A DNA stretch of 64,000 nucleotides from an uncultured Anaerolineales bacterium (lineage in GTDB: Bacteria > Chloroflexota > Anaerolineae > Anaerolineales > UBA6663). Position numbers and translations under genes: made by a program. Positions within the stretch are counted from its first letter, which is position 1. Every line of letters begins with the position of its first letter. Below, one piece after another: positions 1-64,000 of this stretch. The stretch is from positions 698 to 64,697 of the forward strand of contig CAYZRP010000024.1 in NCBI GenBank assembly GCA_964480865.1, in the 5' to 3' direction. A model generated the notes under the pieces. The model did not search any database. It worked only from the letters and a program-made list of their open reading frames with translations, and was not told where the DNA came from.

Positions 1-2130
1 ATCGTTATCTGGATGTTGGTAGGGGCGGTGATTGCCTGGGCGATCGAATGGTTCTTCTGGGATCGTCCCACCCGGGCTGCCATGACTCGCCAGTTTGAAC
101 AGGACCTCACGGCTTCGCGAAACGAAACCGAAAAACTGCGCGTGGATCTGCGTGACTCGCGTGATCGTTCGGCTCAACTCGAGCGCGAGGTCGGCGACGT
201 GCGGGCCGTCCTCAAAGCCGAAGCCGACGTCCGCGCGACGGCGGAAGCCAAGCTGCTCGCCAGCGACAAGAAATCCGTCGACCTGACAGCCGAGCTTGCG
301 CGCACCCGCTCCGAACTACAAACCGCGACGACGCGGGCGGCCATCATCCCCACGATCGAGCAATCGATGAGCGAGTGGGAGCAGAAGCATCGCGGCGAGG
401 CTGAGGCGCGCGCCGCGGCCGACGAGAAAAGCCTTGCCCTTTCGGCTGAGCTGGAGGCTTTGCGCGCCGAGCTCGCGCAGGCCACGCAGCAGGCGGCCCT
501 TGTGCCGAACCTGCAGGCGAGCGCGCTCGATTGGGAGGCCCGTTACCGCCAGGAACTGTCGAGCCGCGAGCAGGCCGAGGCCAAGACCGGCGAGGTTCAT
601 CTGCTGCTCGATCGATCTCGCGCCCAGATCGGCGATTGGGAAGCCCGCTTCAAGGCCGAGGCCAACGCCCGCGCGGCCGCCGAGGCTCGCGCCGGAAGCC
701 TGAGCCTCGAACTCGATCAACTGCGCAGCCAGACCGACGCGCTGCTCAAACAGCAGCAAGACGCCTTCTCCGCCGCCGATCAACAGGCCGGTGGGTTGAG
801 CACCGAGATCGACAAGCTGCGCGCGCAACTCGAGGCGCAGCTTCTGCAGTTCGAGGAGGAAACCGCGGCGCGACGTCAGGCCGAGGCCGAACTCGAGACG
901 ACCCGTGGCGAGCTGACGACCGTGCACGAGCGCGTCGCCGTGATCCCGACGCTGCAGGCCAGTGCCACCGACTGGGAGTCGAAGTACACGGCCGAAATCG
1001 CGAACCGCACGCGCTACCAGCAGGAGATCCAGTACTACGAGACGGAGCTGGCTCAACGCGGTGATCGCCTGAACGCCCTCGACGCCCAACACCGCCAGGC
1101 GCTCAGCGCCCAGGCCGCCGCCGAACAGCGGGCGGCCGAGTTGTCGACACAGGTGGAAGGCCTGCAGATTCAACTCAGCGAAGGCCAGGCCGGCGCCGAA
1201 ACGAGCCAGAAGGTTCGCGCAGAACTTGAACAGGAACGTGAGGCTTTGCGCGTGCAGGTCGGGTCATTGGAAGAGAAGGTATCGAGCGAGGCTACGTCTC
1301 GCGCATCCCTCGAGCAGCGCCTGCTTGCGCTCGAGCACGAGCGTGATGAGTTGCGCGCCCTGATCGAGGCTTCGAAGAGCCAGTTGGCGAGCGAGGCGAC
1401 GGCCCGCACCGCGGCCGATCAGCAGGCGGATAGTCTGCGCTCGGAGCTCGACAGGCTGCGGCTCGAGGTCGGCGGTCTTCACAACCGCGTCACCATGATC
1501 CCCACCCTCGAGAGCAATGTCTCTTCGTGGGAGCAGCGCTACCAGACCGAAGCTCAGCTGCGCACCCAACTCGACGGCACCGTGCGTGAGCGTGATACCG
1601 AGATCTCGACGCTGCGCGAGAGGATCGCGACGCTCGAGGCCGAGCACTCGACCCGCACCGCGGCGTTGCAGAGCCAACTCGAGTTGTTTGGCACACAGAC
1701 GAGAGCCGACAATCTTGAAGTCATCAATGGCATCGGCAAGGTCTTCGCACGCAAGCTCAACGACGCCGGCGTGATGACGTTCGACGATCTCGCGCGGATG
1801 CCCATCGAGCGGATCCGCGAGATCATCCAGCCGAAGGCGTGGCAGAAGATCGAGCCCGAGGCATGGGTCGCTGAAGCGGCGACACGGGCTGGCGGCAACC
1901 TGCGGGCTCCGGTGGCGGCGCCCATGCGGGTCGACAACCTGGAAGACATCAACGGCATCGGCGTGGTCTTCGCCGCCAGGCTCAACGCGGCCGGCATTGT
2001 GAACTTCGAGCAACTGGCCGCCCTGTCGCCGGAGCGCATCCGCGACATCCTCAATCCCGAAGAGTGGCAGAAGATCGAGCCTGAAGCCTGGGTCTCCGAA
2101 GCCGCCGAGTTCGCCCGTCGTGGGCAGTAA
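1..2130 (+). CDS. Membrane-anchored coiled-coil protein with two C-terminal helix-hairpin-helix modules (5' end probably outside window)
   Basis: ORF 13..2130, and the frame stays open back to nt 1. Hydrophobic N-terminus (LVGAVIAWAIEWFFW). Long Ala/Glu/Arg/Gln-rich region with about 5 copies of an (I/V)P(T/N)(I/L)..S...WE.(K/R)(H/Y/F) module. Duplicated C-terminal unit DNLE.INGIG.VFA..LN.AG..(T/N)F..LA...ERIR.I..P..WQKIEPEAWV.EAA (HhH-like). Confidence 0.75.
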   Translation: MVIWMLVGAVIAWAIEWFFWDRPTRAAMTRQFEQDLTASRNETEKLRVDLRDSRDRSAQLEREVGDVRAVLKAEADVRATAEAKLLASDKKSVDLTAELARTRSELQTATTRAAIIPTIEQSMSEWEQKHRGEAEARAAADEKSLALSAELEALRAELAQATQQAALVPNLQASALDWEARYRQELSSREQAEAKTGEVHLLLDRSRAQIGDWEARFKAEANARAAAEARAGSLSLELDQLRSQTDALLKQQQDAFSAADQQAGGLSTEIDKLRAQLEAQLLQFEEETAARRQAEAELETTRGELTTVHERVAVIPTLQASATDWESKYTAEIANRTRYQQEIQYYETELAQRGDRLNALDAQHRQALSAQAAAEQRAAELSTQVEGLQIQLSEGQAGAETSQKVRAELEQEREALRVQVGSLEEKVSSEATSRASLEQRLLALEHERDELRALIEASKSQLASEATARTAADQQADSLRSELDRLRLEVGGLHNRVTMIPTLESNVSSWEQRYQTEAQLRTQLDGTVRERDTEISTLRERIATLEAEHSTRTAALQSQLELFGTQTRADNLEVINGIGKVFARKLNDAGVMTFDDLARMPIERIREIIQPKAWQKIEPEAWVAEAATRAGGNLRAPVAAPMRVDNLEDINGIGVVFAARLNAAGIVNFEQLAALSPERIRDILNPEEWQKIEPEAWVSEAAEFARRGQ

Positions 2131-2141
2131 GGCGGTTCGAT

Positions 2142-3734
2142 ATGGCCGACCAACGTCGCACGAAGCGAACCACCCCCTTGAGTGGCGGTGGACGTCTCAC
2201 CAGGGAAGAGTGGCGCCGGTTCGACATCAGCAAGGCCTGGGTCTGGATCGGCCTGATCGTCCTGGCCATCATCCTGTTGCTCCTGCGCGGCTGCAACCCC
2301 CAGGTCGCCGGCACCGTTTCGACTCCGACAGCCGCGGCTGTGGCCACCGAGATCAAGCCGACTGACGTCGCGCCTACCGCGGTCGCGCCGACTGACGTCG
2401 CGCCGACTGATGTCGCTGCCCTCACGGCAACGACTGCGGCGCCCACGAACACGCCTGTGCCGGACGAGCCGCCGTCGGTCGATCCGCAGGATGGCGTGAT
2501 CCCGGGCGGGACCGTCGCGTTCGGTGGGACGGCCGCGCCAGGCGCCGAGGTCGACGTGCAGGTCGACGGCGTCTCGGTCGGCAAGGCGAAAGCCGACGCT
2601 CAGGGCCGTTGGACGCTGGACGTCGAACTCAAGGCTGGCGACCATGAGGTCGTGGTGGTCGGGCCGGATGGCTCCGCGAGCAAGCCCGAAAACTTCCAGA
2701 TTGGTTCGGGGGCTGTGCCGGATCCGGTCACGGTCAGCGAGCCCGCCGCGGGCGCTTCCGTTGCGCCTGGGCCGTTGACTTTGTCGGGCACCGCTGGCCC
2801 CGCAGCGGATCTCGTCGTGCTGGTGGATGGCAAAGAAGTCGGGCGCATTCAGGCGGACGCGCAAGGCGCATGGACGACTGACATCGATCTGCCTGAAGGC
2901 GCTCACAGCATTGTGGTCGCGCCGGCGTCGATGGACGGCACCGTGTTCAATGAAGCGGCCAGCGCCCCGCTTGATGTGACAGCTGAAGCACAGGGCGTCG
3001 CGCCGACGTTCACCGAACCCGAATCTCCCAACGGACTCGCGGTTGGTCCCGTGATCTTCCGCGGGACGGCCGCCCCCGGCTCGACAATCACGTTGAGCAT
3101 CGATGGCAAGGACGTGCGCACCGTCACGGCTGAAGACGATGGCTCCTGGTCGGCCCAGATCGATGTGCCGTCTGGAGACCATGACGTAGTGGCCACATCG
3201 GTTCAGCCCGACGGGCTCGAGGCCACGTCTGAGGCTTACGCGATCTCGGCGACGGCTGTCAAACCGACGATCACGTCGCCGATTGCGGGCAATGTCACGT
3301 CCGGCAACGTCGTGTTGCGTGGCACGGCTTCGCCGGGGCAGGATGTCGAGATCGTGGTTGATGGCACTGTCGTCGGCACGACGACGGCTGACGCGCGCGG
3401 CAACTGGTTCCTGTCGACGCCGCTGACGGCCGGGGCGCGCAGCGTGGTCGCGCGTTACGCAGGCTCGACGGCCGCCGGTGACTCGTCAGACGCTGTCGCA
3501 TACACCGTGCAGCAGCGCCGCGCTGGCGGGCAGTGCCGCAATACCACGCCGATCCCGGCCGAGGTCTCACGCTACACGGTCGAGGTCAACGACACCCTGT
3601 ACTGCATCTCGCAGCGCTCGGGCCTGTCGATCGCGGCGATCAAGCGCGACAACCCGTTCATCACCGACGAGAACCTGATCCTGCCGGGGCAGATCCTGAC
3701 GCTTCGCGAACATACGCCGCCGGCGGCGAAATAA
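2142..3734 (+). CDS. Membrane-anchored protein with about 5 bacterial Ig-like repeats and a C-terminal LysM domain
   Basis: N-terminal TM helix (WVWIGLIVLAIILLLL) and a PTDVA-type linker. Repeats of the form GTAAPG..V.V.VDG..VG...AD..G.W. C-terminal YTVEVNDTLYCISQRSGLSIAAIKRDNPFITDENLILPGQILTL matches the LysM consensus. Confidence 0.8.
   Translation: MADQRRTKRTTPLSGGGRLTREEWRRFDISKAWVWIGLIVLAIILLLLRGCNPQVAGTVSTPTAAAVATEIKPTDVAPTAVAPTDVAPTDVAALTATTAAPTNTPVPDEPPSVDPQDGVIPGGTVAFGGTAAPGAEVDVQVDGVSVGKAKADAQGRWTLDVELKAGDHEVVVVGPDGSASKPENFQIGSGAVPDPVTVSEPAAGASVAPGPLTLSGTAGPAADLVVLVDGKEVGRIQADAQGAWTTDIDLPEGAHSIVVAPASMDGTVFNEAASAPLDVTAEAQGVAPTFTEPESPNGLAVGPVIFRGTAAPGSTITLSIDGKDVRTVTAEDDGSWSAQIDVPSGDHDVVATSVQPDGLEATSEAYAISATAVKPTITSPIAGNVTSGNVVLRGTASPGQDVEIVVDGTVVGTTTADARGNWFLSTPLTAGARSVVARYAGSTAAGDSSDAVAYTVQQRRAGGQCRNTTPIPAEVSRYTVEVNDTLYCISQRSGLSIAAIKRDNPFITDENLILPGQILTLREHTPPAAK
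2358..2417 (+). repeat. 15-nt in-frame tandem repeat x4 (ccgactgacgtcgcg-like) encoding PTDVA/PTAVA linker
   Basis: Read directly: ccgactgacgtcgcg / cctaccgcggtcgcg / ccgactgacgtcgcg / ccgactgatgtcgct. Confidence 0.9.
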
Positions 3735-3789
3735 CAAGAGATCGGGGCACTCCCGACTTCTTTCCTCTGATCTCCTGTAGAATCCCGGC

Positions 3790-4476
3790 ATGTCCACCCC
3801 CTCCGATCAAGTCCAGGACGTTCTGCGAGACGCGTTGGCGCTCATCTCCCTCGGCAAGAAGATCGAGGCCGTCAAACTGCTGCAAAAGCGTTTCGGTCTC
3901 GGCCTCAAAGAGGCCAAGGAGATGGCCGACGGGCTCGAGCGTGGCAAGTCGACCGAATTCCAGGTCACTTTCCAGCCCACGATCGCGCTCACGAACGACC
4001 GTGAATCTGACGTGCGTCGACTTTTGACCGAAGGCAAAAAAATCGAAGCCATCAAGCTCATTCGCGAGATGACAGGCCTTGGCTTGAAGGAGGCCAAGGA
4101 CGCTGCCGAAGCCATGGAGGCCGGCCAGCCGTTCACGTTGCCCCAACGTCCTTCCCCTGCGTCGTCAGCCGAGCCGCTGGCCGAGACGGATTCCTGGATC
4201 GAGATCGATCGGTTGATGCGGTCGGGCAACAAGATCGGGGCCATCAAGCGCCACCGCGAGGCGTTCGGCACCGGCCTGGCCGAGGCCAAACAGGCCGTCG
4301 AAGTGCGCGCGGCGGGTCAGGCCATTCCACAGGCTCCGCGCCCGCCCCAAACTGAGGAGCCGCAGACCCTGGCGCAGCGATTGGGTATCCCCGGCGTCGT
4401 TGTAGGATTGGTCGGCGTGCTGATTGTCGTGACGATGTGCGCGCTGCTGTCGTATGCAGTCTGGAACGCCCTGTAG
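3790..4476 (+). CDS. Protein with three ribosomal L7/L12 C-terminal-domain-like modules and a C-terminal TM anchor
   Basis: Three repeats: [87 protein letters not shown]. They resemble the E. coli RplL segment [25 protein letters not shown]. C-terminal hydrophobic helix [27 protein letters not shown]. Confidence 0.7.
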   Translation: [228 protein letters not shown]

Positions 4477-4607
4477 GCGTCATTGGCTCAGGGGCGAGGA
4501 TAGCGCACACCAACGAGATATCGCGCCCTCTGCGCCTGGCTTTGACGCAGAAGTCTGTCGTAGACTCAGGTGATCGGTTCCCCGGGCGCGAGGTGCGTCG
4601 AGGAGGG

Positions 4608-5888
4608 ATGATGTCGCGGTCCCGCTGGTTCGGCCTGGCGAGCCTAACGATCTCGCTCGTTGTCTTTGCGCTCTGGCTTCAACCGATCGCCTCCGCCGAT
4701 GTCACCCGATCTGTCAAAAGACCCCAACCAGAGAGTGCAGCGGATGCCACGACGGCGCGCCGGGTGGCCTATGCGGATCTCGATTACCTTGGCGCCTTTC
4801 GGGCGCCCGAGGGTGACAATGTCGGCTGTAACTACGGCAACGGCGAGCACTGCTTTACTTACGGCGGACTCTTCGGCATCGGCCGGACGGGCGCCAGCCT
4901 GTACCTGCGCGGCCATGCCTGGGCCGGCGGCGTCGGCGAGGTCAGCGTCCCGGCGTCGCTGACCTTGAGTTCCACGGCCACCGTCCTGCAGGATATCCAC
5001 GACGTGGCCGACGGCGCCGAGGTCGACCCCGGCGAGGTCAACGGCCAGGGCCCGTTCGCGGGCCTTGTTTATGGTGGGCGTCTGATCGTCTCCGGCTCGA
5101 CCTACTACGATGCCGACGGCACGCAGGCCCTCACCCACGGCGTCTCGGGCCTCGATCTCTCGCTCCCCAACGACTTCGACGGCTGGTATCGCTTCAGCCC
5201 CGCGCTGGCCGCCAACCCGCGTTCGATCGGCGGCTACATGACGCCCATTCCGCTCGAGTGGCAGGCCCTGCTCGGCGGCACGGCCCTCACGGGCAACTGC
5301 TGCCTGTCGATCATCAGCAACAGCTCGGCCGGGCCGTCAGCCACGGTGTTCGATCCGGCGTCAGTCGGCGTGACGGATCCGCTCACCGGCACCACGGTGT
5401 TGCATTACCCGCTGGCCCATCCGCTCGAGCCCGAGACCACACAGAACGAGTACTTCAACCTGGCGACCCAGATCGAAGGCGTCGCGTTCCCGCCGGGCAC
5501 GCGCAGCGTCCTGTTCGTCGGCCGGCAGGGCACCGGCCCTTACTGCTACGGCGACGGCGCACCCTGCGGCGATGTCTGCGACGGATCGAAGGGCACGCAT
5601 GCCTATCCGTACCGCCACCAGATCTGGGCCTACGACGCGAATGATCTGCTGGCTGCCCGCTCTGGCGCGACCGCGGTATGGGCGATCCGGCCGTACGCGA
5701 TCTGGACCCTGACGGAGATGGATTCGGCGGGCTGCGCAGACATCTCAGGCGCGGCCTATGACCCGACCTCGGGCCGGCTGTACATCGCGGCCGGCTATGG
5801 CGATGAGCCGATCATCCACGTCTACGCGATCGCGGGCACTGCGACGCCGCTGGATCATCGTCTGACATTGCCGTCGCTGGCGCGCTGA
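4608..5888 (+). CDS. Secreted hypothetical protein (signal peptide)
   Basis: Start moved to the ATG at 4608, preceded by aggaggg. N-terminus MMSRSRWFGLASLTISLVVFALWLQPIASA looks like a signal peptide. No family recognised. Confidence 0.6.
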   Translation: MMSRSRWFGLASLTISLVVFALWLQPIASADVTRSVKRPQPESAADATTARRVAYADLDYLGAFRAPEGDNVGCNYGNGEHCFTYGGLFGIGRTGASLYLRGHAWAGGVGEVSVPASLTLSSTATVLQDIHDVADGAEVDPGEVNGQGPFAGLVYGGRLIVSGSTYYDADGTQALTHGVSGLDLSLPNDFDGWYRFSPALAANPRSIGGYMTPIPLEWQALLGGTALTGNCCLSIISNSSAGPSATVFDPASVGVTDPLTGTTVLHYPLAHPLEPETTQNEYFNLATQIEGVAFPPGTRSVLFVGRQGTGPYCYGDGAPCGDVCDGSKGTHAYPYRHQIWAYDANDLLAARSGATAVWAIRPYAIWTLTEMDSAGCADISGAAYDPTSGRLYIAAGYGDEPIIHVYAIAGTATPLDHRLTLPSLAR

Positions 5889-5951
5889 TCGGCATCAACG
5901 CGTCAGGGCCGCGCGTTGGCGGCCCTGACGAGGTTCGTGCAGAGCGAGGGC

Positions 5952-6962
5952 TCAGTTTGTAGACGTGACCGACAGATAGACCATCGTCTGATTCAGCAGC
6001 TGGTAAGCCACCTCGCCGAACGTGATCGGCCCTGTGAAGTGGCCGGTTTGCTTGCCCTCGAGCTTGGAGAACAAATAGTTGAGGATGCAGTTGCACGAGA
6101 ACGCGACAACGCCGTGGTCGGCTGTGGCGAGCGCTTCATTGAACTCGGCGACGTAATCGCTGACGGGTCGCGCCTGTCGGTACGACACACCCGAAAACAC
6201 GGGAGCGTAGAAGTTGACCCGACCGGTAGCTTCATCGACGCCCTGGAAGCTGATGTTGATCATCGCGCCCGCGTAGTCGGCCACCAACGGCAGTTGCAGG
6301 TTCAGGTCGCGCTCCTTGATGTAAGCGGCGAAGTTGCGACGCTCGCCGTTGACGAACACATCCCCGGCACTGAAGCCCGTCTCCGGAAATTCGAGGACGT
6401 CGCCCGGGCCCTGGCCGAACAGGTTGATGATGCCGATCTCGGCCACCTGATGATCGCGCAGTTGGACGTGCATCACGACCGCCGCGTTTTCCAGACACGC
6501 GCCGTTTCGTCCGTCGAACACCTTCGGCGTGACCTTCCCGAGATCTGCCAGATCGACACCCGAGATCCAGCCGATCAGCGGCCGCATGGCGAAGCCGTCG
6601 TATTCGGGCGCATGGACCGCGAACTCAAGATGCGCTGGGCTTGATGCCGGCAGGATCACGACTCCAAAGCCGTTCTCCGGGATGTCTGTGTAGAGGTTCG
6701 CGAGGTTGGCGGGGGCGTAGGTCTGGATCTCGACGCCGGCGATATCGGCGGGCAGTTCGGTCACGAACACGCCGTCATGCGAGAAGGTGCCGCCGCTGGC
6801 GGCCATGAAGTACGGGATCGTTCCACCGATCCATTGGCCCGTCGGCAGTTGAGACAGCAGGCGTTCGTCACCGGCCACCAGGAGCCGCCGGCCGTTGGCG
6901 ATCAGGTCCCTGGCTTCCTCAAGTGAAAGCAATGCCTGGGTGGAGAGGGTGGCGTCGGTCAT
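5952..6962 (-). CDS. FIST/NosP-like sensory-domain protein (stand-alone)
   Basis: Internal start MTDATL at 6962 (ATGA overlap with the upstream small ORF). C-terminal AFSCNCILNYL...GPITFGEVAYQLLNQTMVYLSV resembles the FIST_C end motif (C..R..., GEI, HNQT). Assigned from memory only. Confidence 0.5.
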   Translation of the reverse strand: MTDATLSTQALLSLEEARDLIANGRRLLVAGDERLLSQLPTGQWIGGTIPYFMAASGGTFSHDGVFVTELPADIAGVEIQTYAPANLANLYTDIPENGFGVVILPASSPAHLEFAVHAPEYDGFAMRPLIGWISGVDLADLGKVTPKVFDGRNGACLENAAVVMHVQLRDHQVAEIGIINLFGQGPGDVLEFPETGFSAGDVFVNGERRNFAAYIKERDLNLQLPLVADYAGAMINISFQGVDEATGRVNFYAPVFSGVSYRQARPVSDYVAEFNEALATADHGVVAFSCNCILNYLFSKLEGKQTGHFTGPITFGEVAYQLLNQTMVYLSVTSTN

Positions 6963-7204
6963 GATCGGCTCCCGAAGAGCGCCGCAACGTCTTTTTGGAC
7001 GGACGGCAGAGTCTGATTCTTTTCGAGTAGTTCGCGAAACTGCTGAACAGCCTGGAGCATGGATGCTTCCGTATTGGCGGCCTTGAGGTTGACCTCGGTG
7101 CGGCCCAGGAAGATCTTCAGTGCCAGGAAGTTGAGGGCGGGTCGTGACGTGCCGTCGAGCAGGTACGATCGCCAACGCGGATCGGAGGAAGCGGGTAAAG
7201 TCAT
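6959..7204 (-). CDS. Small hypothetical protein (81 aa), translationally coupled to the FIST-like gene
   Basis: Start MTLPASSDPRW at 7204, preceded by ggagg. Its stop overlaps the downstream ATG (ATGA). No family recognised. Confidence 0.45.
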   Translation of the reverse strand: MTLPASSDPRWRSYLLDGTSRPALNFLALKIFLGRTEVNLKAANTEASMLQAVQQFRELLEKNQTLPSVQKDVAALFGSRS

Positions 7205-7582
7205 GGTTGACCTCCAGTTCGGCGAAAAGGCAATTGCGCTCAGTATGGACAAATCGAACCGGATTCCCATAAGTTCGCAGTGAATCCTCTTCGGTAATCT
7301 GTAGATTCATGCAGTTTTGGGTGGCGCTGCACCTCTGGCGCAACAGGTGGGACTGTCCAGGGATTAACGGCCGAAAAAATGCCACAACATCACGAAAGGT
7401 ATAAGCGCCTGCTGCCAGCGGCTCGCTCAAGCCGGCCCATGACTCGAGCCTTTGGAGGATTCTGAAAATCCGAACACTCGCTTCGCGCTTTCGGGATTGT
7501 TGATGGCAATCCCGGTCGTTATAATCCCGATCACGATATCAAGCTGAAACGGCCTGTTCGTTTCGCCTGTCAAGGAGTTCGC

Positions 7583-10336
<2,754 letters not shown>

Positions 10337-10357
10337 GGCGTCGGGCGTCGGGCGTCA
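10337..10357. repeat. Heptamer tandem GGCGTCG x3 immediately after the acnA stop
   Basis: ggcgtcg ggcgtcg ggcgtca, read directly. Confidence 0.85.
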
Positions 10358-10371
10358 GATGAGTCAGCGCA

Positions 10372-10410
10372 CAAGGGTCTTCCAACTCGGAAGGCCCTTG
10401 TTGTCGTTTT
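10372..10410 (+). terminator. Rho-independent terminator of acnA
   Basis: caagggtcttcc-aactc-ggaaggcccttg (one mismatch) followed by ttgtcgtttt. Confidence 0.7.
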
Positions 10411-10494
10411 GCGCAAGCGCCATCCTCGTGATTGATCGAGCCCCTTGACAGGGACGCCATACAAATCGACACTCATCGCCTGACGCCTTCCACC

Positions 10495-11076
10495 ATGCCG
10501 AACCCACTCAACGTCGTCCTCCTTGGCGCGCCATCGACCGGCAAGACCACGCTCGCCGAGCGCCTCGCAGCCGAGCACAATACCCTGTGGATGCCCGAAT
10601 ACGGTCGCGAGTATTGGGACATCCATCAGGTCGATCGACGCCTGACGCTCGAGCAGTTGGTCGAGATCGCTGAAGGTCATCTCGAACGCGAAGTCCAATT
10701 GCTCCAGCGCGTCTCGTGCTTTCTCTTCACCGACACCAACGCCCTGACGACCCGGCTCTTCTCCCTCTACTACCACAGCGCGGTTCATCCGCGCCTCGAG
10801 GAACTCGCCCGGCTCGCCGAACGCCGCTACGACGTCGTCCTGGTCTGCGACGCCGATATCCCCTACGACGACACCTGGGACCGCTCGGGCGACGTCCAAC
10901 GCCACGACTTTCAGGGCTGGGTCCTTGCCGATCTCGATGCGCGGCACATCTCGTATCACCTGCTTCGTGGCGATGTCGAGACACGCGTGCGGCAGGCCAA
11001 CCAGATACTTGTGAGCGGTCAGCTGTCAGCAATCAGCCCACGCTGCCGCGCAGAGAGCCAAAAAGCTGATCGCTGA
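10495..11076 (+). CDS. NadR-type AAA kinase (nicotinamide riboside kinase-like), single domain
   Basis: P-loop VVLLGAPSTGKTTLAERLA, then WMPEYGREYW and FTDTNALTT. Sits directly upstream of pnuC. Start moved to the ATG at 10495. Confidence 0.75.
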   Translation: MPNPLNVVLLGAPSTGKTTLAERLAAEHNTLWMPEYGREYWDIHQVDRRLTLEQLVEIAEGHLEREVQLLQRVSCFLFTDTNALTTRLFSLYYHSAVHPRLEELARLAERRYDVVLVCDADIPYDDTWDRSGDVQRHDFQGWVLADLDARHISYHLLRGDVETRVRQANQILVSGQLSAISPRCRAESQKADR

Positions 11077-11107
11077 CAACTGATCGCTGACCGCTAACCG
11101 CTTTCCC

Positions 11108-11761
11108 ATGCCCGACCTCTTCAGCATCAACACCACCGCGTTCGTGATCCTCGGCTATCCGCTCAGCTATCTCGAGTTGGTCGGGACGGTGTTCAATGTG
11201 TGGTCGGTCTGGCTGGTGACCCGTCGCCGCATCGAGACGTGGCCGGTGGGCATCGTCGGCATCGTGCTCTTCCTGCTGCTCTTCTATCAGATCCGACTGT
11301 ACGCCGACGTGTTCGAGCAGATGTACTTCCTGGCCGCGAGCGCCGTCGGTTGGTGGCGATGGCGGCGCGAGCCGCCTGAGACGGAGACCCAGACGGGCGC
11401 TGCGTACAGCAGACGACGCACCCTGATCGCGTGGATTGTGGTGACGGCCGTCGGAGGTTTGCTGCTTGGCGCCTTCACGTCGCGCGCGCATCTGCTGCTC
11501 CCCGACGTCTTCCAGGCGCCCGCGGCTTACCCGTATCTCGACGCAATCACAACGGCGATGAGCTTCACCGCCACGTGGCTGATGGCCCAGAAGCGCATCG
11601 AGCACTGGATTTACTGGATCGTTGTCGACGTGATCGGCATCGGCCTGTACTTCGTTCAGGGCGTCGTCTTCGTGGCCGGGCTGTACGTGATCTTCCTGAT
11701 CCTGGCGATTCGTGGCTGGCTGGAGTGGCGGGCTCTCCAGCCGCAGGCCGTGGGGGCCTGA
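11108..11761 (+). CDS. pnuC: Nicotinamide riboside transporter PnuC
   Basis: Seven-TM protein with PnuC-type motifs (LELVGTVFNVWSVWLVTRRRIETWPVGIVG, WWRW, QKRIEHWIYWIVVDVIGI). Confidence 0.88.
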   Translation: MPDLFSINTTAFVILGYPLSYLELVGTVFNVWSVWLVTRRRIETWPVGIVGIVLFLLLFYQIRLYADVFEQMYFLAASAVGWWRWRREPPETETQTGAAYSRRRTLIAWIVVTAVGGLLLGAFTSRAHLLLPDVFQAPAAYPYLDAITTAMSFTATWLMAQKRIEHWIYWIVVDVIGIGLYFVQGVVFVAGLYVIFLILAIRGWLEWRALQPQAVGA

Positions 11762-11770
11762 GCCTGGTAC

Positions 11771-12502
11771 TTAACGGGCTGCCTGCGCCGCGATCAACAG
11801 GAACGGCGGCCGATGGATCTCGACGGCCCACTCGGGGTTGTCGGCGATCTGCTCGGGCGTCGGCCCCCATTCAACTAGGCGCGCCAAGCGAAAGCCATGA
11901 TCGATCAACCCTTCGATGTATGTCCCGACGGTGCGATGGTACTTCTCGACCCCCTCGACCAGCCAGTCCGTCTTGCGCAGACCTTCGTTGAGATACTCGT
12001 TCAACGCCCACGTGGTCGCGCCGCCCGGCAACGTGTGCCAGCCAGGTTGGCTCGGCGCCGTGTAAATCGGGTGTTCCACCGAGAAGATGAACCAACCGCC
12101 TGAGATCGACACGCGTCGCACCGAACGACAGACGGCCGCGAAATCGGGCAGGTAATGCAAGGCCAGCGAACTGAAGACCACATCGAAGGCCTTGTCACGA
12201 TAGGGCGGCGCGTCGATGCTGGCTTTGAGGTAGGTGACAGCCTGCCATGACGTGCGGGCTCGAGCTTCTGCCAGCATCAGGACAGAGAGATCCAGACCAT
12301 ACACCGTGGCGCCCTCTCCAGCCGCCCAGCGCGTGAAGGCTCCAAAACCACAGCCCAGATCCAGGACGCGTTTTCCACGAAGGGCGGGCAGCATGCCGCG
12401 CAGGGTGGGCCATTCCGGCGCGCCCTCCAGACCTTCTCGCGAGCGTCGGAACCCGCTATAGGCCTTAAAGAACGTTGGGTCGTCGTAGATGTTTTGTGGC
12501 AT
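11771..12502 (-). CDS. Class I SAM-dependent methyltransferase
   Basis: Start at MPQNIYDD (12502). Motif I VLDLGCGFGAFTRW. Confidence 0.8.
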   Translation of the reverse strand: MPQNIYDDPTFFKAYSGFRRSREGLEGAPEWPTLRGMLPALRGKRVLDLGCGFGAFTRWAAGEGATVYGLDLSVLMLAEARARTSWQAVTYLKASIDAPPYRDKAFDVVFSSLALHYLPDFAAVCRSVRRVSISGGWFIFSVEHPIYTAPSQPGWHTLPGGATTWALNEYLNEGLRKTDWLVEGVEKYHRTVGTYIEGLIDHGFRLARLVEWGPTPEQIADNPEWAVEIHRPPFLLIAAQAAR

Positions 12503-12557
12503 GAGCGAGACGTTTGGCCATAGGCACAGCCGAGGAGCCGGGTCCATCGCCCGTGTC

Positions 12558-13013
12558 CTAGATCCCCATATGTGTTTTTCGGTACGCGGAAAAAGTGCCG
12601 TTCTGAACGGCGCGCGTGATCTCACGCGCCACGGCGCGTCGGTCCGTTTTGAGGCGCTCGATAAAGGCTTTACTGGCGAGCGTCTGCCTGTCGTATTCGG
12701 TTCCCCACAACGTCATCTCCACAAGCGTCGGGAGCAGAGCGCGCCCCTTGTCGGTGACGGAGTAGATGAACTGGTTGCGCAGTTCTTCGTCGCGCTGCTT
12801 GTCGATCAGGCCCTCGGCCTCGAGCCGGCTCAATCGGTCGGCCAGGATGTTCGTCGCAATGTGCTCCTGCGGGGCGAAGTCGCTGAACCGTCTGCGCTGA
12901 TAGAACATGATGTCGCGCAGGATCAGGAGTGTCCATTTGTCGCCGAAGAGATCGAGCCCGAAGCTGATCGGGCAATCTGAACGACGCGCTTTGCCGCTGT
13001 TTTGTCTTGTCAT
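12558..13013 (-). CDS. HxlR-family transcriptional regulator
   Basis: CPISFGLDLFGDKWTLLILRDIMF is the typical HxlR winged-helix start. Confidence 0.85.
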   Translation of the reverse strand: MTRQNSGKARRSDCPISFGLDLFGDKWTLLILRDIMFYQRRRFSDFAPQEHIATNILADRLSRLEAEGLIDKQRDEELRNQFIYSVTDKGRALLPTLVEMTLWGTEYDRQTLASKAFIERLKTDRRAVAREITRAVQNGTFSAYRKTHMGI

Positions 13014-13042
13014 GTGGACCTGCCTGGCCGCAGGATATCACA

Positions 13043-13057
13043 CTTGCAATTTGCAAG
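13043..13057. promoter_or_regulatory. Perfect palindrome CTTGCAA-T-TTGCAAG in the HxlR/SnoaL divergent intergenic (candidate operator)
   Basis: Read directly. Located between the divergent genes 12558..13013(-) and 13106..13468(+). Confidence 0.4.
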
Positions 13058-13105
13058 CAACATGTGCTATGCTCGCTCCATACCCTTGATCACCTGGAGG
13101 CTGAT

Positions 13106-13468
13106 GTGTCGACCAAAGAATTCCTGCTCACATATTTCGAAGCCATCCACAAAGGCGGATGGGAAGACCTGGTGGCTGAGGATTTCGTGTTTGTGAACTC
13201 GAACCTCGATCGCATCGGTCATGGCAAAGCCGCGTACATTGATGGAGCCGGCCGTTTTTTCAGAAACACCACTGCGGTCGAAGTCCGCAGCCTGCTCATT
13301 GAGGGCGATCGCGCTGCCGTCCTGGCGCGCTACGTCACCCGTTCACCGCGGGGGCATGTCGGCGTGTGCGACGTGGCCGAGTTCCTTGCGACCGACGGCC
13401 ACAAGCTGACATCTTCAGCGATCTTCTTCGATACCAAAGCCCTGGCCGACTTCATGGCCCAGCCCTGA
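13106..13468 (+). CDS. SnoaL/NTF2-like domain protein
   Basis: GTG start at 13106, 5 nt after ggagg. FLLTYFEAIHKGGWEDLVAEDFVF... has an NTF2-like pattern. Confidence 0.6.
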   Translation: MSTKEFLLTYFEAIHKGGWEDLVAEDFVFVNSNLDRIGHGKAAYIDGAGRFFRNTTAVEVRSLLIEGDRAAVLARYVTRSPRGHVGVCDVAEFLATDGHKLTSSAIFFDTKALADFMAQP

Positions 13469-13469
13469 G

Positions 13470-13850
13470 ATGACCGAGATCCAAAACCTGACCGACCGCG
13501 TGCGGCGCGCGCTGGCGCACCACCCGAACGTGACAGAGAAGCGCATGTTCGGCGGCATTGCCTTCATGGTGAACGGCAAAATGTGCGTGACCGTCGGCGA
13601 CCATGTCGATCATCAGATGATGGTGCGGATCGACCCGACCATGATGCAGCGCGCGTTGGCGAAGAAGGGCGCGAGCCCGGCGAGGATGCGCGGTAGGGCG
13701 ATCAAGGGCTACGTCTTCCTCTTGGAGGAGGCTGTCGCCACCAAGCGCGATCTTGACGGTTGGGTCCGCCTCGCCCTCGATTTCAACGCGACGCTCACCA
13801 CTCGAGATCGGGCCACTCGTTCGACACCGCGGCGCGATCTGCGTCAGTGA
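13470..13850 (+). CDS. TfoX/Sxy N-terminal domain family protein
   Basis: EKRMFGGIAFMVNGKMCV...KGYVFL motif. Confidence 0.72.
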   Translation: MTEIQNLTDRVRRALAHHPNVTEKRMFGGIAFMVNGKMCVTVGDHVDHQMMVRIDPTMMQRALAKKGASPARMRGRAIKGYVFLLEEAVATKRDLDGWVRLALDFNATLTTRDRATRSTPRRDLRQ

Positions 13851-14490
13851 GGTTGAGCGCGGCGAGGCTGCGGCGCAACTCGTCGGCGCGCTCGACTTCC
13901 TGGTGAGCGATCGCCAGGTCGAGCCGGGCAACGAGCGCCTGTGCAAGATCACTCGCCGATGCGCTGCCCGCCCGAGCCAGGGCCTGATCCAATGTGCGCG
14001 CGGCCAGGGCGTCGTCGTTCTTATAATCGCGCAGCCGGGCCGCCAACGCCACGGCCCTTTGAATGGGTGTCAGTTCGCGCTGCTTGTACGCCTGAGCCGT
14101 TGTCTCATCGTCTCCGCCGCGCCTGATGAAGATGATCGAGTTGCCCGAGACGTCGGTCAGCGTGAAGCGCGTCTGCCCGGGTCTCATCCTGGTGATCCTC
14201 GGAAATCCTTTGATCGGCACTCGCCCGAGCACAGAGCGTAGCCGGGCGGCGAATTCGGCGTGCAAGAGTTCGATCTCATCGCGGACCACAAGACAGGTGC
14301 TGAAGTTGGCGGCCGGCTTGAGCCCTTTCAGCCCGAAGATGTGCAAATCGAAATCGTCGTAGCGAATCACGGCGTATTCGTTGGGAGCCCGCTGGGTGTA
14401 CGTGATCTCGAAATCGAGGTCGCGCCAGAACGACAGGGCTTCGTCGAGCGAAACGCACGGCAGTGCCGGAATGGTGGTGGTTGGGCTCAT
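13795..14490 (-). CDS. VOC (glyoxalase/bleomycin-resistance) family protein with C-terminal helical extension
   Basis: PCVSLDEALSFWRDLDFEITY...DFDLHIFG...FTLTDVSGNSIIF pattern. Its 3' end overlaps the convergent TfoX gene by 56 nt. Confidence 0.7.
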   Translation of the reverse strand: MSPTTTIPALPCVSLDEALSFWRDLDFEITYTQRAPNEYAVIRYDDFDLHIFGLKGLKPAANFSTCLVVRDEIELLHAEFAARLRSVLGRVPIKGFPRITRMRPGQTRFTLTDVSGNSIIFIRRGGDDETTAQAYKQRELTPIQRAVALAARLRDYKNDDALAARTLDQALARAGSASASDLAQALVARLDLAIAHQEVERADELRRSLAALNLTDADRAAVSNEWPDLEW

Positions 14491-14523
14491 GGCGGATTGA
14501 GCACTGCGGCCCGCACCGGCCGC

Positions 14524-14823
14524 TCAGGTGTGCAGTTCGAAGTGCTGCACGGTGGGCTCGAATTCGAGCAGGAAAGCCTCGTCCTCGGGATAGTAGCGGG
14601 CCACTTCGATGTCAGCGCCTGCGAAGGCCGCTATCGCGTCGCGCGAGTCCCAGTACGTCAACGTGTAGAAGTGGCAGACGTCGCCTTCCATGCGTTGCAG
14701 CACCCAGGCGCCCTGGTTGCCGGGCGTGGCCCTGTAATCGGGAAGGCCCGTGCGCCGCAAATAGGCCAGATAGGCAACAGCGTCTTCGCGGCGAGTGCGG
14801 CCATGCCAGAGTCTGGCGATCAC
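14524..14823 (-). CDS. Antibiotic-biosynthesis-monooxygenase (ABM)-like small protein
   Basis: 99 aa, MIARLWHGRT...YTLTYWDSRDAIAAFAG ferredoxin-like ABM pattern. Confidence 0.6.
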   Translation of the reverse strand: MIARLWHGRTRREDAVAYLAYLRRTGLPDYRATPGNQGAWVLQRMEGDVCHFYTLTYWDSRDAIAAFAGADIEVARYYPEDEAFLLEFEPTVQHFELHT

Positions 14824-14860
14824 GTTGCCTCCCGGACCGGTTGCGGCCGGCCCCGTAACT

Positions 14861-15391
14861 TTATCGCTTCGCGGCCAGGCGTACGAAGGTGTTGATGTTG
14901 CGCGCCGTGCCTGGCGCCTTGATCAACCGCTCGAACTGGGCGCCGGAAAACTTCGTCGAGTCGTGGCCGCCGCGGCGATGCCAGTAGAACTCGCGCCCAT
15001 GGAAGTGGAAGGCGTCCACGGCGCTCTGCAGCGCCAGGACTCGCTTCTGGGCTTCAGCGTCGGGCTCGGCCTTGAGCAGAGTCGCGTACAACGAGTGTCC
15101 CTTGGCGACGGGTTCGCCGCCGAAGGGTTGATAGGCCGCGATCGCCGCGACCTGGGCCGGCGTGCGGACGAATGTGGCGACCTCGTAGCCCAGCGCCTTT
15201 GCCAGGCCCGCTTCGATCTCTCGCTCCAGAACCGCCGGTTTTTTCGGTGAGTCGAACAGCACGTTGCCGCTGGCGATAAAGGTCTCGACGTTGGCGTAGC
15301 CCAGAGCCTCAAAGTGGCGGCGCAGATCGGCCATCGTCACCGTATGGCCGCCGACGTTGATGGCGCGCAGGAAAGCGATTTGGCGTGGCAT
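14861..15391 (-). CDS. DUF1697 family protein
   Basis: MPRQIAFLRAINVGGHTVTMADLR...FIASGNVLF is the hallmark DUF1697 N-terminus. Confidence 0.8.
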   Translation of the reverse strand: MPRQIAFLRAINVGGHTVTMADLRRHFEALGYANVETFIASGNVLFDSPKKPAVLEREIEAGLAKALGYEVATFVRTPAQVAAIAAYQPFGGEPVAKGHSLYATLLKAEPDAEAQKRVLALQSAVDAFHFHGREFYWHRRGGHDSTKFSGAQFERLIKAPGTARNINTFVRLAAKR

Positions 15392-15504
15392 TAGTTGATT
15401 GTAGTCGTAGCGGCAGGACACCGTTCGCACTCCCGGTGTCTTGTTTATTCAACCCAACCTGATGCACCTCTCCACCCTCCCGCCAAACACGGTATCTTCC
15501 AGGC

Positions 15505-16974
15505 ATGAACTCTCGCTATGACACCATCGTGATCGGAGCCGGCATCGGCGGGCTGAGCGCCGCGATCCGGCTGGCGCGGGCCGGCCAGCAGGTGCGGGTG
15601 CTCGAGCAGAACCCGGCCGTCGGTGGCAAGATGAGCGAACTGCATGACGCCGGCTACCGCTGGGACCTCGGCCCCTCGGTGATCACGATGCGACCCGTCT
15701 TCGAGGACCTGTTTGCCGCCGCCGGCCGTCGCCTCGAAGATGAACTCGATCTGGTGCCTGTCGAGCCACTCACGCGCTACGTCTGGCCCGACGGGACGAC
15801 CCTGGATGCCACTCGTGACCTCAGCCGCATGACTGCCCAGATCGAGCGCTTCGACCCTCGCGACGTCGAAGGCTACCTGGCATTCCTGGCGTATGCCGCG
15901 CGGTTGCATCGCGTCACAGGGCCGGCCTTCATCTATGGCGATCCGGTCTCGCCGGCCACGCTGCTGGGCGTGCCTCCGCGCGAATGGCTGGCCGTCGATG
16001 GCTGGCGTACGATGGATCAGGCCATTCGCGGGTTCGTGAGATCCCCGAAGCTGCGCCAGCTGCTCGGCCGCTTCGCTACTTACGTCGGCGCCAGTCCCTA
16101 TCTGGCACCGGCGACGCTCAACGTGATCGCTCACGTCGAGATGACCGGCGGCGTCTGGTATCCGCGCGGCGGCATCTACGCGATCGCCCGGGCGCTCGAA
16201 CGCCTGGCGCGCGAGTCTGGCGTCGAGATCTGCACGGACACGGCGGTCGACGGCATCGAAGTCACAAACGGCCGCGCCGTCGGCGTTCGTGCCGCCGGCG
16301 CCACTCACCCGGCGCGGGTCGTGCTGGCCAACGTCGATGTCGCCACCGTCTATGAACGTCTGCTGCCCGCGGCGCAGCGGCGCTCGGCCAGTTTCGAGCC
16401 ATCGGTCTCGGGTTTCGTGATGCTCCTGGGCCTGCGCGGGCGCACGCCGGGCCTTGTGCATCACAACCTCTTCTTTAACGAGGATTACAAGGCGGAGTTC
16501 GACGATCTGTTCAGGCGCGGCCGGCCGCCGCAAGATCCCACGATCTACGCGACGATCACCAGCCGAACCGATCCCGCTGATGCGCCGCCGGACGGCGAAA
16601 ACTGGTTCGTGCTGGTCAACGCGCCGCCGCTCGGCCCGGCCTGGAACTGGGAAGAGCAGGCTCGGCCCTATCGTGATCACATCCTCGCTACACTGGCCAC
16701 TCGCGGCGTTGACGTGCGGGAACGGATCGAGGTCGAGCATTGCCTGACGCCCGTCGATCTCGAACGCCGAACCGGCGCGCGGCGCGGCGCCCTCTACGGC
16801 ATGTCGTCGAACAGCATGTGGTCGGCGTTTCGACGCCCGGCGAATAGGGCGCGCGATATCAAGGGGCTTTATTTCGCGGGCGGCACCGCGCACCCCGGCG
16901 GCGGCGTGCCGATGGTCATGCTCAGCGGGGCAGCAGCCGCTCGCTCTATTCTGCGCGACCTCAGCTCGGGCTAG
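15505..16974 (+). CDS. Phytoene desaturase (CrtI) family FAD-dependent oxidoreductase
   Basis: YDTIVIGAGIGGLSAAIRLARAGQQVRVLEQNPAVGGK dinucleotide fold and C-terminal LYFAGGTAHPGGGVPMV. Confidence 0.85.
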   Translation: MNSRYDTIVIGAGIGGLSAAIRLARAGQQVRVLEQNPAVGGKMSELHDAGYRWDLGPSVITMRPVFEDLFAAAGRRLEDELDLVPVEPLTRYVWPDGTTLDATRDLSRMTAQIERFDPRDVEGYLAFLAYAARLHRVTGPAFIYGDPVSPATLLGVPPREWLAVDGWRTMDQAIRGFVRSPKLRQLLGRFATYVGASPYLAPATLNVIAHVEMTGGVWYPRGGIYAIARALERLARESGVEICTDTAVDGIEVTNGRAVGVRAAGATHPARVVLANVDVATVYERLLPAAQRRSASFEPSVSGFVMLLGLRGRTPGLVHHNLFFNEDYKAEFDDLFRRGRPPQDPTIYATITSRTDPADAPPDGENWFVLVNAPPLGPAWNWEEQARPYRDHILATLATRGVDVRERIEVEHCLTPVDLERRTGARRGALYGMSSNSMWSAFRRPANRARDIKGLYFAGGTAHPGGGVPMVMLSGAAAARSILRDLSSG

Positions 16975-17426
16975 AAGGCCGAGAGCATCTGCCTGATCTC
17001 GCCCAGGTGATAGGCGAGATGTGTGATCATCACCAGGCTGCCGGCGACATCGTCATCGCTCAACGTCTCGCGCGATTCAAGACGCTGCACGAGCGTGTGA
17101 TAGTTCGAGCGCAGTCGTTCGCGCAGTGTCGTCCAGGCAGCTTCGTCGACCTGGTCGATGACCCAACTCTCGGACCAGTTCGGTTGATCACGCTCGCCAT
17201 CGATTATGCGGATGACGCTCTCGAGGAACCAGGCCATGTGTCCACAATGCGCGGCAAGGGTTGCGTTGCCGGGCTTGGGCGCGCGCGAGGCTGTTTGAGC
17301 GTCGATGTCGGCGAGGATGGCCAGATAGCCTGACGATCCGTTATCCAGGATCATGCCGTGGTCATGCGGCGAAACGCCGAAGATCTCGGCAAGCAACATC
17401 AGGAGCGTGCGGCGATAGGTATCCAT
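16971..17426 (-). CDS. DinB-like (four-helix bundle) family protein
   Basis: HCGHMAWFLE...HLAYHLGEIRQM resembles the DinB_2 histidine pattern. Confidence 0.55.
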   Translation of the reverse strand: MDTYRRTLLMLLAEIFGVSPHDHGMILDNGSSGYLAILADIDAQTASRAPKPGNATLAAHCGHMAWFLESVIRIIDGERDQPNWSESWVIDQVDEAAWTTLRERLRSNYHTLVQRLESRETLSDDDVAGSLVMITHLAYHLGEIRQMLSAF

Positions 17427-17509
17427 CGGTTTTGGGCTCCTGGTTGTAGTTGACGGCGTTCGCGCCGCGAAACGCGAATGCGGCGGATTTTAAACGATCG
17501 AGTGCGAAG

Positions 17510-18148
17510 TCAGGCCGCCGGCTTGAGTCGCGCCTGGATGATATCGCCGACAACTTTCAGGCCGATGTCGCTGGCGGGGTCAGCCCAGTTCAGTTCGTTG
17601 GCGCCGACGACGACCAGCGGGGCGAGCGAGAAGCGCGCCGCCCAATCATCGTAGAGACGATTGAGTTGCTCGAGATAGCGAACGGAAATATCGCGCTCGT
17701 AGTCGCGCCCACGACGAACGACGCGGCTGAGCAGGGTCTCCACCGAAGCGCGCAGATAGACCACAAGATCCGGTGGCCGGATGATCTCGGACATGGTGCG
17801 ATAGAGGCTGTAGTAGGTGTCCCAATCGCGGCCGGTCAACTGGCCACGCTCGTGCAGGTTGCGCGCGAAGATCTCGGCGTCCTCGTACACGCTGCGATCC
17901 TGCATGGTTGGATGACCTGTGGCGCAGATCCGGTTGTGTTGCTCGAGGCGTTTGCTCAGGAAGAACACCTGCGAATTGAACGCCCAGCGCGGCATGTCGC
18001 TGTAGAAGTCGGCCAGGTAGGGGTTGGCGTCGTTGGGCTCGAACGCCGCCTGCCAATCCCAGAGTTGAGTGAGGCGGACGACCAGCGTCGACTTGCCCAC
18101 GCCGATGTTGCCGGCGACGACCACGAAGGGGGAGTTGGGAAGCGTCAT
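17510..18148 (-). CDS. Deoxynucleoside kinase
   Basis: VVVAGNIGVGKSTL, FEPNDANPYLADFY, WAFNSQVFFLSKR, DRS.YED motifs. Confidence 0.9.
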   Translation of the reverse strand: MTLPNSPFVVVAGNIGVGKSTLVVRLTQLWDWQAAFEPNDANPYLADFYSDMPRWAFNSQVFFLSKRLEQHNRICATGHPTMQDRSVYEDAEIFARNLHERGQLTGRDWDTYYSLYRTMSEIIRPPDLVVYLRASVETLLSRVVRRGRDYERDISVRYLEQLNRLYDDWAARFSLAPLVVVGANELNWADPASDIGLKVVGDIIQARLKPAA

Positions 18149-18309
18149 GGCGGTTATCAGTGGCTACGGGGTGCTCACGAACGATAGCATAGATTGGCGG
18201 CCAACTCCGATCCCGGTCACAGCCGCAACCCCCCGGAGATGCTTCCGGGAGTGCATTTGCCCGACGTGGCGCGGAGATTGATTTTACATAAATATTCATC
18301 AAACCAACC

Positions 18310-18324
18310 TTTGATAAAATCAAA
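18310..18324. promoter_or_regulatory. Palindrome TTTGAT-AAA-ATCAAA upstream of the DUF2089 operon (candidate operator)
   Basis: Read directly inside an AT-rich island. Lies 9 nt upstream of a TTGACA hexamer. Confidence 0.35.
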
Positions 18325-18332
18325 ATTGGATA

Positions 18333-18360
18333 TTGACATTTTTGAAGTGAGTCGTAGTAT
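18333..18360 (+). promoter_or_regulatory. Sigma-70-like promoter (TTGACA, 16 nt, TAGTAT) for the 18410..24072 operon
   Basis: ttgaca tttttgaagtgagtcg tagtat, about 50 nt upstream of the 18410 ATG. Confidence 0.5.
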
Positions 18361-18409
18361 AACGAAGCAAGTAGTAAGGTGATCTAAGTTCTCAGGCGGA
18401 GGTGCCCCT

Positions 18410-18814
18410 ATGCATCCAGTTCCAAGTCGGTGTCCAGTCTGTCAGGAAGCCATGACCGTGACCCGCCTGCATTGCCCGAACTGCGGAACCGGCGTCGATG
18501 GCCGCTTCTCGCTCGGTGCTTTCGACCGGCTGACGCCTGAGCAACTGGCGTTTGCCGCGGCCTTCATCAAGAACGAGGGCAAACTCAACCGGCTGGAGCG
18601 TGAACTTGATCTGTCGTACCCGACGCTGCGCTCGCGGCTGACGGAGTTGATCGAGGCGATGGGGTACGAGGTCGGGCAGGAAGAGCCTGCGGCGCCTACG
18701 CCCGCGCCGCCACCTGAGGACGATCGACGCCGGATCCTGGGCGAGTTGGCCGCCGGGCGGCTGACCGCCGACGATGCTATCAAGGCGCTGCGTGGCGGCG
18801 CTCCCAACAGTTGA
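18410..18814 (+). CDS. DUF2089-type protein (Zn-ribbon plus HTH, putative regulator)
   Basis: CPVCQEAMTVTRLHCPNCGTGVDGRF, then FIKNEGKLNRLERELDLSYPTLRSRL. Confidence 0.75.
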   Translation: MHPVPSRCPVCQEAMTVTRLHCPNCGTGVDGRFSLGAFDRLTPEQLAFAAAFIKNEGKLNRLERELDLSYPTLRSRLTELIEAMGYEVGQEEPAAPTPAPPPEDDRRRILGELAAGRLTADDAIKALRGGAPNS

Positions 18815-18838
18815 CGTTTACCAGGTAGGAGGTTCATC

Positions 18839-19861
18839 ATGAGAGATCAGCAGTCCGTTCCGGTCGGGGCCAATGCCCTGGTTCACATCAAGGTGCAGGG
18901 CGACCTGCGCCTGCAGAGCCACGAGGCGGCCGAGGTCGTCGGGTTCAGTGACGAAATCTTCACGGTCGTGCCCGAGGGCGATCATGATGTGCAGGTGGAG
19001 GCGGAAGGCGACCTTCAGTTGTTCGTTCCGGCGGATGCCCAGGTCGTTGTGGACACGGTTGGCGGTGACGCGCGCGTGCGCGACCTCAACACGGCCGTGC
19101 AGGTGGGCAACGTCGGCGGCGACCTCTCGGTCAAGCACTTGAGTTCGATCAAGGTCGGGAACGTCGGCGGCGACGTGCATGCCAAGGTGATCGCCGGCAC
19201 CTGCCTGATCGGCAACGCCGGCGGCGATATCGTCTTGAGCCTGACCTTCCAGCCCGGCAATGAGTATGCTTACCACGCCGGGGGCGACATCGTCTGCAAT
19301 GTGGCTGAAGGCTCGTCGGCGACCGTGGCCGCTGTGTGCGGTGGTGATCTGACCGCTCGGGCCCGTGGCGCCAAAGTTACCTATCAGGCCAATCGGTCGG
19401 TGGCGAACGTGACTCTTGGCGGCGGTGAGGCGGCGGTGCGCATGCAATGCGGCGGCGACATCGTCCTGCGTGACTTCGATGACGTCGGCCCGGATATCGA
19501 GTCGCTGGGCAGTTCGATCGAAGCCATCGTCGCCCGGCAGCTGAGCGGCAGCGCCGAGCAGATCACGGCCGCGCTCGAGCGCAGCGGCATCCATATCCAG
19601 CGCGCCATGGAGCAGGCCCAGCGCAAGGTCGAAGAAGCTGAGCGCAAAATGGACTCGGCCGGACGGCGCTCACGTCGCTGGGGGGTGGTTGTGCCGCCTC
19701 AGCCGGGCCGGACCCCCGAGCCACCGACTCCACCGACGCCACCCGTGGCCCATGAGCCCGTCAGCAACGACGAGCGGATGGCGATCCTGAGGCTTGTCGA
19801 GAGCGGCAAGATCTCGGCCGCCGAGGCGGCCCAGCTGCTGTCCGCCCTCGAAGGGAAGTGA
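18839..19861 (+). CDS. DUF4097/LiaX-YvlB-like beta-helical repeat protein with C-terminal SHOCT-like helix
   Basis: aggagg RBS. At least 8 GGD(I/L/V/A) repeat turns (VGGDARV, VGGDLSV, VGGDVHA, AGGDIVL, AGGDIVC, CGGDLTA, CGGDIVL). Pro-rich linker, then ERMAILRLVESGKISAAEAAQLLSALEGK. Confidence 0.65.
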   Translation: MRDQQSVPVGANALVHIKVQGDLRLQSHEAAEVVGFSDEIFTVVPEGDHDVQVEAEGDLQLFVPADAQVVVDTVGGDARVRDLNTAVQVGNVGGDLSVKHLSSIKVGNVGGDVHAKVIAGTCLIGNAGGDIVLSLTFQPGNEYAYHAGGDIVCNVAEGSSATVAAVCGGDLTARARGAKVTYQANRSVANVTLGGGEAAVRMQCGGDIVLRDFDDVGPDIESLGSSIEAIVARQLSGSAEQITAALERSGIHIQRAMEQAQRKVEEAERKMDSAGRRSRRWGVVVPPQPGRTPEPPTPPTPPVAHEPVSNDERMAILRLVESGKISAAEAAQLLSALEGK

Positions 19862-19867
19862 GCGAAC

Positions 19868-20071
19868 ATGATGCGCGGCTTTTCCATCTTTCTGGATGAC
19901 ACGGCACCGGCTGAGGCGTCGGCTCGCGGGGTCAAACCGAAGCAGGAGAAGGCGTCCACGCCGCGCGAACGAGAGCGGCTCGCCATCCTGCGCAGATTGC
20001 AGGCCGGATCGATCGATGCCAACACCGCAGCCGATCTGCTCGATCAGGTCGAAAGGACTTACGCGGCATGA
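19868..20071 (+). CDS. Small SHOCT-like helix protein (67 aa)
   Basis: ERERLAILRRLQAGSIDANTAADLLDQVE motif. Its stop overlaps the ATG of the ABC ATPase (ATGA). Confidence 0.5.
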   Translation: MMRGFSIFLDDTAPAEASARGVKPKQEKASTPRERERLAILRRLQAGSIDANTAADLLDQVERTYAA

Positions 20072-21081
20072 GGGGGAACGTCCTCGTTGAGGAATTGACT
20101 AAGACCTACATCACGCGCCAGCGCCGGGGCCTCTTCAAGTCCGAAACGAAAGAGGTCCCGGCGCTGAAAGGCGTCTCGCTCGAGATCAAGCCCGGCGAAC
20201 TGTTTGGCCTGCTCGGCCCGAACGGCGCCGGAAAGACGACGCTGATCAAATGTCTGACGACTCTGCTGTTGCCGACGACCGGCCGGGCCCTTGTCAACGG
20301 CTACGAGTTGACCAAAGAAGATAACGCGATCCGCGCTACCACCGGCTGCATGTTGATGGGCGAGCGCGGTCTGTATTGGAAGCTCACCGCGCGCGAGAAC
20401 CTCGTCTTCTTCGGCGCGCTCTATCACCTCAGCCAGGCCGATCGCCGCAAACGCGCTGACGATCTGATCGAGCAACTCGATCTGGGCGAGATCGCCGATC
20501 GCGCGCTCGAAAGCTACTCGTCAGGCCAGCGCATGAAGGTGGCCTTCGCCAAGGCGCTGATCAATGACGCGCCGCTGCTGATCCTCGACGAACCCACCAA
20601 CACGCTCGACGTGCCCTCGGCCCGCGAGTTGCGCGCCGTCGTGCGCCAGCTCAACGACCAGGGCAAGACCGTGATCTACACCACGCACATCATGTCTGAG
20701 GCTGAGACGCTCTGCGACAGGGTCGCGATCGTGGACCACGGACAGGTGCTGGCGATGGGCACGGTGCCTGAGCTCAAGGCCTCGCTCGAACGCGAGGCCG
20801 TGTTGCGCATCGAGGGCGTGATCTCGTCGCGCGCCAGCCAGGCGGTGGCCGCGCTTGGCGGCGTCACGCGCACGGCCGTGCAGGCCGTCAACGGCCATAC
20901 CGAACTGACGGTGATGTCGGCCAACGCCACGTCGCTACTGCCGCGCCTGATCGAGACGCTGACCGAGCATCGGGCCGTGATCCAGAAGATCGCGCCTGAA
21001 GAGATCACGCTCGAAGACGTGTTCATCGCGCGCACAGGCCGCACGCTGGCCGAAGACACACGCGCAGTTCGAAAAGACTGA
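20068..21081 (+). CDS. ABC transporter ATP-binding protein (ABC-2/DrrA type)
   Basis: Walker A GLLGPNGAGKTT, signature YSSGQRMKV, Walker B LLILDEPT. Confidence 0.93.
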   Translation: MRGNVLVEELTKTYITRQRRGLFKSETKEVPALKGVSLEIKPGELFGLLGPNGAGKTTLIKCLTTLLLPTTGRALVNGYELTKEDNAIRATTGCMLMGERGLYWKLTARENLVFFGALYHLSQADRRKRADDLIEQLDLGEIADRALESYSSGQRMKVAFAKALINDAPLLILDEPTNTLDVPSARELRAVVRQLNDQGKTVIYTTHIMSEAETLCDRVAIVDHGQVLAMGTVPELKASLEREAVLRIEGVISSRASQAVAALGGVTRTAVQAVNGHTELTVMSANATSLLPRLIETLTEHRAVIQKIAPEEITLEDVFIARTGRTLAEDTRAVRKD

Positions 21082-21092
21082 ACGGGAAACCC

Positions 21093-21896
21093 ATGAGTTA
21101 TCCATCCTGGCTTGAGGCCCTCCTGCGGTGTCCGCAGACCTTGGAACCGCTGACGCGCTCGGACGACGGCTATCGACGCCCAGACGGCAAGACCTACCGC
21201 GTGATCGACGGGATCCTGTCCATCGTGCACCCGGCCGAGCTCTCCGGCCAGGACGCGGAGTTCAACCAGTTCTACGATCGCCTGGCACCGCTCTACGACC
21301 TCAACGAGCGCGTGTTCGGTCGGTTGATCGCCGGCATTGACATGGCGACCGGCCGGCGCGAGATCGTGTCCCGCCTGCCCCTACAGCGCGGTTGTCGGTT
21401 GCTCGAAGTGTCGCCGGGCCCCGGGGTCTTCCAGCCGCATCTCCGAGACGCGATCGGACCAGAAGGGGAATTCGTCTCGCTGGACCTGTCACTCGGGATG
21501 TTGCGCCAGTGCCAGCATCGCAATGACCGCCTCGACGTGCAGCTGATCCATGCCAATGGCCAGCACCTGCCCTTTGAGGATGCGAGTTTCGACGCCGTAT
21601 TCCACTTTGGCGGCGTAAATCTGTTCAACGATCCTGATCGAGCTCTGGCGGAGTTCGCGCGGGTCACGCGGCCGGGCGGGCTGGTCAGCTGGGGCGATGA
21701 GGGCTTCGCGCCGAGTTATCCGAATGGTCTTCGGAAAAAGATGATGAGCAGGATCAATCCCGGCTTCACCAAGCCTCGACCCGCGTTGCCGGCTGAAGTG
21801 GAGCAAGCCCAGGTGCACGAGGTCTACGGCGGCTTAGGCTATCTCGTCGTGGCCCAGCGGATTGTGGCCCATGAAACCGTGGAGGCCCTTCCATGA
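21093..21896 (+). CDS. Trm112-like zinc-ribbon fused to class I SAM methyltransferase
   Basis: N-terminus LLRCPQTLEPL...YRVIDGILSIV (Trm112-like). LLEVSPGPG motif I. Its stop overlaps the next ATG (ATGA at 21893). Confidence 0.78.
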   Translation: MSYPSWLEALLRCPQTLEPLTRSDDGYRRPDGKTYRVIDGILSIVHPAELSGQDAEFNQFYDRLAPLYDLNERVFGRLIAGIDMATGRREIVSRLPLQRGCRLLEVSPGPGVFQPHLRDAIGPEGEFVSLDLSLGMLRQCQHRNDRLDVQLIHANGQHLPFEDASFDAVFHFGGVNLFNDPDRALAEFARVTRPGGLVSWGDEGFAPSYPNGLRKKMMSRINPGFTKPRPALPAEVEQAQVHEVYGGLGYLVVAQRIVAHETVEALP

Positions 21897-22759
21897 CCGT
21901 GCAGGCTGTCGCGCGAGCCGGCCGACCGACGTTCCGGCAGACCCTGTCGGCGGCGCTGGCCGAAACTCAGCTGCGGTTGATCAACATCACGCGCTACCCG
22001 GGCCAGCTGGCGATGGAGGCCGTGATCCCGATCGTTTTCGCGGCCATGCCCATGTTTCTGGGGCGGGCCGCCGGCGGCGATCAGGCTGCCGCGAACTTCC
22101 AGGCCAACACCGGCACCTCGAACTACGTGGCCTACATGCTGATCGGCAGCGCGGTCTTCACGATTGTGTCGGGCGCGTTCTGGCATGTCGCCTACTGGAT
22201 CCGCTTCGAGCAGGAGACCGGGACGCTCGAGGCCGTGTATCTCACCCCGACGTCTACGATCACGTTAGTGAGCGGCGTGGCGCTCTATAGCCTGATCCGC
22301 GGGCTTGTGACGGCTTTGATCGCCTATGTGCTTGGCTGTCTCATCTTTCAGGTCAACCCGATCTCGGGCAACCTGGGGCTGGCTCTGCTCTTCGTCTTGT
22401 TTGGTTCTATTCCGCTCTATGGCATGTCCCTGGTCTTTGGGGCCGTCGTGCTCCGGGTGAAAGAGTCGAGCGCGATCGTGAACCTGATGCAGTGGGTGGT
22501 CAGTTTTCTGATGGGCATGTACTTCCCGGTGGCGACATTGCCGCCGCTGCTGCGCGCCGTCGCCTTGCTCTTCCCACCGACCTGGATGACCAACGGCGTC
22601 CGCTCGGCCCTGCTCGGCATGGGCTACTTCTTCGGCACCTGGTACTTCGACCTGGCCGTGTTGTGGGCCTTCATGCTCTTTGCACCACTCTTTGGCTTCT
22701 GGGTCTTCAATCGCACCGAGCGCAGCGTGCAGCGTAACGAGGGAGTGGGGCAGTTTTGA
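21893..22759 (+). CDS. ABC-2 type transporter permease
   Basis: Six predicted TM segments, ABC-2 topology, translationally coupled to the upstream gene. Confidence 0.8.
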   Translation: MTVQAVARAGRPTFRQTLSAALAETQLRLINITRYPGQLAMEAVIPIVFAAMPMFLGRAAGGDQAAANFQANTGTSNYVAYMLIGSAVFTIVSGAFWHVAYWIRFEQETGTLEAVYLTPTSTITLVSGVALYSLIRGLVTALIAYVLGCLIFQVNPISGNLGLALLFVLFGSIPLYGMSLVFGAVVLRVKESSAIVNLMQWVVSFLMGMYFPVATLPPLLRAVALLFPPTWMTNGVRSALLGMGYFFGTWYFDLAVLWAFMLFAPLFGFWVFNRTERSVQRNEGVGQF

Positions 22760-22763
22760 ATTC

Positions 22764-22841
22764 GTGGAGCGTAGAGCGAAGAGCGAGGAGCGAAAGGCGA
22801 GTGTCTATTCAACCTTCGTCATTCGTCCTTCGTCATTCGTC
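22764..22841. repeat. Composite heptamer-repeat element (GNNGAGC units, spacer, TTCGTCN units)
   Basis: gtggagc gtagagc gaagagc gaggagc gaaaggc gagtgtctattcaacc ttcgtca ttcgtcc ttcgtca ttcgtc. The two arms are not complementary to each other. Confidence 0.85.
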
Positions 22842-22853
22842 TGAAACAGAGTG

Positions 22854-23699
22854 ATGTCGATGCAAAACCGTCTCACGGGCCCATCGGCCTTCTTCAGCGT
22901 TTTGAGCGCGATGGCGTGGAAAGAACTGACCATCATGCTGAGGTACCCGGTCGAGTTTGCGGCCTCATTCGGTCAGGTGTTTCTGATCGTGGCGTCGGTC
23001 ACGCTGGCCGGCCTGATGTTCACGCCGCGCAACGGCACGAACAACGACTCGTCGACGGCAGGCGTGGTCGTCTACGGCTTCTTCATCTTCATGTTCCTGT
23101 CGGATACGCTCTGGACCATCGGCTACAATGTGCGCCGCGACCAGAAGCAGGGCACGCTCGAACAGCTGTATCTGAGCCCCGCCTCGAAGTTCGCCAATCT
23201 GCTCTCACGCATCGCCGTCTCGCTGGTGTGGACCGGGTTGTTGTGCATCATGTCGGCCGGGTTGATGAGACTGTTGATCGGGGAGTTGCCGGTCTATAAC
23301 GTGCCGCTCGGGTTGCTGGTGCTGGTGTTGACGCTCTCGGGGACGTTTGGCTTTGGTTTTGCGTTCGCGGCGTTGACGCTGCGGATCAAAGAGTCGGCCC
23401 AGACGCTGATCAATGTGATCCAGTTCACGTTCATGGTGGTCTGCGCGCCGTTCTTCACGTTCAAGGTGCTGCCCGATTGGCTCGTCGCGATCACGCGCTT
23501 CATCCCGCTGTCACACGGCGTCGATGCGTTTCGCTCGTTGATGATGGGCCTGCCGCCGGGTTATCCCGAACTGGCGCCCATCGAAGTCGAGATCGCTGTC
23601 GTGGCGGTGTTCGGCCTGCTGATGCCGGCGATCGGGTACTGGTTGTATCGTCGCGAAGAGAATATCGCCCGGCGCGCCGGGTCGCTATCGGAGTATTGA
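22854..23699 (+). CDS. ABC-2 type transporter permease (second subunit)
   Basis: Paralogous topology to 21893..22759. The ATG at 22854 (GTG at 22851 is also possible). Confidence 0.75.
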   Translation: MSMQNRLTGPSAFFSVLSAMAWKELTIMLRYPVEFAASFGQVFLIVASVTLAGLMFTPRNGTNNDSSTAGVVVYGFFIFMFLSDTLWTIGYNVRRDQKQGTLEQLYLSPASKFANLLSRIAVSLVWTGLLCIMSAGLMRLLIGELPVYNVPLGLLVLVLTLSGTFGFGFAFAALTLRIKESAQTLINVIQFTFMVVCAPFFTFKVLPDWLVAITRFIPLSHGVDAFRSLMMGLPPGYPELAPIEVEIAVVAVFGLLMPAIGYWLYRREENIARRAGSLSEY

Positions 23700-23703
23700 G
23701 CCC

Positions 23704-24072
23704 ATGACGACTGCGGAGGAACGACTGACCGTCCTCAAGATGCTCGAGGCCGGGACGATCTCATCAGACGAGGCCCGGCAGTTGCTGGCCGCGCTCGCCG
23801 GCAACCGTGGCGCCCGAACAGCGTCCGACCGCGAGACACGCTCGTTGCGCGTGCGCTTCCGCGACGCCGCCACAGGCCGCGAGAAATACCTGGCGACAGT
23901 GCCGCTGCCGATTGTGGACACCGCGCTGCAATGGGGCGGCGGGATCGCGGCGCGGATCCCGAACGAGCAACTCCAGGGTGTCCTGGCCGCCGTGCGTGTG
24001 GGTCAGCCCAGCAAGATCGTCGATTTCTTCGATGCAGAGACGGGCGATCGCATCGAGATCTTCATCGAGTAG
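23704..24072 (+). CDS. SHOCT-like helix N-terminal domain protein (122 aa)
   Basis: TAEERLTVLKMLEAGTISSDEARQLLAALAG at the N-terminus. C-terminal domain of unknown family. Confidence 0.55.
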   Translation: MTTAEERLTVLKMLEAGTISSDEARQLLAALAGNRGARTASDRETRSLRVRFRDAATGREKYLATVPLPIVDTALQWGGGIAARIPNEQLQGVLAAVRVGQPSKIVDFFDAETGDRIEIFIE

Positions 24073-24097
24073 CTCGACTTAGAGTAGCTCGACTTAA
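24068..24097. repeat. Perfect 15-bp tandem duplication gagtagctcgactta x2, including the stop codon of 23704..24072
   Basis: Read directly. Confidence 0.9.
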
Positions 24098-24101
24098 ATG
24101 A

Positions 24102-24134
24102 AAGAGGCCGGCGAACACTCGCCGGCCTCTTTCG
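24102..24134. terminator. Bidirectional hairpin terminator between convergent genes
   Basis: aaagaggccggcg-aacact-cgccggcctcttt, with A/T runs on both sides. Confidence 0.75.
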
Positions 24135-24152
24135 TTTACCGAAGAGATACCG

Positions 24153-24869
24153 TTACTTGATCGTCACCGACAGGGTGAAGGTGGCTGTGTCCACGCCCGG
24201 GACCACGTTGATGATGTAGTCCTGATCGGCGGGCAATGTGCCTGACCAGCTGCTCACGCCCGCGCCGCCCGCGCGGACCAGCGGCTGGCCGTCGCTCAGG
24301 CCGTAGACCGTCAGGGCCATCGCGTCCTTCGACGTGATCGTCACCGACATGGTCTGGTTCTTGGCCGCGCGCAGGATGTACGTGTTCGTGCGCCGGGTCG
24401 CGATCGAGCCGTCGACGCTGCCGCTCGTGGCGCCGCGCGCGAACGAGATGCGCCGCGGGATGGTGACGTTCATCGAGAACGTCGCGGCGTTGTTGTTGGC
24501 CGATACCTTGATGACGTAGTCCTGATTGGCGGGCAGGGTGCCGATCCAATTTGCGCCGTCTGCGCTGCGCGAGAACACGACAGGCTCACCCTTGCCCGAG
24601 CCGACGACCTGCACGCCCACGCCGTTGGTCGACGACGAGACGTTGATCATCAGCGTCTGGCCCTTGAGCGCGCGGAGGACGTACTGCCTGGTCTCGTTCG
24701 CCGCGATCGTGCTCGAGACCACGGCGTTGGTGGCGCCCCGCGCGAACGAGATCCGGGTCGGCGTGGTATCGGCGGCCATGGCGGCCGGGGCGCCGTTGAA
24801 TGCGAGTGGAAGTGCAACGGCGGCGGCCAGCGCCCAATGTGCGGCGCGTGTCAGAAGTGTCCGAAACAT
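24153..24869 (-). CDS. Secreted protein with two tandem about 100-aa repeat domains
   Basis: Start MFRTLL at 24869 after aaaggag. Signal peptide ...APAAMA. Two copies of RISFARGAT..V.(G/S)(S/T)IA...T..Y(I/V)LRA.K.QT(M/L)...(I/V).S. Confidence 0.6.
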   Translation of the reverse strand: MFRTLLTRAAHWALAAAVALPLAFNGAPAAMAADTTPTRISFARGATNAVVSSTIAANETRQYVLRALKGQTLMINVSSSTNGVGVQVVGSGKGEPVVFSRSADGANWIGTLPANQDYVIKVSANNNAATFSMNVTIPRRISFARGATSGSVDGSIATRRTNTYILRAAKNQTMSVTITSKDAMALTVYGLSDGQPLVRAGGAGVSSWSGTLPADQDYIINVVPGVDTATFTLSVTIK

Positions 24870-25114
24870 ACTTTCTCCTTTTGACGGCTCTCTGAAGCCG
24901 TCTGTGTGTAACAACGCTCAGACGGCCCGACCACCGCGTAGGTTCCGTTGCTGAGGTATTTCGGTAGGGCCCGCTCCATAGCAGCCGATTCCTCTGACAG
25001 TGCAGAAGAGGGTGAGGCGTGAGATCGATCCGCGAAATAGGCGCAATCTGCGGCAAGATCACACTGTCTGCTCTCACCCTTCGTGGTATCCTCGCCTGAG
25101 CGTTGGTGCCTGGT

Positions 25115-25951
25115 ATGAAAAATCCACTCTCTCGCTATCTCAAAATCCACGTCGCGTTGCCGCAGCAGCATGGCGCCTGGGTGATGTGGGCTGGCCCGTT
25201 GGTGTTCGGCATCGCCGTGGCCAGGGCCTTCACACCCGCGCTGGCCTGGCTTGTGCTCGCGTCGCTCGGCGCCTTCCTGGCGCTGCAGCCCCTCACGATT
25301 CTGGTGAAGGTCTGGGCCGGTCGACGCCCACGCGAAGAAGGCGCCCCGGCCATGCTCTGGCTGAGCCTGTACGGCGCTCTCACGCTGGCGGGCGTGCTGG
25401 GATTGTTCCAGCAGGGCCATGTCTGGACGCTGGCGTTGGGCGTCCTGGCGGCGCCGGTTCTGGTCTGGCAGATGTGGCTCGTTCGCCGGCGTGAGGAGCG
25501 CGGCCAGATGGGTGTCGAACTGGTCGGCGCTGGCGTGCTGGCGCTGAATGCCCTGGCCGGCTATGGCGTGGCCTCAGGCATCGGGTTTGACCTGCGTGGG
25601 TTCGTGTTGTTCGCGTTGAGCTGGTTGCAATCAGCGACAGGGATCGTCTACATCTACCTGTGCCTCGAGTACCGGCGCATGAGGGCCGCGCCGCCGCGCG
25701 ACGAACGGATGCAACTGGCCGGGCGAGCGCTGCTCTACGCCGGAGCCGACGTCGTCATCGTGCTGCTCCTGGGTGCATTGGGCGTCGCGCCGCTCGGCGC
25801 CGTCATCGCCTATGTGTTCCTCGCCGGCGAAGTCGTCTACGGTGGCGTGTGGAAGCCGCCCGTCGGCGCGCGGCCGGCCGCCATCGGCATCCGCCAGACC
25901 GTCGTCACCGTGATCTTCTTTGTCCTGCTGCTGATCGCGTATCTGTTCTGA
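25115..25951 (+). CDS. YwiC-like membrane protein
   Basis: LPQQHGAWVMWAGPLVFGIAVA start and about 8 TM helices. Assigned from memory of the YwiC-like family. Confidence 0.55.
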   Translation: MKNPLSRYLKIHVALPQQHGAWVMWAGPLVFGIAVARAFTPALAWLVLASLGAFLALQPLTILVKVWAGRRPREEGAPAMLWLSLYGALTLAGVLGLFQQGHVWTLALGVLAAPVLVWQMWLVRRREERGQMGVELVGAGVLALNALAGYGVASGIGFDLRGFVLFALSWLQSATGIVYIYLCLEYRRMRAAPPRDERMQLAGRALLYAGADVVIVLLLGALGVAPLGAVIAYVFLAGEVVYGGVWKPPVGARPAAIGIRQTVVTVIFFVLLLIAYLF

Positions 25952-26058
25952 CTCTTCCATTCGCCTGACAACCTTCGGACAAACACAGACGTCTTGCCGC
26001 AAGGGCTTGCCATCCGCCAGACCCGGATCGAAGATGGATGTGCTTGCGGGGGAAGTCC

Positions 26059-28302
26059 ATGCTCATCAAGAACCTGTGGCGTCGACGGACACGGACCCTG
26101 TTGACCGCCCTGGGCGTCGCGATCGGCGTAGCTGCCATCGTGACGCTTTCGGCGTTCAGCCAGGGCCTGGCCGACGGTTTTCAGGGGGTGATGACCGTCA
26201 GCGAGGCCGACCTCACGGTCGGTCAGAAGGACGCGCTGATGCTGCTGTACAGCTCGGTCGATGCCGATATCGGCGCTGAGCTCGAGCAGATCCGCGGCGT
26301 GAAGGCCGTGGCCGGCACCGTCGTCGGCTTCGTGCAGATGACCGACTCGCCGTACTTCGTCTTGATGGGCGAGGATCCGCGCGGCTTCGGTATGACGCGC
26401 TATCGCCTCCTCGAGGGCGGGCCGATCGCGGGCCGCTATCAGATGTGGCTCGGCCACATCGCGGCGCGCAACTTCGGCAAAGCCGTCGGAGACACCTTCC
26501 ACCTGGCGGGCTCACGCTACAGGATCGTCGGCATCTATGAAACCGGCGTCAGCCTCGAGGACGGTGGCGGTGTGATCAGCCTGCGCGACGCACAGAGCGC
26601 ATTCGACAAGCGCGACAAGGTCACCTACTTCTCGCTCCAGGTCGACGACGTCGCCGACATCTCGGACGTGCGGGCCGCCATCGAGGAACGCTGGAGCGAC
26701 CTGGCCGTGGCTCGCTCCGGCGAGGCGACGCGCTCCGACGAGTTCCTCGACCTGTATCGCTCGATGGGCCTCTTCATCGGCCTGTTTACGGCCGTCGTCG
26801 GCGGGCTCGGGATGATGAACACCACCCTCATGAGCGTGCTCGAGCGGACGCGCGAGATCGGCGTATTGCGCGCGCTCGGTTGGAGTCGCTGGCGGGTCGT
26901 CCGCATGATCCTGGGCGAATCGATCCTGCTGGCCGGTCTGGGCGGCATTCTGGGTATCGGGCTCGGGCTTGGCCTGATGCGACTGCTGCAGGCAGTCCCG
27001 GCCGTCGAGCCAATGCTCGCCAGCCGGGCCACGCCCGAAATCCTGGGTCAGGCGTTCGTCCTGGCGTTGTTGTTGGGTATGATCGGCAGCCTGTATCCGG
27101 CCTGGCGCGCGGCCCAACTCACGCCCATCGAGGCGATGCGCTACGAGGGCGGTGTCGGGTCGACGATGAACCCATGGGCCAGTTGGTGGAGCCGGAGAGC
27201 CATAACGCGCGGCCCTTTGCGGGCCCTGCTGCGCCGGCCGGGGCGCACGGCCCTGACCGTGGCGGGCATCGGCCTGGGCGTGGGCTTCATCGTCTCGATG
27301 ATGAGCCTGGTCGACGGCATGCTGTCGAGCTTCGGCGCCCTCACGAGCGCCGGGCAGGCGGACCTGATCGCCGAGCAGGCCGGGGCGTCTGACCTCTCGC
27401 TCTCGGAAATCGACGAACGCGTCGCCGTGCGACTGCGGAGCCGACCCGAGGTCAAGAGCGTGTCGCGGGTCCTGCTGACCTTCCCGGCCGTCGGCGACAT
27501 GCCCTTCTTCTTCATCTTCGGCCTGGATCCGCAGGAGCCCTACGTGCAGCGTTTCCGCTTTCAGGAAGGTCGACGGCCGCTGCGCTCGGGCGAGATCGCG
27601 CTCGGCCGCTTCGGCGCCGAGAACCTCGAGAAGGGCCTGGGCGATACCCTGCGTCTGAGCGGCACAACGTACGCCATCGTCGGGATCTACGAGAACGGCT
27701 CGACCTTCGAAGACGCGGGCGGGCTGTTGCTGTTGAAGGATGCCCAACGCCTCGGCAACAAGCCGCGCAAGGTCACCCTGCTGGCGATCCAGCTGGAAGA
27801 CCCGGCGCACGGCGACGAGGTGGTCCCGGCGCTCAGGGCCACCTTCCCCGAGATCGCCATCGAACGAGCCGAAGGCTTCCTCGAGCGCACGCAAGACATC
27901 CAGACGACGCGTCTGGTCTTCAACACCATCATCGGCGTGACGATGCTGGTGGGCGGCGTGGTGATGATGAACGCGATGTTGATGAGTGTCTTTGAGCGCA
28001 CCCAGGAGATCGGCGTCCTGCGTGCGCTCGGCTGGCGTCGCCGCCGTGTGATCGGCATGGTGCTGGCCGAGTCGATCGCGCTGGCCGTGGTCAGCTCGGC
28101 GGCCGGGATCCTGATCGGCATCGGGCTCAACGGCACGATCGCGTTCTTCCCGGAGTACAGCCTATTGCTGAAGCCGTTGTACTCGTCGACGATGTTCGCG
28201 CAGGTGCTGGGGCTGGCGGTCGTGTTGGGGAGCGTCGGCGGGCTCTATCCGGCCTGGCGCGCCGCGGGCCTGCAACCGATCGAGGCCCTGCGCTATGAGT
28301 GA
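26059..28302 (+). CDS. Fused double FtsX/MacB-type ABC permease
   Basis: Two halves, each starting LWRRRTRTLLTALGVAIGVAAIV / LLRRPGRTALTVAGIGLGVGFIV. Each has an extracytoplasmic domain followed by an FtsX 3-TM block (ERT.EIGVLRALGW.R). Confidence 0.85.
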   Translation: MLIKNLWRRRTRTLLTALGVAIGVAAIVTLSAFSQGLADGFQGVMTVSEADLTVGQKDALMLLYSSVDADIGAELEQIRGVKAVAGTVVGFVQMTDSPYFVLMGEDPRGFGMTRYRLLEGGPIAGRYQMWLGHIAARNFGKAVGDTFHLAGSRYRIVGIYETGVSLEDGGGVISLRDAQSAFDKRDKVTYFSLQVDDVADISDVRAAIEERWSDLAVARSGEATRSDEFLDLYRSMGLFIGLFTAVVGGLGMMNTTLMSVLERTREIGVLRALGWSRWRVVRMILGESILLAGLGGILGIGLGLGLMRLLQAVPAVEPMLASRATPEILGQAFVLALLLGMIGSLYPAWRAAQLTPIEAMRYEGGVGSTMNPWASWWSRRAITRGPLRALLRRPGRTALTVAGIGLGVGFIVSMMSLVDGMLSSFGALTSAGQADLIAEQAGASDLSLSEIDERVAVRLRSRPEVKSVSRVLLTFPAVGDMPFFFIFGLDPQEPYVQRFRFQEGRRPLRSGEIALGRFGAENLEKGLGDTLRLSGTTYAIVGIYENGSTFEDAGGLLLLKDAQRLGNKPRKVTLLAIQLEDPAHGDEVVPALRATFPEIAIERAEGFLERTQDIQTTRLVFNTIIGVTMLVGGVVMMNAMLMSVFERTQEIGVLRALGWRRRRVIGMVLAESIALAVVSSAAGILIGIGLNGTIAFFPEYSLLLKPLYSSTMFAQVLGLAVVLGSVGGLYPAWRAAGLQPIEALRYE

Positions 28303-28311
28303 GGTGAGGCG

Positions 28312-29136
28312 ATGACGACTCAACCTGTGGTCGAGACCCGTGACCTGATCAAGTGCTATGGTGACCCGAATGCCCAGGGCATTCGCGCGCTCGACGGCGT
28401 CACCCTGGGCATCCCACGCGGCCAGTTCGTGGCCCTGATCGGGCCGAGTGGCGCCGGGAAGAGCACGTTGCTGCACATGCTCGGCGCGTTGGATCGGCCC
28501 ACCCGTGGCGAGGTGATCATCGATGGGCAGTTGCTCAGTCGGGTGCGTGACCTTGACAGGTTCCGCAGCCGCACGATCGGCTTCGTGTTCCAGATGCATA
28601 ACCTCATCCCGACGCTGACCGCGCTCGAGAACGTCGAGGTGCCGATGGCCGAGACGGGGGTGTCGGGCCGGCGCAAGCGCGAGCGCGCCCGCGATCTGCT
28701 CAAGATGGTCGGCCTCGAGGCGCGCGGCAACCACCTGCCGAACATGATGTCGGGCGGCGAGCGTCAGCGTGTGGCGATCGCGCGCTCGCTCGCCAACCAG
28801 CCGGCTATCCTGCTGGCCGACGAGCCGACCGGAAACCTCGACACCCGGACGACCGACGAGATCATGGATCTACTCGCCATGCTCAACCGCGAGCAGGGCA
28901 TGACCCTGATCCTTGTCACGCACAACCCGCAGGTGGCTGGCGTCGCCGAGCGCGTGCTGACGATTCGTGACGGCAAGATCGACAGTGACATCACCTTCAG
29001 CAGCCCGTACGAGAAGGACCTGATCGACCTCAAGCACTCCCAGCTGGGACGGGCCATCATCGAGGGGCGCGACGACCTGCCGCCTGAGCTTGGCGCGTCG
29101 ACCGGGGCTTTGCGGGCCCTGCTTCAGCAGGTGTGA
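28312..29136 (+). CDS. ABC transporter ATP-binding protein (MacB/LolD type) with about 50-aa C-terminal extension
   Basis: GPSGAGKSTLL, MSGGERQRVAIAR, LLADEPTGNLD. Confidence 0.93.
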   Translation: MTTQPVVETRDLIKCYGDPNAQGIRALDGVTLGIPRGQFVALIGPSGAGKSTLLHMLGALDRPTRGEVIIDGQLLSRVRDLDRFRSRTIGFVFQMHNLIPTLTALENVEVPMAETGVSGRRKRERARDLLKMVGLEARGNHLPNMMSGGERQRVAIARSLANQPAILLADEPTGNLDTRTTDEIMDLLAMLNREQGMTLILVTHNPQVAGVAERVLTIRDGKIDSDITFSSPYEKDLIDLKHSQLGRAIIEGRDDLPPELGASTGALRALLQQV

Positions 29137-29254
29137 GGGGCGCAACGCCGTCCGGCCCTCCACCTGTGACGACGACCAAATACGTAGGCGCCGTCGACTG
29201 AATGGCGGAGCGCAGGGGCTTGTCAGCCGCGCGAGCGCCCCCGATACTGGGCCC

Positions 29255-30835
29255 ATGATCCGACGAACCTGGCTGAATGTGTGGCGTCTGACGGCGGCCC
29301 TGTGTCTTTCTGCGTTGGGGCCGGGCGTTGCGGCGCCGGCCAGGGCAGCTGCGGTCTGCGCGGCACTGCCGACACGCGCGGGCACCGTCGTCAACGTCTC
29401 GACCACGACCCAACTGCAGAACGCCGTGGCGAATGTGACGTCGGACACCACCATCCTGATCGCTGATGGCATCTACGACCTGACCAACACTCTGAACATC
29501 CGCGGCGCCGATCGTGTGACGCTGCGCGGCGCCAGCGGGAATCGTGACGCCGTCGTCCTGCGCGGGCGCGGGATGAGCAACACCGGCTATGCAAATGTCC
29601 CGCACGTGATCGCGATCTACGACGCCGACGACGTGGCCATCGCCGACCTGACGTTGCGCGACGCCTACTACCACCTGGTGCAGGTGCATGGCGAAGAAGG
29701 GCCGCAGCGGCCGGTCTTCCACAACCTGCACCTGATCGACGCAGGCGAGCAATTCCTCAAGGGCTCGACCGGCGGTGCGCCCGGCCCGTACAGCGACGGT
29801 GGCGTTGTCGAGTGCTCGACCTTCGAATACACGAACCGCGCGCGCAGTGATTACACAAACGGGGTCGACGTGCTTGCGGGCGACGGTTGGATCATCCGCG
29901 ACAACGTCTTCAAGAACATCCGCGCGCCGCAGGGGCAATTGGCCGGGCCGGCGGTGTTGATGTGGCGCAACTCGCGCAACACGATCGTCGAGCGCAACCT
30001 GTTCATTGAATGCGACCGTGCGATTGCGTTGGGGCTGAGCGTGCCCAACGCCAACGCCCGCGACGGCGAGACGACCTACGACCATCAGGGCGGCATCATC
30101 CGCAACAACATCATCTACCGCGCGGGCGATGGCGACGTCGGCATCACCGTCAATTACGCCGCGAATTACAGGATCGTTCACAACACTATCGTGCTCAATG
30201 GCACGTTCCCGTGGACGATCGAGTACCGCTTCTCGGTCTCGAGCGGCTCCGTCAGTTACAACCTGACCGATGGCCCGATCGTGGGCCGCGACGGCGCGAC
30301 GGGCACGCTGTTGGGGAACCTCACCGGGGCGCAGACCTCATGGTTCGTCGACAAGACCCACGGCGACCTGCACCTGGCGGCGAACGCGCCCGCCATTGGC
30401 CAGGCGGCGACGTTGGCCGACGTGACGAACGATTTCGACGGCGAGGCGCGGCCAATCGGTGCGGCCCCCGACGTGGGCGCCGACGAGTACGGCGTGCCTG
30501 CTCCTGCGGCCGTGACCAACCTGCGCGTGACGACAGCGACAGCGTCGGGCGGGACGTTGACGGCCACGCTGACCTGGACTCCACCGGCCGGCGCGACAGC
30601 GATCCTGATCAAGAGTGCGAGCGCGCCGCTGACTGAGGCCAATTGGGAATCGGGAAGCCTGCCGTACGTCGAGGCATCTGGAGGGACGACGAGCCTCACA
30701 CTGAACGTGCCGTACAGCGGCGGCACGGCCTTCTTCGCGCTCAAGGCCCGCAATGCCGACGGCCTGTGGTCGGCGCTGTCGAACAATGCCGTCTGGCCGC
30801 GGTTGGATCTGTTCTTGCCTGCGATTCGGCGCTGA
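29255..30835 (+). CDS. Secreted right-handed beta-helix protein with C-terminal Fn3-like domain
   Basis: Start at 29255 with signal peptide (MIRRTWLNVWRLTAALCLSALGPGVAAPARAAA). Repetitive N/D/G-rich beta-helix-like turns. C-terminal VTNLRVTTA...LTWTPPAGATAILIK looks Fn3-like. Confidence 0.65.
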   Translation: MIRRTWLNVWRLTAALCLSALGPGVAAPARAAAVCAALPTRAGTVVNVSTTTQLQNAVANVTSDTTILIADGIYDLTNTLNIRGADRVTLRGASGNRDAVVLRGRGMSNTGYANVPHVIAIYDADDVAIADLTLRDAYYHLVQVHGEEGPQRPVFHNLHLIDAGEQFLKGSTGGAPGPYSDGGVVECSTFEYTNRARSDYTNGVDVLAGDGWIIRDNVFKNIRAPQGQLAGPAVLMWRNSRNTIVERNLFIECDRAIALGLSVPNANARDGETTYDHQGGIIRNNIIYRAGDGDVGITVNYAANYRIVHNTIVLNGTFPWTIEYRFSVSSGSVSYNLTDGPIVGRDGATGTLLGNLTGAQTSWFVDKTHGDLHLAANAPAIGQAATLADVTNDFDGEARPIGAAPDVGADEYGVPAPAAVTNLRVTTATASGGTLTATLTWTPPAGATAILIKSASAPLTEANWESGSLPYVEASGGTTSLTLNVPYSGGTAFFALKARNADGLWSALSNNAVWPRLDLFLPAIRR

Positions 30836-30859
30836 AGACCCGTGCGGTCTCTCCTTATC

Positions 30860-32017
30860 TCAACGCTCGAGACACGCGTAGACGGCCTTGCATAGATCCA
30901 TGGCGCGTTGATCCGGCCCGACGACCATGCGGTTCATGACGTAGCCGAACGCCAGCCGATGCGCCGGGTCGGCGAACCCCAACGACCCGCCCATGCCCGC
31001 ATGCCCAAATGCGGTCGGCGGTCGCGGATCACCCAACTCGGGCTCGGGGAGCATGAACCCCAGTGTGCGCCGCATCAGGGTGGATGTGACCACGTCTTTC
31101 ATTCGGATTTGCTCGCGGCCGGCGAGCCTGGCCGCGGTTTCGGAGAGCACGCGGGCGCCGTGGAACGAGCCGTCGAGGGCGAGCGGTGCGTAGAGCCGCG
31201 CGAGACCCCTGGCGCTGGCGTGCCCGTTCGACGACGGGATCTCGGCTTCGCGCCAGCGCTTCGTGTTGACGGCGGTGAAAGGGCGCGGTGGGTTCGTGAA
31301 CGCGGCGCGTCGTGGCCCGCCACCTGTCGTGAACATCACGTTGAACAGCAAGCGGCCAAGCCGCGAGGGCTGCAGAGCCTCGGCGACGCGCTCTTGTTGC
31401 GAGGTGTCGATCCCGATCGCGACGTCGGCCCCAAGCGGGCACGCGATCTCGTCGCGCAAATACTGGCCGATCGACAGGCCGCTGACGCGTCGCACGACCT
31501 CGCCGTTGAGCCAGCCAAACGTCGCGGCGTGGTAGCCGCACTGCGTGCCGGGCTCCCACCACAGGCGCGAACGCTCAAGCGCTGCCGTCATCGCTCCCCA
31601 ATCGTAGAGGGCGTCGTCGGGCACCCTATCCGTTGGCGCGGGCAGGCCGGCCGTGTGAGTCAGCACGTGCCTGACGAGCACCGCCTCCTTGCCTTGCTGC
31701 GCGAACTCCGGCCAGTAGCGCGCCACTGGCGCGTCGAAATCGATCAAACCCTGATCGGCCAGCCTGTGCATGGCCAGCGCCAACCAGCCCTTCGTGGTCG
31801 ACCAGACGTTGACCAGGCTGTCGCCGACCCAGGCGCGAGTCTGAGCCTGGTCGGCGCTGCCGCCCCACAGGTCGACAACGGGTGCGCCGTCGACGAGGAC
31901 GTGAAGGGCCGCGCCGCACTCGTTGTGTCGGCGAAAGTTGGCTTCGAAGGCCGCGCGCACCGGCTCGAAGCCGGGCGCAACGTGGCCCTGGATGGGAAAT
32001 TGTTCGATTGAGGTCAT
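30860..32017 (-). CDS. Serine hydrolase, beta-lactamase (class C/esterase) family
   Basis: S-x-x-K motif in VWSTTKGWLALAMHRL and typical LTHTAGL. Confidence 0.85.
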   Translation of the reverse strand: MTSIEQFPIQGHVAPGFEPVRAAFEANFRRHNECGAALHVLVDGAPVVDLWGGSADQAQTRAWVGDSLVNVWSTTKGWLALAMHRLADQGLIDFDAPVARYWPEFAQQGKEAVLVRHVLTHTAGLPAPTDRVPDDALYDWGAMTAALERSRLWWEPGTQCGYHAATFGWLNGEVVRRVSGLSIGQYLRDEIACPLGADVAIGIDTSQQERVAEALQPSRLGRLLFNVMFTTGGGPRRAAFTNPPRPFTAVNTKRWREAEIPSSNGHASARGLARLYAPLALDGSFHGARVLSETAARLAGREQIRMKDVVTSTLMRRTLGFMLPEPELGDPRPPTAFGHAGMGGSLGFADPAHRLAFGYVMNRMVVGPDQRAMDLCKAVYACLER

Positions 32018-32026
32018 GATGAATCG

Positions 32027-33220
32027 CTAAAGCGGGAGCGCAAAAGTAAACGTCGTGCCGGAGCCCGGCGTGCTGACTGCGTGTATCGTACCACCGTGCG
32101 ACTCGACAAGGCTCTTCACGATGGCGAGGCCCAGGCCGCTGCCGCGGGATTCATCAGACTTGTAGAAGCGATCGAAGATGTGGGCCAGTCGATCGGGCGC
32201 GATGCCTTCGCCGGTGTCGCGCACGACAACAGTCACTTGTTCGGGCGAGGTCGCCTCGATGACCACCGTGATCTGGCCGCCCGCCGGTGTGTAACGCAGC
32301 GCGTTGGCGATGAGGTTGGTCAGCACTTCACGGATGCGCAGCGGATCGAGATCGGCAAGAGGTAGATCCGCCGGAGCCTCAACGACGAGGGCGACGCCCG
32401 CCGCATTCGCGCGCGTCTGAAACGTCGCGACCGCTTCGCCGGTCAGCACGCCCAGGTCGACGGGCTCGCGCATGAGACGTAGCGCCCCGGCTTCGGCCAG
32501 GGCCAGCGTGCGCAGATCGTCGATCAGACGACCCATCACATGGGTCTCCTCCAGGATCGCGCTCAGGTGGGCGGGGTCAGCCGGATGCACGCCATCCAGA
32601 ACAGCCTCGAGCTCGCCCTGAATGACCGTCAGCGGCGTGCGAAGCTCGTGCGTGACGTCGGCCAGCAGGCGGCGCCGTTGCTGATCGTTGCTCTCCAACT
32701 GCGTGGTCATGACGTTGAACGTATGAGCAAGCGCCCGCGTATCGCGCGCACCCGCCTCGCGCACCCGCACCGAGTAATCGCCTTGAGCAACGCGTTGTGC
32801 GGCCCGCATGACCTCATCGACCGGACGCGCGGTCCGCACCAGATGGCGCACGACCGTCACGAATCCGACAACGAACACCGAGAGGATCGAGACGCCAACC
32901 AGCAGACGTGGCACGATCCAGCTGGCGGGCATGGTCCGCCACATCATCCACGGCGGATCCATCGAAGGCATGTTGCCGCTGTTCATCCACGACTGCCCGA
33001 TCCAGGCCACGAGCGCGCCGAGCGCGAAGACAAGGGCGAACAGGATCAGAAAAAGCGTGGCAACTCGCCACATCCAGCGACGCGGGTTGAAGTGCGCGGG
33101 CGGCCAGGGCTCGTTGGCCGGCCACCATGGCGGGCGCACGCGCGGCCCGGGCCGCCAGCGTTCCGGGTTGGGCGTGCCGGGCGGCGCCGGGTTGAGTGGA
33201 TCGGACGAGGAGAATGGCAT
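32027..33220 (-). CDS. Sensor histidine kinase (HAMP-HisKA-HATPase)
   Basis: H-box DVTHELRTPLT. N/G boxes LTNLIANALRYT, DTGEGI, GSGLGLAIV. Confidence 0.9.
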   Translation of the reverse strand: MPFSSSDPLNPAPPGTPNPERWRPGPRVRPPWWPANEPWPPAHFNPRRWMWRVATLFLILFALVFALGALVAWIGQSWMNSGNMPSMDPPWMMWRTMPASWIVPRLLVGVSILSVFVVGFVTVVRHLVRTARPVDEVMRAAQRVAQGDYSVRVREAGARDTRALAHTFNVMTTQLESNDQQRRRLLADVTHELRTPLTVIQGELEAVLDGVHPADPAHLSAILEETHVMGRLIDDLRTLALAEAGALRLMREPVDLGVLTGEAVATFQTRANAAGVALVVEAPADLPLADLDPLRIREVLTNLIANALRYTPAGGQITVVIEATSPEQVTVVVRDTGEGIAPDRLAHIFDRFYKSDESRGSGLGLAIVKSLVESHGGTIHAVSTPGSGTTFTFALPL

Positions 33221-33225
33221 GGCGC

Positions 33226-33906
33226 TCAGGCCTCGTCCGCCAGTTTGTAGCCGACGCCGTAGACCGTCTGGATGTAACGCGGGCGGCGCGCATCCGGCTC
33301 GAGCTTGCGGCGGATGTTCTTGATGTGGCTATCGATGGCGCGCTCGTACGACTCGAAGGCGACGCCCTGTACGGCGTCGAGCAGTTGCGCGCGTGTGAAC
33401 ACGCGCCCCGGTTGAGCGGCCAGAGCCGCCAGCAGTTGAAACTCGGTCGCCGTCAGTTCGACGAGTTCGCCGCCGCGGGTCACGCGCAATCGATCGGGGT
33501 CGAGCTCGACATCGCCAACGCGGATGAGGCCTTTGGCAGTTGGCTGTTCGACGCGGCGCAGCACCGCGCGCACACGTGCGACGAGTTCCTTGGGGCTGAA
33601 AGGCTTGACGATGTAGTCGTCGGCGCCGATCTCGAGACCGACAAGCTTGTCGCTCTCGTCGCCTCGAGCCGTCAGCATGATGATCGGCGTGTCGGCGGCG
33701 CGACGCACCTCGCGCGCCACGTCGAGGCCGTCGAGGCCGGGCAGCCCGAGATCGAGCACGACGAGGTCGGGCCTGTCGATTTGCCAGGCCGCCAGCGCCG
33801 ATGGGCCATCGCCGGCCAGACGCACGGAGAACCCGGCGTGCTCCAGGTAGTCGCGCGCGATCTGCGCGATCTTCAGTTCGTCATCGACGACCAGGATGCG
33901 TTTCAT
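33226..33906 (-). CDS. OmpR-family response regulator
   Basis: Start MKRILVVDDE at 33906. Receiver Asp in LVVLDLGLPGLDG. Winged-helix C-terminus (YIQTVYGVGYKL). Confidence 0.93.
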   Translation of the reverse strand: MKRILVVDDELKIAQIARDYLEHAGFSVRLAGDGPSALAAWQIDRPDLVVLDLGLPGLDGLDVAREVRRAADTPIIMLTARGDESDKLVGLEIGADDYIVKPFSPKELVARVRAVLRRVEQPTAKGLIRVGDVELDPDRLRVTRGGELVELTATEFQLLAALAAQPGRVFTRAQLLDAVQGVAFESYERAIDSHIKNIRRKLEPDARRPRYIQTVYGVGYKLADEA

Positions 33907-33943
33907 GGAAGGATCATACACCGTGGAGTCGTAGGGGCAGGTT

Positions 33944-34010
33944 GACGAACGACGAAGGACGAATGACGAAGGTTGAACGGCCATTCAAGCTTCGTCATTC
34001 GTCCTTCGTC
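33944..34010. repeat. GACGAAN-heptamer hairpin element
   Basis: gacgaac gacgaag gacgaat gacgaag gttgaacggccattcaagc ttcgtca ttcgtcc ttcgtc. Lies between co-directional genes. Confidence 0.9.
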
Positions 34011-34014
34011 GGGC

Positions 34015-34449
34015 TTACGGCGTCGGCGGTGCCGGCGGAGGCGTCTGCTCGCCGTGCGCCTCGCGGTGCCAGGCCTCGAAGCGCTCGCGGGCGCGACCTT
34101 CGAAAGCCGCCGGGCCGTGGCCGCCCCAGGAGCGCGGACCCCAGCCGAAGAACAGCCGGCGGAAGAGGCCAATGACCAGGAAGATCGCGCCGATGAAGAA
34201 TGCGAAGCGCAAGACCCCGAAGATCAGGCTGAACGGCCCGAAGCCCCAGCCGCTCATCATCATGGGGCCGCCGCGCATCCACGTGCCAGGCATGCCCTGC
34301 ACACCGGGATTCATCATCTGCGGCATGTTACCGGCGACCCAGCCGCCGCTGTAGTGGGCGCCTGCCCAGAACGCGCCGGCGCCGACGAGACCGACGATGA
34401 TCAGGATCCCGACCACCATCCCAATTCTTGCCCATACCGTTCGACTCAT
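34015..34449 (-). CDS. Small Gly/Met-rich membrane protein, first gene of the OmpR-type TCS operon
   Basis: gggaga RBS, two TM helices, a MPQMMNPGVQGMPGTWMRGGPMMMSGWG segment, and a basic/His C-terminal tail. Confidence 0.55.
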   Translation of the reverse strand: MSRTVWARIGMVVGILIIVGLVGAGAFWAGAHYSGGWVAGNMPQMMNPGVQGMPGTWMRGGPMMMSGWGFGPFSLIFGVLRFAFFIGAIFLVIGLFRRLFFGWGPRSWGGHGPAAFEGRARERFEAWHREAHGEQTPPPAPPTP

Positions 34450-34597
34450 GGTTTCTCCCGGTCCGTCAGGGAAAGACCTGAAGGACGCTGTGTCTGAGGC
34501 TGAGTGTGCACCGCAATTGTGTGCGAACTTTGTATACTGTTGTGAGGTCTGATGTAGAACAACATCATATTGTTCCGTACAGGAGAGCCGTCGAACG

Positions 34598-36163
34598 ATG
34601 TCTACTCAAAACCGCTCCACTCCTGCGAGCCGCATCGGTTTGGGCCTGATCCTGTTGTTCCCGGCTGCGCTCATGTGCGCGCTCACGCAGCTCTGGCCGA
34701 CCCTCGGGACGATCAGCATGAGCTTCCAGAAAGTCGATCTGCTTCGTGCGGATCGATCGACCTGGGTCGGCGGCGACAACTATGGAGTGTTGTTCGAGCA
34801 AGGCCGCGTGGCTCAAGCACTGGGTTTCGCGCTGCTTCTGGCGGTGGCCCGTGTGATCGCCGTGGCTGTGGTGCCACCCGCGCTCGGCTGGGCGATGTCG
34901 CGATTTCGGGGCGGCCTCGGCGCGGTGTTGCGCGGGCTTGGGGCGCTGCCGGCTCTGTTTTATCTGCCCGGCGCGTTCGGCCTTGCCTGGCTCGCTGCTC
35001 TGCAGGGCCTGCGGATGTCTGGAGCGGCGTGGACGTCCTGGCTGGTGGATCCAACCAGCGCGCCTCTGTTCCTGGCCGCCATCGATGCCTTCGCAGCGTT
35101 GGCTTTCGGCACCAGCTTCTGCGTCGTCGTATTTGGCGCAGCAGCGCGCAGCGACAGGCCGCGAAAGTGGATGCTGATCGCCTGGTTGGCTACGGTCGTG
35201 ACGGCTGTCGCCCTCGCCCTGCAGGTGATGGATCTGCCGTTGACGCTCACCAACGGTGGACCGGCGGGTGCCACGACCACGCCATTGGTGCTGGCCTATC
35301 GGTACTTTGCCCAGTTCTTCGAGATCGGCCCGGCCGCCGCCGCCGCCACGCTCGTGCTCCTGCCCGTGCTTGGGCTGGGCCTGATCGCGGGCGTCGGGCT
35401 TGCGCTGACCCGGCCGCGGATCGAATCGGTTGAGGACTCGGCGGGAGCGGCTTCTCCTTCGGGGTTGGCCGTGATCGCGTTGATCCTGGGCGGCCTGATC
35501 CTGCTCGTCAGCGTCGCGACGCTGGCCTGGATCTATCTGGGGCCGCTGCTCGGTGCCTCAGAATCCAGTTCTGGCGAGCCGCGCACGTTGGCCGTCTGGT
35601 CCGACTCGTTGCTTTCGCCGTTCGCGGGCGTGGCGATCAATCTGGTGCTGGCGTTGCTCGGCGGGTATGCGATCGGCGGGGTGCGGCCGTTTGGCCGGCA
35701 GAGTCTGTGGCTGCTTGCGCCCTTCGCGCCATGGTTGTTCGTCGCTCCGTCGTTGCAGGTCCTCGATTGGTTTCCGAAGTATCAGGCGATAGGTTTGCTC
35801 GGCACCTGGGTGGCGATGATCCCGCCCGGATTAAGCGTGCCGGCATTGGTGATGGTGGCCCTGGCGTTCTTCGGTGTGTCTGAGCGTGCGAGCGCGCGAG
35901 CGCGTGCGTTGCCGTTCATGCTCGCGCTGGCGATTGGGGCGCTGGCGTGGCAATCCGCGATCTACGATTACGTCTGGCAGACGTTTCTGGGTGGCCCGCG
36001 GGCGTCGACCTGGCTGATCCTGGCAACTCAATCGCTGCAAAGCCGGGCAGGCATAGGCTCGGATGTCTGGGGGCCGCTGTTGGCGCCGGCCATTCTGATC
36101 GGTCTCTTCCTGATCACCTGGGTTGCCGCGTTTGGCCATCGGCTGCGGATCAACGAGGCGTGA
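34598..36163 (+). CDS. Polytopic membrane protein, ABC-permease-like (possibly fused), orphan
   Basis: aggaga RBS and at least 12 hydrophobic segments. The N-terminus resembles sugar-type ABC permease starts (LILLFPAALM...TISMSFQK). No ATPase or binding protein is adjacent. Confidence 0.4.
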   Translation: MSTQNRSTPASRIGLGLILLFPAALMCALTQLWPTLGTISMSFQKVDLLRADRSTWVGGDNYGVLFEQGRVAQALGFALLLAVARVIAVAVVPPALGWAMSRFRGGLGAVLRGLGALPALFYLPGAFGLAWLAALQGLRMSGAAWTSWLVDPTSAPLFLAAIDAFAALAFGTSFCVVVFGAAARSDRPRKWMLIAWLATVVTAVALALQVMDLPLTLTNGGPAGATTTPLVLAYRYFAQFFEIGPAAAAATLVLLPVLGLGLIAGVGLALTRPRIESVEDSAGAASPSGLAVIALILGGLILLVSVATLAWIYLGPLLGASESSSGEPRTLAVWSDSLLSPFAGVAINLVLALLGGYAIGGVRPFGRQSLWLLAPFAPWLFVAPSLQVLDWFPKYQAIGLLGTWVAMIPPGLSVPALVMVALAFFGVSERASARARALPFMLALAIGALAWQSAIYDYVWQTFLGGPRASTWLILATQSLQSRAGIGSDVWGPLLAPAILIGLFLITWVAAFGHRLRINEA

Positions 36164-36319
36164 TCGATTCAAACCGTCGACCTGTCAGGTCCATCAGAGA
36201 TCCTCGAGAATCGCAGCTGTTCCAACAGCTGTGTTCCAGGAATGTGGGCGGTCTTCTAACCTGGCGCTGGCGGGCCCGGTACAATCAGGGTGCAACCCAC
36301 GAACCTTAGCGGAGCATCT

Positions 36320-37507
36320 ATGACCCATCCACGTCTTGCTGAAGCACAAGCGATCCGTCCCTTCATCGTCGACCTGCGCCGTCGCATCCACCGCCAGCCC
36401 GAGCTGGGCTTCGACGTGCACAAGACGGCCGCGTTGGTGGCCAGCACGCTGAGGGATCTGGGCGTCGAGGCTCAGACCGGCGTCGGCAAGACGGGCGTCG
36501 TCGGCTACATCGGCGATGGCGACGGCCCCGTCGTCGGCATCCGCGCCGACATGGACGCGTTGCCGATCCTCGAAGACACCGGCCTCGACTTCTCGTCCGA
36601 GGTGCCCGGCAAGATGCACGCCTGCGGTCATGACGCGCACACCGCCATGCTGCTCGGCGCCGCCAGGCTTCTCTCGGCCCAACCGATCCGTGGCCAGATC
36701 CGGCTGTTCTTCCAGCCCTCAGAGGAGATCGCTGACGCTGAAGGCATCAGCGGCGCGCCGCGCATGATCGAGGACGGCGCGCTCAAGGGCGTCGATCGCG
36801 TGATCGCCCTGCACGTCGACGGCGAGAACTACGTCGGCACGATCGAGGTCGGCGCGGGCAAAGTCTCGGCGGCCGTCGACACGTTCTACGGCACCGTGAT
36901 CGGCACCGGCGGTCATGGCGCCCGGCCGCAGGTCGCGATCGACCCGATCTGGTTGTCGACGCAGGTGCTCAGCGCATTGTTTGCTGTGCCGTCGCGGCGC
37001 ATTGATCCGTTCGAGCCCAACGTGCTCTCGATCGGGGTCGTGCGCGGTGGCGAAGCCTCCAACGTCATCCCGCGTTCGGTCTACATCGAAGGCACGCTGC
37101 GCAGCATGGACCCCGTTGTGCGCGAGCAGTTGCTGACCGAGGTCGAGCGCTGCTTCAGCCTGGCGAAGGCCCTGGGCGGCGACTACACGCTCAAGATCGA
37201 GCGCGGCTACCCGTCCATGCACAACAACGGCGACGTCGCCTCCCTGATCCAGCAGACCAGCCGCGACCTGCTCGGCGAGGAAAGCCTTGTCACGTCGACG
37301 CCGACGATGGGCGCCGAGGACTTCAGCTACATGACCGAACTGGCCCCGGGCGCGATGTTCATGCTCGGCATCCGCAAACCCGGCAGCGACGCCAAGCGCG
37401 TCCACACGCCCGATTTCGTGATTGACGAAGACGCTCTCCCGATCGGCTCGGCGATGCTGGCCGAGACGGCGCTGCGTCTGTTGGAAGAAGCCCGCGCGGG
37501 ACGGTGA
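36320..37507 (+). CDS. M20D-family amidohydrolase (N-acyl-amino acid amidohydrolase type)
   Basis: IHRQPELGF, MHACGHDAHTAMLLGAA, GAEDFSY. ggag RBS before the ATG at 36320. Confidence 0.9.
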   Translation: MTHPRLAEAQAIRPFIVDLRRRIHRQPELGFDVHKTAALVASTLRDLGVEAQTGVGKTGVVGYIGDGDGPVVGIRADMDALPILEDTGLDFSSEVPGKMHACGHDAHTAMLLGAARLLSAQPIRGQIRLFFQPSEEIADAEGISGAPRMIEDGALKGVDRVIALHVDGENYVGTIEVGAGKVSAAVDTFYGTVIGTGGHGARPQVAIDPIWLSTQVLSALFAVPSRRIDPFEPNVLSIGVVRGGEASNVIPRSVYIEGTLRSMDPVVREQLLTEVERCFSLAKALGGDYTLKIERGYPSMHNNGDVASLIQQTSRDLLGEESLVTSTPTMGAEDFSYMTELAPGAMFMLGIRKPGSDAKRVHTPDFVIDEDALPIGSAMLAETALRLLEEARAGR

Positions 37508-37522
37508 CGCGCCTGCGGCGCT

Positions 37523-37580
37523 GACGAACGACGAAGGACGAAGGTTGTCTCGCACAACCTTCGTCCTTCGTCGTTCGTCA
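37523..37580. repeat. GACGAAN-heptamer hairpin element (loop GGTTGT-CTCGC-ACAACC)
   Basis: gacgaac gacgaag gacgaag gttgtctcgcacaacc ttcgtcc ttcgtcg ttcgtc. The 43-nt core is identical to 61446..61488. Confidence 0.95.
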
Positions 37581-37581
37581 C

Positions 37582-38133
37582 TCAGATACCGCGGTCGTTT
37601 CGGTAGTGGTCGACGGAAAACGCGTAGAGCACTTTCGTCAGGAACAGCACGGCGATGATCAGGAAGGGCGGCGGAAATCCGCCGAAACCGATCACGAGCG
37701 CGAGGCCGAGCACCCAGAGAACCGCGGCAACGAACACCTGCTGCGAGTGACCGTGCAGCCAGTTGACGATCGCGGCGCCCATGATGGTGTAGGCCCAGGC
37801 CGCAATGGCCGGCCACAGATACACAGATAGCAGCCACGCCAGGGCCGGCAGGTGGACGTGGATGGCGATAAAGATCCACCGATGGCGGGGACGTTGGGCG
37901 TAGTAGTCGCTCGTTCCGCGCGTGAAGTTGGCGACGCTTCCCGCTGCCACATCGAAGCACAGCAGAAACGCCAGGAGGCTCCGCCACCACGGCAGCTCCA
38001 TGGTCCATGTCGGAAAGACGAGGAAGAGCGCACAGGCCACCGCCAGCCCCACACCGAGCACAGCGGCGATCTCGCCCCCAGATTGGCGCTCACCGAAGAC
38101 ATCATGCAGGATCGCCGGGACGCGAATGGTCAT
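37582..38133 (-). CDS. Hypothetical membrane protein (about 6 TM)
   Basis: Start MTIRVP at 38133. The upstream part of the listed ORF runs through a hairpin repeat. Confidence 0.5.
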   Translation of the reverse strand: MTIRVPAILHDVFGERQSGGEIAAVLGVGLAVACALFLVFPTWTMELPWWRSLLAFLLCFDVAAGSVANFTRGTSDYYAQRPRHRWIFIAIHVHLPALAWLLSVYLWPAIAAWAYTIMGAAIVNWLHGHSQQVFVAAVLWVLGLALVIGFGGFPPPFLIIAVLFLTKVLYAFSVDHYRNDRGI

Positions 38134-38168
38134 GGTTGAGACCTGCTTGCAATCGAGCACGAAGCACT

Positions 38169-38226
38169 GACGAAAGACGAAGGTTGTGCTGACGACAACC
38201 TTCGTCTTCATCCTTCGTCATTCGTC
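38169..38226. repeat. GACGAAN-heptamer hairpin element
   Basis: gacgaaa gacgaag gttgtgctgacgacaacc ttcgtct tcatcc ttcgtca ttcgtc. Confidence 0.9.
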
Positions 38227-38232
38227 TGATGA

Positions 38233-39507
38233 TCAGGCTTCCGCGGTCCGCGGTCTTCCGTCCACAGTCGCCGTGGCTTCACCGCGCCGCACACCCAGCA
38301 TCAACACCAGCGCGATGGCCATGAAGACGGGCGCCACGACCATGATCAGGCTGTAGTTGTTGCCCGACAGCTGGATGATCCAGCCGTTGACGTTCGGCCC
38401 GGCGATGTTCGAAAGGGTCGAGAAGAGGTAGTACAGGCCCGTGAAAGTGCCGATGCGGGCCGGCACCGTCAGATCCACAACCATCGGCAGTGAATTGATG
38501 TTGATCAGGGCCCACGCTGCACCGCCGAACATCAACATCAGGCCAACCACCGGCACCGCGCCAAGGACCGGGATCGAGAACAGGACGGTGGTGAGGGTCG
38601 CCACGGGCAGGAAGAACGTGCCCAGCATCACCGCGCTCATCAACACGATGCCGATGACGATGGTCACACGACGACCCAGTGTCGCGCCGATGTACCCGGC
38701 GGGCAGGGCGAACAGCACGAAGATCAAGGATTGCTGCCCGGCCAGACGCACGCCATCGGCCGGCGCCAGGCCCAGGTGGTTGACCGCGTAGAGCGTGAAG
38801 AACGCCTCGATCGCCGAGTAGCCCAGGAACCAGAAGAAGATCGCCAGCAACAGGCGCATCCCGCTGTGATCCGGATCGGCGGCCACTTCCCGCAGGCTGG
38901 CCAGCAGGCCGGGGCCGCGCTCAGTCGCCGCGATCTCCTTGGGCTCGCGGATGAACGCGAAGACCAGGAGCGACGCAATGATCACGAGCACCGAGCCGAG
39001 CCAGAATGGGTAGGCCGGGTTGATGCGATACAGCTGCGAGCCGCCGAGCGTGGCCACGATCGCGCCGAGGCCACCCATCAGGTTGATGATGCCGTTGGCC
39101 TGCGAGCGCAGCGGCGAGGGTGTGATGTCGGGCATCAGCGCCACCACCGGCGTGCGCCAGAAGGCCATGCTGAGCAACAGCGTCGACGTGCAGGCGACGA
39201 AGAGCGGCAGCGCTGACGCCAGCGGGATCAGGCCGAAGGCCAGGGCGCCGACCGGCGCGCCGATGAGGATGAAGGGCATGCGTCGCCCGATGGGTGTGCG
39301 CAGCCTATCCGACCAGGCGCCGACGGGCGGCTGGATAAAGAGCGCCGCCAGGTTGTCGAGTGTCATGAAGAAGCCGATGATGCCCGGCTCGAGGCCGAAC
39401 TTGTCGGCCAGGAAGAGCGGCACGAACGCGTTGTAGACCGCCCAGATGACGCTGACGCCGAAGAAGCCGAAACCCAGAAGGAACGTCTTGCCGTAGTTCA
39501 GCCGCAT
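38233..39507 (-). CDS. MFS transporter (SLC45/glycoside-type)
   Basis: 12 TM. Motif PPVGAWSDRLRTPIGRRMPFILIG is typical of the D-R-x-G-R-R MFS loop. Confidence 0.85.
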   Translation of the reverse strand: MRLNYGKTFLLGFGFFGVSVIWAVYNAFVPLFLADKFGLEPGIIGFFMTLDNLAALFIQPPVGAWSDRLRTPIGRRMPFILIGAPVGALAFGLIPLASALPLFVACTSTLLLSMAFWRTPVVALMPDITPSPLRSQANGIINLMGGLGAIVATLGGSQLYRINPAYPFWLGSVLVIIASLLVFAFIREPKEIAATERGPGLLASLREVAADPDHSGMRLLLAIFFWFLGYSAIEAFFTLYAVNHLGLAPADGVRLAGQQSLIFVLFALPAGYIGATLGRRVTIVIGIVLMSAVMLGTFFLPVATLTTVLFSIPVLGAVPVVGLMLMFGGAAWALININSLPMVVDLTVPARIGTFTGLYYLFSTLSNIAGPNVNGWIIQLSGNNYSLIMVVAPVFMAIALVLMLGVRRGEATATVDGRPRTAEA

Positions 39508-39631
39508 GATTGCCCCCGTCGATGATGTAGAGGCAAGTATACGTCGTCGACGTTAACCCTCACCGCTGAGTCAACGGGCCGCCCGCCCGACGAGCCCTGC
39601 GCCGGCCAAACCTCATTCGCCGTCGGTCACC

Positions 39632-40882
39632 TCACGCCATTGCCTTCGGGAACCGCCACACCGCCAGCCCGAAGAACACCACGGCATACGCCATCAGCAC
39701 GCTGATCGGCAACCAGACCGACTCGAGCCCCTGGCCACGGATCACGATATTCTGCAGCCCGATCATGGCCCAGGTCGCTGGCAGCAACCTGCCGATGGTG
39801 GCGAAGGCCTGGCCCGCAAACTCGAGCGGGAACCAGGTGCCGCCCATCGCCGAGAAGATGAACATGGCCATCATCGAAAACAGCACGACCTGATCGTCGC
39901 TACGCGCCAGAACACCGATGAACAGGCCCATGCATGCGACCCACAGACCGAGCGCCATTGCGATCAGCAACGTCGCGCCGGCCTCGCGCAGGTAGTCGAC
40001 GCCCAGCAGCCCCTGGCCGAGCGCCACAAGCAACAACGTCTGCGCCAGAGTGATGACGAACATCGCGAGCATATGCCCGGCCACGACCTCCCACGCCGGC
40101 ATCGACGTGGTCAACAGACGCTGCAGCGTGCGTGTCTTGCGTTCCTGCACGAGGATCTGGGCTGACGCCACAAGCCCCATGATCGCGAACTGCACCAGGA
40201 TGCCCGGTGAGGCCTGGTTGTAGGGATTGCCACCGAAGGCAGCCTCAGGCTCAGGCGCCGTTGCGCGCTCGACGACGACGCGTTGCATACCCGACTGCCT
40301 GCCCCAGGCCGACCAGGCCGTCTCGAAGGCCGCTTCGGCGTTCGACTCAGGCATCAGGGCGACGCTCAACCGCGCAATCTCGCGAGCGCTGAGCAACTCG
40401 GTCAGCGTGATCTGCACGCCCCGATATAACGCCTGTGTGGATGCCGAAGCCGGGTCTGCCACCAGGGTCAGCGGCGCGGCAACGTCCCCGGTTCCGCTTT
40501 CGGTGGCAGCACCGAAGGTGGCAGCACCGAAGGTGGCACCACCGAAGGTGGCACCACCGAAGGTGGCAGGTACCGTCAATACCCCCAACACCTCCTTGGA
40601 CTCCAGTGCACGCCGCGCTTCGTCCGACTCCATACGCACCGCGTTGATCGTGCCCGACTCGCTCAATCTTTCGAAGAGCAGCCCGGCCATGGTCGACTCA
40701 GGCATCTCGGCCACCCAGGCCACCTTGAGTCGTGGATCCGTTTCAGCGCTGGGCTCGCCCCCGCGATAGGCAAGGCCCATGAACAGCGTGAACACGATCG
40801 GCATCGCCACAAGAAACAGCAAAGACTTCCGATCGCGCACGATCTGGTCGAGGTCCTTGAGCGCAAGAGTGAAGAGACGCAT
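39632..40882 (-). CDS. ABC-2 type permease with large extracytoplasmic loop
   Basis: N-terminal TM, an approximately 200-aa loop, then 5 TM. ALKDLDQIVRDRKSL start. Confidence 0.78.
   Translation of the reverse strand: MRLFTLALKDLDQIVRDRKSLLFLVAMPIVFTLFMGLAYRGGEPSAETDPRLKVAWVAEMPESTMAGLLFERLSESGTINAVRMESDEARRALESKEVLGVLTVPATFGGATFGGATFGAATFGAATESGTGDVAAPLTLVADPASASTQALYRGVQITLTELLSAREIARLSVALMPESNAEAAFETAWSAWGRQSGMQRVVVERATAPEPEAAFGGNPYNQASPGILVQFAIMGLVASAQILVQERKTRTLQRLLTTSMPAWEVVAGHMLAMFVITLAQTLLLVALGQGLLGVDYLREAGATLLIAMALGLWVACMGLFIGVLARSDDQVVLFSMMAMFIFSAMGGTWFPLEFAGQAFATIGRLLPATWAMIGLQNIVIRGQGLESVWLPISVLMAYAVVFFGLAVWRFPKAMA
40502..40570 (-). repeat. 15-nt in-frame tandem repeat x4.6 encoding ATFGG/ATFGA in the permease loop
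   Basis: ggtggcagcaccgaa x2, ggtggcaccaccgaa x2, ggtggcagg. The protein reads ATFGGATFGGATFGAATFGAAT. Confidence 0.95.
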
Positions 40883-40901
40883 GGTTGAACTCCATCACAA
40901 T

Positions 40902-40972
40902 GGTTATTGGTCATTGGCTATTTGCTATTGAGTTCCAATAACCAATAACCCATGAACAATGCCCCATAACCC
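40902..40972. repeat. Heptamer hairpin element, GTTATTG/CCAATAA family
   Basis: ggttatt ggtcatt ggctatt tgctatt gagtt ccaataa ccaataa cccatga acaatgc cccataa cc. Lies between two co-directional permease genes. Confidence 0.85.
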
Positions 40973-40984
40973 TGACAGACGCCT

Positions 40985-42253
40985 TTACGCAAAACGCCGT
41001 TGGATCCGCCAGGCTCCGATGATGAAGCAGGCGGCGCCGATGAGAAGCAGCACAAGGGTCGGCGTGACGAGCTCGGCCGGCCCCTGGCCCGCCAGGGTGA
41101 GCTTCCAGGCTTTGATCACCCAGCCCTGCGGCGTGAAGTCGGCCAGCCGCGTGAAGATCTCGGGCAGCGTGCCGGTGCCGGTGAACAGCCCGCCGAGCAT
41201 GCCCATCGCGGTCAGGCCGCCGCCGATCACGGGCCCGGCCTGTTTGGCAGTCTTGACGAACGCGATCAGCAGCACGCCCAGGCCCGTCGCGCCGGCCACC
41301 TGTCCGACAAGCGCCAGTACCACACTCACGGGGTCGCCCCACTCGACGCCGAAGGCATAGCGCGTGGCGATCAGGAGCACAAGGCCCTGCACGATCACGG
41401 AGACGAACACGGCCACGAACTTGCCGGCCAGGATCGTGGTCCTGTGGGTCGGCGACGAGAACAGGCGGGGCAACGTGCCCTCCTCGTCTTCGCGCAGCAG
41501 GGAGATCATCGAAAACGCTCCGGTGAAGAAGGCGAAGAACACCATTTGTCCGGCGGCGATCTGCGACATGATCACCTGCAACGTGTCCTGGTTGGATCCC
41601 GTCGTCGCGGGCGCCATCTGCACCAACGCTGCCTCGCTGGTCTGATGCAGCATGGCCCGCTGCGTCGTGGCGTACCACGCCGAGTATTGGGTCAGCAACG
41701 CCGATGCATCCAGCCCGCTGGGATCACGCCCTTCGGCGGCCCATTGCTCGTTCACGGTTTCGAGTGCGATCCGCCCGCCCTCGACGCCCTGGAGGAGCGC
41801 GTTCACCATGGCCTCGGCGATCTGCGGCCCGACGGTCAGGGTTGGATCACTGACGACGGTGACAGCTGCCTCACGGCCGGCGAGCACGTCGACTGTGAAG
41901 CCAGCCGGCACGATCACGGCGACGCCAAGCGCCTGGCCGTTCACGGCCGCGCGCGCCGACTCCTCATCCGCAAAGTCGCTGGCCTCCAGCCACCCCGTCA
42001 CACTCGGGTCGGTGAACAGCGCTCGAAGGGTTTCGCCAAGCGACTCTTCGAGTGCAGCATCTTCAGGCAACGTATCGAGGTTGACGACGCCAACCCGAAT
42101 CGCCTGCGGGGCTGGCTCACCGCCGGTCAACCCGCCGAACGCGAAGTAGATCAGGAGGATCAGCAGCAGCGGCGCGCCCACCATCATGCCGATGGCGAAC
42201 CCGCTCCGCAGTGTCTGCTTCAGATCTTTCAGGGCAATGTCGATGACTCTCAT
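40985..42253 (-). CDS. ABC-2 type permease with large extracytoplasmic loop (paralog)
   Basis: Same architecture as 39632..40882. ALKDLKQTLRSG start. Confidence 0.78.
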   Translation of the reverse strand: MRVIDIALKDLKQTLRSGFAIGMMVGAPLLLILLIYFAFGGLTGGEPAPQAIRVGVVNLDTLPEDAALEESLGETLRALFTDPSVTGWLEASDFADEESARAAVNGQALGVAVIVPAGFTVDVLAGREAAVTVVSDPTLTVGPQIAEAMVNALLQGVEGGRIALETVNEQWAAEGRDPSGLDASALLTQYSAWYATTQRAMLHQTSEAALVQMAPATTGSNQDTLQVIMSQIAAGQMVFFAFFTGAFSMISLLREDEEGTLPRLFSSPTHRTTILAGKFVAVFVSVIVQGLVLLIATRYAFGVEWGDPVSVVLALVGQVAGATGLGVLLIAFVKTAKQAGPVIGGGLTAMGMLGGLFTGTGTLPEIFTRLADFTPQGWVIKAWKLTLAGQGPAELVTPTLVLLLIGAACFIIGAWRIQRRFA

Positions 42254-42272
42254 AGTGTCGAACTCTGAAAAC

Positions 42273-42344
42273 GACGAATGGCGAAAGACGAATGACGAAG
42301 GTTGACAACCTGCCAGGCGAACTGTCGCTCCGGGCGACGACAGG
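42273..42344. repeat. Half GACGAAN element (left arm plus apex) followed by an unrelated hairpin
   Basis: gacgaat ggcgaaa gacgaat gacgaag gttgacaacc, then gaactgtcgc-tccgg-gcgacgacag. Confidence 0.75.
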
Positions 42345-42352
42345 CATCGCCT

Positions 42353-43291
42353 CTACGCGTCTCGCAACGCCTTCCCGGTCAGTTTGAGAAACACGCTTTC
42401 GAGGTTAGGCTCGTTGATGTCGACCGATGTGATGCGCGCGCCGACCGGGGTGGCGGCTTCGAACAGACGTGGCAGAGCGACGTTCGAGTCGTCGACAAGG
42501 GCCGTGATCCGGCCGTTGGCCGAGTCGATGTGGGCGACGCCGTCGATGGCCCGCCAGGCTGGCAGCACACGTTCCGGCTCGATGTTCACGGTCAGGTCGA
42601 TGCGGGTCTGGCCGCCGACCTGGTTGATCAGTTCGTCGTGTGTGCCGCAGGCGATGATGCGCCCTTGATCCATGATCGCGATCCTGTGCGACAGCTCGGC
42701 GGCTTCTTCCATGTAGTGTGTGGTGTAAAGCACCGTCGTGCCCGCTGCGTTGAGGGCCTTGACGTGGTCGAGGATGTGCCGGCGCGACTGTGGGTCGATG
42801 CCCACCGTCGGCTCGTCCATGATCACGACCGAGGGGCCGTGTAACAGCGCGGCGCCGATGTTGACCCGGCGCTTCATGCCCCCCGAGAATGTGCTGACAC
42901 GGTCGCGTTGACGGCCGTTAAGCCCGATCGTCTCGAGCACGGCCTCGATCCTGCGGTTCAGCGCCGCTCCGCGCAGGCCGTACATCTTGCCCCAGAAGGC
43001 CAGGTTCTCGCGCGCTGTCAGGTCGGGATAGAGCGCGATCTCCTGCGGCACGACACCGAGCTGGGCCCTGGCCGCCTGCGAGTCCGTCTTGAGCGAATGG
43101 CCCATGATCGCGGCGTCGCCCGAGGTCGGCTCGATCAGGCCGGAAAGGATCGAGATGGTCGTGCTCTTGCCGGCCCCATTCGGGCCCAACAGGCTGAACA
43201 CCTCGCCCTCGCGTACAGCAAACGTGATCCCGGCGACCGCCTGAACGGAGCCGAACGCTTTGTGAAGATCCCGAACGTCGATGGCTGTCAC
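42353..43291 (-). CDS. ABC transporter ATP-binding protein
   Basis: GTG start at 43291, 8 nt after gggag. LLGPNGAGKSTT, FSGGMKRRV, VVIMDEPT. Confidence 0.9.
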   Translation of the reverse strand: MTAIDVRDLHKAFGSVQAVAGITFAVREGEVFSLLGPNGAGKSTTISILSGLIEPTSGDAAIMGHSLKTDSQAARAQLGVVPQEIALYPDLTARENLAFWGKMYGLRGAALNRRIEAVLETIGLNGRQRDRVSTFSGGMKRRVNIGAALLHGPSVVIMDEPTVGIDPQSRRHILDHVKALNAAGTTVLYTTHYMEEAAELSHRIAIMDQGRIIACGTHDELINQVGGQTRIDLTVNIEPERVLPAWRAIDGVAHIDSANGRITALVDDSNVALPRLFEAATPVGARITSVDINEPNLESVFLKLTGKALRDA

Positions 43292-43385
43292 AGTCAATTC
43301 TCCCGAAAACGCGCTTACATCGCGCGTCGTCTCAAACACGATACGGCCGGCGACGGTCGGTTCCCAGTGTGCCTTCGGGAAGATG

Positions 43386-43411
43386 GGACAATGTCCATTC
43401 GGACAGTGTCC
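43386..43411. promoter_or_regulatory. Two 11-bp near-palindromes GGACAATGTCC / GGACAGTGTCC, 15 bp centre-to-centre (candidate NarL-type RR operator)
   Basis: Read directly in the divergent intergenic between the ABC operon (-) and the HK/RR operon (+). Confidence 0.45.
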
Positions 43412-43455
43412 GTTTGCACACTGGCGCAGCCCGATGCTCCGCGCCACAATGAGCT

Positions 43456-44658
43456 ATGACTTCCTCGACGGCTTCCTCATCGTACAAGGCCCCAGGTGAA
43501 CGGGCATTCTTCCTGTTCCTGACGCTCGTCCTGGTGGGCGCCTACGCATTTTCGGTGGCCGTCACGCCGGTCCTGCGTGAACCACTTCGACTGGCGGCTC
43601 TCACCCTCGTGCTGCTCGTGCATCTCGGGCTGCATTGGGGCCTTTACCTCGGCAAGGTGCCGCTGCGCGGGTTATGGCCCTTTCTCCTTGTGCAAGGGGC
43701 ACTGGCCCTCGCGATCTCGTGGCTGTCGTTCAACATCGCTCTGCTCTTTGGCGCCTTCATGGCCCTGATCGGCGAGTCGGTCGGGATCTTCGGCGGCCGC
43801 TGGAAGCACACCGTCGCCGCAGTTCTGTATCTGGGCGCTCTGATGACTCTGGGGATCGCGCTGATATTCGGCGCGGATGGCTGGTTGGGTTGGGCGCTGT
43901 CGATGGGCCCGATCGCCCTGTTCGTCATCATCTATGTCGCGCTCTACAGCCGCCAGGCCGACGCCCGCGAGCAGGCTCAACAACTGGCGAGGGAGCTCGA
44001 AACGGCGAACCGCCAACTCAGCGAATACGCCGCCCGGGTCGAGGATCTGACCATCGTGGCCGAAAGACAACGGATCGCGCGTGAGCTGCACGATACCCTC
44101 TCACAAGGCCTCGCCGGTCTCATCCTGCAACTGGAAGCAGCCGACGCCCATCTCAGCAACGAGCGCGTCGAAAAAGCGCGCGTGATCGTGTCGGATGCCA
44201 TGGCTCAGGCCCGAGTGACTCTGGCCGATGCTCGCAACGCCATCGATGACCTGCGCCAGCCGGCGCCCGATGACCTCGAGAAAGCTCTATGTCGCGAGGC
44301 CACACGGTTCGAGCAGGCCACTGGCATCGCGACGAATTGCCAGGTGGAAGCCGGGCTCGATCTATCTGAGACGTCTACTGACGCTGCTCTGCGTATCGTG
44401 TCGGAATCGCTCGCCAATGTGGCCCGGCACGCTCAGGCTCATCGAGTGACGATCACGGCCTGCGCCGAGGGCGCGTGGCTGGCCCTTTCGATCGAAGATG
44501 ACGGCATCGGGTTCGACACAACCCTCGAGCAGACGGGTCACTATGGTCTGATCGGCATCCGCGAGCGCGCGCGCCTGGCCGGTGGTCGCTTCGACATACG
44601 TAGCCAACCGGGCGCCGGCACGACCGTGAGCGTTCGCCTGCCGCTGGAGAGCCACTGA
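43456..44658 (+). CDS. Sensor histidine kinase, NarL/LiaS class (HisKA_3)
   Basis: Five or six TM segments, then ERQRIARELHDTLSQGL (HisKA_3 H-box). HATPase motifs (ESLANVARHA, DDGIGF, GLIGIRERA). Confidence 0.88.
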   Translation: MTSSTASSSYKAPGERAFFLFLTLVLVGAYAFSVAVTPVLREPLRLAALTLVLLVHLGLHWGLYLGKVPLRGLWPFLLVQGALALAISWLSFNIALLFGAFMALIGESVGIFGGRWKHTVAAVLYLGALMTLGIALIFGADGWLGWALSMGPIALFVIIYVALYSRQADAREQAQQLARELETANRQLSEYAARVEDLTIVAERQRIARELHDTLSQGLAGLILQLEAADAHLSNERVEKARVIVSDAMAQARVTLADARNAIDDLRQPAPDDLEKALCREATRFEQATGIATNCQVEAGLDLSETSTDAALRIVSESLANVARHAQAHRVTITACAEGAWLALSIEDDGIGFDTTLEQTGHYGLIGIRERARLAGGRFDIRSQPGAGTTVSVRLPLESH

Positions 44659-44659
44659 G

Positions 44660-45334
44660 ATGCCTTCGATCCGCATCGTCATCGCTGACGATCACCTCAT
44701 CGTCCGTCAGGGCCTGCGTTTGATCCTCGAGACAGAGGCGGATCTGGTGCTGGTCGGCGAAGCCGCAAACGGCGAAGAAGCTCTCACGCTGTGCGCCGAG
44801 CTCAAGCCCAACGTCGTGCTGATGGATCTGCGGATGCCCGGTGTCGATGGGCTCACCGCCATCGAGCGCCTGAGCGTTCAGCAGCCCGAGATCGCCGTCG
44901 TGATCCTGACCACCTACAACGAAGACGCGCTCATGCTGCGTGGACTCCAGGCGGGCGCGCGCGGCTATCTGCTGAAAGATACCGGCCGCGCGGCGCTGTT
45001 CGATACGATCCGGGCTGCCGCGCGCGGCGAAACTCTGCTTGGCCCCGACGTCATGGCCCGCGTGCTGGCTCGCGCCGCGGCGCCCGCCCCAGCGAAGGCT
45101 TCGTCCAACGACGTGTCGTTGACCGATCGCGAAAGCGAAGTGCTTGCGGCTGTGGCGCGCGGTGAGCGCAGTAAAGAGATCGCCGCGCACCTGGGCATCA
45201 GTGAACGCACGGTCAAGGCGCACCTGGCCAGCATCTACGAAAAGTTGGGCGTTGACTCACGGGCCGGCGCCATCGCTGCCGCGGCCCAGCGCGGCCTGCT
45301 GCCACCCCCGGCATCCTCCGTAAAGCGCGACTGA
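44660..45334 (+). CDS. NarL/LuxR-family response regulator
   Basis: IRIVIADDHLIVRQGL, VVLMDLRMPGVDG, LTDRESEVLAAVARGERSKEIAAHLGISERTVKAH. Confidence 0.93.
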   Translation: MPSIRIVIADDHLIVRQGLRLILETEADLVLVGEAANGEEALTLCAELKPNVVLMDLRMPGVDGLTAIERLSVQQPEIAVVILTTYNEDALMLRGLQAGARGYLLKDTGRAALFDTIRAAARGETLLGPDVMARVLARAAAPAPAKASSNDVSLTDRESEVLAAVARGERSKEIAAHLGISERTVKAHLASIYEKLGVDSRAGAIAAAAQRGLLPPPASSVKRD

Positions 45335-45618
45335 GAAGGCACTTGAGCCAATGCGCCTTGTCGCGTTGCGCGGACGGGTGAAGCCGGCGTCTTCCTGTCT
45401 CTAGCCCCCTCCCGACAACACGACACGACTCCCATAACCCACCGGCAACCTGCATGAAGGGCAGGGTGGGCTCGCAAGCGCCACGCTGGTTGAGCCGCCT
45501 CCGCCCAAGGTCGGACCGCGCTTCCGCTCGCGGTCGGATGAAGCCACACCCCTGAATCGCTACGCTGACCTCGATCTGTTGCTCTGACATTCGGTTCCCC
45601 AACTCGAGGAGGTCGGCT

Positions 45619-46584
45619 GTGTTTCTCAATGCCCTCTACGCAGCGTTGTTGATGGCTGCCGCCGTGTTCTTCGCCTGGCTGACGACCCGCGCCTGGTTCG
45701 CGGGCCACGTTGTCGTGAAGTGGGCTGGCAGCTTCCTGAGCGGATTACTGTCGCTGGTTCTGGCCTTCGTCGGCGCCGTCGCAGTCGTCGGGCTATCCAG
45801 GGCCTACCTGCCACGCCACGTCGCGATGCAGGAGTTGACGGTCGCCGGCACGCCCGAGCAAGTCGCGCGCGGCGAGCACCTGGCCGGCGTGTTCTGCGCC
45901 AGCTGTCACTCGCTCACCAATGAGCTGCCGCTCACCGGCGGACTCGATATCGGCAAAGACATCCCGCTGCCGGTCGGTAGCTTCGTCACTGCCAACCTGA
46001 CGCCCGGCGGCCCGCTGAAGTCGTGGACGGATGCCCAGATCTTCAACGCCATTCGCAATGGCATCGACAACGAAGGCCGGCCACTCTTTGTCATGTCGAA
46101 CGCCCGTGGCCGCAACCTGAGCGACGCCGATATCCACGCCGTGATCGCCTTTCTGCGCAGCCAGCCCGCCGTCGATCATGACACCCAGCAGCCGCTCGAT
46201 CAGCCCTCGTTCCTGGGCATCCTGATGTTCGGCGCAGGTATGCTGCCGGCTGGCGATCCGCCGACGACGACCACAATCGTTGCGCCCGCCAAGGGCCCAA
46301 CGACCGAGTACGGCGCCTACATCCTCCGCTATCAGGACTGCATGCTCTGCCATGGCGAGGATCTGCGCGGCGGCGATCCGAACGGCCTCGGCCCCGTCGG
46401 GCCGAGCCTGGCGATGGTCAAGGATTGGACACTCGAGGAATTCTCCACAACGCTCCGAACCGGCGTTGATCCGAATGGCCACGAACTCGACAACGCCCGC
46501 ATGCCCTGGCGCAGCGTCGGCCGCATGGATAACGACGAGATCGCGGCGGTCTATTCCTACATCCTCGAGGTTCACAACCGATAG
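45619..46584 (+). CDS. Membrane-anchored di-heme cytochrome c
   Basis: GTG start after ggagg. Two N-terminal TM helices. Two CxxCH motifs (CASCH, CMLCH). Confidence 0.8.
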   Translation: MFLNALYAALLMAAAVFFAWLTTRAWFAGHVVVKWAGSFLSGLLSLVLAFVGAVAVVGLSRAYLPRHVAMQELTVAGTPEQVARGEHLAGVFCASCHSLTNELPLTGGLDIGKDIPLPVGSFVTANLTPGGPLKSWTDAQIFNAIRNGIDNEGRPLFVMSNARGRNLSDADIHAVIAFLRSQPAVDHDTQQPLDQPSFLGILMFGAGMLPAGDPPTTTTIVAPAKGPTTEYGAYILRYQDCMLCHGEDLRGGDPNGLGPVGPSLAMVKDWTLEEFSTTLRTGVDPNGHELDNARMPWRSVGRMDNDEIAAVYSYILEVHNR

Positions 46585-46597
46585 GTAGAGTCGAAAA

Positions 46598-46632
46598 CAG
46601 GGCCGGCTCGATGACAATCGAGCCGGCCCTGT
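46598..46632. terminator. GC-rich hairpin between convergent genes (terminator-like, no clear U-run)
   Basis: acagggccggctcga-tgaca-atcgagccggccctgt. Confidence 0.5.
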
Positions 46633-46674
46633 GTCACTGGCGCTGGTTTCGACGCTGCTGCGCGGTGTTGGGGT

Positions 46675-47433
46675 TCAGTCGGCTCGCAGGATCGTCAGCC
46701 CGAGTTCCACGTATGGATCGAGATCGCGTTGCGGCACCTTCGCCGATGTGAGGATCGCGCTGGCTTCCCGAATGTCGATGACCAGATACGGTGAGACCGC
46801 CCCGATTTTTTCGGGCGAGGCCAGCACATAAGTCTCGACGGCGCTCTGGCTGAGCGCGCGCTTGACGGCTGCTTCCTCGAAATCCCCCGTGGTCAGGCCC
46901 ATCTCGGCATGCACGCCCGTCACACCCATGAAATAGAGGTCTGCATGGATCTGACGGATCGTGTCATTCGCCTGTGTTCCGACGCTGACGATCGAATGCT
47001 TGAAAAGCCGTCCGCCGATGACGATCACGTCTACTTTCGGATGTGTGCTCAGTTCAACAGCGATGCTCGGGCTGTGGGTGACGACCGTGGCCGAGAGGTC
47101 GGCAGGAAGATGCCGGGCCAGTTGCACCGCCGTCGTTCCCCCGTCGACAAGCACGACCTGCCCGGGCTTGATCAGCGACGCGGCCAGCTTGCCGATCGCG
47201 ATCTTGTCGTCAGACGCGAGTGTCTGACGTTGTACGAAGTCGCCTTCTGCCGGCGCCACAGGAACGGCCCCGCCATGAACGCGGCGCAGCAGCCCCTGCG
47301 CGGCAAGTTCACGCAGGTCGCGTCGGATGGTGTCCTCCGACGTCCCCAACGCCTCGCTCAATTCACGTGCGATCACCTGTCGGTCGCGCTCGAGCCATTC
47401 CAGGATCCGCTGCTTTCGGCTTGAGGTGAGCAT
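46675..47433 (-). CDS. DeoR-family transcriptional regulator
   Basis: Start MLTSSRKQRILEWL at 47433. HTH ...ELSEALGTSEDTIRRDLRELA. C-terminal sugar-phosphate sensor domain. Confidence 0.9.
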   Translation of the reverse strand: MLTSSRKQRILEWLERDRQVIARELSEALGTSEDTIRRDLRELAAQGLLRRVHGGAVPVAPAEGDFVQRQTLASDDKIAIGKLAASLIKPGQVVLVDGGTTAVQLARHLPADLSATVVTHSPSIAVELSTHPKVDVIVIGGRLFKHSIVSVGTQANDTIRQIHADLYFMGVTGVHAEMGLTTGDFEEAAVKRALSQSAVETYVLASPEKIGAVSPYLVIDIREASAILTSAKVPQRDLDPYVELGLTILRAD

Positions 47434-47451
47434 GCCGACAGTGTACACGAA

Positions 47452-47482
47452 TCTGCACGAAATGTCTTGACTCTGCACGAAA
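47452..47482. promoter_or_regulatory. Direct repeats TCTGCACGAAA x2 spaced 20 bp, overlapping a TTGACT -35 (candidate DeoR operator/promoter)
   Basis: Read directly in the divergent intergenic. Copies at 47452..47462 and 47472..47482. Confidence 0.4.
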
Positions 47483-47514
47483 ATAGCGATAACGTATCTA
47501 AAACGAGGAATATC

Positions 47515-47901
47515 ATGCAAAATCGTGCAAAACCAAAGATGATCTTGATCGCCGGCCCGTATCGCTCGGGCACCGGAGATGATCCGGTCAGGATGGCAGC
47601 AAACCTGCGACGGCTCGAATCGGTTTCCTATGCGCTCTTTCAGGCCGGTTACGTGCCCATGATCGGCGAGTGGGTGGCGTTGCCCATCTGGCAGGCGGCC
47701 GGGGGCCAGGCCGTCGGGGATTCGTTGTACGACGAGATCCTGCACCCCACCGCCGAGCGACTGCTGCAGCATTGCGACGCCGTCTTGCGGCTGGAGGGAG
47801 CGTCAACGGGCGCCGACAACGACGTACGCGTCGCGCGCGAACGCGGCATCCCCGTGTACCACGCGCTCAAGGATGTGCCAGGCTGTTCGGCCGTAGACTG
47901 A
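47515..47901 (+). CDS. DUF4406 / nucleoside 2-deoxyribosyltransferase-like protein
   Basis: gagga RBS. KMILIAGPYRSG ... CDAVLRLEGASTGADNDVRVARERGIPVY matches the pattern of that fold family (from memory). Confidence 0.5.
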   Translation: MQNRAKPKMILIAGPYRSGTGDDPVRMAANLRRLESVSYALFQAGYVPMIGEWVALPIWQAAGGQAVGDSLYDEILHPTAERLLQHCDAVLRLEGASTGADNDVRVARERGIPVYHALKDVPGCSAVD

Positions 47902-47906
47902 GGTGC

Positions 47907-50900
47907 TCACTCAGTAGTCGGACCGTCGCTCCGCATGCCGCGCTGCGAGATGGGGATGACCTGGAAGAACAGATCGACGGCCTTCGGGTCGAAGTGGCTG
48001 CCGGCTTGTTCGCGGATGTGTGCACGGACCCGCTCCTCCGACCAGCTGTTTCGATAGGGTCGATCGGATCGCAGCGCGTCCCAGACATCCGCCACCATGA
48101 AGATGCGCGCCGCCAGTGGGATCTGTTCGCCCTTTAGTCCGCGCGGGTAGCCGGTGCCGTCCCACTTTTCGTGATGGCAGTACGGGATGTCGAGCGCCGG
48201 CCTCAGGTAATCGATCGACGAGAGCATGTCGTAAGCGTACTGCGGATGCATGCGCATCGTGGCCCATTCTTCGTCGGTCAGGGCGTCTGTCTTGAGCAGG
48301 ATCCGGTCCGGTACGCCCAGCTTGCCGATGTCGTGAAGCAACGCGCCGCGCCGCACATGGGCGATCTGGTCGCCGGTCATGCCCGCAGCCTGGGCGAGCG
48401 TCAGCGTCAACTCGGTGACGCGTTGGGTGTGGCCTTCGGTCTCTTTGTCGCGCAGGTCCATGGCGCGCGACCAGCCTTCGATCGTGGCATCGTACGCCAG
48501 TCGCAACTCGGTGTTCGAACGCTGCAGGTCGCTGAAGAGATGCGCGTCGTCGAGCGCGATGGCCGCCTGACCGGCGAGCGTTTCGAGGAAGTCGCGCCAT
48601 TCAACGTCGACGGCGAGTGGCGAGCGATGGAAAACCTCGAGGACTCCAACCAGGCGGCCCTTGGCAACCAGGGGCACGCCGGCATAAGCCATGAACGAGT
48701 CGGCGATCAGCAGGTTCGATCGCACGAATCCGGCGGCGCCGCTTTCGCGCAGGTTCGGCATCACCACAAGACGCCGCTCGAGCCCGGCCTGCCCGGCATA
48801 GCCCTGCCCGAGCCGCAGCCGACTCTGTTCGATTTCGTGGCTTCGGAAGCCGCGGCCCGCTGCATATTCCAACGTTTGCAGGCCCTCGTTGAAGAGCAGG
48901 ATCGCAGCGGCGTCGACGTTCAGTTGCGCAGTGACTTGATCCAACAACACGTCGAGTGTGAGGCGGATGTCGAGGTTCGACGTGATCATCACGTCGATGG
49001 TGCGCAGTGCCTTGAGCCGTTGCAGTTGAAGCTGAAGACGTTCCTGTGTGCGAACCCGCTCACTGATGTCGCGCACGCTCGCGAGCACACACGCCCGCCC
49101 CTGCAGCATGAAGGGGCGCAGGACGACCTCCTCCTGGATCTCGCTGCCGTCTTTTCGACGGCTCGTGCGCTCGGTGGGCAGCCGCGACATGAGCGCCTGC
49201 TCGAGTTCCTCGAGGGAGCGTTCCTCGAGCCCGGGCGGCGCAAAATCGCGAGCCGACATCTGCAGGAGTTCGCCTCGGCTGTAGCCGTAGCGCTCCACGG
49301 CACCGGAGTTGACGTCGATGATCCGACCGTCAGGGTCGGCGATGAAGATAGCATCCGGCGTGGCCTTGAAGACCGTCTGCAGCCGATCCTCGCTCTCGCG
49401 CAGGGCCTCCTCCGACCTTCGGCGTTCGCTTAGTTCACGCGTCACCTGAGTGAACAGACGCGCGTTGAGGATCGCCAGGGATGCCCGATCCGCCAGGTCC
49501 TCCAGCAGGCGCAAATCCTCGGTTTGGAACGACGCCTGCTCCTGACGGTAACGCGCCAGCACCAACACACCGATGCGTTTGTCTTGCGCGATCAAAGGCA
49601 CCGACAGCAGGCTGTGAACCGGAAAATGCGCAAGCGTTGGCTTGAGTTCGGGCACCACTTGTTGCGCCAGCGCTTCAGAGGTTGTCTTCGGCAGGAACAC
49701 CGATTGCCCGGCGCCAAAGACCTGCGCACCGATGACAGTGTCTCTGACGCGAGCCGGCGCGCTCCCGAGGAGCTTGATCGCGATCTGCCGCATCGACTCG
49801 TCGCGATCCTGCACAGCCGCCAATTCGAGCCATTCGCCGTCGTCGGTGATCAGACGGATGTGCGCGTGGCCATCCAGGGCTTCAGCGACGCGTTTGGCCA
49901 CCTGATCGAGCACAGCGTGGATGTCCGTCCCCGCATTGGCAAAGGCGCGCGAGGCTTCAGCCAGCACTTTGAGCCGCTCGGTTTGCTCGCGGATCCTGGC
50001 CTCGGCTTGCTTCTGTTTCGTGATGTCCTGGACGATCCCGGTCAGGCGCGTGATAGAACCGCGTTCGTCTTGAACCACCTCGCTGGGTTGGGCCCATACC
50101 GTGTGAACGCTCCCGTCAGGATGGAGCACGCGATACTCCATGGGGCCGGGCGCCTGTTCGGTCACTACCCGCTCATTGGCCTGGCGCACTACTTCGCGGT
50201 CGTCCGGGTGAATAGCCCGGGCGATGACGGCCTCGAGATCCAACACGTCGGATGGCTCGACACCGAAGATGCGGTGCATCTCGTCTGACCATGTCAGCCG
50301 GTTGGTGCGCGTGTCCCAGGTCCAGTGCCCGACGTGGGCAACCGCCTGCGAGTGCTTCAGCGCAGCCTCGCTCGCAGCAAGGGCGGCTGTCGTCTGCCGT
50401 CGGCGAGACTCTCGCTCGAGCATGTCGAGCGCATATGAAAGGTCGAGCCCCATCTCGGTCAGCAGCTTCAGTTCTTCAGGATAGACGAAGAAGCTGACGT
50501 CGGATGCGTACAACGCGAGCACACCAGTGACCCGCTGGCCCAGATGCAACGGCACGATCGCACACGCCCGGCAGTCAGCGCCTGCCCCCGTGGCCCCGAC
50601 GAGCGTCTCAAGCGCTGCGGCCCGGTCGCCATGCGTGATCTGGCCGGTGCGCACCGCAGCACCGATCAAACCGTCGCGGTGGGGCGCTGCGTGAACGTTG
50701 ATGGCGTCAGCCTCGAAAGGCTCGCTCGATGCGACAGGCCTGACCTCGCCGGAGGGTGCGTCATAGAGGCCGATCCACGCGAGTCGAAACTGGCCGAACT
50801 CGACAGACAGGCGGCAGGTCGACTCGAAGAGCTCGTGCTCGGATTCGACCCGCACGATCATCTGGTTGACCTGGCTTAGCGTGGCATACAGCCGCTGAAG

Positions 50901-51686
50901 TTGAGCGTTCAGGGTCTCGATCCGCTGTCGGTCGGTGATGTCGAGTTGTGTCGCTACCCGGTATGCAGGCAAACCGCGCTCGTCCCGCACCGTCACAAGA
51001 TCAATCTGCAGCGCGCGTAGTTCGCCATCGGGCCGGACGATGCGCGCCACGAACTGCGCGTGACCAGTTCGATCTGACTCGGCCATGCCCCGGATGGCGA
51101 GGTCGCGATCCTCGGCCAGATAGGTATCGAGGAGTGGCGTATGCAGCATCTCTTCGATGGTTCGACCGCGCGTCTCCGCCAGGGCCGCATTGCAGGCGTG
51201 CAGGCGGTCGACGCCCGGCACGCCGATGGCGATGCCGTGCGAACAGTGCTGGAAGGCATTGACCCACAGTTGCTGTTGGCGTTCGTCAACGTTGCCTGCG
51301 GTCACGTCGTCGATCAGCAGGATCGCGCCGCTCGGCGCCGCGTCGGGCACGGAATGGTGAGGGATCGCCGAGATCTTCAGCCAGCTCGGGCTGGCCGGGT
51401 CATCGCTGCGAACGGTCGCGATCCGGCCGGGTGCAGGTTCACCTGTGCGCAACACGACCTGGGCGGGAAGTTGATCGCGGGGAATGGCATCTCCGCGCTC
51501 ATCCGTCAGGCCCTCGAGGCGGCCCTGTACGTCACCGATCGGGCAATTGAGTTTCGCTAACGCAGCCGGATTGGCGGCGACCACCGTCCCGGTATGGTCC
51601 AGGACGACGACGCCTGTGGGGAGCGTGTCGAACAGGGTCCGAAAGAGACCAGGTACCAGCTGGGCATCCGGATCGCTTCCACTCAT
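47907..51686 (-). CDS. Multi-PAS/GAF signalling protein with C-terminal HD-GYP phosphodiesterase domain
   Basis: Start at 51686, 6 nt after ggaggtg. Several PAS-like and GAF-like blocks. C-terminal HTQRV...LLHDIGKLGVPDRILLK...HHEKWDGTGYPRGL (HD-GYP). Confidence 0.9.
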   Translation of the reverse strand: MSGSDPDAQLVPGLFRTLFDTLPTGVVVLDHTGTVVAANPAALAKLNCPIGDVQGRLEGLTDERGDAIPRDQLPAQVVLRTGEPAPGRIATVRSDDPASPSWLKISAIPHHSVPDAAPSGAILLIDDVTAGNVDERQQQLWVNAFQHCSHGIAIGVPGVDRLHACNAALAETRGRTIEEMLHTPLLDTYLAEDRDLAIRGMAESDRTGHAQFVARIVRPDGELRALQIDLVTVRDERGLPAYRVATQLDITDRQRIETLNAQLQRLYATLSQVNQMIVRVESEHELFESTCRLSVEFGQFRLAWIGLYDAPSGEVRPVASSEPFEADAINVHAAPHRDGLIGAAVRTGQITHGDRAAALETLVGATGAGADCRACAIVPLHLGQRVTGVLALYASDVSFFVYPEELKLLTEMGLDLSYALDMLERESRRRQTTAALAASEAALKHSQAVAHVGHWTWDTRTNRLTWSDEMHRIFGVEPSDVLDLEAVIARAIHPDDREVVRQANERVVTEQAPGPMEYRVLHPDGSVHTVWAQPSEVVQDERGSITRLTGIVQDITKQKQAEARIREQTERLKVLAEASRAFANAGTDIHAVLDQVAKRVAEALDGHAHIRLITDDGEWLELAAVQDRDESMRQIAIKLLGSAPARVRDTVIGAQVFGAGQSVFLPKTTSEALAQQVVPELKPTLAHFPVHSLLSVPLIAQDKRIGVLVLARYRQEQASFQTEDLRLLEDLADRASLAILNARLFTQVTRELSERRRSEEALRESEDRLQTVFKATPDAIFIADPDGRIIDVNSGAVERYGYSRGELLQMSARDFAPPGLEERSLEELEQALMSRLPTERTSRRKDGSEIQEEVVLRPFMLQGRACVLASVRDISERVRTQERLQLQLQRLKALRTIDVMITSNLDIRLTLDVLLDQVTAQLNVDAAAILLFNEGLQTLEYAAGRGFRSHEIEQSRLRLGQGYAGQAGLERRLVVMPNLRESGAAGFVRSNLLIADSFMAYAGVPLVAKGRLVGVLEVFHRSPLAVDVEWRDFLETLAGQAAIALDDAHLFSDLQRSNTELRLAYDATIEGWSRAMDLRDKETEGHTQRVTELTLTLAQAAGMTGDQIAHVRRGALLHDIGKLGVPDRILLKTDALTDEEWATMRMHPQYAYDMLSSIDYLRPALDIPYCHHEKWDGTGYPRGLKGEQIPLAARIFMVADVWDALRSDRPYRNSWSEERVRAHIREQAGSHFDPKAVDLFFQVIPISQRGMRSDGPTTE

Positions 51687-51859
51687 GCTCACCTCCGCCG
51701 CATAAAACCGAGACACGCGAGTGGCAGCTCGCGATCGGGGTCGACGGGTGAAGCGCGCTGTCGGGCAGCACGGCCTAACCGTTTTGAAATTATAGGGCGT
51801 CCTTGTGACAAAAACCCAGTTTCAATTGCCAGGTCTTAAGTCTGACGAACGATAGGCAA

Positions 51860-51891
51860 CAAAAAACGCCCTCCGGTTATGGAGGGCGTTT
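51860..51891 (-). terminator. Rho-independent terminator of the DUF35/thiolase/HMGCS gene string
   Basis: On the minus strand: aacgccctcc-ataacc-ggagggcgtt followed by ttttgtt. Confidence 0.8.
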
Positions 51892-51909
51892 GAAAGGGAT
51901 CGCTGGGTC

Positions 51910-52314
51910 TCAGGCCTGAGCCAGCGCCGGGCGGAACTTGTAGCCGTACACAAGCATGCCGCGCTCGTCGCCGTCTTCGCGCAGCTTGCGCGTGACCATC
52001 TCGACCCGCTGACCGATCGACACCTCAGCCAGCTCGACATCTGTCAACTGAGCCGTCAGGAGGGGACCTTCGTCAAGCTTGACCAGCGCCACGGCATAGG
52101 GCGCGTTCGCCTCGAAGCCCTCGGGCGGATCATGCACGACCGTGTACGAATACACCTCGCCTTTGCCCGCAAAGACATAAGGTGTCTTGGCTTCGCCAGC
52201 GCAGGAGGGGCACACATCCCGGGGCGGGAAGATCTTGGCATCACAATGCGGGCACACTTCTCCAACCAGACCGTACCGTTGTTGGCGCAACCGCCAGTGT
52301 CGAGAGATTTCCAT
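51910..52314 (-). CDS. DUF35 Zn-ribbon/OB-fold protein (thiolase-HMGCS scaffold type)
   Basis: CPHCDAKIFPPRDVCPSC rubredoxin-like ribbon followed by an OB-fold region. Confidence 0.85.
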   Translation of the reverse strand: MEISRHWRLRQQRYGLVGEVCPHCDAKIFPPRDVCPSCAGEAKTPYVFAGKGEVYSYTVVHDPPEGFEANAPYAVALVKLDEGPLLTAQLTDVELAEVSIGQRVEMVTRKLREDGDERGMLVYGYKFRPALAQA

Positions 52315-52555
52315 AAAGTTGATTGTCGCCTTTCAGTCCAACAATGCCAGGCTAAACTAGCACTGTAGACCTCTCACGAGCTATCAACGGCCCCTCAGAG
52401 CCTTGAGAGTTGGCTTGAATGGGTTCAATGGGCCACCGTCGGTTACCGAAAACAGGCGAGCGTGCCAGGCGAAGCCCTCGTTCGCTTCTGGTCGGGCCAA
52501 TCGATGTGCAACCGGGGGGCCTGCCCTTCGTGGCCTGTGTTATGTAACTGACTGA

Positions 52556-53704
52556 CTAGTCTGCAACGAGGATGTGCGAGACGGCATTGGCGGCGACGCC
52601 ACCCAGGCATTGCGCCATCCCGACTTTGGCGCCGGCCACCTGGTTGGCGCCGGCCTCACCGCGGAGCTGGAGGGCCACCTCGGCGATCTGATACACGCCG
52701 GTGGCTCCGATCGGGTTGCCGCGAGCTTTGAGGCCGCCGAAGGTCTGGATGGGGATACGCCGGTCGAGCCCGATCTGTTCGTCGACGGCCAGCTGCCAGC
52801 CCTTTCCGCGTTCGGCAAAGCCGGCGGCCTCCAGGCTGAGCGCCGCAAATACGCTATAGGCGTCAAAGAGCTCGAACACGTCGATATCGTTGGGGCCGAT
52901 GCCGGCCATCTTGTAGGCTCGACCCGAGGCGAGTTGGGCCGCGTCGAAGCCGAGCAGGTCAGGGCGGTCGTGCAGCGCCAGCGTGTCCGTCGCCTGCGCC
53001 GAAGCTGCCACCCGCACAGGAGTCGGCCGCGAGGTGAGCACAACAGCAGCGGCGCCATCGCACTCCGGCGAAACATCCAACATCGAAACGGGATCGGCCA
53101 CAGCGCCGGCGCGCACATAGGCATCGCGCGTCACGGCATTGCGGAACATGGCATTAGTGTTGGCGCGGGCGTTGGCATGCGCGTTGACAGCGAAGTTGGC
53201 GAAAACGTCATGCGCCACGCCGTACGTGTGCAGATAGCGCTGCATCAATAACCCTGCCAGTGCTGCCGGGGTCACGCCTTGCGCGCTCTCGAAGTCCGAG
53301 TCGCCGGCCGTCGCCGCCGCACCGTTGACGCGACTGCCGATCGTGTCCGTGATCTTCTCGACGCCGACCACCAGGGCTGTCTCGACCTGCCCCGATGCCA
53401 CGGCAATGTAAGCCTGTCGGAGGGCGGCGCCACCCGATGCGCCGGCGGCCTCAATTGTCGCCGCTTCGATCCCGCGCAGTCCCGCGAAGTCCGCGATCAA
53501 TACGGCAAGGTGCGCCTGCCCGCTCAACTGGCCGGCAAGGGCGTTGGCCGCGAACAGGGCTTCCGCCGGGGCGCGCCCGCCGAGCACGCGTTCGGTATCT
53601 TTGGCTGCCGCTTCCAGGGCGCCAAACGCCATCTCGCGCAGCGACTTGTCCCAATGCTCGCCCGCCGGCGTCATGCCGATCCCGGCTACGTAAACATTGC
53701 CCAT
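52556..53704 (-). CDS. Thiolase-domain protein (archaeal-type acetyl-CoA acetyltransferase)
   Basis: MGNVYVAGIGMTP...; C-terminal GLKARGNPIGATG and CLGGVAANA motifs. Confidence 0.9.
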   Translation of the reverse strand: MGNVYVAGIGMTPAGEHWDKSLREMAFGALEAAAKDTERVLGGRAPAEALFAANALAGQLSGQAHLAVLIADFAGLRGIEAATIEAAGASGGAALRQAYIAVASGQVETALVVGVEKITDTIGSRVNGAAATAGDSDFESAQGVTPAALAGLLMQRYLHTYGVAHDVFANFAVNAHANARANTNAMFRNAVTRDAYVRAGAVADPVSMLDVSPECDGAAAVVLTSRPTPVRVAASAQATDTLALHDRPDLLGFDAAQLASGRAYKMAGIGPNDIDVFELFDAYSVFAALSLEAAGFAERGKGWQLAVDEQIGLDRRIPIQTFGGLKARGNPIGATGVYQIAEVALQLRGEAGANQVAGAKVGMAQCLGGVAANAVSHILVAD

Positions 53705-53718
53705 GGTGTCCTCAATCA

Positions 53719-53791
53719 GACGACGAACGACGAATGACGAAAGCTGCGTGAGACAACCTTCGTGTTCGTCATTCGTCGTTCGTCATTCGTC
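53719..53791. repeat. GACGAAN-heptamer hairpin element (inverted-loop variant)
   Basis: cagac gacgaac gacgaat gacgaaa gctgcgtgagacaacc ttcgtgt tcgtca ttcgtcg ttcgtca ttcgtc. Lies 15 nt upstream of the thiolase start. Confidence 0.9.
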
Positions 53792-53820
53792 AATCCCATA
53801 TTGTCTCGGTCGTCGTCGGC

Positions 53821-55035
53821 CTACGGCGCTTTCGCCAGGTTCTCGGCGAGTCTCGTCGCCAATGCTTCGGCCAGCGCGTCGTTCGGGATGCTGAGATCGA
53901 TGGCGGCGTCGCGTGTGCCAACCGGGCGTGCGGTGACCTGGACGCTGGCTACGTAACGGCCGACACGGAAATTGATTTCGATGACCGACGATTGGCCGTC
54001 GGGGTTTTGGCCCGGATCCGTGATCCGCAGCCACTTGCGCGCCGTGTCGCCGATCGCCGGGCCGGGCTGGATCTCGTTTTCCGGCGAAAGCCCAACCATC
54101 GCTGCCAGACCCGTGGCCGCGCCCTCGGCATCTTTGTAGACCGAGACCTGTTGGAACAGCAGCACACCGATGGTGCGCGCTTCTTCATCACGCGTGACGC
54201 CCTTGACCCAATATGACTGATAGCCCAGGACACGACCGGCCTTGTCGAGCACCGCTCGCGCGGCCTCCGGAAAGTCGCTGTTGAGTGTGAACGAGGGCAG
54301 TTGGGCGGTATTGATCAGCCAGCGATCGCCGAGACGTGTATCGACTTCTGCGAGTTGCGCCGGTGTCAACAGATACGGTCGAGGATCAGGCGGCGCCGCG
54401 GCCAGAAATCCTGAGGTCTGCAGCGCGGCGGGGATGGCGCGAGTGTGCATGCGATCCGCCATGGTGGCCGAGTAGGCCAGGGCCTGGGTGGCGTCAGGTA
54501 CGCCTCTGGCTGTGCCGAGCATCGACACTGACCCGATGACGTTGAGCACGCGGAAGTCCACACGCACCACGCTCTGCGCGTACGTGGGATCCGGGTCGGT
54601 GTACTTCCAGACGCGGCTCTCTTCAGCGCCAGCGACAGTGCCTTCGATCAACGACCAGCCGTCGCCGAGGGTCTCGCCCTGGAGCGCGGCCGACGCGTTC
54701 GCGGCACTGTCGAAGAGCAGGACGCGCACGCCGAGGTCGTTGAGATCGGGGTTGTCGGCTCCGGCTACGTAGCTGCCTGTGTACAGGCTCTTCAGACCGG
54801 GAACATCTACGGTTGCCGTAGCAACTTCAGTGGATGTGAGTTGCGAGACGTCGAGGACCGTCTGCTCGCTGAGCGTCCAGTCGGCCCCGGCGTCTTCCGG
54901 CAGCAGTCGGTAATTCCACACATCGCCGATGATGAGATCGCGCGAAGGCTGGTTGGAGTTGGTCCAGGCGAGCGCACCGGCGATCAAAACGCCGAGCGCG
55001 ACGAGGGCAATGACGATTGTGCGAGAGCGAGTCAT
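53821..55035 (-). CDS. Membrane-anchored extracytoplasmic hypothetical protein
   Basis: N-terminal anchor TIVIALVALGVLIAGALAW. No recognisable family. Sits between HMGCS and thiolase. Confidence 0.55.
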   Translation of the reverse strand: MTRSRTIVIALVALGVLIAGALAWTNSNQPSRDLIIGDVWNYRLLPEDAGADWTLSEQTVLDVSQLTSTEVATATVDVPGLKSLYTGSYVAGADNPDLNDLGVRVLLFDSAANASAALQGETLGDGWSLIEGTVAGAEESRVWKYTDPDPTYAQSVVRVDFRVLNVIGSVSMLGTARGVPDATQALAYSATMADRMHTRAIPAALQTSGFLAAAPPDPRPYLLTPAQLAEVDTRLGDRWLINTAQLPSFTLNSDFPEAARAVLDKAGRVLGYQSYWVKGVTRDEEARTIGVLLFQQVSVYKDAEGAATGLAAMVGLSPENEIQPGPAIGDTARKWLRITDPGQNPDGQSSVIEINFRVGRYVASVQVTARPVGTRDAAIDLSIPNDALAEALATRLAENLAKAP

Positions 55036-55105
55036 GGTTCCAGGTCATCCGGCCCGGCGACCCGGGTCAAGATCAACAACGGCACCGCAGCCGTCAAAGG
55101 ATCGG

Positions 55106-56152
55106 TTACTTCAGCACCAGTTTGTCGCGCAAACGCGCGTACATGGCGTAGTCGATCGGCGTGCGTCGGGCGATGTAGTCGCGCGTCTTCGGCGCCTTCG
55201 ACTGGCGATCGCGTACGTTGTCGGTGATCGTCAGGCCGAAGGCATCCGAGCCGGCGCCCGAGCCGAACGACACAAGCAGCACCCGCTGGCCGGGCTCCGC
55301 GATGTCGAGCACGGCGCTCAGCCCGATCATGGCGCAGCCGGCATAGGTGTTGCCGATCTCGCCGACGAGCAGGCCCGTCTTAATCTGCGCATCCGTGAAG
55401 CCGCACATCTTGGCCGCACGCTGCGGAAACTTGAGGTTGGGTTGATGCAGCACCACGAAGTCGTAGTCCTTGGGCGATGCACCGGCCAACTCCATGTATG
55501 TCTCAGCGGCGCCGGTGACGTGCTTGAAGTACGCAGGCTCGCCGGTGAAGCGCTGACCGTGCTCCGGGTACTTGGCGTGCTGCCGACGCCAGAAGTCCGG
55601 CGTGTCGGTGACGAACGAGTACGAGCCCTCGATCAGCGCCAGCGATTCTTCGGCCGGGCCGAGCAGATAGGCGGCGCCGCCGGCGCCGGCCGTGTACTCG
55701 AGCGCATCGCCGGGCCGGCCCTGGGCCGTGTCCATGCCGATGGCAAGCGCGTAGTCGGCCATGCCCGAGCCGACGAAGCCGATCGCGGCCTGCATGGCCT
55801 CGGTGCCGGCTTTGCACGCGAACTGCCAGTCGGCGGCCAGCGTGTGCGGCACGATGCCGAGCGCTTCCGCCACGAGCGTCGAGGTCGGTTTGACGGCGTA
55901 GGGGTGGCTTTCGCTGCCGACCCACACCGCGCGGATCCGTGTCGGGTCGATCTCGGCGCGGTTCAGGGCGTTGCGCGAGGCCTCGATCGACATCGTCGCG
56001 ACGTCTTCATCGACGCCGGGCACGGCCTTCTCTTTGATTGGCAACGCACCGTCGCCGCCCGTCCACACCCGCGCGACTTCGCTGGCCGGTAGACGGTAAC
56101 GCGGCACATAGGCCCCGTAGCCGACGATGCCCACCGGGCGGTTGGGTTTCAT
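55106..56152 (-). CDS. Hydroxymethylglutaryl-CoA synthase (archaeal type)
   Basis: Start [21 protein letters not shown] at 56152. Catalytic-Cys region ([10 protein letters not shown]) and HQPN motif. Confidence 0.88.
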
Positions 56153-56220
56153 CAGTTGTCGCGAGGTTTCTTCTGGCATAGGCTTTACGTCAAGCACTTC
56201 TGGCGCCTCGAGCGCCACTC

Positions 56221-56250
56221 AAAAAGAAGACGGCGGTGTTGCCGCCGTCT
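56221..56250 (-). terminator. Rho-independent terminator downstream of the DUF4190 pair
   Basis: Minus strand: agacggcggc-aaca-ccgccgtct followed by tctttttg. Confidence 0.65.
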
Positions 56251-56292
56251 CCACCGAAAGCGAAGCGGATTCTACCACCCGCCGGCCATCAG

Positions 56293-56388
56293 AAGCTGTC
56301 AGATAGCGTTCAGCGATAAGCTGTTAGCCCTCAGCGCCTGCCGAATGAGCCACCAGCTGAAGGCTAAACGCTGATTGCTGACCGCCAG
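56293..56388. repeat. Degenerate heptamer inverted repeat, AGCNNTN family
   Basis: agcgttc agcgata agctgtt agccctc agcgcct ... and the inverted gaaggct aaacgct gattgct. Imperfect pairing. Abuts the stop codon at 56389. Confidence 0.6.
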
Positions 56389-56808
56389 CTACGGTACCGC
56401 CGTCTCGGTCAGCAGGCGCTGGATCTCGGTCCAGTCGGTCGACGAGAAGATCGCGGCGCCGAAGATCAGGAAGAGCAGGAGCGCGCCGCAGAGGATCAAG
56501 ACGAGCAGGACCAGGGATATGTAGTTCAGCGCCAGGCCGGTCACGGCCATCCAGCGCGAGCCAGATTCCGGGCTGCCTGGGCCGGTCTGGCCAAGGCCCA
56601 TGTGCCCGGTGACGATGCCGACGATGGTCGCGATGAAGCCGATGAGGCCCGTGCACAGGCTGCTGCCGGGCAGGATGAATCCGATCGCACAGCCGCCGAG
56701 CCAGCCAACGAACCACGTCACACCGCCGGCAATCAGACTGACAAGTGCCATGGTGTTGGTGCCTCCGCCGCTCGAGTAACCGGGCGCGGGGCTTGACGGG
56801 ATATTCAT
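56389..56808 (-). CDS. DUF4190-like small membrane protein
   Basis: aggagg RBS, start MNIPSS at 56808. Four TM segments. About 50-60% identical by eye to the upstream paralog. Confidence 0.62.
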   Translation of the reverse strand: MNIPSSPAPGYSSGGGTNTMALVSLIAGGVTWFVGWLGGCAIGFILPGSSLCTGLIGFIATIVGIVTGHMGLGQTGPGSPESGSRWMAVTGLALNYISLVLLVLILCGALLLFLIFGAAIFSSTDWTEIQRLLTETAVP

Positions 56809-56878
56809 GAGGCCTCCTGAGCAGGAAAGATGAAAGAACTCGAAAGCAACATCGCCCTCGAGGGACGACCCCGGTCGT

Positions 56879-57298
56879 TTATGGCCCGGGTGTCGATGAC
56901 AACAGGCTCGGCAGCTGCGACCAATCTGCGGATGTGAAGATTGTCGCGCCAAAGATCAGGAACACACCGATGAGCAGGCAGGTCGCCGCCGCGAGCAGGG
57001 CCAATGATGCGTAACTCAGGCCAAGGCCGATCACGGCCATCCAGCGCGAACTCGCCTCGAGGCTGCCGGGCGCTGTCTGTGCCAGGCCGCGATGACCGGC
57101 GATCACGCCGACGATAGCGGCGATGAAACCGATAAAGCCCGCGCAAAGGTTGAGCCCCGGCAGAAAGAGGCCGAGGACCCAGCCTCCCGCCCACCCGACG
57201 AGCCAGGTGGTTGCGCCCGCGAGCAGGCTGGCCAGGGCCATGTCATTCGTTCTGCCGCTCGTTAGATCCGCGGGCGGCATGCCGGTCGGCATCTGCAT
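56879..57298 (-). CDS. DUF4190-like small membrane protein (paralog)
   Basis: aaggaggtg RBS. MALASLLAGATTWLVGWAGG... parallels MALVSLIAGGVTWFVGWLGG... in the neighbour. Confidence 0.62.
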   Translation of the reverse strand: MQMPTGMPPADLTSGRTNDMALASLLAGATTWLVGWAGGWVLGLFLPGLNLCAGFIGFIAAIVGVIAGHRGLAQTAPGSLEASSRWMAVIGLGLSYASLALLAAATCLLIGVFLIFGATIFTSADWSQLPSLLSSTPGP

Positions 57299-57310
57299 CG
57301 TGGCACCTCC

Positions 57311-58450
57311 TTAGAAGGGCACCTTCTCCTGGACGGCTTCGACGAGTTTGTTGTGGCCCCAAAGCGGCAAAGGACGATACATCGGCATGCGGTCGCTCGA
57401 CCAGGGCGCCGGCGGTGGCATGGTCAACGCGCACAATGCCAATAACGTTCGATCGTAGTTGACGCGCCAGCCCGCGAAGTCAATCCAGGATTGTTCTCGG
57501 TTCGGCTTGAGCGGCAGCCCGGCCGCCTCGAGCCGCGCACAGGCGTCGTCAAACTCAGCCCGCGTGATGCTGATCGGGTCCTTTGGGAAGTGCGGATCCG
57601 TCGGGTACGGGATCCGAAACAGGTCGCAGATGTGCCGCAGCGTGATGTAGCCGGCCCTGATGCAGAGCGCGGCGTTGGCGGTGCGCGGATAGTCGAGCGT
57701 CGACAGATACAACGCCGCAGCGTCGAGGATTGCGCCGGCGGCTGTCAGCCAGTGATGATGCGGTTGCGACGATCTGAAGAACGACAGCATCGCCAACGAC
57801 GTGTGGGTCTCGTCGGTCTGCGCGAACCAGGTCTCCCAGTCGGCAAACAACTCTTGCAGGTGATCCATGCGCCCGAGCGGGAAGGCCAGTTCGTAAAGAT
57901 AGACGGCCGAAGGCGGCGTGCCGGCTCGTGTCTCGAGCAGGCGCACCAGGGTCTCGCGCTGCGAAAAGGCGCTGTAGATCGTGGGTAGATACGAGATCAG
58001 CAGCGCGATGATGACGAGGCCGGAGCCGGCCTCGAGATACGTCAGCGCAAATGTGAGCGGCGTCGAGGGAGCTTTGAGGCCCAATGTGAAGAGCGACGAG
58101 CCACTCAAGATGAAGGCGTCGTACAGAGTGCCAACGCCCGCCGCCCAGAACATCAGGGTGAAGCCCGCGTCCACGATGCCCACCAGGACGGGCACATAGG
58201 CGAGCAGCGAGAGCGGGCCGTACGCGGCCATCACCTGGTCCTTCTCTTCGTACGTTGACAGGCGCGACACGATGAGGTCGAACCAGCGACGCGTCAGTCG
58301 AAAGGTGAAGGCGGCCAGCGGATCGAGTAGTCCGCGCGGGATGACGAAGACGCGCACCGCCGACCGGAACACGAGCACGACGCAAAAGGCGCCGAGGAGG
58401 AAGATGAGGATCCGCAAACCCAGGTCGGCAGGCGATGACACGTCTCGCAT
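57311..58450 (-). CDS. Hypothetical membrane protein, possibly degenerate ion-channel-like
   Basis: Start MRDVSS at 58450. About 4 TM segments, with SSLFTLGLKAP between two helices (pore-loop-like). Soluble C-terminal half. Confidence 0.45.
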   Translation of the reverse strand: MRDVSSPADLGLRILIFLLGAFCVVLVFRSAVRVFVIPRGLLDPLAAFTFRLTRRWFDLIVSRLSTYEEKDQVMAAYGPLSLLAYVPVLVGIVDAGFTLMFWAAGVGTLYDAFILSGSSLFTLGLKAPSTPLTFALTYLEAGSGLVIIALLISYLPTIYSAFSQRETLVRLLETRAGTPPSAVYLYELAFPLGRMDHLQELFADWETWFAQTDETHTSLAMLSFFRSSQPHHHWLTAAGAILDAAALYLSTLDYPRTANAALCIRAGYITLRHICDLFRIPYPTDPHFPKDPISITRAEFDDACARLEAAGLPLKPNREQSWIDFAGWRVNYDRTLLALCALTMPPPAPWSSDRMPMYRPLPLWGHNKLVEAVQEKVPF

Positions 58451-58866
58451 TCTAGCGGAATTGCCCGGACGCCAACAATGAGGTTGGGCCACGTGTGTAA
58501 GCACAAGTTGTCAGGCGCTTGCAGATCGGCGCCGGATCCTGTAAACGGATCACATGGATCGGCACGGATGACGCGGGGCGATTCTCGATAGATTCCGCGT
58601 GATCTGTTCCGATCCGCGCCATCCGCGTACAAGGCTTACTAGCCTGAAACGGTCGACTACTCGCCCGTGCACACTTGGGCCACGCCAGGACAAGCGTCTC
58701 TCATCCGTTCCAGGTCTGTGATGAGCCGCAGATATCGCGGATTTTTCGCTGATGCAGCAGGACGGAGTCGATCCCTTGTTCGCCGGTGACGAGACCGATC
58801 TTCCACGCAATCCGCGGCTGCATTATTCCAGGGCGATGGCTTTTTGTTTTCGAAGATCCTGTTTTG

Positions 58867-58929
58867 GCCACGAATATCATGAATGGGCACGAGTGAGAAA
58901 CGTTCGTGCCCATTCATGATATTCGTGGC
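58867..58929. repeat. Long near-perfect hairpin (26 perfect bp plus 3, 5-nt loop), AT-richer than its surroundings
   Basis: gccacgaatatcatgaatgggcacga gtg-agaaa-cgt tcgtgcccattcatgatattcgtggc. Not of the heptamer type. No U-run on either strand. Confidence 0.9.
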
Positions 58930-58994
58930 AAGTTCTCTCACTGAGACGGTTGCGATGCGATTGCCCGTAGATCCTTTCGAGGAGGCCAGACGGT

Positions 58995-60278
58995 TCACCG
59001 TGCCGTGGTAAGGTCGCGGTGGATGCCGCGCCACACGGCGCCGACGAAGTCGCGCAAACGTGGGCGAGCTTCATCGGCGGGCAGGTCGCGCACGATCATG
59101 CGGCCGTTCGCGCGACGCAGTTCGGGGTCTGTCAGGATCCAGCGCACGAGCGAACGCAACGACCACTCCGGGATAGGGCCGCCGTAGATCATCTGCCGAA
59201 CCGAGTTCAGCGTTTGAAAGTACATGGGCATCGTCTCAGTCAGGACGGTGCGATCGTAGCGGCGCAGCGCCTCATCCCACGTTGGGAGTTCGCCACGTTT
59301 CCAGGCCAGTACCTCAGTCGCCAGGACGCGGGCCGTGAAGACGGCGTCGTAGATGCCTTGTCCGTCGAGCGGGTCTTTCTGATGGAGCGCGTCGCCGGCC
59401 AGCGCCCAGCCCGGGCCGCCAGCCGTTCGATACAGATTGGCGACGCGTTTCATGCCGCGCACCGGCGTGGCCATACGAGCCTGCTCGAGGCGTCGCCAGA
59501 TCGCGGGGATGTGGCGCAGTCGACGGAGGTAGAAGGCCTCGGCGCTCTCGCCTGAAGCCGGCTCCATGCGGTCGCTGCGCCCTTCGATGACGACACCGAG
59601 CGATCCGTCGGCGCTGTCCATCAGAAGAAATCCGGCCCCTGGCTCACGGCCCACGACGGTGTGGATGACGGGGCCTTCGGCATCGAAGAACTCGGTGCCC
59701 TGCCAGTAAGCGTATAGCAGCGACGTTGGATGCTCGTTGCGTTTCAGCCGTTCGGCGGCACCGGCGCGACGCGCGACAAGGCTGAAGCGACCATCGGCGC
59801 CGACCACGAGAGCGCCGCGCAGTTCGCGAGCCGCGCCATCGGGGCCACGGCCGCGCACTCCGACGACGCGTTCGCCGTCGCGGAGCAGGTCGCTCACGGC
59901 GAAGCCGGGCAGGGTCGTGACCCCGGGTGACGCGGCGGCCACCTCCCACAGATGCGCGTCGAAGCGCTCGCGATCGATGGCGTAACCGTAGTCGCGCCCA
60001 AAGGCAGCCGGGATCGGCGTGCGGTTGATGAAGGCGCCGGGCGCTTCGATGACCCAGGCTCTAATCCTCGGCGTGCCGGCTGCGTAACGCGCTTCATCGG
60101 CGCCGATCTCGTCGAGCATGGCCATCGTGCCGGCATAGATGGCGGGCGAAGAAGCAGGATGAGGAGACGGAAAGGAGTCGCGCTCGAGCAAGGCCACACG
60201 TAAGCCACCCTGGCCGAGCCGGGCAGCGAGGGTCGACCCGGCAGGACGTCCCCCCACGACGATCACATCAAAATCCAT
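58995..60278 (-). CDS. FAD-dependent oxidoreductase (geranylgeranyl reductase/halogenase-like)
   Basis: MDFDVIVVGGRPAGSTLAARLGQGGLRVALLER dinucleotide fold. GDALHQKDPLDGQG motif. Confidence 0.8.
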   Translation of the reverse strand: MDFDVIVVGGRPAGSTLAARLGQGGLRVALLERDSFPSPHPASSPAIYAGTMAMLDEIGADEARYAAGTPRIRAWVIEAPGAFINRTPIPAAFGRDYGYAIDRERFDAHLWEVAAASPGVTTLPGFAVSDLLRDGERVVGVRGRGPDGAARELRGALVVGADGRFSLVARRAGAAERLKRNEHPTSLLYAYWQGTEFFDAEGPVIHTVVGREPGAGFLLMDSADGSLGVVIEGRSDRMEPASGESAEAFYLRRLRHIPAIWRRLEQARMATPVRGMKRVANLYRTAGGPGWALAGDALHQKDPLDGQGIYDAVFTARVLATEVLAWKRGELPTWDEALRRYDRTVLTETMPMYFQTLNSVRQMIYGGPIPEWSLRSLVRWILTDPELRRANGRMIVRDLPADEARPRLRDFVGAVWRGIHRDLTTAR

Positions 60279-60426
60279 GGTTGTCTTCCTGAAATGATCA
60301 CGCGACGACAGGTATCGCGCCCGATTGTGAAAAGTATCACCGCTCGACGCTGTCGACCATCGTTGTAGATGAAGACTCTCGAACGATTCATCAACCGGAC
60401 GAATACCCTAAATCTCGCCGATTTAA

Positions 60427-60454
60427 TTGACTTTTGGGGCGTCCCCGGTATAAT
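60427..60454 (+). promoter_or_regulatory. Near-consensus sigma-70 promoter (TTGACT, 16 nt, TATAAT) about 170 nt upstream of infA
   Basis: ttgact tttggggcgtccccgg tataat, read directly. Confidence 0.6.
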
Positions 60455-60625
60455 TTAAGGTAATTGATTGTTCGCATTTGGCGGGTAAGGAGTGTCGACC
60501 GGTTTTTCGGACTGGCCAACTTTTTCCCGAGTGGAAGATTACCCTCGGCGCTGCCAAACGCGATGGCCAGCGCCGATTTTCGTGTCGGCCAGAAGGTTTG
60601 CCCGTAGGCGGGCAAGGAGAAGTGT

Positions 60626-60877
60626 ATGCCCAAGAACGACGATAAGATCACCGTGGAGGGCCTCGTCGTTGAGGCCATGCCCAGCACGACGTTCCGTGTG
60701 CAGCTCGACAACGGACACGTCGTGCTTGCCTATCTCTCCGGTCGATTGCGCAAGAATTACATCCGCATTCTGCTTGGGGACCGTGTCAAGATCGAGCTGT
60801 CGCCCTACGACCTGACCCGCGGGCGCATTACGTATCGCTACACGGCGTCGCATTCACAGCAGCCGAACCCGGCTTAA
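60626..60877 (+). CDS. infA: Translation initiation factor IF-1 with 11-aa C-terminal extension
   Basis: [66 protein letters not shown] is canonical IF-1. aaggag RBS. Confidence 0.97.
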
Positions 60878-60896
60878 TTGAAGCGCCTATGGCGCT

Positions 60897-60945
60897 GACC
60901 GAAGGACGAAGGTTGTGCGAGACAACCTTCGTCCTTTTCGTTTCG
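60897..60945. repeat. GACGAAN-heptamer hairpin element, loop in the opposite orientation (GGTTGT-GCGAG-ACAACC)
   Basis: gaccgaag gacgaag gttgtgcgagacaacc ttcgtcc ttttcg tttcg. The apex is the reverse complement of the apex at 37537..37552 and 61460..61475. Confidence 0.9.
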
Positions 60946-61445
60946 CGACGAACGACACTCGTGCGCAAGGGCCACGACGAGCCTTGGCCGTGCCATTTCG
61001 CCATTGTCTATGTGGTCCAGAGCGACCGTCTCGCTCGTTACGCCTCCATCCAGGCGTGAACGGCTCCATGCGCCTGTCATCCAGAGCGTCTGGTCACGTT
61101 CGTCCGTAACCAACTGTCATGAGCGCGAGGGATGACACGCAATGCGCGGGTACACGGCGCTATTGAGAAGCGGAATGTGCCTGGTCGTCGATGGACGCGT
61201 GGGGTGGGGTCTCTGTACAGCAAACGCGCGACATGACGGACAGGGCGGCCCTCGTGGCCGCCCCTACGGTTGTGCAATTGATCGCCGCGCCTTTGGATGA
61301 ACCCGTCGGGCGGGCTATCGGGTTTCTCGCTGGCCGTTTGGGCTCCGCCCATCCTCTCTCTGGATGACACGCAACACCCGTGGGGGACGGCTCGACGCAG
61401 CACACGGTGGCTGCTTCCCTGTCCATGCGACTCTCCCGCCAGATA

Positions 61446-61507
61446 GACGAAGGACGAAGGTTGTCTCGCACAACCTTCGTCCTTCGTCTTTCGTCCTTCG
61501 TCGTTTT
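61446..61507. repeat. GACGAAN-heptamer hairpin element followed by TTTTT
   Basis: gacgaag gacgaag gttgtctcgcacaacc ttcgtcc ttcgtct ttcgtcc ttcgtcg ttttt. Abuts the prmA stop. Confidence 0.95.
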
Positions 61508-62422
61508 TCAGTCTACCGGCTTGCGGGCGATGATGGCCACCCAGTCGTCGATGTGCTCCTGGGCCGCAAACTCGAGACCGGCCGTCTTCAGCGCGGCGAT
61601 GACCTGATAGGCCTGCGTGTCGAGCACGCCCGAGAGCACGATCAGGCCGCCGGGTGCGACGAGCCGCGCCAGCCCCTTCTCGAACAAGTCCACAAGGATG
61701 TGCGCCAGGATGTTGGCCAGCACGAGCGGCGCCTGCGCCCCGGCTTCAACGAGCTCGGCCAGCGAGCCGCGCGCGATGCTGAGGTTGCCGGCCACCTGGT
61801 TGACCTCGGCGTTCTCGATGGCGGCGCGGACCGATTCGTCGTCGATGTCGTAGGCCCAGACGTGTTTGGCGCCGAGCTTGGCGGCCGCGATGGCCAGGAT
61901 GCCAGAGCCAGTGCCCAGGTCGATGACCTCTTGAGTCGACTTCAAATGCCGTTCGATCGCCATCAGGCACAGCTGCGTCGTCGGGTGGGTGCCGGTTCCG
62001 AAGGCCATGCCCGGGTCGAGCTTCACGACGACGTCGCCGGGCTGCGCTTCCTGCTCGAGCCAGGCTGGCACCACGAGCAGGCGCTTGCCGATGCGGATCG
62101 GCTTGTAGTTGGCCTTCCAGGATTCGCCCCAATTGGTCTCCGAGATCTCGCGCCAGGCCGGTTCCGGCAGCGTGCCGTCGAGGATCATGTTGAGGTGCGA
62201 GAGACCATCCTCGATGCTGCGGCGATTGGCGTTGGCCTGATCGTCCAGGGGCACATAGGCGCGCACGATCACGGGCCCGACGGGCACGCCGTGATCGGTC
62301 GGCGTCGCCTCGAACTTCAAGGCCTCGACGACCACGCCGCCTTCGGCGTAGCGCGCGAGCACTTCGGAAACGGATTCAGCGGCTTCGGGTGAAACGGTGA
62401 GGGAGATTTCGAGAAGGGTCAT
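61508..62422 (-). CDS. prmA: Ribosomal protein L11 methyltransferase
   Basis: Start MTLLEISLTV at 62422. VIDLGTGSGILAIAAAKLGA motif I. Typical PrmA N-terminal domain. Confidence 0.9.
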   Translation of the reverse strand: MTLLEISLTVSPEAAESVSEVLARYAEGGVVVEALKFEATPTDHGVPVGPVIVRAYVPLDDQANANRRSIEDGLSHLNMILDGTLPEPAWREISETNWGESWKANYKPIRIGKRLLVVPAWLEQEAQPGDVVVKLDPGMAFGTGTHPTTQLCLMAIERHLKSTQEVIDLGTGSGILAIAAAKLGAKHVWAYDIDDESVRAAIENAEVNQVAGNLSIARGSLAELVEAGAQAPLVLANILAHILVDLFEKGLARLVAPGGLIVLSGVLDTQAYQVIAALKTAGLEFAAQEHIDDWVAIIARKPVD

Positions 62423-62425
62423 GTC

Positions 62426-62506
62426 GTGGAGCGTGGAGCGTGGGGCGTAGAGCGAACGACCTTGCGCGGCAGCGGTCGCTTCACGCTCCACGCCCTACGC
62501 TCTACG
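62426..62506. repeat. GTGGAGC-heptamer hairpin element filling the dnaJ-prmA intergenic
   Basis: gtggagc gtggagc gtggggc gtagagc gaacgaccttgcgcggcagcggtcgc ttcac gctccac gccctac gctctac g. Includes the dnaJ stop and ends 3 nt from the prmA start. Confidence 0.92.
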
Positions 62507-63629
62507 ATTCGAGAATATCCTGCAGCCGCTCCAACAGCCCGTGCTCCAGCGGTTGGGCCTCGAGCGGGCTGGATTTGCGGAGCTCTTCGTAGAGCTTCTT
62601 CTGCTCTTTGGTGAGATCGGCCGGCGTGGCGACGTTGACGATGACGAACAGATCGCCCTTGCCGGAGCGTTGCGGCCGCGGCGCGCCCTTGCCGCGCAGT
62701 TGGAAGACGGTGCCCGACTGCGTGCCCGCGGGCACCTTCAACTTCTCGGGGCCGTAGGGCGTGGGCACGAGCACCTCAGCGCCCAGTGTTGCCTGGGCGA
62801 CGTTGATGCTCACCTCCACAAAGACCTGGTCCTCGCGGCGGCGGAAGTACTTGTGCGGGCTGACCGAGATGACGACGTACAGGTTGCCGATCGGGCCGCC
62901 GTTCGCGCCGGGCTCGCCTTCGCCCGACACGCGGATCTGCGTGCCGGTGTTGACGCCCGGCGGGATCGGGATGACGCGCTTGACGCTGCGGCGCAGCTGG
63001 CCTTTGCCACGGCAGGCGCGGCAGGGGCTCTGGATCACTTCGCCAGAACCGCCGCAGGTCGGGCACGACGAGACGTTGACCATCGAGCCCAGGAAGGTCT
63101 GGCGCACCTGACGCACCTCGCCGCTGCCCTTGCAGGTGTCGCAGCGCCTGGGCTGCGTGCCGGGTTCCGCGCCGCTGCCCTGACAGGTGTCGCAGGTCTC
63201 ATTGCGCGCGAACTCGATCTCCTGATCGACGCCGTGGATGGCCTGATCGAACGAGAGGGTCATGTCGTAGCGCAGGTCGGCGCCGCGCCGGGGCGCGCGT
63301 CGAGAGGAAGCGCCGCGGCCGCCACCGAACCCGCCGCCGAAGAACGTTTCGAAGATGTCTTCGACGCCGAAGCCGCCCGAGAAGTCAGAGGCGCCCATGC
63401 CGCCGCCGTTGACGCCGGCGTGTCCGAAGCGATCGTAGGCCGCGCGCTTCTGCTCGTCAGAGAGCACGGCGTAGGCCTCATTGATCTCCTTGAAGCGTTC
63501 GTCGGCCCCGGCCTCTTTATTGACGTCGGGATGATATTGCTTGGCGAGCTTGCGGAACGCCGACTTCAACTCGTCGCCGTTCGCGCTCTTGCCGACCCCG
63601 AGGGTCTCGTAGTAGTCGCGCTTTGACAT
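62502..63629 (-). CDS. dnaJ: Molecular chaperone DnaJ
   Basis: J-domain KRDYYETLGV...HPD. G/F region. Four CxxCxGxG zinc motifs. Confidence 0.97.
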   Translation of the reverse strand: MSKRDYYETLGVGKSANGDELKSAFRKLAKQYHPDVNKEAGADERFKEINEAYAVLSDEQKRAAYDRFGHAGVNGGGMGASDFSGGFGVEDIFETFFGGGFGGGRGASSRRAPRRGADLRYDMTLSFDQAIHGVDQEIEFARNETCDTCQGSGAEPGTQPRRCDTCKGSGEVRQVRQTFLGSMVNVSSCPTCGGSGEVIQSPCRACRGKGQLRRSVKRVIPIPPGVNTGTQIRVSGEGEPGANGGPIGNLYVVISVSPHKYFRRREDQVFVEVSINVAQATLGAEVLVPTPYGPEKLKVPAGTQSGTVFQLRGKGAPRPQRSGKGDLFVIVNVATPADLTKEQKKLYEELRKSSPLEAQPLEHGLLERLQDILES

Positions 63630-63639
63630 TGATCTGGTC

Positions 63640-63737
63640 GTGGACCGTGAAGCGTGGAGCGGAGAGCGATCACGCTACCGCGTCATGCCGCGATAGCGTG
63701 ATCGCTCCACGCTCTCCGCTCTACGCTTCACGCTTCC
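63640..63737. repeat. GTGGAGC-heptamer hairpin element filling the dnaK-dnaJ intergenic
   Basis: gtggacc gtgaagc gtggagc ggagagc gatcacgcta...tagcgtgatc gctccac gctctcc gctctac gcttcac gcttcc. Contains the dnaK stop (TGA). Confidence 0.92.
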
Positions 63738-64000
63738 TTGAACTGCCCGTCCACGACGTCGTCGCCGGAGGCACCGCCCGCGGGGCCTGAGCCGCCCGGA
63801 TCGCCAGCGCCGGCCTCGCCGCCTGGAGCACCGCCTTCAGGGCCGGACTGATACATGGCCGACCCGATCTTCTGGATCGACTGGTACAGGTCGTTGGTCG
63901 CACTCTGGATCGTGTCGACGTTGCCGCCCTCGAGCGCGCTGCGGACCGACGCGATCTTGCCCTCGACCTCGCTCTTGACGTCGGCCGGCACCTTGTCGCC
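63728..64000 (-). CDS. dnaK: Molecular chaperone DnaK, C-terminal end only (5' part outside window)
   Basis: Typical DnaK lid/tail: KSEVEGKIASVRSALEGGNVDTIQSATNDLYQSIQKIGSAMYQ, a Gly/Ala/Pro tail, then DDVVDGQFKEA. Immediately upstream of dnaJ. Confidence 0.88.
   Translation of the reverse strand, partial: GDKVPADVKSEVEGKIASVRSALEGGNVDTIQSATNDLYQSIQKIGSAMYQSGPEGGAPGGEAGAGDPGGSGPAGGASGDDVVDGQFKEA

Follow-up and report, generated by a model that had tools for sequence, protein, structure and literature searches.

The window, a 64-kb stretch of DNA from a Chloroflexota bacterium that is Anaerolineales-like as judged by DnaJ similarity, carries dnaK, dnaJ and prmA on its minus strand. These genes belong to a heat-shock operon with the order hrcA-grpE-dnaK-dnaJ-prmA. 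The dnaK coding sequence is partial and is extended to an HSP70 gene by another assembly (L081). The genes and the gaps between them are located as follows:

63728..64000, minus strand: dnaK 3' end (partial coding sequence from the open reading frame list), TGA at 63730..63728, translation ending in DDVVDGQFKEA-stop
62502..63629, minus strand: dnaJ (375 aa), ATG at 63629, TAG at 62504..62502; Pfam DnaJ, DnaJ_C and DnaJ_CXXCXGXG
61508..62422, minus strand: prmA (304 aa), ATG at 62422..62420; Pfam PrmA, 2.4e-81, from residue 4
63630..63727, minus strand: dnaK-dnaJ gap, 98 nt (corrected coordinates)
62423..62501, minus strand: dnaJ-prmA gap, 79 nt (corrected coordinates)

The original prediction described both gaps as filled by heptamer hairpins. 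This description stands, with the limits moved from 63640..63737 and 62426..62506 to the coordinates above. Both start codons, whose mis-calling had been anticipated as an objection, are correct: the DnaJ N-terminus reads MSKRDYYETLGV, the Pfam match of PrmA sets in at residue 4, and prmA is called as the identical 304-aa protein in other assemblies. The two spacers are identical across six independent assemblies, each 99.4-100% identical to the window, which rules out an assembly artefact. Copy-number polymorphism of the spacers was sought among these near-identical strains and none was found.

The two junction hairpins

Each gap forms one long hairpin, the arms of which are made up of tandem heptamers with the pattern G-N-R-R-R-G-C in mRNA sense. 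The parts of the two hairpins are:

63704..63731, minus strand: dnaK-dnaJ hairpin, 5' purine-rich arm, GTGAAGC GTAGAGC GGAGAGC GTGGAGC; includes the dnaK TGA
63668..63703, minus strand: dnaK-dnaJ hairpin, core of 36 nt, non-periodic and palindromic; 15 bp plus a 6-nt loop
63640..63667, minus strand: dnaK-dnaJ hairpin, 3' pyrimidine-rich arm, GCTCTCC GCTCCAC GCTTCAC GGTCCAC; ends 10 nt before the dnaJ ATG
62478..62505, minus strand: dnaJ-prmA hairpin, 5' arm, GTAGAGC GTAGGGC GTGGAGC GTGAAGC; includes the dnaJ TAG
62454..62477, minus strand: dnaJ-prmA hairpin, core and loop; relative L207 has a homologous loop in this gap
62426..62453, minus strand: dnaJ-prmA hairpin, 3' arm, GCTCTAC GCCCCAC GCTCCAC GCTCCAC; stem base 1-3 nt from the prmA ATG

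The dnaK TGA and the dnaJ TAG both lie within repeat units and inside the stems, as predicted. The further proposal that the repeats supply these stops fails. The stops are native, and the C-termini of DnaK (FKEA-stop) and DnaJ (ILES-stop) are kept in relatives despite unrelated spacers, so the repeats abut the stop codons without supplying them. At the other end, the prmA ATG is indeed close to the hairpin base (1-3 nt as measured), and the distance of 10 nt given for the dnaJ ATG holds for the last, degenerate unit, the main stem being 17 nt away. The one extra unit ascribed to the dnaK-dnaJ element is also there. In the minimum free energy (MFE) structure it is the last unit of the 5' arm, unmatched as a 7-nt bulge that reads GUGGAGC on the mRNA.

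The non-periodic cores have counterparts in other genomes. The dnaK-dnaJ core of the window and that of relative L215 share the start GATCACGCTATCG, and the dnaJ-prmA core, read on the opposite strand, is identical at 15 of 16 positions to the dnaK-dnaJ loop of L207.

Predicted folds are very stable. The sense strand of the dnaK-dnaJ element has an MFE of -71 kcal/mol (z = -9.5) and that of the dnaJ-prmA element one of -51.8 kcal/mol (z = -5.7), and 0 of 200 shuffles equalled either value. For the dnaJ-prmA hairpin the antisense strand is more stable than the mRNA strand, at -58.3 kcal/mol. Register-shifted pairings, expected from the periodicity of the arms, do exist, but they carry penalties of 8.6 kcal/mol (dnaJ-prmA) and 25.6 kcal/mol (dnaK-dnaJ) and are negligible at equilibrium because the non-periodic cores anchor the register. 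Rfam yielded no family match at the gathering score over the whole window. At E<=1, the region 60800-64000 produced only sub-threshold matches to miRNA precursors, which are generic hairpins.

Junction hairpins in related genomes

Eight relatives with DnaJ 73-97% identical were gathered via protein clusters; the nearest species genome in the collection has a DnaJ of 67% identity. All 15 available dnaK-dnaJ and dnaJ-prmA gaps of these relatives contain a significantly stable junction hairpin (z from -3.2 to -12.1 against shuffles), with arms made of GAAGGGC, AGAGGGA, GCGTCAG or AGGGAGG heptamers or with plain GC-rich stems. Across the alignments, 10 of 24 dnaK-dnaJ pairs are doubly changed with 91% of cells paired, and 10 of 28 dnaJ-prmA pairs with 88% of cells paired. 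At neither junction did any of 500 shuffles match these numbers, and slid controls reached 1-4 and 0-4, respectively. The dnaK-dnaJ element shared by the window and L215 includes a clean double change from GTAGAGC:GCTCTAC to GGAGAGC:GCTCTCC.

Stable hairpins in 15 of 15 gaps, together with differing arms and compensatory changes, identify the hairpin as the conserved feature. What is conserved is a stable stem-loop lacking a U-tract that begins 0-7 nt after the dnaK or dnaJ stop and ends 1-20 nt before the next start. The heptamer arms are fast-renewed material, in which substitutions are compensated and sequence is exchanged with other copies. G.U cells on the sense strand number 18 against 12 A.C cells, an excess that is not significant, so selection on the RNA is not separable from a process at the DNA level by which the arms stay complementary.

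In most other Anaerolineae the dnaJ-prmA junction measures -8 to +3 nt, with overlapping or abutting codons. This indicates that the dnaJ-prmA hairpin is an insertion into an ancestrally coupled junction. The dnaK-dnaJ gap of other Anaerolineae generally has a hairpin of the ordinary kind, in some cases with a few T residues after it (e.g. L211).

Heptamer elements elsewhere in the window

Tandem arrays in the 64-kb window were found by TRF and a scan of our own. Period-7 arrays of at least three units number 14, compared to 0.40 +/- 0.58 in second-order Markov simulations, an excess of about 35-fold. Most of the other copies in the window have the unit GACGAAN (family 1), and the units of the two junctions, G-N-R-R-R-G-C, constitute family 2. 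The family-2 pattern has 17 matches (6.8 +/- 2.8 expected), and all 11 with two or fewer mismatches fall in three elements. Per 64 kb, family 1 occurs at at least eight sites and family 2 at three. The following elements lie outside the two junctions:

61446..61505, no strand assigned: family-1 hairpin of GACGAAG units with loop GGTTGT-N5-ACAACC, directly downstream of prmA at the operon end
60897..60940, no strand assigned: terminator-like family-1 hairpin with a T-rich tail, downstream of infA
22763..22842, plus strand: hybrid element that fills the gap of two ABC-2 permease genes; left arm family 2-like (GTGGAGC GTAGAGC GAAGAGC GAGGAGC), right arm family 1 (TTCGTCN)
33943..34011, minus strand: family-1 hairpin in the co-directional gap of a small ORF and a response-regulator gene
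37522..37580, no strand assigned: family-1 hairpin with a perfect 27-bp stem, between convergent genes
53719..53795, minus strand: family-1 hairpin between two genes within a thiolase / ACP-synthase-III-like operon
40901..40950, minus strand: hairpin of TGGTTAT / CCAATAA units, heptameric with a different unit, between two ABC-2 permease genes
38180..38226, minus strand: partial family-1 element in a co-directional gap, made of TTCGTC units and a short hairpin
42273..42310, minus strand: partial family-1 array in the gap of an ABC ATPase and a permease gene

The unit types in the window are GACGAAN, GNRRRGC, TGGTTAT, GCTGACN and GGCGTCG, and 12 of the 13 listed elements fall between genes. The heptamer elements, at least 13 in all, occupy ten co-directional and three convergent gaps and none of the seven divergent ones; they are invariably downstream of genes. 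Their arm polarity is strict, the G/purine arm being 5' and the C/pyrimidine arm 3'. The flanking genes are unrelated and encode ABC-2 permeases, a response regulator, a thiolase, an M20 peptidase and an NMN transporter. One direct-only heptamer array was also seen, at 11040-11102. The same units turn up again in metagenomic contigs that differ widely, their GC contents ranging from 0.43 to 0.71. The two gaps of the dnaK operon hold copies of a dispersed class of intergenic tandem-heptamer hairpins.

An alternative is that the repeats are neutral or selfish by-products of heptamer slippage, ectopic recombination or a mobile mechanism. They would then build up in any intergenic DNA that tolerates them, and their presence in the dnaK operon would not reflect a selected role. 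The unit families are found genome-wide, and assemblies break inside the repeats; short-read contigs of other assemblies end within the hairpin downstream of prmA (61446..61505). Arms have been replaced between strains with dnaJ 87-93% identical, and loop modules are common to different junctions in both orientations. The gap orthologous to 53719..53795 has other units in L207 and is only 35 nt long in L211, where the element is absent, so at least some copies are dispensable. The lack of a dnaJ-prmA spacer in most Anaerolineae and of a wobble asymmetry toward the mRNA strand also fit this alternative, and a passage of PMC4692102 that cites Mrazek 2007 holds polymerase slippage responsible for the excess of heptameric repeats. 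Against it, both junctions carry a stable hairpin in all eight relatives, non-heptameric stems included, and the pairing survives many double substitutions. Divergent, promoter-bearing gaps are avoided (0 of 7 window gaps has an element, nor was one flagged in 7 further gaps of relatives), arm polarity is strict, and neither Y1_Tnp (RAYT) nor any other transposase was detected among the 50 window proteins searched. We consider an origin as mere by-products possible but rather unlikely.

By analogy, the junction hairpins resemble cyanobacterial STRR and REP elements. Known heptanucleotide repeats include the STRR of Calothrix and Nostoc, GGGGAYT in Nostoc, GGGAATC in Xanthomonas and the (GATAGRA)n satellites of Chloroflexus aurantiacus (PMC4692102, PMC6749651). 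Like the window elements, STRR and their kin are strongly over-represented intergenic tandem 7-nt units with several families per genome, whose units vary between related genomes at one gap, of which some copies are inverted and whose function is unknown (PMC4692102, PMC6749651). The lineage and the units of the window differ, and its elements do not match STRR1-3 in the strict sense. The inverted, hairpin-forming layout is the rule in the window, always with the G/purine arm 5', and the elements fit exactly from a stop codon to the next start codon. The comparative data obtained here furthermore reveal a conserved junction hairpin with turnover of its arms. Unlike the Xanthomonas and Nostoc repeats, the window units are unable to form G-quadruplexes of the kind studied there. 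A search of the literature for such elements in Chloroflexi found only the catalogue entry for the C. aurantiacus satellite.

REP/BIME elements (surveyed in PMC12306157) and the window elements are both dispersed extragenic transcribed palindromes of co-directional and convergent gaps, not of promoter regions, and are often intercistronic in transporter operons. The window elements are likewise short, imperfect extragenic palindromes in many copies. From work on malEFG, REP elements are known as stabilisers of upstream mRNA segments and as determinants of cistron ratios, and REP elements within 15 nt of stop codons have reportedly been described. However, REP stems are not tandem heptamers, whereas the window stems are, and at 27-35 bp are much longer. 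No fixed GTAG/CGTC tag was seen, and no RAYT transposase was found in the 64-kb window. GTAG is part of some units (GTAGAGC) and also lies outermost in the dnaJ-prmA element, but its position is not fixed and it is absent from family 1.

A third likeness is to the TAACTGA arrays of marine Beggiatoaceae and the start-adjacent heptamers of Nostoc, which also end a few nucleotides from start codons lacking a Shine-Dalgarno (SD) sequence. They precede genes of unrelated function, some of them essential, and have been proposed to act in translation (PMC4679880; bioRxiv 10.1101/2022.06.06.494920). Those arrays are direct and predicted to be unstructured, whereas the window arrays pair with an inverted copy and have a 5' arm that starts from the upstream stop. 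Another reading is that the elements are protein-binding arrays whose 7-nt period corresponds to one unit per monomer of a cold-shock-domain, S1-like or unknown DNA-binding protein, the hairpin being secondary. The heptamer period has no obvious thermodynamic reason, units recur across contigs of very different GC content, and one GUGGAGC unit is exposed as the bulge of the dnaK-dnaJ hairpin. CspB binds heptamer repeats with one protein per unit, and the partners proposed for the heptamers of cyanobacteria and Beggiatoaceae have yet to be found (PMC4679880; bioRxiv 10.1101/2022.06.06.494920). However, the units at the same junction are wholly different between close relatives and some stems are non-periodic, so a sequence-specific binder is not what is conserved at the two sites. 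With at least three or four unrelated units coexisting in one window, we regard protein-binding arrays as improbable.

Expression signals and a proposed role

No GGAG, GAGG or AGGA precedes dnaJ or prmA, which bears out the predicted absence of an SD sequence. We rejected the missing SD as a special trait, since an SD-like motif precedes only 19 of the 52 window genes (about 37%). The contrast within the operon stands: dnaK and grpE have a GAGGA/AGGAG SD in all relatives, whereas dnaJ and prmA do not. Repeat units acting as carriers of a functional SD-like GGAG were also considered, but this is not general, as other unit families lack GGAG. A tRNA/tmRNA scan found none.

A terminator and promoter scan gave no match at either gap. 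Both hairpins lack a U-tract, their tails being GGUCCACGACC and GACAUGACC, and neither qualifies as an intrinsic terminator. T-runs do follow the operon-end hairpins of L209 and L211 and the hairpin after infA in the window. Upstream of hrcA in L207, L209, L213 and L216 there is a perfect CIRCE (TTAGCACTC-N9-GAGTGCTAA) at a distance of 12 nt, and the two gap elements are unlike it. Judging from these sites, heat control in the close relatives is the canonical transcriptional HrcA/CIRCE system.

The stems could be transcriptional attenuators, that is co-transcriptional, U-tract-independent partial terminators or pause sites that lower the read-through reaching dnaJ and prmA, RNA stability and translation not being involved. 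Very GC-rich stems directly after stop codons, the ordinary dnaK-dnaJ hairpin of other Anaerolineae with its occasional T residues, and family-1 copies at true terminator positions after infA and prmA are in keeping with this. Neither stem, however, has a U-tract in the window or the relatives, whose operon-end hairpins possess one, and there is no downstream promoter-like site to restart transcription of dnaJ or prmA. Moreover, a ribosome terminating inside the stem would block stem formation during coupled transcription and translation. Attenuation of this kind seems distinctly unlikely to us.

The original prediction also suggested RNA thermometers that open at heat-shock temperature and admit ribosomes to dnaJ and prmA. 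The heat-shock operon and the partly occluded start regions are compatible with such sensors. Thermometers of the ROSE, fourU or cyanobacterial hsp17 type likewise place a hairpin near the start codon of a heat-shock gene, but they are short, imperfect and SD-containing and melt at 30-45 °C. When modelled across temperatures, the two junction hairpins (-52 to -71 kcal/mol) are predicted to stay folded to 85-95 °C with no switch. The predicted accessibility of positions -15..+3 rises gradually between 25 and 75 °C, from 0.51 to 0.64 for dnaJ and from 0.33 to 0.62 for prmA. No SD is sequestered that could be unmasked, and no Rfam thermometer family matches. The supposed specificity for heat shock is not borne out either, as elements of identical architecture separate cistrons of ABC transporters, a two-component system and a thiolase operon in the window. 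Predicted melting above 85 °C, the missing U-tract and CIRCE in the relatives argue against a thermometer or a classical terminator. On the strength of the modelling, the junction element is not a temperature sensor, and opening at heat-shock temperature is extremely unlikely.

We lean towards a dispersed hairpin between the cistrons of the mRNA, which serves transcript stability or processing as well as translational coupling while its heptamer arms are renewed. Both junctions contain a stable intercistronic stem of at least about 20 bp at a conserved position, as expected of an SRPS or RNase III stem. Each hairpin would act as a barrier to 3' exonucleases and/or as a processing site for a double-strand-specific (RNase III-type) enzyme, and the dnaK segment would accumulate above those of dnaJ and prmA. 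On finishing the upstream cistron, a ribosome would have to open the outer 7-11 bp, with the stop inside the stem, and this may free the pyrimidine-rich 3' arm beside the next AUG, an SD-less start at the opposite stem base. Translation of dnaJ and prmA would then be low and coupled to the upstream cistron. By juxtaposing stop and start codons, the hairpin may keep the coupling that most Anaerolineae obtain from overlapping dnaJ/prmA codons. The original prediction also named processing sites or attenuators as what could set DnaK:DnaJ:PrmA ratios, and such a putative role is consistent with the data. Among the points against a role, most Anaerolineae have no dnaJ-prmA spacer at all, and with a stem that begins at its stop codon, the highly expressed dnaK might be expected to terminate translation less readily.

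Intercistronic stem-loops that serve RNA processing and stabilisation include the RNase III sites of phage T7. According to passages of PMC3446304 and PMC12341298 that cite Homuth et al. 1999, the Bacillus dnaK operon, with the same gene order, is regulated by mRNA processing and differential segment stability. In Clostridium, stem-loops set the stoichiometry of the cip-cel operon (PMC4423207, PMC8219983). The stem-loops of B. subtilis dnaK, Clostridium cip-cel and T7 share with the window stable intercistronic structures within one transcript and without a U-tract, and they are associated with unequal subunit stoichiometry. Unlike the window elements, they are unique sequences and not a repeat family; the analogy is one of function only.

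The locus offers a compact comparative system, in which one essential conserved operon can be followed through a graded series of related genomes. Knowledge of heptanucleotide repeats between bacterial genes dates back to about 1990, and such repeats are statistically over-represented in many genomes; to our knowledge, their origin and function are not understood. Throughout this series the same two junctions bear a hairpin, whereas its heptamer arms may be replaced, changed in a compensated way or missing. It thereby becomes testable whether the structure or the 7-nt unit is selected, and why arm polarity is fixed. There is also a practical side, as such repeats break short-read assemblies of Chloroflexota genomes.

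We speculate, with low confidence, that an active lineage-wide process builds and renews intercistronic heptamer hairpins of fixed polarity, and that the juxtaposition of a stop and an SD-less start is a general means of coupling and of setting cistron ratios in Chloroflexota. Gene conversion, either hairpin-templated or ectopic, is a candidate for this process, perhaps aided by a factor that recognises the 7-nt periodicity; the hairpins would then not be passive slippage debris. For the chaperone operon itself, the locus makes testable whether hairpins may set the stoichiometry of the chaperones (DnaK >> DnaJ) through RNA stability and coupled translation.

Hairpins between dnaK, dnaJ and prmA

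The dnaK-dnaJ (K-J) and dnaJ-prmA (J-P) gaps are inverted heptamer arrays, as the original prediction described apart from small shifts in position. With corrected coordinates, the genes and gaps lie as follows (arms in mRNA sense).

63730..63728, minus strand: dnaK stop codon, TGA
63630..63727, minus strand: K-J gap, 98 nt, between the dnaK stop and the dnaJ ATG
63629 to 62502, minus strand: dnaJ, ending in TAG
62423..62501, minus strand: J-P gap, 79 nt, between the dnaJ stop and the prmA ATG
62422 (ATG) to 61508 (end), minus strand: prmA
K-J 5' arm: GTGAAGC GTAGAGC GGAGAGC GTGGAGC
K-J core: 36 nt, non-periodic and palindromic, between the arms
K-J 3' arm: GCTCTCC GCTCCAC GCTTCAC GGTCCAC
J-P 5' arm: GTAGAGC GTAGGGC GTGGAGC GTGAAGC
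J-P core: 24 nt, between the arms
J-P 3' arm: GCTCTAC GCCCCAC GCTCCAC GCTCCAC

The mRNA strand folds at -71 kcal/mol in K-J (z = -9.5) and at -51.8 kcal/mol in J-P (z = -5.7), stabilities equalled by none of 200 dinucleotide shuffles. One GUGGAGC unit is bulged out of the K-J stem and accounts for the extra unit predicted in one arm. Register-shifted pairings do exist, as anticipated, but they are energetically poor (penalties of 8.6 kcal/mol in J-P and 25.6 kcal/mol in K-J), the register being fixed by the non-periodic cores. The spacers are identical in six independent assemblies (99.4-100% identity to the window) and are not artefacts. Several short-read contigs from other assemblies terminate within the arrays, the behavior to be expected of dispersed repeats.

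The dnaK and dnaJ stop codons both lie within hairpin stems. The further proposal that the repeats supply these stops does not hold: the C-termini of DnaK (...FKEA*) and DnaJ (...ILES*) are conserved in relatives with unrelated spacers, so the stops are native and the repeats abut them in phase. The prmA AUG lies 1-3 nt from the stem base (3 nt was predicted), and the dnaJ AUG is 17 nt away from the main stem; its distance to the final, degenerate unit is 10 nt, as predicted. Mis-called starts were considered as a possible refutation. Both starts are well supported, with the DnaJ N-terminus reading MSKRDYYETLGV and the PrmA Pfam match beginning at residue 4, and a hidden ribosome binding site has no room. 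Neither dnaJ nor prmA has a Shine-Dalgarno (SD)-like motif, a lack that is common in this window, where only 19 of 52 genes have one.

Junctions in related genomes

The nearest matches to DnaJ are in Anaerolineales genomes, of which the best at species level reaches only 67% identity. Closer relatives were taken from protein clusters, giving eight loci (L207, 97% DnaJ protein identity; L211, 93%; L209, 92%; L215, 90%; L212, 86%; L213, 77%; L214, 73%; L216, 73%). Their operon order, hrcA-grpE-dnaK-dnaJ-prmA, is also that of Bacillus (PMC12341298). In L207, the hrcA-grpE gap (7280-7414) also carries a heptamer hairpin, of GACGAAN units (family 1); the window does not extend to the matching region.

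All 15 K-J and J-P gaps available from the eight relatives fold far better than shuffles (z -3.2 to -12.1). The stems begin 0-7 nt past the stop codon and finish 1-20 nt before the next start, and none of the 15 is followed by a U-tract; T-runs are present after the operon-end hairpins of L209 and L211 and after the infA hairpin in the window. A terminator and promoter scan of both window gaps likewise returned no canonical terminator and no internal promoter.

The arms themselves vary. The window and L215 share a K-J element of the G-N-R-R-R-G-C type (family 2), and they also have its core start GATCACGCTATCG and its 3' flank in common. The K-J units are GAAGGGC/GAGGAGC in L207 and AGAGGGA in L209, and L211, L213, L214 and L216 have plain GC-rich stems. 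In J-P, GCGTCAG units occur in L207, L211, L212 and L215 and AGGGAGG units in L209. The window J-P has family-2 arms, yet its loop (62454-62477, plus strand GCGCGGCAGCGGTCGC) is homologous to the L207 J-P loop; it is also identical at 15 of 16 positions, when inverted, to the L207 K-J loop (9940-9965), a likeness pointing to exchange between the elements of the two junctions. Replacement or conversion of the arms is therefore much more rapid than divergence of the neighboring genes (dnaJ DNA identity 84-93%).

Pairing persists through these changes. In the K-J alignment (four sequences), 91% of cells are paired and both partners have changed in 10 of 24 pairs, a result matched by 0 of 500 shuffles (slid controls, 1-4). 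The J-P alignment (five sequences) gives 88% and 10 of 28 pairs, again matched by 0 of 500 shuffles (slid controls, 0-4). As the alignments are small and the consensus structures were drawn from the same sequences, these counts are supportive of kept pairing, not conclusive.

The majority of other Anaerolineae have a junction of -8 to +3 nt here, with dnaJ and prmA codons that overlap or touch, indicating that the J-P hairpin was inserted where the two genes were ancestrally coupled. Two more distant loci (L001, L014) have K-J and J-P gaps filled by arrays of yet other heptamers. At the dnaK 3' ends of the window (63728-63740), L215, L207, L209 and L001, the K-J array is in phase with, and resembles, the conserved last codons GAA GCG T(GA/AA); it may have arisen from a local duplication of the end of dnaK.

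Heptamer elements in the window and beyond

The window has 14 period-7 arrays with three or more units, against 0.40 +/- 0.58 in second-order Markov simulations; there is one period-8 array and no period-9 array. Family 1 has at least eight sites (33 pattern matches, 3.1 expected), often with a GGTTGT-N5-ACAACC loop, and family 2 has three, namely K-J, J-P and the left arm of a hybrid element (22763-22842). Of 13 elements, ten lie in co-directional and three in convergent gaps; the seven divergent gaps have none. The elements often occupy 66-100% of their gap. Their neighbors are functionally unrelated (ABC-2 permeases with their ATPase, a response regulator, an M20 peptidase, a thiolase operon, an NMN transporter); such elements are not a peculiarity of the heat-shock operon. 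In metagenomes, a scan with GTGGAGCGTGGAGCG found tandem arrays of that unit in 54 of 80 contigs (GC 0.43 to 0.71), and 13 of 83 matches are hairpins of like design, several of them between a stop codon and an ATG.

The arms have a fixed polarity. Among detected arms at loci not chosen by the search pattern, 5' arms are G-/purine-rich (8/8) and 3' arms C-/pyrimidine-rich (6/6); across all loci, 17 of 19 5' arms follow suit, and the C-arm-first topology is almost never seen. Since the elements are palindromic, the polarity is true on both strands. It confines stop triplets (TGA, TAG) to the arm after the upstream gene and leaves the arm adjoining the downstream start codon without start and SD-like triplets.

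Other repeats occur in the window. The only heptamer array found within a gene, (GCGGTCN)x4 at 8868-8897, encodes part of a linker in an aconitase ORF (7583-10336). Directly 3' of the aconitase stop codon lies (GGCGTCG)x3 (10336-10358), whose unit is near the GCGTCAG of the J-P arms in L207, L211, L212 and L215. Direct, not inverted, GCTGACN heptamers (11040-11102) fill a 31-nt gap and stop 6 nt 5' of the SD-less NMN-transporter gene start. At 37543, 60911 and 61459, both orientations (CTCGC, GCGAG) of the family-1 loop GGTTGT-CTCGC-ACAACC are represented, as expected if the loop flips by recombination between inverted arms. The 630 nt between convergent infA and prmA (60878-61507) hold no convincing ORF and have a family-1 hairpin at each boundary. 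An ABC-2 permease ORF (39632-40882) contains 4.5 copies of the 15-nt tandem repeat GGTGGCAGCACCGAA (40502-40569, 96% matches), an in-frame 5-residue repeat. A 228-aa ORF (3790-4476) in an unusual context partially matches the ribosomal protein L7/L12 C-terminal domain (residues 82-109 only). An extreme concentration of heptamer repeats is found on a 6.6 kb metagenomic contig (L087, Ga0163179_10008697, 1-6662), almost wholly made of heptamer arrays; over 50 different ones are present, and many form inverted pairs.

Heptameric repeats are over-represented in bacterial intergenic DNA, and known cases include cyanobacterial STRR, Nostoc GGGGAYT and Xanthomonas GGGAATC (some of both inverted), Beggiatoaceae TAACTGA just 5' of SD-less start codons and a Chloroflexus aurantiacus satellite family (PMC4692102, PMC4679880, PMC6749651; bioRxiv 10.1101/2022.06.06.494920). 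The direct GCTGACN array of the window resembles the Beggiatoaceae arrangement. The window elements are not demonstrably REP elements: a fixed GTAG tag was not seen in them, and no RAYT or other transposase is among 50 window proteins. New here are the consistent hairpin arrangement with fixed polarity, the exact fit between stop and start codons and, judging from sequence comparison, the conservation of a junction hairpin despite turnover of its heptamer arms.

Temperature control, and proposed roles of the junction hairpins

The suggestion that the hairpins could act as RNA thermometers is not supported. In modeling, the structures persist to 85-95 C and start-site accessibility drifts gradually; there is no SD to unmask, and Rfam has no matching family for either hairpin. 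Among the relatives, L207 (6152-6178), L209, L213 and L216 have a perfect CIRCE operator (TTAGCACTC-N9-GAGTGCTAA) 12-13 nt upstream of hrcA, and L214 has a copy with one mismatch 14 nt upstream, indicating that transcriptional temperature control is the canonical HrcA/CIRCE type.

What is conserved is a very stable stem with no U-tract, which has the upstream stop codon inside it and finishes at a start codon lacking an SD. Strong GAGGA/AGGAG SD motifs precede dnaK and grpE in the relatives, but neither dnaJ nor prmA has one there. Neither stability nor the G.U versus A.C counts favor the mRNA strand over the antisense strand, so arm complementarity could be maintained at the DNA level, and it is possible that the hairpins are neutral repeats kept complementary by such a process.

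We infer that the junction hairpins most likely have two complementary roles, as an intercistronic barrier or processing site and in translational coupling. A hairpin that blocks 3' exonucleases, or is cleaved by a double-strand-specific nuclease, would let the dnaK segment outlast the distal segments. Precedents are mRNA processing and segmental stability in the Bacillus dnaK operon (PMC3446304) and stoichiometry controlled by stem-loops in Clostridium (PMC4423207, PMC8219983). A ribosome terminating inside the stem would have to melt its outer 7-11 bp, which would expose the pyrimidine-rich strand beside the following AUG, and the helix would place the upstream stop and downstream start codons together.
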